DNA of 64,000 bases from the NCBI RefSeq assembly GCF_006345805.1, contig NC_043008.1:27280001-27344000 (forward strand), written 5' to 3'. Under the pieces are notes generated by a model. That model was not told where the DNA came from. It worked only from the letters and a program-made list of their open reading frames with translations, and did not search any database. Shown piece by piece: positions 1 through 64,000 of this stretch. The position numbers were made by a program, and so were the translations under genes. Position 1 is the first letter of the stretch. Each line of letters begins with the position of its first letter. The stretch comes from Octopus sinensis (Eukaryota).

Positions 1-1375
1 TTCTGTAGCTGTGTATCTATTTATCACAAATACCCGTATTTTTGATGTTGCTTTCTTCGTGTTTTCATATATTTTAATGGTACTAGATGAATATCACTTT
101 ACTAGTTACACATATCAAGGACCAAAATTTCCAACAAATTGACAATAATACATATGTTAGTTTCAAATTTTATTACAAGGCCAGCTATTTCCAGGAAGGC
201 GTTAAAGTGATATGATCGACACCAGTACTCAACTTGTAGTTATTTATTTTATCGATCTCCAAGGAGAAAAGAATCGACCCTGGTGCAATTTGATCTCTGA
301 ACATGAAGACGAACGAAATCCTGCAAAGCATTTTGCCCAGCGTGATAACGATTCAGCTAGTTCGCCGCCTACGCAATATGAACACAAATTGCCATTTCAC
401 ATTATATCCGGTGCCTAATCAGATGATAATGCATATGATACAAATTGGTCGATCATAGATTCACAGCGTCATGTCACTTAGATGTCTACAGAAAATGCGA
501 TATATCTCTTTTGTAAAAGTTTAAAATTCTATTTTAAAATTCTATTTGCTTCTCTAAGTCAAATATCTTAACTCATTCCTTACAGCTGCTAATTTAGTTA
601 TCTTCAACACGTGACTGACTGGTATTTTTTTATATATAACTAAATTGTCATATTAGTATTCTTTTGTAGCTGTAAGCAATTTTCTACAAAATATACGATC
701 TGATTTCTTGTGAAATGAAGATTGTGTTAAATGGCAAGCAAATTCGATTGCAATTAATTTGTCATACTAGGATGTTGTCATATATCGAAAATAATTGTTC
801 TCAACAGCATTGACAATTGGCAAACAAAACTAAACTCTCTCTTGTACTCAATATTTTTACAGTTATTAATTAAACAGATGAAAACATCAAATGTTTCTCT
901 ATATTGTATTTAAAAGATTGAAATGTAACGCCTTTTTCGAAGATATTGATAATGTATCAAATCGCAACATTAAGTGAACCAATTAAGTTTCGAAATATAA
1001 TTAGTAGAGGATGTTATTTCTGCGATACGATGCGGGCTATGCATTCATTGCATCTCATAACCTAAACAGCTGTAAGGTAATGAAGTGCATAACATAACAA
1101 TCTTATTTTCTTTTTTTCGTATGCTGTTGCTCATTCTCATTACCGCTCTATACTCGTCAAACACTTTCTTCTGAAAAATAAGTGTATTGAGTTCTACAGA
1201 TGGTCATTTATTCGATTTGATTTGATTTGATCTAATTTCAGTTCATGAGCTGTGGCCATGCTGGAGAACCGTTATTTGGTGTTGCAACATAATTTTACCT
1301 CACTAATTCTTCTTAGAAATTGATATTTGGTGTTTTAGAGAGTACGATGCCGCTGCCCTCATCTACACTTCCTGC

Positions 1376-1506
1376 TCCGGGTTCAGTCCCACTGCGTGAC
1401 ACCTTGGGCAAGTGTCTTCTACCATAGCCTCGGACCGACCAAAGCCTTGTGAGTGGATTTGTTAGACGGAAACTGAAAGAGGCTCGTCATATATAAGTAT
1501 ATATAA

Positions 1507-1564
<58 letters not shown>

Positions 1565-1722
1565 ATATGTTTGTGTGTCTCTGTTTGTTCCCACAACATC
1601 ACTTGACAACCGATGTTGGTGTGTTTACGTCCCCGTAACTTAGCGGTTCGGCAAAAGAGACCGATAGAATAAGTACTAGGCTTACAAAGAATAAGCCGTG
1701 TGGTCGATTTGCTCGACCAAAG
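1376..1722 (+). mobile_element. SINE (5'-truncated) interrupted by (TA)n
   Basis: B-box-like GGTTCAGTCCC and core CCTTGGGCAAGT. The 3' part recurs at ~16030-16250 (-), ~23100-23225, 35455-35660 and ~53500-53675. Confidence 0.75.
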
Positions 1723-2295
1723 GTGGTACTACACATTAAAATTCGATGTTACGCACAACTCTTGTAATTTTCGGAAGAAAAAGAAACAATAACGTTTCTA
1801 AGTAATGAAAGTTCTTCATACGGACGCGGTTAAAAACTCGTATTACATTGATATGTCATTCATTCGGTCCTTTACTCAATATACACTGTAGGATATCTTT
1901 CAATTTATACGATAAACTTTATAAATTTTAAACTTCAATAGTCACGTAACATAAATAAAGGTATCGATATGAGTTATTCAAATAATTGTTCGTAGAATAA
2001 AATTACCTAGAGTATACTAAATATTTCATATTTAAATTCGATGTAACTTGGATTGGAATTAGGACATGTTAACTCTTGATAAACTTCTAATACATATGTT
2101 GGATATTTTTGGAACGACTTGCCTTATAAACACTTGATATTTAACATTTAAATCCAATGTGAGTATTTATTCTTGGATATGGAGTGAAAATTATTATATA
2201 CTGATAACTTACATTACTTCTTTTTAATATTCTTAGAGCAACTCGACTTATTAACACTGAATATTTCGATTTTAGATATTGCATGCTGATACCTA

Positions 2296-2560
2296 GTGGA
2301 GGCGCGCAGCTTTGTGGTTAGGGTGTCAGCATCATCATCGTAAGATTGTGGTTTCGATTCCTGGACCGGGTGGCGCGTTGTGTTCTTGAACAAAACACTT
2401 CATTTCACATAGCTCCAGTCCATTCAGCTGGCAAAAATGAGTAACGCTGCGATGGACTGGCGTTCCGTCCAGCTGGGGAACATATTCGCCATAGAAATCG
2501 GGAAACCGGGCCCATAAGCCTGGCTAGGCTTTAAAAGGGCGCATTTATTTATCCTTTTTA
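2296..2560 (+). mobile_element. tRNA-derived SINE with target-site duplication
   Basis: A-box-like GCTTTGTGG and B-box GTTTCGATTCC, core TTGAACAAAACACTT. TSD-like atgctgataccta (2283-2295) / atgctggtaccta (2561-2573). Confidence 0.8.
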
Positions 2561-3084
2561 ATGCTGGTACCTAACATTAGATACCAGCCGGCAAAGTGAA
2601 GGCGATGCTTCTCCTCCCAGAGGGTTGCTGTGGCCCCCTTCAATACCCTTTCCTATAATATTCTGAATTATAAAGGGGAAGCGGGGTTGATAAACCGCTT
2701 CCCCACCTTTCCAGCCTCCTCTCTCGTTCCCCCGAGTATCCCCCGATTACTCACCTTACAGAAAGGTCTAACAGTCGTGCATGTACATAATTTCTCTTGG
2801 AAAAGAGAGGGTGGAATTTTCTCTCGTTTTCAATATTTAATTGGCAGAGAGAATATGTTGTTACCAAAAATGTTAAAACTTTACTAACTTGATCGATCTG
2901 TCACCGAACCAGGTTTTAATTTTATTTGATACACACTTTACTATCATTTACATGGAAAATTCCAACCGTAAAACAACCTACACTGTGGAGAAATGACACC
3001 GACTGTCAAAATGCATGTTTCAAAACATTGCACACAATTTTAGCAACAGCCAATGGCTATATGAGTGAGCCATCTTAGGTCCAC

Positions 3085-3775
3085 GTGATGATGCTATCGA
3101 CAAAATCAATTAGGATCTCTTGCAGCTGTTGCCAGGACAAGATCAGTCTTTCAAATCCATCGACGCTGAGTTCCTGGAATCTATACACCCATCTGGGATG
3201 CCACCGCACAACTTACTACTTAAAAAGGGGACTTCAATCATTCCACTTAGGAATATGGATCCACCTCACCTGTGCAATGGCACCAGACTGGTGGTGAAAG
3301 TGATGCAATCTCATGTCCAAGAGGCAGCAATTATCACTGGGAAATATAAGAGTGAGAATGTATCATTCCACGGATCCCGTTAATCCCATATGACTTTCCC
3401 TTTGAATTTAAACGACTGCAGTTCCCAGAGAAACTAAGTTTTGCTATGTCGATAATCAAATCTCAATGACAATTTCTCAAGGTTGTTTGACTTAACATTG
3501 CTTCTACTGGGTTCTCTCATGGGCAATTATATATAGGATATTCGTGAGTTGGAATTTATTATTTTTACCCCAATAAAAGGACACACTGAAAACATTGTAC
3601 ATTTAGAAGTTCTACAAAATTATAATGTGATTGATTTCAGGATTTGTTTTAGTAACCTTGCTTATACTCACGCAATCTGATAGAAATTTCCGAAAAAAAA
3701 TTTTTTATCAGAATAAGTATATTTATTTCCTTTAACATTCTTTATACTTCGAGCAGTACCCGATACTTAGGCTAG
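3085..3775 (+). mobile_element. Helitron 3' fragment (PIF1 helicase C-terminus, decayed)
   Basis: EFLESIHPSGMPPHNL.LK.G...LRN....LCNGTRL, then KRLQFP..LSFAMSI.KSQ and FSHGQLY with stops. Ends at CTAG|T near 3772-3776. Confidence 0.85.
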
Positions 3776-3785
3776 TATATATATA

Positions 3786-4236
3786 TCTCAATAATACTAA
3801 GACATTAGAAGATGTTTGTTTGCATCTGAAATAACTACGAAATTGTATATTTTATCTTTGTTCATTTGCATATATATATTGATACTTACTTAAGTCAGTA
3901 CAGTACGAATTTTTGTGATATTTGGATCTCTATTTATTAATAAAAAAGTTTGAACACAATGTGTGTTTATAATTTCTTAACGAAAACTAAAGCATGGCTT
4001 CCGTCATTCGAGCACACATACAGAATACACGCACATATAATGAATGTCATGGCGTGTGAATCAACACGAACCACGTACGCTATCTGTGACTTATACACAC
4101 TGTCTTAGCTCTCACTCTATCACTCTCTAAGTCTTGCTCAAGAACGCAACACGCATCCCGGTCAGGTCCAGGGTTCTAACTCACAACATCACGGTCGTAA
4201 GCTCGACGCTCTAACCACTGAGCCATGCGCCTTCAC

Positions 4237-4279
<43 letters not shown>

Positions 4280-4794
4280 GTATATATTTATATATACACA
4301 CACACACAACAGTGCGAGAGAGAAAGAGAGAGGTAAAAAAGAGAGTGGGAGAGTGAGCGACATTAGTGGTGGTTGAGTAAGAGGAAGAGATAGATTTAAG
4401 GGAAAGGATGGGGGAAACACTATATGAAAGACGAACAATAGTATGAGGTGAAGAAATAAGTGCGGATGTGTAGTGGGTGGAGGAGAATGTGACGAGATAT
4501 GATAAAGAAGAAGCGAGGGAGGAGGTGATCGTTAAGTGTCGTTATTAGACACATTTAAACCATTTGAAACGTATTGAATCAGAGGATCGCACATGAGCTA
4601 GAGATGTAACGAAGAAGGAGGAGGGAGCGTTGCCAGCGGGTAATGACGGTGGTGGTGGTAGTGGAGGTCGTGACGGGAATAATGGTGGTGGTTGAAGAGA
4701 TTGTGTTAGTGGTGATTTTACTCACAATTTTCTTCAAACATTAAATTGATTACTATTAATTGTCTATTTCAAATTAAATAAGTCCAGAATTTAG

Positions 4795-4861
<67 letters not shown>

Positions 4862-4946
4862 GTACATAAGTACCATGAATTCCTCATTCTACAAAGTGAC
4901 AAACAATTCCGTGAATATACCGGGCAACGCTAGGTAGTAAATCTAG
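3786..4946 (+). mobile_element. Non-autonomous Helitron
   Basis: A|TC 5' end (TCTCAATAATA), imperfect GC hairpin ACCGGGCAACGCTAGGT about 8 nt before the CTAG|T 3' end. Contains a SINE head and microsatellites. Confidence 0.55.
4134..4236 (-). mobile_element. tRNA-derived SINE head
   Basis: A box TGGCTCAGTGG and B-box-like GTTAGAACC. Highly similar to 15280-15372. Confidence 0.75.
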
Positions 4947-4973
4947 TACACATGTATGTGTGAGTATGCATAT

Positions 4974-5022
<49 letters not shown>

Positions 5023-5109
5023 AAGGGTGAAAAGGAACACACGAGTTGATATATATGAAAAAACAAGTAAAAAATAGAAAATGCTAAAATAATTTTATAG
5101 TGAACATTT

Positions 5110-5147
5110 CAGTACCGGTTTCGGTCATTTTGAGACCTTTTCAACTG
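5110..5147 (-). ncRNA. Minimal type I hammerhead ribozyme (U3-A8 variant)
   Basis: Minus strand reads CAG-UUGAAAA-GGUC-ucaaaau-GACC-GAAA-CCGG-UA/CUG: stem I CAG/CUG, stem II GGUC/GACC, palindromic ACCGGU stem III, GUA cleavage triplet. Confidence 0.85.
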
Positions 5148-5498
5148 TAACGATTAAATAATTAAATTTAGAAAAATTAGAAGAAAAGTTTTTTTAAAAG
5201 AATATTTCTATAGTAGTGTTCAGATTTAAGTGGCATTCTGCCTTCCTCTGACTCCCTTGTTTGCACTTGTGTGTTCGAGGTAGTTGTGAGTTCTTGGTAG
5301 GGTAGTAGAGGGAAGGCTGGTGAGGAAAGGGGGGTGGGAGAATCTGGGAGTGCCCTGATGGTCGTATTTTGAATGGTCAGTGGCGGCTGGCAGTCTCAGT
5401 TCAATTCAGGAGAATATTTATATTGACAGGCTTGTTTATAGAATTAGCGTAGGTGTTATACTAAAAAACATTAGTGACAAACTTAAGGGGTAGGGGGT

Positions 5499-5760
5499 GG
5501 AGAAGAAGAAGAAGAAGAAGAAGAAGAAGAAGAAGAAGAAGGAGAAGGAGAAGATGACGATGATGGTGATGGTGGTGATGATTATGACGACGATGATGAT
5601 GATAACGATGATGATGAAGAAGAAGAAGAAGAAGAAGAAGAAGGAGGAGAAGGAGAAGATGGTGGTGATGATGGTGGCGATGATGATGATGCCGATGATG
5701 ATGATAACGATGATGATGAAGAAGAAGAGGAAGAAGAAAAAGAAGACAAAAAAAAACAGA
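5499..5760. repeat. Compound (GAA)n/(GAT)n tract in the PLE 3' UTR (also ~9916-10188 and ~14346-14615)
   Basis: Directly visible. Two internal subunits, and length varies among the three copies. Confidence 0.95.
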
Positions 5761-5883
5761 GAAGGGAGAATATGAATGGGTGTAAATATAGCTATGAAGG
5801 GGCTGATTAGTAATGGATTCTATGGAGTGTAGTATTTGTGTGTGTATATATATTTTTTTCTTTTATTCTAAAGTTGAGGTATA

Positions 5884-8237
5884 TTAATTGTTTGTCGTAG
5901 ACCCGTTAAGGAGTGGCTTGTATTTTGTAATAAAGAGATTTTCTTTACTTATTCGTTGTCTCGAGGTTGTATCGTCCCTAAATTGGTAGAGGGGGAAAAT
6001 TCTGAAGTTTGGTGTTTTTTTGTTGGCGCAAGTATCTATGTGTTGGCTAAAAGCTATTTTTCTGTTTTGGGGAATTTTTATCTGGGATCTGTGCAGGGCC
6101 ATTCGTTTACGCAAACCATTTTTTGTTTGGCCTATGTACTGCTCTTGACACCCGGAGCAGGTTAGTGAGTATATTAGGTTCTCCGAAGCACATGTGAAGT
6201 TGCTGTTCACTGTAAAACGTTGTCCCTGTTTGAAGGAGAACTCAGAACCCTCGATTAGATAGTCGCATATCCCGCAATTGGGTCTTCCACATTTTTTTAC
6301 TGTCGGCTTCTGTGTTGAAGAGTGAATTCGGGCTTGTGTAAGGAGACTTTTCATGGATCTAGGCTGTCTTTTGCTTTTTATGATCGTGTGTGTTTGGAGG
6401 ATTGTGTTCATTCTGTGGTCTTTTTTTAGGAGGGGTATGTTGTGGAGGATGGTGTCGAAGGCTTCGTTATTGAGAGGGTTGTGTGTGGAGATGTATGGTA
6501 ACGCTTTTGGTTGTAAGTTTTTCTTTGATTTGGGATGTCTCAGTTCCTTGATGTTAAGTTGAAGGGCACGTTGAATGCATTTGTCAATAAGTGAAGGTGG
6601 ATAGTTCCTGGTGATTAGGGTATCTTTTAGTTCTTGTAGTCGTGTGTCTCTGGTGTTTGCGTTAGAGACTATAGTGCATATCCTTTTTGCTAGATTGAAG
6701 GGGATATTCATCCTGGTGTGTCTGGGGTGGCATGAATTGAATGGAAGATATTGCTTAGAGTCTGTAGGCTTATAGTATATGTCTGTTTCTATTATATTAT
6801 TAGCTTTCTTAATGAGGATATCGAGGAAGGGGAGTTGTTGTTGGCTATATTCCATCGTGAATTGGATGTTTACGTCCAGTCCGTTTAAAATTTTCTGGAA
6901 TTCTATGAGTTTTTCTATATTTTTATGCCAAAGGATGAAACAGTCATCTAGATATCTCTTCCAGTTGTTTTCTATGTAGATGGAGAAAGGGCTGCCATAT
7001 CTTTCTAGAACCTTACGATACAGACTGATCTCTAGGTATCCTATGACTAGGTTGGCAAAGGAGGGGGCCATTCGTGTACCCATCGCAGTCCCCGATTTTT
7101 GTCGGTAGAAGTTGTCATTGAAGGCGAAGAATTTATTTTCCAGGATGAATTTAACCCCTTCTATCACAAATTCTTTTTTGATGCGGTGTGGTAGTTCGTT
7201 GGCGTGATTCTCTAGCCAGAATTGGATTGCATCTAGTCCTAGGTTGTGGGGGATATTGGAGTAGAGGTTGACTACATCGAAGGATACCAGTATGGTGTTT
7301 TTGTTTATAGTATTCGGTAGGTGATTGAGCATATCTAAGTCGTCCCTTATATAGCTTTTGACATGTTTGAGGAGTGGTTTTAACAGGGTGTCTAAAAAGT
7401 TACTGAGGTGGTGGGTTTCGCATGCGGGACCTGCTATTATGGGTCTCAATTTGAGGTCATTAGGATTAGGGACTTTAATTATTTTGTCTGTAGCTATCTT
7501 GCATGCGTTGCTTATTTTTTCACTTTTGTGGATCTTAGGTATACCGTAGAATTGGCTAGTTTTACTTGTGAAATTGGTCATATAATCATATTCTTTGTCG
7601 GTTAGCCCTGCTTTGTATGGGTTTAATATGGATTTTAGTTCCCTCATTATTTTTTGTTCACTGTAGTTTTGTGCCTTTTCATAGTATGTTGTGTCTTCCA
7701 GCATAGAAAGTACCAAAGTTATGTAAAATGTCGTATCCATTAAGACAACAGCACTCCCTTTATCGGCCTCTTTGATTGTTATTGTTTTATCTAGTTTTAA
7801 TTTGTTCAACTCAGCCCATTCTTTTTTGCTGAAGTTTGGTTTGTGTTTTTGTTTGTGCATATGTTGATATGGGTAATTTGATATGTGGTCACAGAAATCA
7901 TCAAGTGTTTTATTCTTACCTTTCGAGGGGTGTAGTTACTCCTATTTCTGGCTAACGATTCGTCCTCGTTGTATTTATCGTATAGCTCCTCAGTAAGTCT
8001 TAATTTTCTGCAGAATTCTGCGATGTCTTCTTTCATTTCATTGTAGTTGGGGTGTTGTGGGGTGGGTGTAAACTTGAGTCCTTTGGAAAGTATGTTTATT
8101 TGGTTTGCTGTTAGTTCCTTGTGAGTTAGATTAATAATTTTTATTACTTTTGGTTCCTCCTGCTTGTTTGGTGCTATCTTGTGTCTCTGTGTTTGCGTAT
8201 TGGGTCTAAAAAATGAATGCGGTGGTTGGGACGGTAG
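5884..8237 (-). CDS. PLE RT + GIY-YIG (ORF2, copy 1, 1-nt deletion near 7926)
   Basis: Protein identical to copy 2 over 658 aa. The frame breaks at a G4 run that is G5 in copy 2. Confidence 0.92.
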
Positions 8238-9408
8238 CTAGTATATAGTTGTTCTTTGTTGATTAGGGGTCTCCTGTTGTGATTTATGGTGTGTGTTCTT
8301 GGAGCAGTATTGAGGAGAGCATCCCGATATCCCATATTCGGGTGTGGTGTTCTAGGAGGCCTTCGTTGGTAATCATTGCAAGTGGTGTGGGTTTGTTGTG
8401 CATGGTTGTTTAACCGGTTAATGGGACGAAGATTTCGTTGGTAACTCCTTTGGGTGGGGATGAGGTTGCAGTGTCTATGCTGTGGGTGTTGATTTATCCT
8501 TTCTCTGCTTGAAGTGGGGGTATTCCTGATATTGTATCGCTGGCTGCTTACAGAGTTAGGGTTAGGTCCTGTATTCTTTTTTTGATAGTAGTGAAGGTTC
8601 CGATTTTTAGACAGGTGTGTATCGGTGTTTGGGTGTTGTTTTGGTTTTCTTATTTTCTGGAAAGGGTTGTTGGAGGCGTGCTCTGTTTGAAAGACGGCTT
8701 CATAGTCTGAGAACCAAGTGGCGCTTTTCTCCCAGCGTTGGAGAGATTTTAGTTCTTCTTTTTCACAGTCCTCTTTCCATAGTTTGGAGAACTTCTCTTG
8801 ATCTGGGCCTTGGGTCATTTTGCGAATTTCTTCGTTGATATCTTCATCGGTGGATTTTATTTTATCCTCATTCGTTTGGGCCCTCAATTTCAGAAGTTCT
8901 ATTTCCATTTTCATTTTTTCCAGTGCCATTCTCTCCCTGAGGTGTCTTTGTGTTTCAGGTTCTTCTGTAATAGCTTTGAACTGGAATTTACGTGGAGGAT
9001 TAACGGGGTCCGGTTGAGCCATTTTTCGTATATATCCGCTTTGTTGTTGTTTTGGATCATCTTCCAAAAGGCGAACTTTCTATCTCTGAGTGATTTGTTC
9101 CATTGTGGTATTATGTGGTGTTTCATTTGGTATGTTGTTAGAGTATTGATCCCATATATTGACTCGTTTGGAGGTCCTTTGTTAGCGTTGTTAGAGAAAA
9201 ATGTTCTAATTGTTTCGCATAAGTTTCCAAGGTTTTCGACAATTTCGGAGGTTGTATTTTTCGTATCTGTTTCTTCATTGTTCTCTCGATTGGGTTGAAG
9301 TGTCGAGTCGAATTTGTTCAAAAAAGTTGACAAATTTGTGTTGATTTTCTTGAGTTCTTTCAGTATTTCTTCGTTTATGGAGGTGATTGTGTCTGTTTTT
9401 GTCGGCAT
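8174..9408 (-). CDS. PLE ORF1 (copy 1, 1-nt deletion near 8994)
   Basis: Same ORF, broken at cgtggagg (copy 2 has cgtgggagg). The two-copy consensus is 411 aa. Confidence 0.8.
8207..8213 (-). promoter_or_regulatory. Candidate -1 frameshift slippery heptamer (copy 1)
   Basis: Same T6A motif in the same phase. Confidence 0.6.
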
Positions 9409-9528
9409 TTTCTGTATCTCGTGTGGGTTAATGATATGTATAAGGGTGAAAAGGAACACACGAGTTGATATATATGAAAAAACAAGTAAAAAATAGAAAA
9501 TGCTAAAATAATTTTATAGTGAACATTT

Positions 9529-9566
9529 CAGTACCGGTTTCGGTCATTTTGAGACCTTTTCAACTG
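9529..9566 (-). ncRNA. Minimal type I hammerhead ribozyme (copy 2)
   Basis: Identical 38-nt motif. Confidence 0.85.
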
Positions 9567-10310
9567 TAACGATTAAATAATTAAATTTAGAAAAATTAGA
9601 AGAAAAGTTTTTTTAAAAGAATATTTCTATAGTAGTGTTCAGATTTAAGTGGCATTCTGCCTTTCTCTGACTCCCTTGTTTGCACTTGTGTGTTCGAGGT
9701 AGTTGTGAGTTCTTGGTAGGGTAGTAGAGGGAAGGCTGGTGAGGAAAGGGGGGTGGGAGAATCTGGGAGTGCCCTGATGGTCGTATTTTGAATGGTCAGT
9801 GGCGGCTGGCAGTCTCAGTTCAATTCAGGAGAATATTTATTGACAGGCTTGTTTATAGAATTAGCGTAGGTGTTATACTAAAAAACATTAGTGACAAACT
9901 TAAGGGGTAGGGGGTGGAGAAGAAGAAGAAGAAGAAGAAGAAGAAGAAGGAGAAGGAGAGGAGAAGATGACGATGATGGTGATGGTGGTGATGATGGTGG
10001 CGATGATGATGATGCCGATGATGATGATAACGATGATGATGAAGAAGAAGAAGAAGAGAAGAAGAGAAGAAGAAGGAGAAGGAGAAGATGGTGGTGATGA
10101 TGGTGGCGATGATGATGATGCCGATGATGATGATAACGATGATGATGAAGAAGAAGAGAAGAAGAAAAAGAAGACAAAAAAAAACAGAGAAGGGAGAATA
10201 TGAATGGGTGTAAATATAGCTATGAAGGGGCTGATTAGTAATGGATTCTATGGAGTGTAGTATTGTGTGTGTATATATATTTTTTTCTTTTATTCTAAAG
10301 TTGAGGTATA

Positions 10311-12665
10311 TTAATTGTTTGTCGTAGACCCGTTAAGGAGTGGCTTGTATTTTGTAATAAAGAGATTTTCTTTACTTATTCGTTGTCTCGAGGTTGTATC
10401 GTCCCTAAATTGGTAGAGGGGGAAAATTCTGAAGTTTGGTGTTTTTTTGTTGGCGCAAGTATCTATGTGTTGGCTAAAAGCTATTTTTCTGTTTTGGGGA
10501 ATTTTTATCTGGGATCTGTGCAGGGCCATTCGTTTACGCAAACCATTTTTTGTTTGGCCTATGTACTGCTCTTGACACCCGGAGCAGGTTAGTGAGTATA
10601 TTAGGTTCTCCGAAGCACATGTGAAGTTGCTGTTCACTGTAAAACGTTGTCCCTGTTTGAAGGAGAACTCAGAACCCTCGATTAGATAGTCGCATATCCC
10701 GCAATTGGGTCTTCCACATTTTTTTACTGTCGGCTTCTGTGTTGAAGAGTGAATTCGGGCTTGTGTAAGGAGACTTTTCATGGATCTAGGCTGTCTTTTG
10801 CTTTTTATGATCGTGTGTGTTTGGAGGATTGTGTTCATTCTGTGGTCTTTTTTTAGGAGGGGTATGTTGTGGAGGATGGTGTCGAAGGCTTCGTTATTGA
10901 GAGGGTTGTGTGTGGAGATGTATGGTAACGCTTTTGGTTGTAAGTTTTTCTTTGATTTGGGATGTCTCAGTTCCTTGATGTTAAGTTGAAGGGCACGTTG
11001 AATGCATTTGTCAATAAGTGAAGGTGGATAGTTCCTGGTGATTAGGGTATCTTTTAGTTCTTGTAGTCGTGTGTCTCTGGTGTTTGCGTTAGAGACTATA
11101 GTGCATATCCTTTTTGCTAGATTGAAGGGGATATTCATCCTGGTGTGTCTGGGGTGGCATGAATTGAATGGAAGATATTGCTTAGAGTCTGTAGGCTTAT
11201 AGTATATGTCTGTTTCTATTATATTATTAGCTTTCTTAATGAGGATATCGAGGAAGGGGAGTTGTTGTTGGCTATATTCCATCGTGAATTGGATGTTTAC
11301 GTCCAGTCCGTTTAAAATTTTCTGGAATTCTATGAGTTTTTCTATATTTTTATGCCAAAGGATGAAACAGTCATCTAGATATCTCTTCCAGTTGTTTTCT
11401 ATGTAGATGGAGAAAGGGCTGCCATATCTTTCTAGAACCTTACGATACAGACTGATCTCTAGGTATCCTATGACTAGGTTGGCAAAGGAGGGGGCCATTC
11501 GTGTACCCATCGCAGTCCCCGATTTTTGTCGGTAGAAGTTGTCATTGAAGGCGAAGAATTTATTTTCCAGGATGAATTTAACCCCTTCTATCACAAATTC
11601 TTTTTTGATGCGGTGTGGTAGTTCGTTGGCGTGATTCTCTAGCCAGAATTGGATTGCATCTAGTCCTAGGTTGTGGGGGATATTGGAGTAGAGGTTGACT
11701 ACATCGAAGGATACCAGTATGGTGTTTTTGTTTATAGTATTCGGTAGGTGATTGAGCATATCTAAGTCGTCCCTTATATAGCTTTTGACATGTTTGAGGA
11801 GTGGTTTTAACAGGGTGTCTAAAAAGTTACTGAGGTGGTGGGTTTCGCATGCGGGACCTGCTATTATGGGTCTCAATTTGAGGTCATTAGGATTAGGGAC
11901 TTTAATTATTTTGTCTGTAGCTATCTTGCATGCGTTGCTTATTTTTTCACTTTTGTGGATCTTAGGTATACCGTAGAATTGGCTAGTTTTACTTGTGAAA
12001 TTGGTCATATAATCATATTCTTTGTCGGTTAGCCCTGCTTTGTATGGGTTTAATATGGATTTTAGTTCCCTCATTATTTTTTGTTCACTGTAGTTTTGTG
12101 CCTTTTCATAGTATGTTGTGTCTTCCAGCATAGAAAGTACCAAAGTTATGTAAAATGTCGTATCCATTAAGACAACAGCACTCCCTTTATCGGCCTCTTT
12201 GATTGTTATTGTTTTATCTAGTTTTAATTTGTTCAACTCAGCCCATTCTTTTTTGCTGAAGTTTGGTTTGTGTTTTTGTTTGTGCATATGTTGATATGGG
12301 TAATTTGATATGTGGTCACAGAAATCATCAAGTGTTTTATTCTTACCTTTCGAGGGGGTGTAGTTACTCCTATTTCTGGCTAACGATTCGTCCTCGTTGT
12401 ATTTATCGTATAGCTCCTCAGTAAGTCTTAATTTTCTGCAGAATTCTGCGATGTCTTCTTTCATTTCATTGTAGTTGGGGTGTTGTGGGGTGGGTGTAAA
12501 CTTGAGTCCTTTGGAAAGTATGTTTATTTGGTTTGCTGTTAGTTCCTTGTGAGTTAGATTAATAATTTTTATTACTTTTGGTTCCTCCTGCTTGTTTGGT
12601 GCTATCTTGTGTCTCTGTGTTTGCGTATTGGGTCTAAAAAATGAATGCGGTGGTTGGGACGGTAG
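10311..12665 (-). CDS. PLE reverse transcriptase + GIY-YIG endonuclease (ORF2, copy 2, uninterrupted)
   Basis: Open frame from 12665 to the stop at 10311 (784 codons), first ATG at 12464. Motifs IINLT..LSKGLKFTP (upstream of the ATG), ADKG, FYGIPKIHK, LRPII, SFDVVNLYSNIP, GTAMG, RYLDD, LPFLD, linker CxxxxCxxC, IYSLTCSGC..YIGQT, R..H, E..FI. Confidence 0.95.
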   Translation of the reverse strand, partial: LPSQPPHSFFRPNTQTQRHKIAPNKQEEPKVIKIINLTHKELTANQINILSKGLKFTPTPQHPNYNEMKEDIAEFCRKLRLTEELYDKYNEDESLARNRSNYTPSKGKNKTLDDFCDHISNYPYQHMHKQKHKPNFSKKEWAELNKLKLDKTITIKEADKGSAVVLMDTTFYITLVLSMLEDTTYYEKAQNYSEQKIMRELKSILNPYKAGLTDKEYDYMTNFTSKTSQFYGIPKIHKSEKISNACKIATDKIIKVPNPNDLKLRPIIAGPACETHHLSNFLDTLLKPLLKHVKSYIRDDLDMLNHLPNTINKNTILVSFDVVNLYSNIPHNLGLDAIQFWLENHANELPHRIKKEFVIEGVKFILENKFFAFNDNFYRQKSGTAMGTRMAPSFANLVIGYLEISLYRKVLERYGSPFSIYIENNWKRYLDDCFILWHKNIEKLIEFQKILNGLDVNIQFTMEYSQQQLPFLDILIKKANNIIETDIYYKPTDSKQYLPFNSCHPRHTRMNIPFNLAKRICTIVSNANTRDTRLQELKDTLITRNYPPSLIDKCIQRALQLNIKELRHPKSKKNLQPKALPYISTHNPLNNEAFDTILHNIPLLKKDHRMNTILQTHTIIKSKRQPRSMKSLLTQARIHSSTQKPTVKKCGRPNCGICDYLIEGSEFSFKQGQRFTVNSNFTCASENLIYSLTCSGCQEQYIGQTKNGLRKRMALHRSQIKIPQNRKIAFSQHIDTCANKKTPNFRIFPLYQFRDDTTSRQRISKENLFITKYKPLLNGSTTNN

Positions 12666-13836
12666 CTAGTATATAGTTGTTCTTTGTTGATTAGGGGTCT
12701 CCTGTTGTGATTTATGGTGTGTGTTCTTGGAGCAGTATTGAGGAGAGCATCCCGATATCCCATATTCGGGTGTGGTGTTCTAGGAGGCCTTCGTTGGTAA
12801 TCATTGCAAGTGGTGTGGGTTTGTTGTGCATGGTTGTTTAACCGGTTAATGGGACGAAGATTTCGTTGGTAACTCCTTTGGGTGGGGATGAGGTTGCAGT
12901 GTCTATGCTGTGGGTGTTGATTTATCCTTTCTCTGCTTGAAGTGGGGGTATTCCTGATATTGTATCGCTGGCTGCTTACAGAGTTAGGGTTAGGTCCTGT
13001 ATTCTTTTTTTGATAGTAGTGAAGGTTCCGATTTTTAGACAGGTGTGTATCGGTGTTTGGGTGTTGTTTTGGTTTTCTTATTTTCTGGAAAGGGTTGTTG
13101 GAGGCGTGCTCTGTTTGAAAGACGGCTTCATAGTCTGAGAACCAAGTGGCGCTTTTCTCCCAGCGTTGGAGAGATTTTAGTTCTTCTTTTTCACAGTCCT
13201 CTTTCCATAGTTTGGAGAACTTCTCTTGATCTGGGCCTTGGGTCATTTTGCGAATTTCTTCGTTGATATCTTCATCGGTGGATTTTATTTTATCCTCATT
13301 CGTTTGGGCCCTCAATTTCAGAAGTTCTATTTCCATTTTCATTTTTTCCAGTGCCATTCTCTCCCTGAGGTGTCTTTGTGTTTCAGGTTCTTCTGTAATA
13401 GCTTTGAACTGGAATTTACGTGGGAGGATTAACGGGGTCCGGTTGAGCCATTTTTCGTATATATCCGCTTTGTTGTTGTTTTGGATCATCTTCCAAAAGG
13501 CGAACTTTCTATCTCTGAGTGATTTGTTCCATTGTGGTATTATGTGGTGTTTCATTTGGTATGTTGTTAGAGTATTGATCCCATATATTGACTCGTTTGG
13601 AGGTCCTTGTTAGCGTTGTTAGAGAAAAATGTTCTAATTGTTTCGCATAAGTTTCCAAGGTTTTCGACAATTTCGGAGGTTGTATTTTTCGTATCTGTTT
13701 CTTCATTGTTCTCTCGATTGGGTTGAAGTGTCGAGTCGAATTTGTTCAAAAAAGTTGACAAATTTGTGTTGATTTTCTTGAGTTCTTTCAGTATTTCTTC
13801 GTTTATGGAGGTGATTGTGTCTGTTTTTGTCGGCAT
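12602..13836 (-). CDS. PLE ORF1, coiled-coil/low-complexity protein (copy 2, 1-nt deletion near 13608)
   Basis: Begins MPTKTD at ATG 13836. Joins the 317-aa ORF if the T missing relative to copy 1 (ggtccttg vs ggtcctttg) is restored. Helical charged middle (ERMALEKMKMEIELLKLRAQ) and an N/R/H/P-rich tail. Confidence 0.8.
12635..12641 (-). promoter_or_regulatory. Candidate -1 frameshift slippery heptamer U-UUU-UUA (copy 2)
   Basis: CAT TTT TTA GAC in the ORF1 frame, inside the ORF1/ORF2 overlap. ORF2 is in the -1 frame. Confidence 0.6.
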
Positions 13837-13956
13837 TTTCTGTATCTCGTGTGGGTTAATGATATGTATAAGGGTGAAAAGGAACACACGAGTTGATATA
13901 TATGAAAAAACAAGTAAAAAATAGAAAATGCTAAAATAATTTTATAGTGAACATTT

Positions 13957-13994
13957 CAGTACCGGTTTCGGTCATTTTGAGACCTTTTCAACTG
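13957..13994 (-). ncRNA. Minimal type I hammerhead ribozyme (copy 3)
   Basis: Identical 38-nt motif. Confidence 0.85.
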
Positions 13995-14738
13995 TAACGA
14001 TTAAATAATTAAATTTAGAAAAATTAGAAGAAAAGTTTTTTTAAAAGAATATTTCTATAGTAGTGTTCAGATTTAAGTGGCATTCTGCCTTTCTCTGACT
14101 CCCTTGTTTGCACTTGTGTGTTCGAGGTAGTTGTGAGTTCTTGGTAGGGTAGTAGAGGGAAGGCTGGTGAGGAAAGGGGGGTGGGAGAATCTGGGAGTGC
14201 CCTGATGGTCGTATTTTGAATGGTCAGTGGCGGCTGGCAGTCTCAGTTCAATTCAGGAGAATATTTATATTGACAGGCTTGTTTATAGAATTAGCGTAGG
14301 TGTTATACTAAAAAACATTAGTGACAAACTTAAGGGGTAGGGGGTGGAGAAGAAGAAGAAGAAGAAGAAGAAGAAGAAGGAGAAGGAGAAGGAGAAGATG
14401 ACGATGATGGTGATGGTGGTGATGATGGTGGCGATGATGATGATGCCGATGATGATGATAACGATGATGATGAAGAAGAAGAAGAAGAAGAAGAAGAAGG
14501 AGGAGAAGGAGAAGATGGTGGTGATGATGGTGGCGATGATGATGATGCCGATGATGATGATAACGATGATGATGAAGAAGAAGAGGAAGAAGAAAAAGAA
14601 GACAAAAAAAAACAGAGAAGGGAGAATATGAATGGGTGTAAATATAGCTATGAAGGGGCTGATTAGTAATGGATTCTATGGAGTGTAGTATTGTGTGTGT
14701 ATATATATTTTTTTCTTTTATTCTAAAGTTGAGGTATA

Positions 14739-15011
14739 TTAATTGTTTGTCGTAGACCCGTTAAGGAGTGGCTTGTATTTTGTAATAAAGAGATTTTCTT
14801 TACTTATTCGTTGTCTCGAGGTTGTATCGTCCCTAAATTGGTAGAGGGGGAAAATTCTGAAGTTTGGTGTTTTTTTGTTGGCGCAAGTATCTATGTGTTG
14901 GCTAAAAGCTATTTTTCTGTTTTGGGGAATTTTTATCTGGGATCTGTGCAGAGCCATTCGTTTACGCAAACCATTTTTTGTTTGGCCTATGTACTGCTCT
15001 TGACACCCGGA

Positions 15012-15014
<3 letters not shown>
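14739..15014 (-). pseudogene. 3' portion of GIY-YIG endonuclease within the upstream pseudo-LTR
   Basis: Matches the ORF2 C-terminus, with one synonymous difference seen at ~14952. Confidence 0.9.
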
Positions 15015-15059
<45 letters not shown>

Positions 15060-15060
15060 G

Positions 15061-15372
15061 CAGAGAGCCATCTCGATCACGAATGATTATGATATTTCAC
15101 CTAGAAGTTCGGGCAAGGCTGTTTATGGAACACCAGCAGTCGCCCATGCATACCAGCCTACCACACCACCAATGTCATTCAAGAGAAAGGCAAATGCCAA
15201 TACAGTTTGGCACCAGTGACGTTGCAACTCCTTTCTGCAGCTGAGTGAACTGGAGCAACGTGAAATAAAGTCTTGCTCAAGAACACAACACTCATACCGG
15301 TTAGGTCCAGGGTTCGAACTCACATCATGGTCGTAAGCTCGACGCTCTAACCACTGAGCCATGCGCCTTCAC
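15061..15372 (-). mobile_element. tRNA-derived SINE
   Basis: A box TGGCTCAGTGG, B box GTTCGAACC, core TTCTTGAGCAAGAC. Confidence 0.8.
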
Positions 15373-15395
15373 TATATATATATATATATATATAT

Positions 15396-15967
15396 ACACC
15401 CAGGTCTACTCCCCATTTTCCTTTTAGGAGTGAGTATCCATAACAAGACACATACCAGGCATTTCATTCATCCCCTAGATTCATATTCTATGCTCGGGTC
15501 AAGGCATAGTATGCAATCCCTAGTACCAGCAGCGGGGCTCGACAGCATATGCTGGTTTAACCTCGACACATCATGATGGTTCCGTACCCCTTTGAGCATC
15601 AACAAAATTCACTTATCCGTCCACAGAAAGCGAGGTCTGTCTCTGGTTCTGCTGCCTACCGCTTCAGCCTTAATCCCCCTCTTTACCATCCGCTCCTCAT
15701 CCATCTTTTCCATGAGGCCAAACCATGTTAACGTCCGTCTATCTAATTTGTTTGTTAGTTCTTCTCTCATTACTGCTCATCTACGAACTTCCTCACTCCT
15801 CATACTGTCCATCTATGTCACACGAACCATAGCCCTCAGACATCTCATCTCAAATATAGTCAGTTGACTCCTTTCCGCGCCTCTCAGCCCCCACGTCTCT
15901 GCGCCATATAACATTGTCGGCACAATAACACTCTCATACACACCTCTTTTCGTTGGGGCACTACCGT
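15396..15967 (-). mobile_element. RTE-type LINE 3' fragment
   Basis: VYESVIVPTMLYGAETW..FEMRCLR, then WFG..E.M and R..GRPR.RF.D. Confidence 0.8.
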
Positions 15968-15969
15968 TG

Positions 15970-16013
<44 letters not shown>

Positions 16014-16029
16014 GTATGCATTTTTTATG

Positions 16030-16250
16030 TTTTAGTTATTTCAGTCATTTGAATGTGCCAATGCTAGGGCACCGCCTTGTATGTCGAACAAATGAAACCC
16101 AGGACCTATTTTACTTTTAGCCTAGTATTTATTATATCGGATTTTTGTCGAGCCACTAGGTTACGGGGATATAAAAACACCGACACCGGTTGCCAAGTGG
16201 TGGTGGGGGACAAACACAGACATGAAAACACACACAGATAGATACGCATA
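16030..16250 (-). mobile_element. SINE 3' part
   Basis: Reverse-complement similarity to 1570-1722 and 35455-35660. Confidence 0.6.
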
Positions 16251-19200
16251 CACACATGCATACAGACCCAGAAGGCTTTGCTTAGCCCAAAGCTGGAGTA
16301 GAATAGTAGAAGACACCTTCCCAAGCCAGCAAGCTTCATATGTCACAACCTCACCTGCGCATATATATATATATATATATATATAAATGTGTGTGTGTGT
16401 GCGCGCGTGTGTGTGTATGTATGTATGCATATACATTCATGCTTACACGCACTCACACACGCATATACACACATATATATATATGGCGGTGTGTGTGTGT
16501 GTGTGCTTATATTCAGATATGTATATGACTGTTGTTATTTACATATATATATTTAAACATATGAACGTGTGTAAAGGTACAGAGAGAGAGAAGGGGAAGA
16601 GAGAAAGTAAGAGAGAGAGAGAGTTCTGTCTCTCCAATTTTAATATGTTTTTAACGATAATCTAGATTTTGTAGATGATAATTCTCAAACATCCAGAGAT
16701 TAATATTTGATTCATCCTAATGGTAGTTGAATGAAGAATATTAGCTATATACTTAAATGAAACTGAATATATTGAGGAAAATACATAATGAAGAGCGTAT
16801 ATAGCAAGAATGTATATTTTTGCGACTGATATATAAAATGGATATACTCGTCATTCATCTGATAAAGGAAAACAGAAAACTACTGTTTATTTCAAATTAA
16901 GAAAAGATGTAAGCGTATTACTAAAATAAATATCAAATAAATATTCATTACATCAGCTTTAGTTTATCAACTTTCATGGCATTTAGCATAATGAATGGTC
17001 ATTATTAATATTTTAGTAAAGTTTATCAAATTTATCAAGAAAATATCGGGAGAAGCTTTGCATAACTATATAGCGAATATTTTCATTATAACGGCTATAT
17101 GTTCTCTGTAAACTCATATCATTAATGAATCATTAATTACTGTTATATATCTATAAGTTATTTATATATTCCTTAGAAAGAATCAGAAATTAGAAGAAAA
17201 GAGATATTCTGTCTAAATATAAATTATTTAGATATAAGCAAAAAAATAAATGTTATTCCCAGCAACCAAGGAATTTATTAGTTATTTTCGACATTTTCTT
17301 TTTCAGAATGACACAAGAAAATGTAAAATGGAAGCTAGACTATTAAGTTGACTATATGTTGGGAAAAATAGAAATTATTGATTGGAATATATATCATAAA
17401 GGTATTATTGAATTTATTTATTAAGAATGCAATATATGAAATAATCTATTTATTAACCTTGAGGTCAAAGAATATTTCGTTTAAAGATATGCTCAGTGTA
17501 TATACTATACCACGTATGTTTTGATCATAATCGACAGATTATGACAAACTTAGAAACAAAGAAATTTAATATTTATAGTAAATGTTAAATCAATTAAGAA
17601 ACAGTTTTCTTATGCTTATATTAATCGACTGAAAAGAAATATATTGATTTATATTAACAATATAGAAAGAACTGGAGGAAATAAAATCTTAGTATATCAT
17701 ATATTACTTACGAATAACAATAATAATTAGTATGTTTAATATTAATTATATATCCCAAGTAGAGATTATAAAAAAATTAATGCAAAATCAGAATTATATT
17801 ATTTGAGGCAAGATTTTGAAGAGTTCATTCTGTATTCTACATGTACTTGTCAAATGCTACCAACTAATTCACATTTCAATATGAGACACGAAAACTAAAT
17901 TAACAGAAATGAATGTAGGATGAGTAAATGTTTCTTGAAAACCATTTAAAAAATTATTGATTGGTCAATATATATCTTAGGCGGTGCGTGGTGTTTGTGC
18001 GTCCGTTTGGGTAATGCAGATATTTCTATGTCTCTACAATCTCGCAAAAATATACGTATTTATATACAAGCATAAGGAATGAAGTTTTATCCTATGTGTT
18101 GAGTACAGGTTTCCACATCAATGTTCATGCTGTTCCTTACAACAAATTCAGATCATTTTTTGTCGTTTCTCTTTGCTTCTGTGATGTATTTAAGCGAGAG
18201 CTACATTTCTCTCATGTAAAATGATTCGACTTCTTTTGACCTTTTTCCTTAAATCTGTTCCAGTGCACATTCCTATTTCTAGTGACGAATACGCTACTTG
18301 ATCAGTGACTTGTGTCTTCCTCTTTTATTAACACCCTAAACATTTTGAAACAAAAGCAACTGCGAATATCAGGTGCGGTAGGATTCCTTTGTTGTCATAT
18401 ATTGTACAAGGTTCAGCTATAATCAGTTTTGTTAATACAGGAATGACATCATGTTTATCGGTTGCGTTAACTGCAAGAGATATTTAAGACCTTGTTTAAG
18501 CAGAATGAATGAATTTAATCTTTCTTGAAGCTTTAGTACTTAGTCCATAGCTCTGCATTATATATCAGTGTTATCACTGATCATGTCTCCGACTTATATA
18601 AGTCATTGCACAGGTTCTTTTAATATTACCATGCCTTTTTAAAATGTGTTCATAAAATTGTGGCTGTTTTACCTATCCTACTAATCCCTTCTTCCGTTGA
18701 ACCAACAGAAATATCATAACAGGGCCTTTGTAGGAAAATGTAACTAAAGCATATATATTCATGGTAATGTCTTTCTACTTCCTACTTACTGAAAATATTT
18801 GCATACTAAAAACTGCTTGTAGATCACTTGTTATAGCATTGACTCAATCTAAGTAACACGTGATGCATTCAAACAATAGATATAGAAGCTTACATTTTAG
18901 TACTTTGGTGTATGGTATCGGTTGTTTTATTTATACATCAGTTTTGTAATGGAGGGAAGCTACATTTTGCGTTTCTCTGAATGTACACAAAACTCAGTCA
19001 GCACAATATTTCAAACCCTCCCTGACATCAATTTTTATATGAAAACAATTTGAAATGGAACCCTAAAATTCTACAGTGGTCTTCGTAACCTCGTAGACGG
19101 TGGCCACTAGCATAAGCAATATCAAAGGGCTCAGTATCTAAAATACATATAAACTGTTGACGTTATCAAATAATTTAGATTATGTAGATATACGAAGACA

Positions 19201-21381
19201 TTATTACGCACCTGTTCCTATTTACGGAATTTTTCCTGAAGCTTATACAATCAGAGTATCATGTCAATGGTAGATTGGCTCGTCATGACTAACATTGAGA
19301 TTATTAAGGTATACATTCTCCGAGATCTAGAGGATAAGAATACTTTTCCTGTATTAGCCAGTTAAAAATGTTCTCTATAGTTATTTAAGTCACCCTTGTT
19401 TGTTTTCTACATATACCGTTTTGTGATGCTGTATATTGTAAAGTTTAGTGTTATCAGTTCTTTCTCAAAGAGACATAAGGGAAAGAAACCTTGTTATCTG
19501 AGAGGAGCTCTGTCGAGAGCTACTTGACAGATAATTTTTCACCGTTGAGTTTGACTTACTATTTACATTTTTGTTTTATTTTAGAAAGTTATAGCTCCAT
19601 TATCAACTACATCATTAATATTCCGTTTTTCGAGTAATTAGAACAGTGCTCAATTTATCTGCCTAGTTGCTCTGTAGGAATTTGAATCAGAAAAACAGTT
19701 ACGACCTTAAGTGTGAAAATTCGATTAGATAAGGAATGCGAGCAATCTTTGTTGCAAAGAATCAAAGTAAATTCTAACAGCCGTATACATGTGTGCAAGC
19801 TGTTCTTCATGCTTTCAATTTTACTATTCTGAACTGATTTGAGTATTCCGTTGGTCACGTATATTCAGAAGAATAGATGCATGAGGGCTTTTTTAAAAGC
19901 CATTTCACTTTAGATGATTTACCTGTCCAAAATATTTTGATAATGATATCAGGGAGTTACTCAGCAGCTAAAAGAGTAACCCATGTCCCATTTTCTCTTA
20001 TAAAATACAATTTTATGATATCCACATTTTTCATGTTTATTGCGTTTAATGTCCGCTCAGGTGGTTGCTTTTGATTTTGAAAATTGTCTCGCTATTTTGG
20101 TCGTAAAAAAAAGAGGATGTCTTTGGTATAGTTATCGTCGTACTTTTAAAGTTTTCCGACAGCACAAGCAAAACAGAAACCGCACATATCACAAGTGACG
20201 CCAATGTCCAGGTCAAGAAAATTTTCAGCAAATTTTAATGTTGTAGAATGTGTTTGTTACACTGAGATTTGAGAGGAGAAATTTAATGACCACGGATTCT
20301 TTTAGCTGATCACGCCAACCCTAATCTGTGTTAAGTCAGACCAGCCCACGTACGGATTTCCTATTCGAGTGGTGGAGTCGTCTAAATCAAATACACTTGC
20401 TTTCTAGCCAATTTGTAATTTCCTGTAAATCTACGCAGAATTTGGTTTTGCATTTTATGTCTGCTTGAAGAATTTTTACAAATAATGCTTGGTTTATATA
20501 TTCAAGGTCAAGACGAGCTCGTTCTTTCCGTTGGGCATGTTTATAGTGATAAAGAATTTGTCGCTGGCAATATCTATCTGTTCCATGAAACTGCGACGTT
20601 ACCAGTAAAACGTATAATGCATTTCCTTCAAGACAAATAGTCAAACAACTGTGCTTCGTAGGGCAGCAAAACTTTTGTATTTTGTTAGTAAATAATTTCT
20701 ATTTTCTTGATCATATAATTCAGAAACATATCAAGTATTTAAATTCCAGTGTAGCTTGTTGTTAGATACTATTTCTAAATGTGAGTGAGGTTGGTTTTTT
20801 GTTTCTGTTGACTGAATACTCAACTTAAGTTTCTCTTCGGTTTATCATCATTCGGTAGCTCATTCTTTGAGAAGCAGTAAATAATTAGGCTAATTAGTTT
20901 TTTTACATTCAGAGATGACCTGTCGTCAGTGTCCTCAGTATAACGAAACTGAAAAGTTTGTAACACAAACTACTCCGCAACTGCTAGTAAGAGGAGTGTC
21001 ACAAGACTGATAGGATTAAGATAAAGTCATAACACTCAGTAGCTCGTGCTATATTTCAGAAAGAATTATCAATTGATAAGGTGATTAGACAATCAACATG
21101 CTTAAAACTCAGACGCGTCAAGTGGATCGTAAAAAGGATTGTTCCAAACCCCCTTCTCCGCTAACTGCCAAAGTATATCTTCCTTCTAGGTATATTTATT
21201 GTTCACTTTTTCCGAAATTTGAGCACCCATATTGCATGCAATATACAGCCGACTATAAGGTGATTTTGTTCTACAATAGCGACTGAACGTATAGGCTTTT
21301 CAAGATCAACAAACGGTGTACTGTTCAGTATATCACATTTATCGAAAAACACTTACACATACAAATACATACTCTTATTTA

Positions 21382-21438
<57 letters not shown>

Positions 21439-21441
<3 letters not shown>

Positions 21442-22775
21442 GTCATCATCATCATCATCATCGTTTAACGCCCGCTTTCCATGCTAGCATGGGTTGGACG
21501 ATTTTTACTGAGGGCTAGCGAACCAGACGTCAGCACCAGGCTCTAATCGTGATCTAGCAGAGTTTTTACGGCTGGATGACCTTCCTAACGCCAACCACTC
21601 CGAGAGTGTAGTGGGTGCTTGTTACGGCACGGAAGCCGGTTAGCCGCTCTGTCAACGATCACATTCGTATGGTGCTCTTTGCACCCCGCTAGCACGGATG
21701 CCAGTCGTCGAATTTGATTTTGATTTTGATTTCACTTGCCTCAACAGGTCTTCGCAAGCAGAAGGAAAAGGTACGCATAAGCGGTCTGGTTACGCTCCTG
21801 GCATAGGCCACAGGTTATGGTCTCATTTGGCTTGTCGGGTCTTCTCAAGCACAGCATATTTCCAAAAGTCTCGGTCGCTAGTTATTTCCTTGGTAAGGCC
21901 TTATGTTCGAAGGTCGTGCTTCACCACTTCATTGCAGGTCTTCCTGGGTCTACCTCTTCCACAGGTTCCCACAACCGCTAGGGCGTGGCACCTTTCCACA
22001 CAGCTATCCTCATCCATTCTCGCTACATGACCATACCAGCGCAGTCGTATCTCTTGCACACCACATCTAATGTTTCTTAGTTCCAAATTTTCTCTCAAGG
22101 TACTTACACTCTGTCGAGCATGCACACTGACATTACACATACATTGGATCATACTGGCTTACGCATGTCCTCAGCAGTCACAACCAATGTTTCACTGTCA
22201 TGTAGCATGGCCGTTCGTACACAAGCGTCATAAGCCTACCTTTTACACTGAGCGAGAGACCCTTTGTCACCAGCAGAGATAAGAGCTCTCTGAACTTTGC
22301 CCAAGCTATTCTTATTCTAGCAGCTACACTTTCAGCGCATCCTCCTCCGTTACTGACTTGGTCACCTAGGTAACGGAAGCTATCAACTACTTCTCGTTTT
22401 TTCTCCCTGGAATGTGGCGGAAGTTGGTCTCTGCGCATTTTCAGTGTTTATTGCTCCCGAGCATCTGCCACACACGAAAACTGTCTTCTCAGTTAGCCTT
22501 TCTTTGATATTACTGCACCTCTTATGTGTCCATAGCTTACACTGGGTACATCTTATAGAGTTTCTACCTACGCCTCTACTACAGATCGTGCAGGTCCATC
22601 TACCTGAAGGGATTTGTGGTTTGCCTGCCTTCCTACTTATTAGGACTTTGGTTTTAACTAGGTTGATTCTAAGGCCCTTCGATTCTAACCCTTGTTTCCA
22701 CACTTGAAACTTCTCCTCTAGTTCTGATAGTGACTCAGTAATTAGAGCAAGGTCATCAGCATAGAGGACCTCCCG
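21439..22775 (-). mobile_element. 5'-truncated RTE-like LINE with a PHD-type finger inside RT
   Basis: LYADDLAL, INLVKTKVL, C4HC3 cluster, VDSFRYLGD, RLRWYGHV, GRGRPRKT. (GAT)n tail and several frameshifts. Confidence 0.88.
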
Positions 22776-24361
22776 TGTGGCTGTGTGGGAGAAAGTTTGC
22801 TTCCCAACCACATGCTTCCGGGCTCACTCCTCTGTATGCCCCTTTGGAGAAGCGAATTTTGTAATAGCTCAATGCTGACCAAGGCATCAAGGCATCGTGA
22901 GTTGATTCGATAGGTGGAAAGTGAAAGAATTATGTTGTACACACACATATATATATATATATATGATTGTGTGTGTGTGAGTGTGTATGTATGTATGTAT
23001 AAATGTGTGTGTGCCTGCGTATTGTTTATGTGTAGTCGTGTGTATCTATGCCTATATGAGTATGTATGTATTTTTTTTATTCGGTGTATACCATTGCTTC
23101 AAAACCAGTGTTGATTTGTTTACGTCCCCATAACGTAGTGGTTCGTCAGAGGAATCTGAGCGAATAATATACCAGGTTTAAACAAGAGAAAATAAGTACT
23201 TCGGGTGATCCGTTTGACTAAACACTTCTAGACATTTATCACATCAATGCATATCCCCAGCGTGTCTCTCTAACGTCTCTTGAGCCGTTACAAATATTTC
23301 TCCTGTCCGGTTCTGCAACATTTAATCCAATGATTTCGGAATTACAGGGTGACATTTAACAATTTTGTATCACATCTGTCACATGTTTTTTATTGGCAGG
23401 CACAATCACTTTTAGTAGCAGTAAGCTCTTTAGACGTTTTCAATTATCTGGTTGCAGAAATGTAATTTTTAAGCCATGTACCACGAACTTGAAATATATA
23501 TTTAATTACGGTACAAAAGGACAGCCATTGGGAAAGCTAGTGTAATATGAACACACTTTATTCGAAATATATAATGCGTGGTACATTATGTATAGCTGTA
23601 TAACATTTGTAAATTTAATACGGCAAAAATAGCCAATGCATATTACATTCAAAGAAGACATTAGTAACAAATTAAACCCAATTGATAAGCAGTAAGTGCA
23701 AGTAGGTTAACGAAGCGACAGAAGTTTTTTTTTATATTGCGGAATTAATATCAAAAATTATCATAGTTGTTTATCGATAATGCAGTATGTAAATATATGG
23801 GTAGCGTTTGGAATGCACAGGTTGTGTTTGAAGGCAGTTGTTAGGTGAATGTGTATTAGTTCAAACGAGTAACAGTTTAGACGAGTAAAAGATGAGACGA
23901 AGTAAGTTTAGACGAAGTAACTAAAGAAGTTATGTATCTGGCCAAAATGGCATTGTGAAAGATTATTTGCAGTAAATATTTGCCAATTATTCTGACGGCC
24001 TAGCCTGTGGAAGAGCAATGCAGTTCTAGATATGTGAGTAGTAATCTAATATGCTGTTGCAATTCATATTTCTTCAAAATTACGAAATATTTTCTTCAAT
24101 GAAATATAAGAATTTTTTTCCCTTTTAGCATATTTGTTTCTACATATGAGCCAGTGCTTTATGAAAGGACCGTGGCTGTCTGAAATAATCGTTGAAGATA
24201 GGAATAACTAGAATTTACACTGAGTTAAAACTAACTATGCTGATAAAGAGTGAAAAGACTATTGCGCTCTAAAACTATTTAGTAGATATATGAAAATGTG
24301 TGAGTGGTAAAGAAGACCTGTTGTTGCTGCTGTTAAATTTGTTGTTGTTGCTGTCCCCTCT

Positions 24362-24379
24362 TCCACCACCACCACTACC

Positions 24380-24438
<59 letters not shown>

Positions 24439-24532
24439 AATCCCCACCAACACCACTACCACCACCACTGCCACCACGACCACCACCACCAAGACTACTA
24501 CTACTACTACTACCACCACCGCCACCACCACC

Positions 24533-24570
<38 letters not shown>

Positions 24571-24572
24571 AC
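24362..24572. repeat. (CCA)n/(CTA)n compound microsatellite
   Basis: Directly visible. Confidence 0.95.
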
Positions 24573-25899
24573 TGCTGCTACTCACACTGCTGCTTGTGGA
24601 AGTTACAGCAAATATCATAGTGATATATATTTCTATAGCAACCATGGTTTTGAATACCATATTTAAATATGGAAACATTATAATTCACAATAGTATGATT
24701 GAAGCTATTATATTTATTCTAATTATGGAATATCTTATTTTAAACATGTTTTCATTAACTTTAAATTAAATTCTCAATATAACAACTGGAAACACCCTTT
24801 TCTTCAAAAGATATTTGTCAATCATCTGTCAGGTTCGATGGCTTTGTTTTAATTTCTAAATGTATGTTTCCTTTATTTTCCTGTCTTCCTTTTTATGCTG
24901 ATTTCTTCCTTGAATTGACATCTTTTTCAGATATTCTGTTTAAAATGTAACTTGGCAATCTAAATAATCCAAATGTATTTGTCCTGTGCGTTTTGTCATT
25001 TGCAAATAAAAATAAAAGCAGGTTTTACCAGAGCCTTGGGAAAACTAGAGAACAATACACATAACTTGACATATGTAAATTTTGAGAAGAGTAACTTCGG
25101 TGACTCTGTTTAATAAAATCTAAATCTTTACATTTTGACAACTTTAAAAGTATATGCTATTCTTCTATACTTCAGATTTATATCGATCGCTTTTCTCATA
25201 CCATTATACTTATATATTTCACGAGTATAAACCTTATTCTCTTTATCATACACATCATCGTCTTCATCTAATATCTAAATTCCATTCTTTGGTGGAAGCA
25301 TCTTAAAATCTCATTAAAATATTGAGTTAGTTAATATTGTTCAATCTAAAATCATAACCTTTTTAACACAACCAGTTTCCAATTCTTAAACCTCTTTTAA
25401 TTGCGCGCTCTAATACAAATGATTTATAACATTAAGAAAAACGTGTATGCCACAGATATCAATTCCTACCCTCTTCAAATTAAAATTTTAAAAGAATGTC
25501 AAATCATATTTATTTTGCTTCTTGATGTTTTCCCACAACATTGGTATCGATAGTCTGGTCATAATTAGTGAAGATGTATTTCAGGTATTTACTGTAGCAT
25601 TTGATATTTCGGAAACATTCTTGAAGTATCTTACCAACCCATTTATTTACTTGTGCATTTCTCAGGTTATCATGTTTACTTTTCAGCAAAGTTTAACACG
25701 CAACTGTTTATCTCCGGGATTCTGCGAAATAAGATATAGGGAATCGAAATAAATGCATACACAATTCCATAACATTACGCCAATGGAATCTATTTCCATA
25801 TATGTATTACATGTAAGATTTTAAAACAATAATAATTCATAATTAAGAGCTGAGTAGATCTCATCATCTACACTGAAGGCAGAACGGATTTAGAATTAC

Positions 25900-26280
25900 T
25901 CTATAATTTTTGATGGCGACTTTTCCATCATAATATTATGTGCAAGTTATTTGTTAATTAGTGTAATGCAAGTCGATGTTGATGAATTGAGGACATATAG
26001 CAAGGAATGTTTATTTAATGAACCAGATGAAATAGATATTTCACTACAAGCTCGGTTATCCAGAAGAATTACTATGCAAGATGGAAGCAAGAAGAATGTA
26101 TTTGAATGCGAAATCCATAACATTAATATCTATGTATTAAATGACTACCCATTCAAATTCAATAAAATATTTTTAACCGATGAAACTTCGTTTTATTTGG
26201 GTTGTAAAGACATCAATAATGTTTTACGATAAGTTTCAATTATCAGCTTCAAAAGCTAGTATTCTGTGTTGAAGGTGGAT
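25900..26280 (+). mobile_element. Ancient Tc1/mariner-like transposase remnant
   Basis: KIFLTDETSFYLG resembles the first catalytic-D motif (IFSDEAHFHLxG). Little else is recognisable. Confidence 0.35.
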
Positions 26281-29200
26281 TAAAAGAATAGTCATATAAG
26301 AAAGCTTATCGAGAACACATGCACAAATTATTATTACTATTATTACATTTTCTTGCTAGATTAGAGTTATTTTATTAATTTGCCAAGTATATTCTCAAAT
26401 ACCTTTCGCAAAGTGTACATACACACATACATACATGCATGCATGCATATACACTTATACGCACGCATACACATATACATACATACATAAATATATACAT
26501 GCATGCGTGCATGCATGTATGTATATGCGTGTGTGTGTTCATATAACGTACGAACAAATGGTAGTACCCTAAAGCCGCTATTAAGAATAGAGTAATCTGC
26601 TATATAGAAAACTGCCATACTGAACATCATAGAGGTTAAACATCGTAAAAGGGATGAGAAATATTTTCCAACTGTGTTAAGGTGATGATAAGGGAAAAAC
26701 ATAAGCAATAAAACTTTACGAGTGTTTACTTTTACAAATGTCCAAAATATGTATGAAAATTGGAAAGATGTGTCTACAATTATCTACAAACCTTGCTTTT
26801 GCGACCTCACTCATAATATTTCAAAATGTATCTATTTTGCAAAACATTTCCCATAGATTTATTGCTCTGGAAGAAACAGAATTTTCTCGAAAGATGTTAA
26901 CGTTTCTAGTAAGTTTTAAGAATTATCTAGAAATGTTTTTAGCACTATCGTATTATATATATAACTTTTTCTTCTATATTAAACATGTCCTTGAAGATTA
27001 GTTCTAGATACTTAGCTGGATAACCCTATATCATTTATTAAGTTGGTGTCGATGTATTGCAAGCAGTTGCCTAAGGCAGTAAAGTGCTTGTGGCTAATTT
27101 ATAAAGACTAGCTGAATCTCTGCCCTCCAGGCGGTCGATTCAGCTGGTACATATCAAAACTGTATGTAGTTTGAAAGTAAAAAGTGAAACTTAAATTTTC
27201 TTAAAGAATTTCCTTATAGACAACGTTACGAGTGCAGATTCCTTTCATACTTTTGTACTCTGTGCCCAAAACCAATATATGAATATTATTCCTAGAACCA
27301 ACCCTGCTGTTGGCAACATAGAACTGGCCATGGCTGAACATAGGTGTTGGCAGGTGAATTCCAACTGTTTCTAAGGTCTGGCTCTGAAATTTGTTTGATG
27401 TTATTCCAAAAGCTGGCTTGATAGGAAACTGCTTCCTGGAAAATGAGAACGGGTAGTCTTCAGTGGTGGTCAGTAGAATTCGTAGTATCATTATTCGGAT
27501 TTCAGCATGTGTCCCATTGACCACTTCTGCTTCAATACGGTGGTTGTGCAGATTCAAGACTAAATATCTTGTTCCGTTGCAATGACCTACTGCTGGATCA
27601 AGGTTTCTGAGCAGCATAATAGAAGAGTGATTCTTCAGAACCAAAATGTGTGGTCGAAATAATCTGCTTCCAGTCTCATGAAAACAAAACAATCAGACTA
27701 ACAAACGGCTTCACTGCTTCTTGTTTAACTACTCTGAGACTGCGATCAACACATTCATAGACATGCCTATGGCCCATTCTAACCTCGTCAATAACCAGTA
27801 GCCTTGCCTTTTGGAAAAAGTTTTCCACATATTCACTTATTTTCATATGACACATACATTACTCTGTATTTCTCAGTGGATTACGGCATCTGGAGTACAA
27901 CGTTCGCCCATTTTCCAGCAAGGTGGCAGCAATTCTGGAAACTGAAATGGCAACAACAATATGGACTTGTGACCGAACTTCAGTTAGAATCAGATTGATT
28001 GTGTAAGTTTACCCAGAGTCAACACTCGCTTTCCAGCAATATTTTCCTCGGCTTTTTTTTTAAATGATCCAACAATTTGGTCAAATACATACTTCTGTTC
28101 ATCATTTAGTATTGGATGCATCACGAAAACATAGTCAGAAAGAGCAGCTCTATCAAAATTTAGCTCTTTCTGCAGCATCATAGGCAGAGCCTCTAGTTCA
28201 CTTTTAAAATCTGGCTCTGGAAGAACAAGATTTGCCATTTTGACTTCTTCTCTAGTCACTCTTACTTTGATAGAATGCAGCACCTCATTGTAAAAGAGTT
28301 CTGTCGGTTTTCCTATGCGATTTTGCCTTTTGCTGTCATCATACAATGCATCCTTGTATTTTTCACATAAACCTTTGGCATCAAATAAGCAGAACGGTAC
28401 AAAATACGTGTCTTAGCTGGTCACTGAAACAGTGATGTTTGGCTTCATCTTATGTTTTAATGATTTCCTCTTGTAAAGGTCCCAGCTTTGTGCGCACATC
28501 TTGGTAGTTGAAACATAGACCACCATTAACAATCCATAAGTCAGTGTAGGATTGAGGGACCTTTGACGCGATGCAGTAGCGTCCTTGTGTAATATAATTC
28601 CTTCTGCTGGACATTTTAAGCGTCAATGGGAATGCGACTAATAGTACTGGTTACATAGATTCCATCTTCCCTTATAGTTCCCCATTTCCTCGTTTGCCAT
28701 TTCTTTTTTTTATTCCAAGTTTAATACTTTGGAATTTCAGCATATAGCTTGTCTCTTGCGACGCAGTCATATTTATTTAATGTTGAAAAACTCAATCAAA
28801 GTTGTTTTTGCTACAAGCTCAAGGTTTTCAGGTAGCTCATCATCGAAAGTAAAGTAAGAGATTGTTGATTTTTCAAATGGCATGAGAAATTTATGACAGC
28901 GGGATGTCTGGAATGGATTGAAATTCAGTATATCTTCCAAAATGCCTCACTAGGTGAGATGTATCTTGAATTTTGGTAAGTGTCAGTATTATTATCCACC
29001 ACGTTAACGATTGCATTGTTAAACTCTTCAGGCATTCCAATTGTTTCATCAGCACTGCTTGATCGGATATGAACGTTGACTCTACCAGGCCCTTAGTGAG
29101 GTACTTGAAAAGATATTTCACCGCCAGTACAGTGTGCACAAACTCAACATTTAGATGACAGTTGTATCGGAAAAATAGGAATGGGTTGTATGACACCATG

Positions 29201-30989
29201 AATCTGTTACCTACTTCAGTAGAAGTCCGAGTAGTTGTAATAGTGTGTGTCCTGCCTCCAAAGATTGGTGGCCGAAGTCTGTATTCTGGATAGGCATCAT
29301 CACCCACAAGTGTGGTACTTCTGCATTGTTTGGTAAATGATTTGTGCATTTTGTTGGATCACCATCTATGCATGTACCATTTGGATTATGGCATCCACAG
29401 GGTCTGCGAATGTTGTTGTTTTTACAACAATCTTCAATAGATCTGAATTCATATCCTTATCTGGTTATCTCTGCACATACAACTGGATTAATAAATTCTG
29501 GCGTTCTTAGCGTGTCTGTATCAGCCATAAAGAGCAATATGTGGACATGAGGAAGACCTTTCTTCTGCCATTCAATTGTAGAGACATGTGCCTATACTTT
29601 TCCCAAGACATTCTTCTTTAACAGATCATACTTCAGAGAGTTGTACTTCATTTTAAACACTCTAGCTGAAATGTCAGGTCGATCCTGTGTTCTTTCACCT
29701 TCAAACAGGGCTTCCATCTTCTCAGTCCAGTATGGGTTGTTTGTCATAGTGATAGAGTGGTCTGGCTTTCCAAACTCTCCCACTAGAGCCATTCCAACTT
29801 GGAAACACTCCGTGTAAAATCGAGGAGAACCAGTGTGTGATGGCGGAGGAATGATTTTGAACCCTACGTCATTCATGTCACCATTTGGAATAGCATCCGG
29901 AAGGCCCTGGTACTTTTCAGCCTTAAGCTGCTTCTGTTGAGTTCTCAGGAAGTGTAATCGATCTTGATCTATCTATCTTATCTGAAGCCGATAAGAATAA
30001 AAGTCACATTCAGTGATGTTTTTGCTTCGATCACTGTTCTTTAAAAATCACATTCCAGCTATCTCCGCATAGGGAAACAGAAGTACATAATGAAGAGGGT
30101 CATCGTTTCTGTAGATTTGACTAATATAACTTCCCACTGTTTGCTCTGTACTGGTCAACAACATCCACAAGTTTAATATTGGTATTATTAGTATCATCTC
30201 CAACTATGATCACAGCGACTTTTGATGCAGTCGGTGGATTATAAGTTCTCTCATTTGACGCAGCAGAAATAAGCCGTTTGTCATGACTTATAATATCACC
30301 GGTAGAATATTTTCCTGGTGCAGAGTATTCCTTACTTATATCAATAGCCTGTTCAAAACCTTTGACATACAGACTGTGTATATGCAGGGCTCTCTGCAAG
30401 TCTAGCAAGATATTCTCATTAAGGTTATTGTCTGATCCTCTGAATGACAACTTGCTTTCAGCTCATCTTCAGTGTCAACGAATTACAGCTGTGCGTAGAC
30501 TGGCTTCCTATTTACTGCTGGTAGAGGACTTCCAAAGCTGTGACACAACTTACCTTGAATTTTGAAAGATGGCATAAAAGTGCTACCATCCTACGGTCCA
30601 ACTGGTGGATTATCCATTCCAAATGAAGCCATAGCCAGTAAATTGTTGTAGTCAAGAATTTTGTTCAGAAACATTTGACCGCTTAGATTAACATCATAGT
30701 ACTTAGCTATTAATTCTGTGGGCTTTTTTTGATATGTGGAACTTTGTCCTTGCTAATTTTACCTTTGTCACAGCGCAGCGTAGTCTTCTGAGCATCCCAA
30801 AAGTAAGCTTTGTAGTCAGGACATGTTCAGTTAAAAATGTTTCCACAGTAGTACAATATGAGGCTTAGGTTTCGTTCTTTCTCATGAAAATCTGTCACAT
30901 CAACTACCATAGCCATTCTCTCAGTGTCCGTTCTTTGTGGAGGAAATCTCGATTATTATCGTGCCTGGTTGTTTGCTTATCGCTGCTGA

Positions 30990-31260
30990 ATTTGTAGGAA
31001 CGACGTGTTTTCCTTAGAATCCTGTTTCCTCAGCCGATCAATATTTGTCCGTGCTTCTGTTTCTCGTGGTGTTTCCACTGCACGGCCTTTCTGTGTTCTC
31101 AGCCGGTTCACATTTCTCCGTTCTTCTCTTTTACCTGATCTTTCCATTGCACGGGTTTCCTGTCTCCTCAGCCGATCTACATTTCTCCGTGCCGCTGTTT
31201 CTTCTGATGTTTCCATTGCACGGGTTTCTTGCAATCACCTTCGCTTTACTTCGAGATACT
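30990..31260 (-). repeat. 69-bp (23-aa) STPR-like coding repeats at the Helitron N-terminus
   Basis: QETRAMETSEETAARRNVDRLRR / QETRAMERSGKREERRNVNRLRT / QKGRAVETPRETEARTNIDRLRK. Confidence 0.75.
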
Positions 31261-31517
31261 GAGAAGAGCTAGGTCCTTGTCTACTTTCTTCAATTAGCGT
31301 CTTTTGTCTGTGCTCAGCAATCTTTTGTGAACGGGGAATTTTTCGAGACAGGTTGTTGACATTCTTTTTTCTGGGCACAGTATTCTGTTGAAAGCGTGAA
31401 TATTTATGACAACTATACAGTAAAAATTTTGAGACGATTCAGCTAGTATTTGAGCCAATTTCTATGAAAGGGACGTTTTCACGGTAGTAATTGTAAATAT
31501 TTACCTTGGGTATTTAT

Positions 31518-31963
31518 TTACAAGTACACCACTCTCTCTAAACACTATTTAAAGTGCAATTTTATGTTGTTGAATTGCTGTAAACGAATTTAACCATACA
31601 CATGTATGAAAGTTAATATTTTTAAGGTAATATTAAAATTAGTCGAACCTATTTTCATGCAGTCGAATGCATAAAGTTTCCGAAAGTTTCGTATTATTTA
31701 CGTCTGCTATTTCAGAATTCTACGCTTGCATGAAATATCAGGCAACAGTACATTCAATAACATATTCATTCACGCAACGATGTAAACAGACATAAGAATA
31801 GCTCCGACGGTCGGTGGCATGAAAATAGGTCCGATATATTTTATTAATATCCTTAAAAAATACTAAATTTCCGACATATTTATGGTCAAATTCGTTTAGA
31901 GCAATTCAATAACATAAAAATAGCACTTTAAGATAGTGTTTTGCAAGTATGGTGTAATTGTAA
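31518..31963. repeat. Diverged ~145-bp inverted repeat
   Basis: 31518-31660 aligns to the reverse complement of 31817-31963 (e.g. ttttatgttgttgaattgctgtaaacgaattt vs aaattcgtttagagcaattcaataacataaaa). Confidence 0.85.
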
Positions 31964-32134
31964 TTTTCACCGAAGACTAACAGGATTTTTTTTTTCAAAA
32001 TGAAACCGCTGATAGAAACATTGAATAGAACGCAACCAGTTAAAAGAGAATGACGTAAGAGAAGTAGTAAAGGTGAGTGTGTGTGTGTGGGGAGTTATGA
32101 GACGTAACATTCTATGAAAGAGTGAGTTCAATAC

Positions 32135-32187
<53 letters not shown>

Positions 32188-33039
32188 TTGTGTGTATACT
32201 GTGTGAGAGAGAAACATTAAAGTAACACCGAAGGAAACAGAAAAGAGAGCAACCGGTTAAGAGGGAGTCAGTTAAGAGAATCAGTAAATATGTAGGAGGG
32301 AGAGACAGAGATATGAGAGGCTACATTGTCTGCAATTCTGTCAATTATCACTCCTCAACTACAGACCTCAATAAGAGAAAGAGTTACTGAGCATGAGGAA
32401 TAGCAGGAGAGTCACTGACTATTCACCTGCAGAAAAAGAGCGAGATTAGCCTGCAATACACGGAATTCTTCATCAAAATTAGTAAGACGTGTAAAAGCAG
32501 CATTGGATAGACAGTGTTGTGCATTAATTTGGAACTTCCGGTATAATCACGCTGTAGAAGAATATGCGAATCATATGGTGACTCTGGTTCTAACGTAAAG
32601 TAATAAGTGTACTGATTTTCATGAAAGGTTTATATCCTTTGTGCACATCTTGAAAAAATAATGTTGGTCATAGTTGGTCATTAAGAAGAGTGATCGTTTC
32701 TCTAGAATACACTGGATTTTAAAGTCCGTTATAATTAAAACAGAATGGCAGGCGAATTTCATGCTGAGGCGTAAAAGTGAATAACATTATAATCCTCAAT
32801 TTTGAGAAACTACTAAATTTTAAACTTTCCTGTTCACTTAAGCCAATTACTCTTTAAATATAATTTATATGCTGTTCATCTTTCTGAAGCGCATGAAAAT
32901 GTTAAACTTCTGCTGTGTTCCAGTCGTATTAAATTACATTGAAATTATCACTTTGTGGCAGAAATCGGAGTTAAGTGTGATGGAAATGTTAATAAATTTT
33001 GAATAATTGTTTATGAAATACAATTAGAAACGAAATATT

Positions 33040-33800
33040 GTCACCCAGGAAGGAAAATGTTTTGAAAAGAATCATTTGCTTTTCGCATACAGCTACATGG
33101 ATTCACACAAATAGGTGGGTGGGGTCAAGTCATACAAAGAATTCAAGAGAAAGTCATTTAAAAAAGACACTGAACAATGACCAAGGTAGAACCGACAGGT
33201 TTTCCGAAGAATATATTTAATAATGATAAAAGAGGTGATATGCATTATGATGCGAAAAGTCTCATTGTGCCATGTTTCGAGAAACCAGTCTCTTCACTGC
33301 AACATCTAATATATTTATCGAAATTTTGCTATAAACAGATTGTAATATCAATGATATTGAAATGCAGTTGGGTCCATGAGCAGAAGAGGAAAGAGTGATT
33401 TGCAGAATGGAAAATAATGTAGTAATATAGTATTGACGAGTATATTATGCTAATCATTTAAATCATCTTGCTAAAACTTAAAGAAAAAAATAAGTAGTAG
33501 CTCAATTAGATGCATTCACTAGTGTCCATAGAGAATGCTGACAAGACTCTGTTTAGTGAAAGTTGATATTGAAGAAATATGTGCACAAGAACAAAATTTA
33601 AACGCGTGCTGAATGGAATTTAAATAAAAAAAGTTCTGCAAAATAGTGACGGTCAAATTTACGTATGATGCAAAAATCAAAATGAACATTGGATTGTAGT
33701 GAGATGATAGGCCTCAAGTACCATCACATCCGCCGTGATATATCATATATGGCAAAAGCTTTCAAACCAAGATAAAAGAGACATGAGGTTAAGATTTTGT
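33040..33800 (+). mobile_element. Highly decayed mariner-like remnant
   Basis: VPSHPP*YIIYG resembles a decayed HPPYSPD(L/M)A, and tatgatgca resembles an HDNA-like motif. Confidence 0.3.
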
Positions 33801-34518
33801 TGTGTGTGATGATGAGAAAATTATGGTGATGATGACAATGCTGATTATTCTAATGAGACAATGTATACGAAAGTACATAGGCTTTATCCAAAATCGTATG
33901 TAGATATGTATGTATGAAATGTGTGGAAGGGTGAAACATTCTGGAAAGTATTTTTTGCGGAGTTATTACATATCAAAAGATATTGGGAAAAGAGTTTGCT
34001 GTTATTTTTTCACCATTACACATGCTTTGTTTTCTAATTGGGTTACAGAATTGTGCATATCGTAGAAACATGTAAGGCATCTCCATAAAAACTTTTTTTT
34101 CTGTTAGAGGATTAAATAATAAAAAAAAAATTAACGAAAACTTTATATATAGTTAGTAATCAGGAGTCCTTTAGATTGTTGGAGGAGACAATAAAGAAAA
34201 AAAGTTAGTAATATAGAGAATAGAATCAGAATATACATACCTTTTACTACAGGCTACATTTTATAATCTAATTTATATATTATTTATCAGAAGCATTTTC
34301 ATTTTACTGTCCTACATCACATCTTCCAAAGTGCTTTTCCGTCTCAATAAGTTTTTCACTATATAAGAACTCATCAGCTTATGTCATCTGCATGTAATTG
34401 AAAATACGAATCAATAAGACTTACTCTCCCCGCTTTCTTAAGCATATAGCATAATATCGTTGGTTTTATAATGAACCTATTCATTCTCCAAATTATAGAT
34501 CTCCCACTTTCTCCCGCT

Positions 34519-34574
<56 letters not shown>

Positions 34575-34655
34575 ATATGCACGTCTATACGAATATTCGC
34601 TATCATAATTCTTTTTGTATATGAGAATTTTTGCACACGTTGATGAGGTATGGAT

Positions 34656-34727
<72 letters not shown>

Positions 34728-34762
34728 GTATATGTATATATGTATATATATGCATATATATG

Positions 34763-34822
<60 letters not shown>

Positions 34823-35454
34823 GTGTTTGTGTGTGTGTGAGCATATATGTAAATCTACCCTTAGTACATCCTCTATATATCGAGTTTCCTGGTATGTAGA
34901 TAAACCTTTCATTTGTAGTATTCTTACTTCCTCCACAATTTGACAATTTTAGAAACCATAATATCGCCGTTAGAATATGAAGAAGATAAAGATTGTTCCA
35001 AGGAAGCAGCATTTAACTGACAACTTACAATGACACTGCCTATTTCGCAATAACAAAATATATGCAAAACATAAATTGAAAAGAAATAAATAAAATTATT
35101 AGTAAATAGTAAAAGTCCTAGTATTTGATATTAAGCGCCAAGTGTTGAACTCTGCTGAAAAATCATTCAACTAATTTACTAGATAAAAATTGATAACTTG
35201 CAAGTATAAAGGAACTTGAAAGAGAAATCATAAAAAATGTAGCACCGCACGTTAATTTTCTTTGGGCCTATAGCAAATAGTATATATTACGTATAAACAT
35301 ATTGTTACATAAGTGTTAGGGATGGATAAAATTAGCAAAATATAAACCAGATCATTGCATTAAATCTCATGTGCCAATACAGAAATTCTTCATATTACTG
35401 ATGGACCTTTGTAAAAACGAAAAATTAAATTATAAAAATAAAGGGGAAAATTGT

Positions 35455-35660
35455 GTGTTTGTGTTTGCCCTTACAACATCGCTTGACAACTGATGCTGGT
35501 GCGTTTACGCACATGTAACTTAGCGGTTCGACAAAAGAAACAGATGAAATAAATACTAGACTTACAAAGAAGAAATTCGGGGGTCGAGTTGTTCGACTAA
35601 AGGCGGTGCTCCAGCATGGCCGCAGTCAAATGCTTGAAACAAGTAAAAGAATAAAAGGAA
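35455..35660 (+). mobile_element. SINE 3' part
   Basis: Aligns with 1575-1725. Ends aaggcggtgctccagcatggccgcagtc..gaaacaagtaaaaga. Confidence 0.7.
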
Positions 35661-35749
35661 AGAATAATGCCTATTTACGATCCTTTTTTTAGAGTTCTAA
35701 GACTAAACACTATATTCGGAATATATCTATATATTGTCTTGAATCAAAT

Positions 35750-36590
35750 GTTTTGCAATATTCTGGTATCTGTTTCGCTTTACTTATCGAGTTACAACAA
35801 AAGCAGCCTAGCATTGAAGGTGGATGCCATGGGGTTGTACGACAAAAAACACCATTATATCAGTTCTTTGATCTCACGCTGATACCATTTCTTGTCCTTC
35901 GAAGCGAAGATATATTTCACTGAAGCTTCCACTTCCTTTTGGATGATGAAGCATTGTGAGCGAAGGAAGTGACCCATGCATCAGAACTAGTAATAATCCG
36001 AGGAAAATATTTGTTCGCAATCTTAACGTGCATAAGCAGTGGGCCATCTTCCGAAACCTGTCACAAAACATTGGCGCCTCGTCCGGTAGAATATTTGAGG
36101 GGATAATTCACTATGAGTTCATCCGAGCTGGTCGAAACATCAATGCCAACTTGTACTCCGAAACGCTGGGGCGGATATATGCCACTATGCGGCAAAAATA
36201 ACAGAAACAAAGCTCTTCTGCGGTGAGTAAACGCAAAACCTCGTTATACTCGAATGACTAAGAATAAACTCCAGGAAGTTGTTGGAATGAAAATGGTACC
36301 ATATTCAGCATATAGTATGGGCATATATCCTTCAGATTATTATTTTTACCGATGTATGGCGCAATTCCGGTGCGGGTGATGCTTCATTGTCCAAGAGGAT
36401 TTGAAACTTCAGTGATGGTGATTTTCGCCTCGAAGAACAAGACCTAGTGTCAGTATAGAATCACAGAACTGGCAAAAAAAGGGGCAACATGATGACTTCT
36501 ACTCTGAATGCTAAACTGCTTTCGTTGTAACTTGATGAATAAAGTAAAATAAGCTAGCAAGAAATTGCAATATTTCGACTCGACACAATA
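35750..36590 (+). mobile_element. Decayed mariner (DD34D) transposon
   Basis: EGIIHYEF...G.NINANLYSE.L.R, NAKPR, and HSAYSMGIYPSDYYF (decayed HPAYSPDLAPSDYYLF). Confidence 0.75.
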
Positions 36591-36619
36591 TAACAAAATG
36601 AGAAAATATATTTTAGTGA

Positions 36620-37379
36620 CAGAGGCGGTATTAATACGGAGAGGTAATATTCATCCACACTTAAGCGTGGATGTTCTCTTAGAAAAATTATACTGGGGCA
36701 GATACCACGAGAGAAATTCTCATATTAAATTTAGGAGCAAATTGTATTTTTGTTTATATCGTTAATAGGGAGGTAAATGCCCGACATCTCCAGCACCGAG
36801 ATCACCAGATCGCGGGACCTCGGTCTTCTTCGGTTTCATCAATGATGGAAGTTTGGACCTCTGGAGATCGCAGCGATTTATTTCCACACCAGTAATATAT
36901 ATTAAAAAAAAACAGTGCTAAAATAGGTTTCGCGATTAGCCAGTGAGCGTGTTAAAACATATAATTTATCGGCACAGGCATATTAGTATCAAGAGGTAAT
37001 ATTTATTCTCACTCAAACGTGGATTTAGTGTTACAATAAACTATACTGCAGTAGATACCAAGGAAATCTCATATTGGCTTTTGGTGCAAAATGCCCACTT
37101 GATTATATCGCTAGAGGTGAGATATATCCCCGTCACCTCCAGCGCTGAGACCACGAGATCACGTGACTTCGATCTTCCTTAACCTCGTCTGTGATGGCCA
37201 CTCGTCGCTGGAGATATCAGCGACTCATCTCCCCGCCAGCGATATCTAGAGAAACAGCGCCAGAAAAGACGCTGGTGTCGCGATTATCCAGTGAACTTGT
37301 TAAAAATACATATATTAGCGATAGAACAGCCACATTAAGCGGGTATAGATATTAATTCTCCGTATTAATAGTGCCTTTG
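36620..37379. mobile_element. MITE-like element with ~57-bp TIRs and an internal tandem duplication
   Basis: Left CAGAGGCGGTATTAATACGGAGA..GTGGATGTTCT matches the reverse complement of 37323-37379. A second left-TIR-like copy sits at ~36974. Confidence 0.75.
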
Positions 37380-38379
37380 CTGCAGTTACACTTACAAGAC
37401 ATTATGTTTCAGTAAACCTATCCTAAAATAAATAACGTAATTCTTAATGTTGTACCTACATTTTTGTACACTTGGATAACTTGGGAAAGCGTGCATCGCT
37501 GTTTGTTTACCAATTGTACTGCTTTTTTTAAAAACTCTACTTGAGAAAATCAATTTTCCAAATCTCATTTATCGTCTTACCTCCTTCTACAGGTAAATAT
37601 ATGTATGTATGTATGTTGAAATTTAAAAAATAATTATTTAAGCTTTTCTTGAGGGAGTTCAAGCCGGTCGCTAACATAGCGACAAAACTGGCTGAGTTAA
37701 GAGAGTTCCTGGTATTTATAATTAGGTGTTTGAATTGGTGTGTTGGCTAAACTATCGATCCACACACTCAAGTATATACATCTATTCACATAAGAATCTC
37801 GAATGTAGAATTTGGGGAATGTCTTACGAATCTTCGCTGTGCCATCAATAAATTGGATTTGGAATATCTTCTTTTGCTCGACCTCCATGAATCAAGTACT
37901 TCTAGGTTTGTGTGCAAATGTCTTGGTACATAACCTAATGCACCTATAATGATACGTACAAATTAGAATTCATAGTCAATGTACAAGACCAGAAATGTCT
38001 GCATTAATCTGCCATAAATGTTCTCTTTTTCCTTGATTTTGATTCTACATTCAAATCTGTTGAGCAGCCGACATCTGCGATTGTGCGTGGTATTTGTTCC
38101 CTGTTCCATGAAACAATACCAGATCTTTTATGTTTGCACTAAGCTCATGTTTTTATTGGGTTGTTCCACCAGTACACCATGTATTTCAATGTGTGATTAC
38201 CTGCTGGTTCTGACATGCTTTTGATGTATAAGTGAAGGTAGCACTTACTACAGATAGCATGGTAAATAGTCTTTACAACTGTATCATCCCTCAGGCATTT
38301 TAGGGCGGCTGATGACGATGTGGGTGATATTTTCTACACTGCAATAGAAAAGCTGAAATTTCTTTTCAGAACGTGGAGG

Positions 38380-39100
38380 TTTGGTGGTATCTTGGGATCT
38401 CTCGTTTATCAGTTATTTAGTAGATATCTCCTGTTCCGGGGTAGCAGAGGCATATCCTTCTAGATTGAATGTAATTATTGTAGGTCCAGAAGAGGCAATT
38501 TCTGTTGTTATTCTCTAGCTAACGCGGTATGTGCCCAAATATTGCCTTTTGTTGGCATGAGGCCTGCTTCACTTCCAAGCTACTGTTTAGGTAGGCAAGT
38601 CCAGCATCCTTTGGGTAGCGATTTCAGAGTATTTTCAGAGTTGTATTTCTCAGAGTACCCATATTGTTGTTCTTCTCCAACAATGAAGATGTCGCTCTCA
38701 CTTTTAATTATGCATAGTATGTACTCATGTCTTTCTTTACTGCTTAGGAGATGTTATCTGAGTGGTACAATGCAACATTCAAATATTGTTTTGACTGACC
38801 TTATGCTTATATTGCCATTAAGTTGTCTCATAATTCCTATCGATGTCGCTGTTAATGTGGAAGTTGCTAGTTGTTGTCAGTACCTTTCTGGTTTTTATGT
38901 CCAGGCTGCGTATCTTTCCTCGACTGTCTATCACGTATAAGCATTTCTCTTGCCCAATCTCCATTCCTATATCTCGTGTAGTTCTAATTTTCTCTTGATG
39001 ATGATCATTTTACCAGAATATATCTTTACATCATCAACCATAAATGTGTGGGTAACATTCATTTTCTTCTTTTTTGCATATGCCAGCATGTAGCCTTCGT
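38380..39100 (-). mobile_element. Ancient RTE-like LINE remnant
   Basis: Residual YLGTYR/FGHI.R.LEN-type and IA..RML.L segments among many stops. Confidence 0.35.
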
Positions 39101-40644
39101 ATATTGTCAACATATGATACCGTTTTGGTACTTAAAGAACAGAGGACGGTTCCCTTATCTTTCAAGAAAGTTGGTTTTTACCTAATCGCAAGCCGAGATC
39201 GAAAATAGTACATTTGCGCTTATTTGTACTGAAATGACTGCAGAATATATATTTTATCACCAGGTCACAATTTAGAATATTGAACCGTGTGCCGTGCGTG
39301 TGTAACTTTTAAATACCAGGTATGCTTTGCTCAACGTGTAGACTAAGAACATTATCTTGGTGTGCGTTATACTTTTGTATCAACTGGAAATACCATAGAC
39401 ATGGTGCTGAGAGTCAAATAAGATATACGCTTGAAATAATATAACATACTTGTAAATGTGATGTGATAAAAGAGGGATATAATTTGTATTTCTAAGATCA
39501 TTTTGTGAGAAAAGATTGAAAAGCATGCTTTATGTAAGAGATATAATTAAGATACGGCATTCTACTCAAAGTGGGACTTAGAACTGTGAAGTCAATGGCT
39601 TGATATTCAACATTGGTTGTGGGGATCTGTTTAACTTTTCAGGGATTATTGGAAAGTTTTAAGAAGGTTTGAGCGCTACATGTTTACCTTCTCTGATATA
39701 CATTTGTTACCTACAAAAGAAGTTGTATTTGTCCTGTTAATGCTAGGTAATAGTATGCAACTCTTGTTACCAATGTGTGGACTGTACTAGTTACTCTCTA
39801 TTGGCTGCTATCATTGGAAATGTCTGTGAAGCGTTAGAACATGAAGGCAATTTTCAAACTATTTAGTTTGTGGTATACTGTATAATTAAATTTAATTGAA
39901 ATTTTCTTTGTAATAAAGTGAAATAAACGTCCCTGCGTAAAATTACAAAATTAAAAACAAGAGAGAATATAAAAAAATAAATAATGATTAAATGAAGCAA
40001 AAGTTTCGAATATACATTACATGCAGATAGTTTATCTTGACTTTATGGTCAACTAAAACCTGAGTTTGATTCGAAAATATGTGTATTTCTTATGCAAGAG
40101 GCTTCCCAGCAGTATTTAACCACAAATTTATTGTTGCTATTCATAATCAGAACTACTGAATACTGTAAATTAAATAAATACTGATCACTTCAAAAACCTA
40201 ACAATTGAGTATAATATACATCACTGGGCACACCTGATGAACTCTAGGCTCTTCAGTTGCTTACAGCAGTCCATCAAGATCCTTTCTAATCTACAAAAGA
40301 AATATGCTTCTTGATTTTATGTTTTTTGAAACCCATAGATGGGATTTAGTTCTACTAATTAAAATTTAAATCACATTCGGTCTGTGTTTATCAATTTACT
40401 ATATTAATATGTGAAACCTTACTGTATGTGAACGTAACAGGGAGAGCGTTGTCTTTATCATTTTTCCTTTCAAACATATTGTGTGATGACTTGTGGCTAT
40501 GTTGTTTTCATATGCCATATAGATAACTGTTTTACTGGTTCGAGTAGGTGGGTTCTGTTTACGACAGATCTCCAACGTTTTGTTTAAAGTAGTAGCTTAG
40601 CAGGTACAATGTGAGGGATACTATACGACCCTCAAAGGATATTT

Positions 40645-41060
40645 GCACTGATCTGGCGTGATGTGAGTGATGAACATGGCGAAAGACTCTATCATGATAT
40701 TTCAGTGATGGAGCGACGATTCAAAGGAAAATGGAACTCTGGCATGTTGGCAAACTACTGCTGGGGTTTTTAAAAATATCACACTCCACACAAGAGGCTT
40801 AGAAGGATAAAAGTTGTTTAAACTGACAGATATGTTTTTTAATTCATAACCAATATAAGTTTTGTTATACCAACTAAATTTTTCTTTTTTTTTTGTAACT
40901 TTCAGTATTTGCAATGTTGTATTCAATACGCAATATTATGCAGTAAATTATAAAACATATGGTTCATAGTACAGGAAAACGGTGCCTAATCTGGAGAAGT
41001 AAAGGTCAGAATCAGAATCAGGAAAATATTTTGACCCAGAAACAAGTCTTACTTAACTGT
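40645..41060 (+). mobile_element. DNA transposase C-terminal fragment (Chapaev/CMC-like, tentative family)
   Basis: DVSDEHGERLYHDISVMERRFKGKWNSGMLANYCW matches the widespread SDEHGERFHQDI..ME.RYQG.W...M.ADYCW transposase end. Confidence 0.7.
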
Positions 41061-42399
41061 ACTTTTTTTGAACCTGTAATTAGTACAAGGTTTCGTTTTT
41101 GACTTATTGATGTTTTTCGTGTATTACATTCTGATTGTATTCAGTCATAACTAATTGTTGTTCAAATATATATTCAGTGCTGATGTAACATTTAACATTT
41201 TGAGTATGGGACCAATTTTGGAGGAAGATGGTACCTTAACTGCTACTCCATTTTAAGCATGACACCTACACGGGAACTTGTGGTTACGCTTATCCCTTTA
41301 CGTAACTTAATATATTAAACACGGTCCCGAACTACCCGGTCATATTTTAAGACATTAAAAAGTGCGATGCTCATCTTCATCATCAAATGAAGAAAATAAA
41401 AACATTTATGGCACGAGGAGAGAGGAAGTATGAGGGGACAAGACGAAACTAAAGAATGATAGGAATATGAATAAGAAGAGAAATAAGAAGTAATATAAGA
41501 GGTATGAAATAAAACATGCGACAGAAAAATAAAAGAGAAAGAGAGAGTGAGAGAGCAAGAGAGATATGTTATTAAGAGGAGGATAAACATACATGAAATT
41601 GATAAAATTCATTCTGATGGCACCTGAAATATATCTGTCCGTGGAAGCTTGAAACTACTATTGCAAGCAACCTTTTACACTATAGTATGATTCTACTTAT
41701 TTAGAATTGATAACATTTTGACTGAAATGTACGCTGACTTTAAACAAAATATTTCAATTATTTGCTTTGCTTTTTTGTCTTGTTCCATCATAAGACATGA
41801 AAGATAACCAAAAATATTTTCTTGCATTTTATTCTACTTTGGAATCTAATTGAAAACCTAAAGAGTAAAAGAAAGAAAGAAAATTGATAAATTTTTCCTA
41901 ATTATTTCAGAATTTTCTCACTTCTGAACCAGAACATATTACGTAAATGTCACTATTCAGATATTTCTCTACTAAAGTTGCTGCTCGTTCTGCTTGTAAT
42001 ATGGTTTGCATTCACTTAATATGTACTTATTGAATAGATTTTTGTGGCACTATGCTATCAGTAAAATCTTAAAAGTTTACTTAAAATTTCGCTATCGAAA
42101 TATTTTATATATTTCCTTCATACGTGTTGAAGTGTATTGAAAAGTTAATTAGTGATATTATCTCTTTTTCAGAAAATAAAGCTATCTGTAAAAGAAGACA
42201 TATTTATTGTTTCAGCGAATCTCAGTCATTGTCGAATTTCAATTTGAAAACTTTCAGAGCATTCTCGGCACCTTCAAGCACGGTTGGATCTCGAATAGGC
42301 TAAACATGTAAATAAAAGAAGCTACGTTGTAGTTGGTGAGCATTTGAGTTCAGACTATTTTCTGTTGGCCGTTAATTCACAAACTTTTATCTTGTTCAA

Positions 42400-42980
42400 T
42401 TTAATCAATGACATTAAATATTAAATACAAACATAGAGAAATACAATAGGACTGAAGCTAAAATGTCGTTTTGATTATACGAAATCTGACATCACAAGTA
42501 TGGTCTTGTTCAATATCTTATTGACACTTTCATCATTTACTCTTTTATTAGCGAATACCATCTTTCCGTTTGTTAGAAACGTTACCAATTTTTTAGTCAC
42601 CAAGATAGTAATGAACATATAAAGATAGACAAATGGCATCCCCTCATTTGTCGATCTAATTCCAGTTAGCAATAAATAAATAGAGACTCCGAAAGGCAAT
42701 TGATTTGCACATTTCCACGAGCTATGCACTCTACCCATGTCAAATATCGTTGTATCTCAACAGACCAGCGGTTTATCGATTACAATGTATAATGTAGCGT
42801 TCGAAGACCTGATGGTAGCAATGACTGTAAGATAAATATATGTTTGTTAGACAGCTTATACTTCTGCGTTAATCTACTGAGAGTAAAAACCAGGAGTAAT
42901 GTTTCACCATAGTAAACAACAACATAATGCCAATGCCTTCAATTAGGGGTGCTGAAATCAGAATGGCTTTAAATAGTTCT
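42400..42980 (-). pseudogene. Possible decayed rhodopsin-class (vasopressin/GnRH receptor-like) GPCR fragment
   Basis: Across frameshifts: LLLVFTLSR..KYKLSNKHIFILQ (TM1-ICL1-TM2-like), then QLPFGVSIYLLLTGI / IDK*.DAICLSL (TM3 SIDRxxAICxPL-like). Confidence 0.3.
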
Positions 42981-43653
42981 CTATTGTAAATAATCATAAT
43001 TATAGGAAGGCGTATAAATATTCATATTTTTGTAAGGTACAGTAACAGTGATGGCATATAAAACGCAGTATTATTCGCAGAAATATGAGAAAATCAGTTG
43101 TTCTCAGTTTCCTCTTCGAGTTCTGAGAGAAATCAATAAATTCATAGTATTTTACACTCCAAATGAGTTCTCGGCGATAACAATGATGCAGCGACTATGA
43201 ATAAAGTAATTTAGTAATATCTAAGTAATGTGATTCGCTTATCAGCAGACGGTGATTTAATTCAAATCATTACAATTATACATGCCACTTATTTATCAAT
43301 TCTTGTTCATCGCTATTTCCCCCTCTTCATCACGATACCGTCATCTTCTTCAAGTATCTGAACGTAATCTGTCACATCTTTTGTCATAGATCATCAACTT
43401 CAGTGTAAATGGATTCCTACACTCCACTATTAGTTTGATATATCAATACTGCTGATTTGACAATCAAAAGTTAATAGCTCATATGAACTTTCCAAATATA
43501 AAAACAGAAATCTATATTTATCATGATTATCAATTCCCGCCCTTATCTTATAGCTTCAACAAACTTCAAATATTAATCAAGCCTGTTCGACATTGAAATC
43601 TCTAGATGGAGTTGATGAGCGTATACATCTGTCAGTTTATATTCATGTATGCT

Positions 43654-43658
<5 letters not shown>

Positions 43659-43687
<29 letters not shown>

Positions 43688-43705
43688 TGTATGTATGTAT
43701 GTATG

Positions 43706-43736
<31 letters not shown>

Positions 43737-43757
43737 GTATGTATGTATGTATGTATG
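43659..43757. repeat. (TATG)n microsatellite
   Basis: Directly visible. Confidence 0.95.
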
Positions 43758-45031
43758 CATGGATGTGTGTGTGTGCATTATGGAAATGTTGTGTGCGTGT
43801 CTGTGCGTGTGTGTGAGTAGCAAGTCTGAGTAATAAGTTTGCCTGTACAACACGAGATTAGTTTCTCTAGCATTTTGACAAATGGTATTTTACCACAACC
43901 TCGAATCGTTGTGGCATTTAAGAGTGAGATTCGATAGAAACTTTGATAAATCTCGTCAGATTAACTGTTCAAGTAATTCAAAGGTTCAGTTTTATCACAT
44001 GCCGTCTCGTGTTGATTCCGTCTGAAAACCGAGCTAAGTATACACGTGTTTGTGGAATACTTTACCCTATAATTGCTAAATTAGAAGGTAATTCAGTTGA
44101 TTATCAATATACCCGTATACCGATGAAAGTTAATTTCATCTTGCGAAAGTATGTACCAGGAGCTGTTGAAAACTTCTGGCTTTAGCTAAAAAAAAAAAAA
44201 TACCGGAGAATCATTTATAATGTTATTCAACATATTCCCCTCTCATCCTATGCAAAATCAGGGTCTTTCTTTTCCTTTGAATTTATATATGAACAAGAGG
44301 GATGTTCGTAAGTAAGTATGTAAATATATACGCATGTACCCGTGCGTTCATGTATGCATGTGCATGTATGTAATAATGTGTATCTATAGTGTTTTAGCTA
44401 TGTGATTGTTCTTATGTACTTACTGCAGAAATACTTAGTTATTATATGTATATATGTATATGATTATATGTACGTAGTGAAGACTTGATTGTGAAATATT
44501 TTGCTGATATTTTCAATTTCAGTAGTTGGTTGCCATGTACTTTTCTAATTACCAATTACCTGTCTCTTTTTTAAGGAAATAGTATCGAAATATGCGTAAC
44601 AAAATACCTTATAAATTCTAAATAAAAACCTAATGATACAGATAAGTGCACGTATTAATTGTAGCTATGCATGTACGTAGAAATTTATCTATGTATATTT
44701 TCATGTTCATTTATGTGGTTCATCCTAAAAGAAGGTACAGGCTCTCAGACCAAAATCAAGGTTTCTACCCTGAATTTAGACAAGGCAAACAATTCAGGCC
44801 ACATACATTATTATTATTGGAAAACAATTCAAAGTCTTACAGCTGTTTCTGGGATAACCCAGAGTATGGGAAACTCTGTCATCGGAAACAAACACGGAAC
44901 TTGAGAAAGATATAGATTAATGAAATGACGACATAGAGGACAAGGGTAAAGGAATAAGGAGATGGAAAGAGAGAAGAAAGAAGAAGCATAAAAGTTCGCA
45001 ATTCAACTTCCCGATCTTGTAGAAATCAGGA

Positions 45032-45255
45032 CTTCTTCTTCTTCTTCTGCTTCTTCTTCTTCTGGAACGTTCTGTTGAATGTTGATATTTTCGCATCTTT
45101 TTTCTGGATTTACGCTAGATTGTAAGTCCAAAAGTCATTACAATCTAGCGTAAATCCATGTGGGTTAAAGTCCTGATATTGCAAACATCCAGAAAAAAGA
45201 TGCGAAAATATCAACATTCAACAGAACGTTCCAGAAGAAGAAGAAGAAGAAGAAG
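45032..45255. repeat. Nested perfect inverted repeats
   Basis: 60-bp arms 45050-45109 / 45187-45246 and an inner 21-bp stem 45105-45125 / 45138-45158. Confidence 0.95.
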
Positions 45256-46539
45256 ACTTGCTTCGCTATGAAACGTGGTGAGTTACCTTAAATTTCCTCT
45301 CATACTACTCTGGTTGTTTGTTTAAAATCACGAAAACTTGCATGGCAAGTTTTATAATGATATAATCTGTGAATTGATCAAATGCCGTTGCAACAGCTGC
45401 TGTGAATTTTAAACCCCATTTGCGTTGTTTTATACGTGTGCTACACTGTGAACTATCCCTAGGCTGGATTTACTGTTTGTATTCAATAAGATACTGTAAA
45501 TATACATTTTCCTATGTGTGCTTATATACGGATAGACGTAGCCATATACTTCTGAATATATTAAGTATTTGCATTGCCAGATGAAATCTTTGAATTTAAG
45601 AGCCGAAAAAGAATATTTCATATATAATATTTCAACTCTAAATCTGAATGACACCATCGTCATGCAAGACCTTCAGCTGACCAACATTAGTAGGAATGTG
45701 CTAATGTTGTAGTGTTTATCTTGGTCTCTTGGTAAGAAAACAATTTCCAAGAAGTTCCTTTCCGGGCCTCATAAAGTATTTCGGTTATCTTTTGTACACG
45801 TGATTCATGACTAGACATTGACGCTTTGCAGTTAACAGATAATGTCAGAGGGAAGGACGTGAAGTACAATTTAAAACCTATATTACAGTATCTAAAACAT
45901 CTATCTACTTAAATTACTTGTAGGTAGGAGAGTTCTATATTACAACGGATATCGAAAATGTTAGCACGGATTTAGAGATTTCTGGGTATAAAATTGATAG
46001 CCATTAACTAAAATTATGATAACAGTACATGACATGGACATCATAAACGAAGCGAAGCAAAATGTTGTTGCTGTTGCTGCTGCCATAACAACTGCTATTA
46101 CCACTGCCTCTACTACTGCTGATAGTGATATTGCTGCTGCTACCACAACTGCTGCTGCTGATGATGATGATGAATATTAGTGGTTGAAAATAAACATATA
46201 AAATAAACGTAGGCAAAAGAATGAAAAATCTAATAATAAGTTAACATTACTTGAAAAGGTAGTGGGTAGCGAACTTCTTCACTACTTCAGGAAGTGACGA
46301 CCCTACCTGACACGAGTTCCGGGTTCAGCTGGCTCCGGCTGACAGTACCCGGTATGGGCCCCTATCCAGGGTTACGGAAAGGAGACAACCTTCAAAGATA
46401 TCCGGAGTGGAGCCCCGAAGGCGGTCTAGTGTTCGTCTCGACACGCTTCCGGCAGCTCCTGCAACCAAGCTGGTGCCAAACGTAATGCACTGCACTCCAC
46501 TGGACTACATCAGCAAGGTCGAGAGAGGAAACCTGACGA

Positions 46540-47748
46540 TTGGGCTACCCAGGACTGCGGTTGGCAAGCTGGAATGTCAGGACCATGTGTCCTGGAATAT
46601 CTGATGATCTTCTCAGGATTGAAGACACAAGGAAAACGGCCATCATTGACCGTGAACTAAAGAGGCTCAACATAGATATTGCTAGGCTGCAGGAGACAAA
46701 ACTTCCCTCAAACGGCAAACTCAAAGAGCAGGATTTCACCTTCTTTTGGCAGGGAAGCGATCCAGAAGAACCTCGTCAACATGGCGTTGGCTTTGCAGTG
46801 AGAAACTCACTACTCTCCTTAATAGAACCACCATCAGGAGGCACTGATCGTATCCTCTCACTGCGCCTCTCGACTTCTTCTGGCTCAGTACATCTACTCA
46901 GCATCTATGCTCCCACTCTCTGCAGCTCAGAGGAGACCAAGGACCAGTTCTACAAAGATCTCAACTGTGTCATAGAAAATATACCAACGACTGAAAATAT
47001 CTACCTTCTAGGGGATTTTAACGCTCGCGTGGGATCTGACCATGATTCGTGGCCCATTTGTGTTGGACACTTTGGTATTGGCAACATGAATGACAATGGT
47101 CAGAGACTACTCGAATTCTGCACATACCACAACCTGTGCATCACAAACACATTCTTTACCAACAAGCCATCCCACAAGGCATCCTGGAGACATCCAAGAT
47201 CTCACCACTGGCACCAGCTGGATCTCATCATTACACGGATATCCTTTCTGAATTCTACTCTATTGACCCGCAGTTACCACAGCGCGGATTGTGACACAGA
47301 CCACTCACTAATTAGAAGTAGGGTGAGGATTCTGCCTAAAAGAGTCCATCGCTCCAAGAAAATGGGCCGACCACGCATCAACACCGCCAGAACCTCGGAC
47401 CCTACACTGCGAAAATATTTTGCTGCTTCTATCAGGGTTACCCTCAGTAGCTGCCCAACCTCCTCTGCTGAAAATAGGTGGGACTATATCAGGGAAGCCT
47501 TGTATACGACATCAATAGATACTTTCGGCATGAGAGAAAGGCAAAACTCAGATTGGTTCAATGCTGGGCTCTCAGAGCTGGAGCCAGTTATCGAAGCAAA
47601 GCGTGCAGCTCTGATGCAATACAAGAGTGACTCTCCTACAAAGTCACTCGAAGAACTCAGAAAGGCAGGAAATAAAACCCAACTGACAGCCAGACGCTGT
47701 GCAAATAGGTATTGGCAGAAAATCTGTCAGTATCCAGTCAGCTGCTGA
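46540..47748 (+). CDS. RTE apurinic-like endonuclease region
   Basis: 402-aa ORF with complete APE motifs. Confidence 0.88.
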   Translation: MGYPGLRLASWNVRTMCPGISDDLLRIEDTRKTAIIDRELKRLNIDIARLQETKLPSNGKLKEQDFTFFWQGSDPEEPRQHGVGFAVRNSLLSLIEPPSGGTDRILSLRLSTSSGSVHLLSIYAPTLCSSEETKDQFYKDLNCVIENIPTTENIYLLGDFNARVGSDHDSWPICVGHFGIGNMNDNGQRLLEFCTYHNLCITNTFFTNKPSHKASWRHPRSHHWHQLDLIITRISFLNSTLLTRSYHSADCDTDHSLIRSRVRILPKRVHRSKKMGRPRINTARTSDPTLRKYFAASIRVTLSSCPTSSAENRWDYIREALYTTSIDTFGMRERQNSDWFNAGLSELEPVIEAKRAALMQYKSDSPTKSLEELRKAGNKTQLTARRCANRYWQKICQYPVSC

Positions 47749-49675
47749 CAGGGGCGACACCCGTGGGATGTATGCCGGTTTGAAGAAGGCCCTAGGTCCA
47801 TCCGCAACCAAGTCAGCCCCTCTGAAATCAACTACTGGGGATCTCATCAGGGATCAAGGCAAGCAAATGGATAGATGGGTGGAGCACTACCAGGATCTCT
47901 ACTCACGGGAGACTACAGTGGCTGAGGTTGCAGTCGAAAGTGTCAAGATCTTGCCAGTCATGTGCGAACTTGACAGTCCGCCATCTATAGCAGAGCTCAC
48001 CAAGGCTGTTGACTCCCTAGTAAGAAATAAGGCCCCGGGAAAAGATGGCATCCCCTCAGAGATCATCAAAGCCGGCAAAAACACCATCCTGCTTCGGCAC
48101 CTTCATGAGTTTCTGTGTCAGTGCTGGGAAGAGGGTACAGTCCCTCAGGATATGCGGGATGCTAACATCATTACGCTTTACAAAAACAAAGGTGACCGTG
48201 GTGATTGTAACAATTACCGTGGTATATCCCTTCTAAACACTGTTGGAAAGACCTTTGCCCGCGTTTTCCTGGCCAGGCTACAACTACTTGCTTCTCGAAT
48301 CTATCCGGAATCCCAGTGTGGCTTTAGAAGAAGCAGATCAACTATCGATATGATATTCTCCATACGCCAACTTCAGGAGAAGTCCAGAGAGCAGAAAATG
48401 CTATTATATATGGCCTTCATTGATCTAACAAAGGCTTTTGACTCGGTAAGCAGAACAGGCCGCTTCATCCTGCTCCAAAAAATCGGATGTCCACCAAAGC
48501 TGCTGAGGATCATCAAGTCTTTCCATGATGACATGCAAGGCACCATACAGCACAACGGTTCAACATCAGCCACCTTCCAAATAAAAAACGGGGTAAAGCA
48601 AGGTTGTGTCCTCGCTCCTACATTGTTTGGCATCTTCTCGCTGTTACTGTCACATGCCTTTCAGACATCAGATGATGGAGTGTTTCTGCACAGTAGAAGT
48701 GACGGGAAACTGTTCAATCTCTCGCGCCTACGTGCCAAGACCAAAATCAGAAACGTCCTCATTAAAGAGATGTTATTTGCTGATGATGCCGCTCTGGTAA
48801 CACACACAGAAGAAGCCCTCCAAAGGCTCATTAACTGTTTTGAGCAAGCATGTAACGACTTTGGCTTAGCTATCAGCCTTAAAAAGACCAACATCATGGG
48901 CCAGGCTACATCGGACATCCCAAACATACATATTGGAGACCACAGATTACAAGAGGTGGAGAGGTTTACCTATCTGGACTCTACCGTCACCTACAATCTA
49001 TCCCTTGACGCTGAGCTCAATATACGCATTGGCAAGGCAGCTGCTGCGATGGCCCAACTCTCCAAACGGGCTTGGGACAACAATAAGCTGACCAAGACCA
49101 CGAACATAAAGATATACCAGGCATGTGTACTCACCACTCTACTGTATGGAAGTGAGACCTGGACGCTATACACACGCCAAGAGCGTCGCCTAAACCTCTT
49201 TCACCTGCGCTGCCTCCGAAAAATCCTCCGCATCAAATGGCAGAATTATATCCCCAACAAAGATGTCCTCAGGCAAGCAGGAATACCAAGCACGTTTGCT
49301 CTCCTCACACAAAGACGTATGAGATGGCTTGGGAATGTTAGCCGTATGAAAGATGGCAGAATCCCCAAGGACATACTCTACGGAGAGCTTGCTAGGGATA
49401 CTAGGTCTGTGGGTAGACCGATCTTACGTTACAAGGATGTTTGCAAAAGGGACATGAAGGCCTGCAACATCAATATTAGCGGTTGGGAGGCAGTTGCCGG
49501 CAACCGTGGAGAATGGCGACGTACCGTAAAAGAGGGAATACAAAGGAGTGACAGAGAGAGGAGAAATGGAAAGAAAAGAAGAGACGTCAACATGAAACTA
49601 TGGCATTACAACCAGCCAGGAACAGTCTTCGCTACATTTGCGGTACCTGCCAGAGGGAGTGTTTATCCAGGATAG
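47699..49675 (+). CDS. RTE reverse transcriptase region
   Basis: 658-aa ORF with the RT motifs. The last ~35 aa are out of frame. Confidence 0.9.
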   Translation: MQIGIGRKSVSIQSAADRGDTRGMYAGLKKALGPSATKSAPLKSTTGDLIRDQGKQMDRWVEHYQDLYSRETTVAEVAVESVKILPVMCELDSPPSIAELTKAVDSLVRNKAPGKDGIPSEIIKAGKNTILLRHLHEFLCQCWEEGTVPQDMRDANIITLYKNKGDRGDCNNYRGISLLNTVGKTFARVFLARLQLLASRIYPESQCGFRRSRSTIDMIFSIRQLQEKSREQKMLLYMAFIDLTKAFDSVSRTGRFILLQKIGCPPKLLRIIKSFHDDMQGTIQHNGSTSATFQIKNGVKQGCVLAPTLFGIFSLLLSHAFQTSDDGVFLHSRSDGKLFNLSRLRAKTKIRNVLIKEMLFADDAALVTHTEEALQRLINCFEQACNDFGLAISLKKTNIMGQATSDIPNIHIGDHRLQEVERFTYLDSTVTYNLSLDAELNIRIGKAAAAMAQLSKRAWDNNKLTKTTNIKIYQACVLTTLLYGSETWTLYTRQERRLNLFHLRCLRKILRIKWQNYIPNKDVLRQAGIPSTFALLTQRRMRWLGNVSRMKDGRIPKDILYGELARDTRSVGRPILRYKDVCKRDMKACNINISGWEAVAGNRGEWRRTVKEGIQRSDRERRNGKKRRDVNMKLWHYNQPGTVFATFAVPARGSVYPG

Positions 49676-49959
49676 GACTACACAGCCACAGCAGGAAATG
49701 TATCAGGACATGAAATGTAAAAGCCGGACTAGACTACTTTATGCGCAACTCCATTGTCTCCCGAGACAGAAAGGATGCCCACCAACCGATATATAACCCC
49801 TCCTGAGTAGCTGATATGCTACAGAATATTTGGGATAAATCTCACGATTTTATTACTTATTTGTTTCAGGATCAGCTTCATGTCAACGGCGTTGGCGAGT
49901 CAATATAATGTTTAACGATGTAGTTAAGAAGATATTGGCAAGACATGGTGGGCTAGAAG

Positions 49960-50380
49960 CCACATGGATACTAGAAAAGCGTTAGCTTATCATGATGATT
50001 CTGGCCAGGTATCAAAATGACGACAGCATGCCTTCTGCTCAATGCTCTGTTAACATTGTAAAAGCTGTAAGACATGACATGGACATCATAAAATCCAAAC
50101 ACACCCATCCCGCCAAGGTCTTTGTTGTGTTTCTAGTGAGGATAATGTCATGCAGCCCCACATCTATGAACAGGGCTTTAAGATCAATTCAGATAGCTAT
50201 CTGAAACTCCTAAAACCCTGGATAGAGAGGGGTTTGTGATATGTGGTAGCAAGAATCAGGTCCGTGTCACCTCCGGAAAGTGACAGAACTGGTTGTCAGA
50301 GAATTTCTACAACTTCACCAGCCCCAATTTCTTACCTCATAATTCCCTCGATTGTAATCCCTTGGATTATTCTTAAATGG
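49960..50380 (+). mobile_element. Decayed Tc1/mariner-superfamily transposase remnant
   Basis: KHPAKV-like segment, LKPWI, and PHNSLDCNPLDY (decayed PPNSPDCNPLDY). Confidence 0.55.
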
Positions 50381-53300
50381 ATGAAAATATCAATATTTCT
50401 GTCGTCGACAACTAACCAACTACCTAAGTAAATGAAACATATTTTTGCTATTATCATTAATTATTCAAGGCTAGCAAAGGCTTATGGGTGAAATCCATTT
50501 CCTTATTTCTTCGTTGTTGTTGATGTAAGTCTCTTATCCCTCTCTCCACTTGCACATATTTTCATTTGTAGCCATCACCTTGCAAGTTGACAATTATGTG
50601 ACATGTTAACGGATATATTTGTGCTTATTGTGGTACATAAACCATTGAACCATCAGGTAACATTTAGTAATGAATCTAAGATTCTAAATATTGTGAAATA
50701 GCCCACAAACAAAATCATCAAACTTAGCTTGTAGTATAATGATGTAATTTTTAGTTCTGAATCCAAATTATTTATACAAACATTTTATAATACTTAAACA
50801 GAAGACCATGTTTGTAAGGTTTGCAAGGTTCTGCTCATACTGAATGAATGAAACAGTATAAAATGTTATGTATATAATAGCTTCTATGTAGAAACAGTCT
50901 GCATAAAATGAGAGCAAACTATTGCGCAAATATCGCGTTGCTGTATTAAGAAAGAAAAATACATACTAGATAATGTAGTGTTAGATACCTAGAAAAGGAC
51001 GTTAAGCGTGCTTCGAATACTTTTGATCATAGGGTTCCACGGCAGAATTTAAATATGTCTTTTAGAAAGATAGAGGCGAAGTAAGAACATGATAGGATTT
51101 GTAGACCGGAGAAAATGATATACTGCAAATTAGTTTGTTTGATAACCTGTTGTATCTGTCAACTAAGAAGTATTGAATATCTAATTAAATACAATTGGAA
51201 AATTGAGTAATATGAGAAGAGTAATCATAAACCCGATATAATTTGACCTCACTTAAGTGGTAGAAAATAGATATTTATCTCATTAAATCCATTATTTATC
51301 ATGACAGAATGAACTTACTTCTATCGTCACTAATTAGATTTCATACCAATGCCCCAAGTTCAATTAACCAATTTGCAAAAGCATCAATGTTTTATAAGAA
51401 TCCCAACAAATTAAAACAGTTACAGGTGATGGGAAGAGAGTCAAGATGTTACTAATGCTCATTGCTGGTTTAAGGATGACCAATTAAGATTTACTACAAT
51501 CAATAATATGATTAGGGACATGTTCTAGAGATCTTTTCTTAGTGTCTTGCATGAATTTCTTTGAACGGTACATATATCTAGCAACAAAGTTCTCTCTAAA
51601 GAGGTTTACGATGGCCAAAGTTGAAAGTTCATTGATAAGATAACAGTAAAGGAAAGAAATAGTCTTTAGATGAACAAGAAATATCATAAAAGTCTCTATC
51701 GAATCACACATTAATGTTTCCGAAAGGCTGGACAGATAATGCAGGCCAGAAACATTAATATATATGCCACTACCAGTTTCTCGGCGTAATGTGTACATGA
51801 TATTCACCAGTAATATCTTACATCAATTTCTGTGAAAACTTCGTTGCCTGCACTTTCTGGCAAACCATTTTTTCTTTGGGAGAAATCAGTAATGAGGATT
51901 TAAGTCGTTCTTTCACTGATATTCTTAAGGAAACTTTTCAACATTGATGGGTTTTTTTCTGTTATATATTTGTGCTTGATTGAAATTGCCCTTAATAAAT
52001 GCTTGAGTTACAATGTTTAATATTTTTCAGCCTTACTATTGTTGTGACCCGGGAATTTCTAAATGAACAATAGTACATAATGCCTTATTTGTGGGAACTT
52101 AAACTTACACACCAATACCTTTAATTTACTTTGTAGAGATCTTTAGAGATTTTCATCACTTATATCAGCACGATAATATACTTTTTAAGAACCGCTTATT
52201 GAAAACCACCATTTCGTTGATTCAAAAGTGCATAGAATCTTATAGAAAAACGAAACCAGAAATGCACGTTCTCTTGCTCAATCTAGACCTGAATGATGAA
52301 TTAATATGTCGATGTCACGTGAATTTTGATTCATCCACAATAATATTAACAGCCACACATTTATCGTATCGTTACACTCCTGAAACATGTTTAGATTTTT
52401 GCGTTTTGTTTTTGACTTTCGTATTAATTAGAAGTAAATCATTAATAGCTGTTGTTCTGTAATGTTTTTATCTGAAAATGTTAATAACAATTGCAAGAGT
52501 ACTGTTTCAAATGACAGATTAATATACCTTTCATTTTACATTATTAGGTGGAAGTACAGGAATTTCAAAAGACTGCCGGTTTTATACCCTTTTCCATGAA
52601 TATAATAGAAGACTTTCAGTTGTATATGCCTGGTACTCATTTAACAAGAACTAACTTCTAGAACTAACCAGATGAATTCAAATTAATTTCCAGATGAGTA
52701 TATATAAACAAACTTACACTTGTTTTTATTACAAACGTCAAATGTGTATTATACGATACAAACAAGAAGGCGATAAGTTTTCGAATACAGTATTGCCTTT
52801 AAAACATGACTGATTGTTGACAACATTTTCCGCCTTGTAAGGGTAATATTTCCCATTATTCCTGCTGCTTTAACGGCAGTAGTGCGTTCGAAAAATATCA
52901 CCTTCTTGTTTCTATCATATAATTTACATATATACTTTATATATATATATATATATATATATGTTTGTTGGAATTAAAAATTTCCCAAATATATCGATTG
53001 TTAGACATTTCTTACGTCAACCAATACTGAGGCGACGTATGAAATTCTATGAAAGAAGCAGCACTATCTTAAAACAACAAAGATTACAACATAGTCAAAG
53101 TCCAAATCCAGGTATCTTTATTTCACGCTCAATCGGGATAATGTATGCTCTTCTTAAAGAGAAGTGATTAAATTGCCTACTTCCTTATCTATGCTAGAGT
53201 TTATGGTCAGTTGACTAGAATTGATTAAACTTGTTATAAATAGGCTAACAAGGCAGCCTTTCAGTTTTACTAAGATGTCCGGAACCTAGTGCCACATGAA

Positions 53301-54099
53301 GATATTAACATCTAGATTCTTAAGATAATATATTATATATATAGTTTTCCTCTGAAAGTAATGTGTATGAACAATTTGCATACATAGTTAATACCTGGTT
53401 AAGTTCACAAGAATTATCGCATACGCGTACTCATATACTCACACTCATATATATATATATATATATGTAATATATGTGTATGTGATTTTGTAGCTGTGAT
53501 TGTCCCCATCACCGTTTGACAACCGGTGTTAGTGTGCTTATGTTCTACAGAATTAATACAATCTATAGGGATAGTACAAAGTTTAAAGAGAAAATAAATA
53601 CAGGCGTCGATTCGTTCCAGTAAAAGTTATTTAATCCTCGAGATGAACGCGGTGTAATGAATGAAACAAGTAAAGGAATAACAATTTATACATACATACT
53701 ATCTAAATACAAACATTGAAACATTAGGCATCTTAAGAAATAAAGAGAAAGCTGATGTGGAAATTCTAATGAAATAGCCTTGGATCTAGTTTAGACATCA
53801 GGTCTTTGCCCCTATCAGTAGAAATATTAAATGGAAATATTAATAACGTGGAAATAATAAGGGGACATATTAATAACTATAATAGCACTGGTAGTGGTGA
53901 TGAGATAAGGAAAAAAAATAATATGCTGCACCTGCTAATACCAAAGACTACAAATATTACAATAATACCACTATTATGATAGCACAGGAATCTGAGGCCA
54001 AACTAACACCCTTACTACTACCCCCACCCCTGCTAGTATTGCAGATGCTGCAACCACTGCTGCTACTAGACATAAAAACAATAATATCAGTGATATCAG

Positions 54100-54209
54100 T
54101 GATGATGATGGTGATGATGATGATGATGATACTACTACTACTACTACTACTACTACTAATAATAATAATAATAATAATACTACTACTACTACTACTATAC
54201 TACTACTAC

Positions 54210-54262
<53 letters not shown>
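54100..54262. repeat. (GAT)n/(TAC)n/(TAA)n microsatellite
   Basis: Directly visible. Confidence 0.95.
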
Positions 54263-54263
<1 letters not shown>

Positions 54264-54344
54264 ATGGAGACCGGTGGAGCCTCCCCATGGGCTGATTAAT
54301 GATACATCTAGTGATAGTGTCACAATAATAACACTGGTACTTGC

Positions 54345-54542
54345 GTATATGTATGTATGCATGTATGTGTGTGTGTGTATGTATCTACGTATGTGTGTGT
54401 GTATGTATGTGTGTATGTATCTATGTATGTGTGTATGTATGTATGTATGGCCGATTCAGTGTACACTGAATCGGCCATACATACATACACACACACATAC
54501 ATAGATACATACAAACACATACATGCATACATACATATACAC
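54345..54542. repeat. Spacerless palindrome
   Basis: Perfect 54436-54489 centred on GTGTACAC, extending imperfectly through (TATG)n/(CATA)n. Confidence 0.9.
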
Positions 54543-54545
54543 ATA

Positions 54546-56720
54546 CACCGAGTAAAAAATTTCAGTTATCTCTCTCTTTCACACATTTCTCTCTCTGTCT
54601 CTTCACACACACTAACAGAAGCATTTCACTTACACTTGCGTCGGAAATTAATTAGCACTTCTCAAATTTCTGCATTTTCTTACATTTTCTTAATTTAATT
54701 AACTTATTATCAGAAACGAACTCGTTTTTAATCAAAAATTTATTAAAACATATCCCAGCACACCACATAATTGTTATTAATCGTGAAATTTAGTCAATAT
54801 CTTGTTGCTCCTCCTTTGGCAGCAATGACAGCTGCTACGCGGGTCGGCATGCTGTCTATGAGTGCCTGCAGGTACTGTGCAGGGATGCCCCCCCCCCATG
54901 CAGCAAGAAGTGCCCCAAACAGCTCGTATCGGTTCTTGTATTGCTGCACATTCAAATCTCCAGAGGTTCTCAATAGGGTTCAGGTCAGGTGACTGGCCAG
55001 GCCAGTCCATGACCGTCACCCCATGGTCCTTGAAGAAACCGGTTGTGAGCTTGGCTGTGTGGGAAGGCGCGTTGTCCTGCTGGAGCACGTACTCCTCGCC
55101 ACCAAAGAGGTATCCCGTACTATCTCAACGTACTTTGCTGCGTTGATGTTGCCTTCGACGGCATAGAGCCGCCCAACACCACTGTAGCTGAACGCCCCTC
55201 ACACCATCAGACCACCCCCACCATGCTTCATGGTGGGAGCAATGAGGTCTTTGTTGAAGCGCTCACCCCTGCGGCGTCGCACATGGACAGGCTTGTCACT
55301 GACGAGACTGAATCGCGACTCGTCAGTGAACATCACTGTCCGCCACTGCTGCACGGTCCATGTCTTGTGGGCACGGGCCCAGAGCAGCTGCCTCTTCCGG
55401 TTTTGGGCGGCCCTACAGGATTTTAGACCAGCTTCCAGTAATCTGGTCTTGACGGTGGTTGTAGACAACTGCTTCCCTGTCATCTTTTGCATCTCCTCCG
55501 CCAGTTGCCGGGTCGTTGCCCTTCGGTTGTACAGTGACATTCGGATCATGATCCGGTCCTCCCGCTGGGTCGTCAGCCTCTTCCGTCCCCTACCCTTTTG
55601 TCAGCTGCTGATCTGGTTTCCTCGTATTTCTTAAATAAGCACTGAATTGTGCGCCTGGCTACACCAACTTTTCTGGCTATTGCAACCTCCGACAGCTTCC
55701 CACGCCACGAGAGAGCCTCGTACCGTCTCTCCAAGGTCATGCGAGGTCTTGGGCCCATCTAGGAATGAACGATAAAAACCAGTTATTTTCATTAAAACTA
55801 TTCATTTGAATAATGTTATGCTATAACAAAACTGCTATGAGTTATTATTCATTAAACAAAAAAAGAAAGAAAGCAGAATTTCTCACCTTATTTGATGTAT
55901 AACAGAAAGTTTTGTGAACCGGAAGTGACGTCACAAAACAGAGTGTAGGAGAATTTTTTTGGAAAAAAAATCTTGCAAATACACAAATCAATTAACCTAC
56001 GAGCTGTTCAAAACGTCTTACGCGATGAGAAAACTTAGCATGGTGTGATTTCGGTCCTTGCGAGGCGCTACCTATATCTATTAAACAAAGGAAGATTTGT
56101 CTTCATCCGCACTCCAAGTTGTTGTTGCACTGCTATGTCAACATCAATAGGCTGTAGACTCTCAAACCGCTCTGCAAACAAAGTTACGTCATCGTTCTAC
56201 GCAACAGTGAACTCGCAACAAAGCAATAGTTCGAGATATAGCCACTAGGTGACAGCAAATACCTTGAGTGAAGAGCAAATCAAGGGTGCTAATTAATTAC
56301 ACAACATAATGCTGTCTCCCACACCCCATCAAAGACACACACACACACATGTACATCAATGCTTCGGTAACTTCAAAAGAAATTCCCTCGTCATAAAATC
56401 TCTTTCTCTTAGTCTCTTTCGCTCTCATTACTTCAAATGTTCCCGCAAGCCCATATGTAAAAAAATAAAAGTTTTTTACGGAAATCATCGACGGAAACGT
56501 GCTACGACAAACGAAAGATCGCCAATTAAGTATACATGCAACTGTTTATGCATACACGTACACATTTTAATTATAAAGCATAAATAATGCTTACACGCGC
56601 TCACACGTACACACAGAAAGAAAACCACGTTGCGCGGACGAAACAAAACAAAAACAAAGCGATTTTTCACGAACAAACGCAAAAAAGAGCAAATTGGTTA
56701 CTGAATTTAGGACGTCACTG
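54546..56720 (-). mobile_element. Tc1 (DD34E) transposon, frameshifted transposase at 54777-55758
   Basis: HTH IARKVGVARRTI, VMFTDESRF, KHGGGGLMV, LQQDNAPSH, WPGQSPDLNPIENLW. TA precedes the left end. Weak end similarity CACCGAGTAAAAAATTTCAGTTATC vs CAGTGACGTCCTAAATTCAGTAACC, so the right boundary is tentative. Confidence 0.85.
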
Positions 56721-59700
56721 AATAGTTATGCCCGGAAACATGTCTACCAAAAGAAATAGAGGTGAATTTCGATCTGTCAGTCTCATGCGAGTTCGATATG
56801 ACCAATATATTAATTCGGAGAATTCAGAAGCGGTGTCTTGTCAAAAGGTTGACCCTGTACAAACAGTCCCTTCTTCTAACGTCACCGTCACAGAAGCGGC
56901 GTCTTGCCAAAAAGTTGACTCTGAAAAAATGGACCCCTCTGATGTCGCCGTCAATCATTTAATGAAAACAAGCCAAAAATCATGCCGGATCGGTCATCGC
57001 CCGGGACAACAAGGATCGCGTTACCCAGTAGGGAACCAGACTGGGGTCGAAAAGTTTGCTGCTGGAACAAACTCTCAAAAAGACGATCTACCAGGTGACC
57101 AGAACCAGAATACTTCTAACTCTGGACATGTAGTGACACCACCAAAAACGCCACCTAAAGCAAAACGTATAAAATGGACCAGAGAGGACTATAGAGATGT
57201 GTTGAAAGCTTTTTATACAGCCCAACTAAACCCAAACAATAACCTCAGTGTACAAACATACATCTCATGGAGAAATTCAGTAGGCAATGACGTACGTAGA
57301 TATATAGACGCAAATAAATTAAGTAATGTACGCAGAGATATAATAAAAAATAAAAGACTAACTGACGCTGAAATTGACCAAATTAGGACACTAATAGCTC
57401 ATGGTAGACCAAAAGAAAACAACAACAATGTAGACGAAATAGGTAACAGTAGCACAGAAGCCAGTGTACAAGCGGTAAATCAACTTCCCAATGGGGAAGT
57501 TAAACAAAGAATAGCGAAGAAGAGAGATTTGAAAAAAGAGGAGAACGTAGACCTTCCTCAAGAAAACCAAAATAGATATGACATAGAATTTGAGGTGAAT
57601 AATAGAGAAAAGATTATGGAAGCAAAAGTGGACATTATGAGAGAACTCGGCAAGATTGAGATCACTGACATGGTTAATAGAGAACCGCTACCAAAGTTTT
57701 CAAATGGCACAAGGAATAACAACACAATCATGACATATAACGTTGCCCTTGGACAGATCTTAAGAAATAAGGGGAATGATCTGACAACCTTAAATAATTT
57801 CATCTATTCCACTGCTAAAGTAGTAACTACCCAACTAGGTATTAAGATGACAAAGAAAAAGGGCAGGCATGTCAATGAACCTCCTAAGTGGAAAGTAGCG
57901 ATACAAAAAGAGATTGAATCTCTGCGGGCGGATGTTTCAGTTCTCGATGAGCTTGCTAGAGGAGTGAATATTAAGTCGAGAAAAGCTAGAAAAATCAAGC
58001 AAAAATATAAAATAAAAAATCTCATAAACCTCCTTGCAACTAAGGAACAGTTCAAACAACGGATACAGTTGAAAGTCCAACGGCTTAGAAGGTATGACAA
58101 AAGAAACAAATTTTATCGACAAAATAAATTTTTTAAGACAGATACAAAGACATTTTATAGGGAAATTGGCAAACATAAAATACACGTAGAAAATCCACCT
58201 AAGATTGAGGAAGTGGAGGAGTTGTGGAAGAAGGTATGGAGCAACGAAAAAGAGTTTAATGCTGAGACTGACTGGATAGAAAGTGAGAAAGAAAGACTGG
58301 ATGAACTTGAAGAACAGAAATGGGAAGCAATAGGAATAGAGGAGCTAAGGTGTGTCCTTAGGAAGGCTCATAAATGGAAAACCCTAAGACTGGATCGGAT
58401 CCCTAACTTCTGGCTGAATTGTTTGACAGAAGTACACGAAAATCTCGCTACATCTCTGTCTGATGTCATTCAGAACCCAGAGCAAATACTTGCTTGGCTG
58501 ACTGAAGGAACCACCTACCTATTACCTAAAACCGAAGACACAAAAATCCCAAATAATTACCGGCCAATAACATGTCTCAACACCACCTACAAAATCCTCA
58601 CATCCATAATAACGGAGAGAATGTACGCTTTCCTGAACAAAACTCTATCCTTCCGCAAGCTCAAAAAGGTTGTAAAAGAAACTCTTATGGGTGCAAAGAC
58701 CAATTGCTCATAAACAGAATGATTGTAGAAAATTGCCGGAGCAAAAACAAAAATCTGAGTATAGCATGAATAGACTACAGGAAAGCGTTTGACAGTGTCC
58801 CACATAAATGGATACTAAAGGCCCTTTGAGATATACAAGATCTCTCCTGTCGTCTCAAAATTCTTACAGAATAGCATGACCATGTGGAACACACGTCTCT
58901 TTCTAAGCCATAGTAATGGGATGAGCCAGTCCAACCGCATCAACATCAAACGAGGCATCTTTCAAGGTGACTCCCTCTCTCCATTACTTTTTTGCATGGC
59001 ACTGATCCCACTCTCAAACGAATTGGATAATACCAGATATGGGTACAAAGTTTTTAGTAAGTCAATAAACCACCTTTTCTATATGGACAACCTAAAGCTG
59101 TTTGCCAGGAATGACCAAGAGCTAGAAGAGCTGCTAACAACTGTTAAAGAGGTTAGCAATGATATTGGAATGGACTTTGGCCTTGATAAGTGTGCTAAAG
59201 CTACTTTTGTAAGAAGCAAGCTCAGGCAAACAGCTTCTGTTAAATTAGATATTGACACTACCATCAAGGAACTTGACCCACAAAAAAGTTACAAATACCT
59301 AGGAATCAACGAAGGAGATGGTATACATCATGCTACTATGAAGGAAAAAATAAGAAAGGAATACTATAGGAGTATAAAGCTTGTACTGAAGACTGAACTC
59401 AACTTCAAGAATTGCATTGAGGCCATTAACACCCTGGCACTTCCAGTAGTCCAGTACAGTTTTAACATCATTAACTGGAACCTTACGGTACTCCAACGCT
59501 TGGACAGGAAGACAAGAAAATTACTGACATCCAAGAACATGCACCACCCTAAGGCAGATGTAGACCGCTTGTACCTACCTAGAAGCAGCGGGGGAAGAGG
59601 AATGATGCAATTAGAGCTGTGCTATAAGACCTCCACTGTAGGAATGAACAAGTACCTATCTAGTACAAAGGACTGGATGCTGCGACTTGTGTGCGAACAC

Positions 59701-60789
59701 GAAAGCAGCAAAAAGCTGCATTCTATTGTCAAGGAAGATTATAAGTTCGAAAGGGAACTAGACATTAACCTTGAATCAGATGAAGAGCCGGAAACCACTG
59801 CTACCAAGCAAGCAAAGCAAATCAAGCAGACTTCAAAAAAGAACGGGAAGAATCAAATTGAGAGGCGGTGGAGCCAGAAGCCCCTGCATGGACAATATAT
59901 TCTCCGAAGCCAAAATGCTGATGTAGACCAAGCAACGACCCATCAGTGGCTGAAGAGTTCAGGATTGAAAGCAGAGACTGAAGGCTTCATATTGGCAGCA
60001 CAAGATCAAAGCTTGTTTACCAAAAATTACCAGGCTAACGTTCTCCGAAACGGTACTGACCCTAAATGCAGATTCTGCGACACATTTGACGAAAAAATAG
60101 ACCATCTCGTTTCGGGATGTCCTGTGCTGACACCTAACCAATGCAAAAATCGCCACGATAGGGTAGGACAGTATATACACTGGAAGATATGTAAACAATA
60201 CAAATTCGGCACTCTTTCTAACTGGTATGAACACCATCCTCAGCCAGTTGTTGAAGGTAAAAATGTCACCATCCTGTGGGATTTTCCAGTCAACACCGAC
60301 AGAATGAACAAGGCTAATCGACCAGACATAGTTGTTAAAGACAGGGAAGAAAATACCTGCAGACTAATAGAGGTGAGCGTCCCCACTGATAAAAATATAT
60401 CTGTAAAGGAATTTGACAAACTTAGTAAATGTAAGGACCTGGAAATCGAAATACAAAAGATGTGGAATCTTAAAGCAAAAACTGTTCCTGTTATTGTAGG
60501 TGCCCTAGGTATGATAAAAAAGGGATGTCAGAAACACCTAGACAATATCCCTGGAGAACCATGTCTCAAGGAAATCCAAAAGATTGTGCTAACAAGTACT
60601 GCCCACATCCTTAGAAAAACCACATCAATGTAAATGGTTGTGTTGTATTACATGGAGATATTCCTCTACTTCCCCTCCCCAAGCTTTCAGCTATATTTCA
60701 ATAACTCTTAACCTTCACTTGCCCTAGGGCGCTGGGTGTGCCCCGGCAAGTGATTGCATCAAACATGCAGATTAAAAGTAAATGACAAT

Positions 60790-60835
<46 letters not shown>

Positions 60836-60843
60836 GTAATAAT
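56721..60843 (+). mobile_element. R4/Dong-type non-LTR retrotransposon (RT + restriction-like endonuclease), inactivated
   Basis: KWTREDY N-terminus, NYRPITCL, IDYRKAFDSVPH, GIFQGDSLSPLLF, YMDN (mutated from YMDD), CRFC..HLVSGC, RHD, RPDIVV..LIEVSVP. (TAA)n tail. Frameshift and stops at 58640-58830. Confidence 0.92.
56728..60633 (+). pseudogene. Dong/R4 polyprotein, disrupted
   Basis: 661-aa, 65-aa and 585-aa segments of one original ORF. Confidence 0.88.
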
Positions 60844-62059
60844 GTAAATTCATGATTAAATTAAATTAAATAAATTAAATATCAACGTACTCTTCAGTGC
60901 AGGAAGTAGACTCTAGGTTACAAGGAACTTAAGAAGAAATATAACAGAAACATTGGATCTAGTAGATTCATATTTTTACCCGTATGAGAAAGACCTGTGA
61001 GTCATGTTGGGTATTTAAACATAACAAGTGGCTTCAACGGTTATTTGAGAAAAGATGTATCATAACTCTTCTTTCTATTGATGAGAATAGAAATTAGAAA
61101 TTTAAATCCCTATAAATAGCGTAGATTAAATAAATATTAGAAATATCCAACCAAAAGACATTCCTGGGTTTGAATTAAAATATGAACCGTTGAAATCGTT
61201 ACGTAGTATAATCTACTTTTAAAAATGATTTCTATACATATGAATAAAGTTTAGCATGAGGATGTGGTATATAAGAAGCTGATGCTAGATAGTTAACATA
61301 AACAAATGTTAGGAGAAATAGAGGGATAAGAAAGAGTTAAAGAGAGAATATGATGTATGTAAGGGACTCATATTTGCATAAAAAATCATATTAAGTAATA
61401 CATATTAATGATAAAGCATTAAAAAAGTAAAAACAGCCAAACAGTTGTTAATATTACAATTAAAGTAGTACGTACTTGATGGATCTATGAAGATGAAATG
61501 AATCAAATTGAAATTGGAAATAAAGATAGGTATACTAGAACAATAAATAAATGTAGGGGAGATACATGAGCGGAGAAAGTGAAGAATAAAAAATGAAGAA
61601 AACTTAGGATATTGATTTGTTAGGTTATACAGCAGATGTGTTATAGAAAAAAAAATTATTTGAGAGGTAACAATCTAGCTGAGTATTATGTGAGAAGGAT
61701 ATGTAATGGTAGTAAGGTCTTAATGGTATTCAAGTTGTAGAGATATAGTGCCAGTATGAATATAAGAAAAAGTACGAGTAGAAGGATACACATAAGTGTA
61801 CGAAAATTTGCACATAATATAGGGAGAATATAATCTAATAATAAGAAGTGTGTGTATAAATTTACTCATACGTGAGTAGAGACATATTTGCACATTAGTA
61901 TATATAGATACAGGAATTCTTCTAGATGTATGATTGAGGTATACATTAAAAAAAACAGTACAAATATACCTATACCAGTTCAGAGAGAGAAAGGCATACA
62001 TACATATAATACACACACATAATAAATTGTATATATATGTAGGCAAAACAGCTCTACAA

Positions 62060-62505
62060 CAATGTCCAGCAAACTAGACTCTCCTACCTTTCACAAGAAA
62101 TGACACAGGTGGTAATTTCCCATATATTTGCATTTTGGTTGGATGGCGCTTCCACGAGAGATTTTGAGCTCTCATAAGGAGGCGAGTGTAGGTTCCATCC
62201 AACCGCCTCTCAAGCTTCTTTGATAACGTCCAGGTTTCTGAGCCATATAGTAGAATTGGTTCGACTTTGGCTTTGAATATTTCAAGTTTGAAGTCTCTAC
62301 TTAGATTTGATGACCAGATCTTATGCATGTCATTACAGGCTGACCAGGCCATACCCTTTCTAGTTAGAAAGTCTTTTCCAGATGATGATATGTATGGCCC
62401 AAGATATTTATAATCAGAAACCATATTTAAAGGCGCACTGTTGAGAGTGTGGATGATGCAATCACTGTTGGACAGGCACTTGTTTATGTATTCAGTTTTG
62501 GCCTC
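62060..62505 (-). mobile_element. RTE-like LINE fragment
   Basis: VSDYKYLG, AWSACNDMHKIW, VEPILLYGSETWTL, LDGTYTRLL. Confidence 0.85.
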
Positions 62506-62703
<198 letters not shown>

Positions 62704-64000
62704 AATTATTGTATACAGTGCTCAGGTGCACCACAACTTGTCAAAAAGTGCGCATAAAGTATATGCAGTAATGTACAAATGTCTGGAAAGCGAACAGCGT
62801 ATGAATCAGATACATGCTTGCGTATGTATGGAGGGGAGAAAATCAGGTGTAGTGTTGGCGAATCTCAGGAAGCATGGAAGTTTGAAGGATGCAGTGCTCC
62901 GAAAACTAACAGTCTATGGGATCTAATAAATTTAGATTTTAAAAGTTTGGTAAAAAGGATTATAATCCAAGTAGTATTATTTTTTGTTGCTCTATTGAAG
63001 GGCTGTATTGTGTTTAAAGTGTCAGCTATTCTCATACAAGGTATCAGTTTATTTTTTGCTATAATGTCCCCATGATTATCGAGTTCTATGGTTATGTATG
63101 TTATTGAAAGAATTTGGCACATTTAGATTGTTCTTATTGTTTCTGTTTATTGGCTTAGAGTTCTTATTTTTATCTCTAATTATAAAGCGTTGGCGTTTTT
63201 TGTCAGTATTCATAGGTTTATTAATTTTAGTGTGGTTAAGAAGGTGGAAATTACTCAAATATATTTTATTCTTTTCGTTTGTAAAATTTTGGTTGTGGTT
63301 AGTTTATATTTGAATTCAAACCTAGGAGTGTCTTTTCCATTGGATATTTCTAATACTTATTTGACCTACGTTACATATTTGGAGTTAAATTTTCTAATTT
63401 CCATACTCATCCATAGAGGGAACATCTGTGATATCTCTTTACATATATCTTCAAATAATATGAATTTACTAGATCCAATTTTTCTGTTATATTCCTTCTC
63501 ATGTTTCTTGTATTATGGATTCTACTTCCTGCCCTGAAGAGAACGTTGATACTTAATTTAATTTAATTCAGTCATGAATTTACAATATTATTATTTATAT
63601 ATCTCTGTACGAAATGATCGTCAACAAGAATTAAACTTCTTATATATTTTAACAACTTGTCCCTCTATCTATAACTAAATTGATGAGATTTATGGGACCT
63701 TATTCCATAAATTCACGAAGCAATACATACACACACACACACACACACACACGTATACATATAGATATTAAGTATGTATAGTTAATTTAAAGAACGACGA
63801 AGAAAAAGCAATGGGAGGACGTAGTACATGTAATGTATTAATGAGACAGAAAGAACTAGTAGTTGTTTTACTTTTCAAGCATAGCCCTTCTTCGGGAACA
63901 GAAGACACTGGAAAGTTCAAAAGAAAACTGAGAAGTAGCAGAAGATCCCTAAAAGTCCATGCATAGTTACATTTTTGAAATGACCGGAAGTAGATGTACA

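Follow-up and report, generated by a model that had tools for sequence, protein, structure and literature searches.

HIV-1 expresses gag-pol by a -1 ribosomal frameshift on the heptamer U_UUU_UUA, followed by a downstream stem-loop. In the Athena/Terminon group of Penelope-like elements (PLEs), described by Arkhipova et al. 2017, a helical ORF1 is reportedly joined to the reverse transcriptase (RT) by a frameshift whose signal is said to include a pseudoknot. Among PLEs, which include endonuclease-bearing (EN+) members, the Fig. 1 legend of Craig et al. 2021 (PMC8557442) mentions an ORF1 set apart by a frameshift that has a pseudoknot, in a clade that the accessible text leaves unnamed. Another kind of stimulation comes from E. 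coli reporters, in which, according to the available part of PMC6815119, a ribosome stalled at a stop codon boosts the -1 shift of the trailing ribosome about 2-fold, with a peak at a spacer of 9 codons (apparently the same counting as used here); among the literature searched, collision stimulation is described from bacterial reporters only. Disome footprints in mouse liver measure 59-60 and 62-63 nt, and the liver data of the same authors are described, in the portion available, as being without a disome signal at stop codons (PMC7397865). In SARS-CoV-2 the stop of the 0 frame lies five codons past the slip site and, in the accessible text, is proposed to let the pseudoknot refold (Bhatt et al. 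2021, PMC8168617).

An endonuclease-bearing Penelope-like element with two overlapping frames

The window analysed here, a stretch of 64,000 nucleotides from Octopus sinensis, carries on its minus strand a tandem insertion (Table 1) of an element whose copies are scattered over many large contigs. A partial tandem insertion that forms a pseudo-LTR, as in PLEs with a C-terminal endonuclease, is accompanied by an RT with a PF00078 match, DKG and YLDD motifs and a GLKF N-terminal block, all of the PLE type. The C-terminal GIY-YIG domain has the two cysteines between GIY and YIG that mark such PLEs, in a CxxC preceding its YIG, and the corresponding domain of one relative (L172) exceeds the PF01541 cut-off. 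Between RT and endonuclease lies a CX2-5CxxC zinc finger, matched by eye to the Neptune rows in the accessible part of the Craig supplement. The candidate hammerhead motif in the pseudo-LTR has its core and three stems recognizable by eye and a weak match to Rfam HH9 (19.7 bits versus a gathering threshold of 52); it matches a U3-A8 variant described in PMC4209133, and a regex scan of the other families found no such motif. Judged by its RT, GIY-YIG domain, pseudo-LTR and linker, we class the element as a Penelope-like retrotransposon with an endonuclease and, by its zinc finger, as one of Neptune/Nematis type. The Athena/Terminon arrangement, telomeric and with an RT that lacks a fused endonuclease, does not apply, as the endonuclease is in frame with the RT. 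Nor is this the one-ORF layout of canonical EN+ elements, given the two overlapping frames seen in all families examined. The sequence-only reading had called EN+ PLEs classically single-ORF, which the abstract of PMC8557442 bears out for canonical elements; in view of the two-ORF Neptune of PMC12602865 and of the Craig legend with its unnamed clade, so far as the accessible parts of both papers go, two-ORF EN+ elements are not wholly new.

Table 1 Features of the element in the window (position 1 is the first letter of the window)
Feature	Position	Strand	Remarks
Whole insertion	5015..15014	-	5'-truncated partial copy and two 4.43-kb units, flanked by (TA)n tracts
5'-truncated partial copy (1153 nt), acting as pseudo-LTR	15014-13862	-	Two full units follow
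Hammerhead ribozyme motif (candidate), minimal, U3-A8 core, in pseudo-LTR	13941..14005; also 9513-9577, 5094-5158	-	By eye
ORF1, 411 aa in continuous copies	12602..13836	-	Copy 2, with 1-nt deletion near 13608
ORF1/RT overlap, 64 nt	12602..12665	-	TAG at 12668-12666 shuts the RT frame upstream of the overlap
Slippery heptamer U_UUU_UUA in ORF1 phase, copy 2	12635..12641	-	Conserved in relatives
Identical heptamer, copy 1	8207..8213	-	ORF1 stop there at 8176-8174
ORF1 stop UAG, then C; candidate ribosome roadblock	12602..12604	-	10 codons after heptamer
RT-endonuclease frame from slip site, 776 codons	10311..12641	-	Conserved N-terminal block without preceding AUG
Conserved N-terminal RT block KIINL...KGLKFTPTP	12483..12569	-	Upstream of first ATG (12464)
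RT core, YLDD	11316..11882	-	PF00078, E 1e-7, 32.3 bits, above cut-off
CX4CX2C linker zinc finger, Neptune/Nematis type	10692..10718	-	As defined in the accessible part of PMC8557442
GIY-YIG endonuclease	10341..10604	-	PF01541, E 9e-4, 19.9 bits, under the 22.6 cut-off

A phased slippery heptamer at the junction

On the minus strand ORF1 ends CAT TTT TTA GAC ... AGA TAG, and the RT is read in the -1 frame relative to it, opening at 12665. Within the overlap an X_XXY_YYZ heptamer stands in 0-frame phase; by chance, in-phase X_XXY_YYZ occurs at 30 of 5121 codons of ORF1 bodies and U6N at 5 of 5121. The conserved RT block has no preceding AUG in families A, B, E, F and H, nor in L171-174, L176 and L177. 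The sequence-only reading had described this arrangement correctly, from the ORF1 end and the -1 frame to the heptamer repeated in copy 1, the RT block ahead of the first ATG, and the lengths of 411 aa for ORF1 and about 1175 aa (401+774) for the predicted ORF1-RT-EN fusion. We consider it very probable that RT-EN is made as such a fusion by programmed -1 ribosomal frameshifting on U_UUU_UUA. The majority of ribosomes would then read ten more codons and stop, giving an abundant 411-aa ORF1 protein, and a minority would slip at the heptamer, giving the 1175-aa product.

A seventh T, which would have merged both frames into one, is not the consensus of this family. Among the 30 best-matching genomic copies, picked by similarity to the query, the T run is free of indels in all (29 T6, one T>C), and contigs from six of eight short-read runs span it without an indel, which together rule out an assembly error at this run. 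Of 38 older copies of family D, 5 have a T5 run.

The heptamer is correctly phased, with the RT in -1, in all 11 families sampled in this genome (ten U_UUU_UUA, one U_UUU_UUU) and is in phase at the junction of 8 of 11 distant outside loci (four U6A, three U_UUU_UUG, one A_AAA_AAC), so that the conservation anticipated for a programmed -1 site is borne out. Heptamer and phase persist between families whose RTs are about 30-75% identical, and slippery types interchange. A stop that closes the RT frame abuts the heptamer on its 5' side in L171, L172 and L174 and stands one codon ahead of it in L276; a junction of this kind was not seen in L178-L180. Two apparent departures, C_UUU_UUA in family D and U_UUU_UUG in family K, turned out to be single-copy changes, most copies having U6A. 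Database ORF1 proteins, judged from the protein alone, agree: F-L or F-F falls within the last 45 residues of 81 of 99 long-tailed homologues versus 4 of 128 control windows, the other 18, which were excluded for want of F-L, including several that end in F-stop and are possible exceptions or dead copies. The residue preceding F-L never has a codon unable to end in U (0/84 versus a background of 18%, p 5e-8).

Local folding gave no shared stem-loop at 5-9 nt downstream, where a stem-loop or pseudoknot canonically lies. In family A the downstream fold reaches dG 0 to -2.9 kcal/mol (z +0.7 to +1.1), in line with the earlier remark that no hairpin follows; family D has z -3.0 at 45 nt, yet just -4.0 kcal/mol. 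Among 16 folded junctions (local folds only) there was no stimulatory fold common to the relatives, and the sole strong hairpin is that of L175, which begins 7 nt past A_AAA_AAC and has dG -23.5 and z -2.4.

Spacing of the ORF1 stop and a possible ribosome queue

Among 84 ORF1 relatives, none has its stop 0-9 codons behind the slip site and 28 have it at exactly 10; the other 56 have it 11-41 codons behind, with a per-codon stop rate of 0.082 beyond 10 codons. With the sequences clustered at 50% identity, distance 10 is found in 15 of the 46 clusters, and it also holds for three of three further full-length homologues. Identity among the 10-aa spacers is 9%, and the spacer shows no depletion of Y/W/C codons (52/840 versus 131/2520). 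Distance 10 is clumped on the tree (12 changes versus 23.7 when shuffled), and the p values therefore overstate independence. Eight of the 11 host-genome families are off 10 (C at 11; D, E, G and K at 20; I and J at 23; B at 30), and in L171-L173, which are true ORF1 homologues, the stop lies 1, 3 and 3 codons behind, making this one distant clade that breaks the rule. A periodicity at 20 and 30 codons is also visible, but we do not put it forward, since stops at 20 can equally stem from the RT motif K-I-I/V-I and are common to whole clades.

A ribosome paused at the ORF1 stop, one ribosome length downstream, would keep the one behind it on the slippery codons. Granted the frameshift, such a stop-paused ribosome is the likeliest stimulator, with chances about even, and the fixed 10-codon spacing, which the sequence-only reading had not noticed, may stand in place of the missing hairpin. 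We tentatively postulate that ribosome collision at the ORF1 stop is what triggers the shift, a proposal to which we give somewhat less than an even chance. At the same guarded strength, short of even, we suggest that a widespread animal PLE lineage uses a natural collision-programmed -1 frameshift, with a stop or slow codon one ribosome length behind U_UUU_UUA and a terminating ribosome as stimulator instead of an RNA fold or a bound protein. In the freely readable texts searched, no natural case of this kind was found.

The ORF1 protein

ORF1 comprises an N-terminal helical part, a conserved three-helix core and a long N/R/Q/H/P-rich tail, and is predicted to have an all-helical core and a disordered basic tail. 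By analogy, a role in RNA packaging may be supposed. The length of 411 aa is right for the family (L020, L051), and 1-nt indels outside the T run (13608 in copy 2; 9180, 8995 and 7930 in copy 1) mean that neither ORF1 of the window is continuous. ORF1 has 919 homologues, and among the best 150 of these none exceeds 553 aa and hence none is fused to an RT; a separate search for longer, fused forms also found none, which is weak evidence. No Pfam family and no esterase match was found for ORF1, ESM Atlas and Foldseek/PDB gave nothing meaningful (best E 0.93, generic helical bundles), and no relatives were found in viral contigs.

Alternative explanations

Close to an even chance attaches to a frameshift that works without a queue, through intrinsic U6A slipperiness, RNA pairing at long range, a bound protein or the nascent peptide, the 10-codon spacing being caused otherwise, e.g., by a linker of fixed length in the fusion protein, with a hydrophobic residue 13. 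The many lineages at 12-41 codons, the clade at 1-3, the use of a hairpin by L175 and the I/L/M at RT-frame residue 13 in families A-H and K, stop there or not, all fit this account. However, the 56 longer proteins do not as a rule have a T-starting codon at position 10 (W7, Y3, F1), so the conserved hydrophobic residue is not clade-wide, and it is the length of the spacer that is conserved, not its sequence. Moreover, 27 of the 56 longer proteins have P, G, D or W at position 10, versus a 20% background; this residue set was picked post hoc with the data already seen, and the excess hints at a pause at the equivalent place. Much further down, and very improbable in our estimate, is splicing, in which TTTTTTAG would act as 3' splice acceptor and an upstream exon would be linked to the RT frame in the spliced RNA. 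The AG after the T run recurs in 10 of 11 host-genome families and four outside loci, the codon after F-L starts with G in 59 of 84 homologues (70%), as an acceptor AG would give, in family I a CAG lies 6 nt beyond the T run and in the same phase of the RT frame, and introns occur in PLEs (PMC8557442, accessible text). Nevertheless, an AG is impossible there in at least 25 of 84 homologues, L174, L176 and L276 have TTTTTTGT and L175 has AAAAAAC, and within 1.5 kb family A offers no donor-like site of the required phase, nor do the families have one in common (by a simple 7-of-9 consensus score). A joint into 12633 was not found in the assembled contigs of eight read runs, whose RNA origin is a guess, from which rare forms are lost and which, in run X10, are interrupted over 12609-12638; nor would a pyrimidine tract be expected to stay all T in a single codon phase. 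The acceptor caveat of the sequence-only reading thus holds for the presence of the AG, but the AG is not obligatory and no spliced form appeared in these contigs.

We regard as equally improbable a separately made RT-EN, started by termination-reinitiation or at a near-cognate codon overlapping the ORF1 stop (AUAG here). Stop-start coupling is known in other retroelements and viruses. AUA, CUA, AUG, UUG or CUG occupies this position in families A-H and K, with AUG in C, D, G and K. Such a start would, however, leave unexplained the phased heptamer, the swaps among slippery types and an RT frame that is open from the heptamer onward in every family; the stop of family B lies within the conserved RT block, and in 5 of the 28 proteins with ten-codon spacing the last residue has a codon unable to supply the A of AUG/AUA. 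A start at the W/stop codon, whether AUG or near-cognate, was considered and dropped, family H having CUA and families I and J none. Least probable of all, and hardly credible, is transcriptional slippage that adds a U to the T run and fuses the frames in RNA, or else an assembly error or dead mutation. Homopolymer indels elsewhere in the assembly and the T5 copies of family D speak for it; against it, T7 is absent from all 30 family-A copies and every read-run contig examined, the frame break is common to all families and to distant relatives, and polymerase slippage would not require a single codon phase.

Implications and comparison with known systems

If the programmed frameshift is real, a high-copy retrotransposon lineage expresses an enzyme that lacks a usable start codon, and gag-pol-like expression reaches endonuclease-bearing PLEs; single-ORF annotation of these elements drops ORF1 and truncates the RT. 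If the 10-codon rule stems from collision, RNA structure and trans-acting proteins would be joined by a third kind of -1 stimulator, and RT output would rise with ribosome load and slow termination. As the cassette measures ~40 nt, queue-programmed frameshifting in eukaryotes is directly testable.

With Neptune/Nematis-type EN+ PLEs, as far as the accessible text of PMC8557442 describes them, the element shares the RT and C-terminal GIY-YIG, the CX2-5CxxC linker, the partial tandem pseudo-LTR, the (TA)n target and, in candidate form, the hammerhead motif; canonical EN+ elements are single-ORF according to its abstract, whereas this lineage has a separate ORF1 of ~400 aa. The Craig legend has a pseudoknot, and here no pairing capacity for one is evident. 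The two-ORF Neptune of Fundulus (PMC12602865) is likewise EN+ with an extra upstream ORF, but the word frameshift is absent from the available part of that paper, unlike the -1 junction here. Esterase-bearing Neptune-like elements (PMC5408684, in its accessible part) are also EN+ with an additional upstream ORF, whereas ORF1 here is predicted to be all-helical and gave no esterase match. Athena/Terminon elements are telomeric and have an RT without a fused endonuclease, which this element possesses. HIV-1 gag-pol shares the heptamer and the logic of structural protein and enzyme, but has a stem-loop where none is found here. In SARS-CoV-2 (PMC8168617, text available in part) a fold accompanies the slip site and the stop is half as far away. 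Closest in design is the construct of Smith et al. 2019 (PMC6815119), in which, as its accessible part describes, a slippery heptad likewise stands one ribosome length before a stop without an RNA stimulator; that system is synthetic and bacterial, whereas the one proposed here, read from sequence, belongs to an element that occurs naturally in a eukaryote and has a conserved spacer of 10 codons.

Architecture of the element and its junction

The Penelope-like insertion and the other elements of the window are collected in the table. Read along the minus strand, ORF1 closes with CAT TTT TTA GAC ... AGA TAG and the RT is in the -1 frame relative to it; the first ATG of the RT frame comes only after the conserved block KIINL...KFTPTP. 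The heptamer is that of HIV-1, U_UUU_UUA. The ORF1 end, the -1 frame, both heptamers and the block, all noted in the sequence-only reading, were reproduced on this strand. The protein sizes it proposed also stood, as continuous genomic copies encode an ORF1 of 411 aa and the ORF1-RT-EN fusion is predicted at 1175 aa (about 1175 had been noted). Each pseudo-LTR carries a hammerhead-like motif with a weak Rfam match that agrees by eye with the U3-A8 variant described in passages of PMC4209133, and the junction stretch gave 789 first-look candidates in the 2.7 Gb genome.

Features of the window (positions in the window)
Feature	Position	Strand	Remarks
Penelope-like insertion		-	truncated 1153-nt copy, then two 4.43-kb units; (TA)n tracts at both ends
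Heptamer, copy 2	12641-12635	-	
Heptamer, copy 1 (other tandem copy)	8213-8207	-	
ORF1 stop	12604-12602	-	
TAG closing upstream end of RT frame	12668-12666	-	
First ATG of RT frame	12464	-	
Long (CTT)n/(CAT)n tracts, 3' UTR	9850-10250; 14280-14680; 5440-5860		lengths differ between tandem copies
RT fragment	15640-15980	-	decayed, C-terminal, adjoins the insertion; presumably RTE-like
Short tRNA-like SINE head	4186-4260; 15322-15396		two 97%-identical copies beside the (TA)n tracts flanking the insertion
LINE	46537-49675	+	APE-endonuclease and RT (PF03372, PF00078); 1-nt frame break near 47700-47745, resembling a dead-copy indel, no slippery heptamer in the stretch read
Second non-LTR element	56722-60633	+	RT, zf-RVT, C-terminal restriction-like motif by eye; two frames, gap near 58713-58819
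Inverted repeat	45040-45256		81-nt, 93% complementary, 55-nt loop

Both window copies carry 1-nt indels elsewhere. Among the 30 best-matching of 40 scored genomic copies, a sample therefore biased towards similarity, T6 is kept in 29 and altered by T>C in one, with no indel at the run and many single indels in other places. Short reads had been proposed for checking the run length, and RNA-seq for splicing into its AG: contigs from six of eight runs (five studies) cross the site without an indel, with at least 31 nt on each side, and no splice joint into 12633 is listed in the contigs of the eight, which were only guessed to be RNA and whose contigs lose rare forms. By the 31-nt rule the remaining runs, X13 and X10, fail to cross the site, and the X10 contigs break at 12609-12638.

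Conservation within and outside the genome

Searches with diverged proteins yielded 11 related families in this genome (A-K, A being that of the window; RT N-terminus identity about 50-75%), and the heptamer and -1 phase, whose conservation among genomic copies was at issue in the earlier reading, are kept in 11/11, i.e., a T run in ORF1 phase with the RT in -1. Ten have U_UUU_UUA and family I has U_UUU_UUU (T7A at 25/30 loci). In the older, noisier family D, 21 of 38 loci have T6 and five T5, the rest being nine substitutions or off-anchor matches and three loci without the anchor. One set of 130 loci included 14 that yielded no ORF1/RT pair. In family representatives, the stop closing the RT frame lies 12-123 nt before the heptamer, and no AUG precedes the conserved RT block in A, B, E, F and H. 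Family I (L183 and relatives) is young, and a CAG six bases past its U_UUU_UUU has the RT phase of the candidate TAG acceptor.

Outside the genome, the comparison covered 11 loci (RT identity 25-43%), ten from metagenomes and one on a contaminant contig. U6A is present in L171-173 and L177, U_UUU_UUG then T in L174, L176 and L276, and A_AAA_AAC in L175, where a hairpin (dG -23.5, z -2.4) follows after 7 nt; the degenerate L178-180 showed no such junction. ORF1 could be confirmed as homologous in L171-174, L177 and L276, and not in L175 and L176. Slippery heptamers exchanged at one position are what frameshifting predicts, and not what a splice acceptor predicts; at L171, L172 and L174 a stop directly before the heptamer closes the RT frame, pinning the shift to the heptamer. 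L171-L173 have RGG-rich ORF1 tails, the ORF1 stop 1-3 codons past U6A, and no fold. Bacterial metagenome-assembled genomes contain elements of this lineage (P0158 and L276), which are most likely contamination from a host.

A profile of the ORF1 core retrieved 919 proteins, the best 150 of which are all ≤553 aa. Structure prediction gives this core three long helices (pLDDT 87), and it has no match in Pfam, Atlas or PDB. F-L or F-F, the expected protein trace of the heptamer, occurs in the last 45 residues of 81/99 proteins with a tail of at least 80 aa (absent in 18) and in 4/128 control windows. In 84 proteins, selected from 153 by core coverage, tail and motif, M, W, K, E and Q (18% background) never directly precede F-L, as expected if the preceding codon must end in U. 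An AG after the run, as a splice acceptor would have it, is impossible in at least 25 of the 84, and 59 have a G-starting codon there. Five homologues (P0016, P0031, P0035, P0052, P0092) end F-stop, either as copies whose T run is shortened or as a shifty-stop variant. We consider -1 frameshifting at the ORF1/RT junction very probable, and the putative frameshift junction is real and deeply conserved in an EN+ Penelope-like lineage.

Distance to the ORF1 stop and the stimulus

The sequence-only reading had seen no hairpin downstream, and indeed the junctions of the window's family fold at just 0 to -2.9 kcal/mol; a strong one was present in 1/16 folded junctions (L175 only). The ORF1 stop, in turn, keeps its distance: counted at protein level in the 84, with F-L standing in for heptamers whose DNA was unseen, it follows at 0-9 codons in none, at 10 in 28 and at 11-41 in 56, with a stop rate of 0.082 per codon beyond 10. 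The gap is conservative because choosing the last F-L biases to short distances; control dipeptides have no comparable gap, and T-starting codons are not depleted at spacer positions 0-9. The 10-aa spacers share 9% identity, the cores of the same proteins 34% on average. Of 46 clusters at 50% identity, 15 include distance 10, which is found on either side of the tree but is clustered there (12 changes vs 23.7 shuffled). It also holds in all of three more full-length homologues near one 10-codon clade, and C follows the stop in 4/5 ten-codon cases known at DNA level. The exceptions are L171-173, one distant clade (1, 3 and 3 codons). At L174, L175 and L276 the distance is 15, 18 and 19. Of the families in this genome, A, F and H alone have 10, the others having 11 (C), 20 (D, E, G, K), 23 (I, J) or 30 (B). 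With later stops, P, G, D or W, a set picked after data inspection, stands at position 10 in 27/56 vs 20% background (40% when sampled one per cluster); in families D, E, G and K the codon there is TGG.

Stop-start coupling, an improbable route to a separate RT-EN here, is known from other retroelements and viruses. A ribosome paused at the ORF1 stop might trigger the shift of the one trailing it. In E. coli reporters described in passages of Smith et al. (PMC6815119), a stop-stalled ribosome makes the one behind it shift -1 on a slippery heptad about 2-fold more often, with the maximum at a 9-codon spacer. Mouse disome footprints, 59-60 and 62-63 nt long (PMC7397865, in part), imply A sites 30-33 nt apart, and a ten-codon spacer would place UUA in the P site (30 nt) or the A site (33 nt) of the trailing ribosome. 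Passages of that paper cite 30-nt phasing upstream of stops and report no stop-codon disomes in its own data. A plain queue alone fails to explain why 12-19 codons are tolerated but 0-9 are not; a stop-independent pause at position 10 would account for both, speculatively. Overall, we hold ribosome collision as the trigger to be possible, if somewhat doubtful.

Comparison with known elements

In a literature search, no publication described a slippery site for Penelope elements, though Athena/Terminon papers, outside its reach, may describe the heptamer. Passages of PMC3846280, PMC6431247, PMC7544508 and bioRxiv 2026.07.22.740005 contain nothing on this junction, nor do the places examined in the supplement of PMC8557442; in its main text, as far as covered, canonical EN+ elements are single-ORF, and the Fig. 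1 legend, whose text names no clade, allows that a frameshift with a pseudoknot can separate ORF1. Passages of PMC5408684 mention esterases of Neptune-like elements. Titles and passages yielded no natural stop-codon-stimulated -1 frameshift; stop position also matters in SARS-CoV-2, through another proposed route (passages of PMC8168617). The general idea is partly in print already. A two-ORF Neptune is described in passages of PMC12602865 with frameshifting unmentioned. What is surprising in the present elements is the missing RNA stimulator together with the hard 10-codon spacing.
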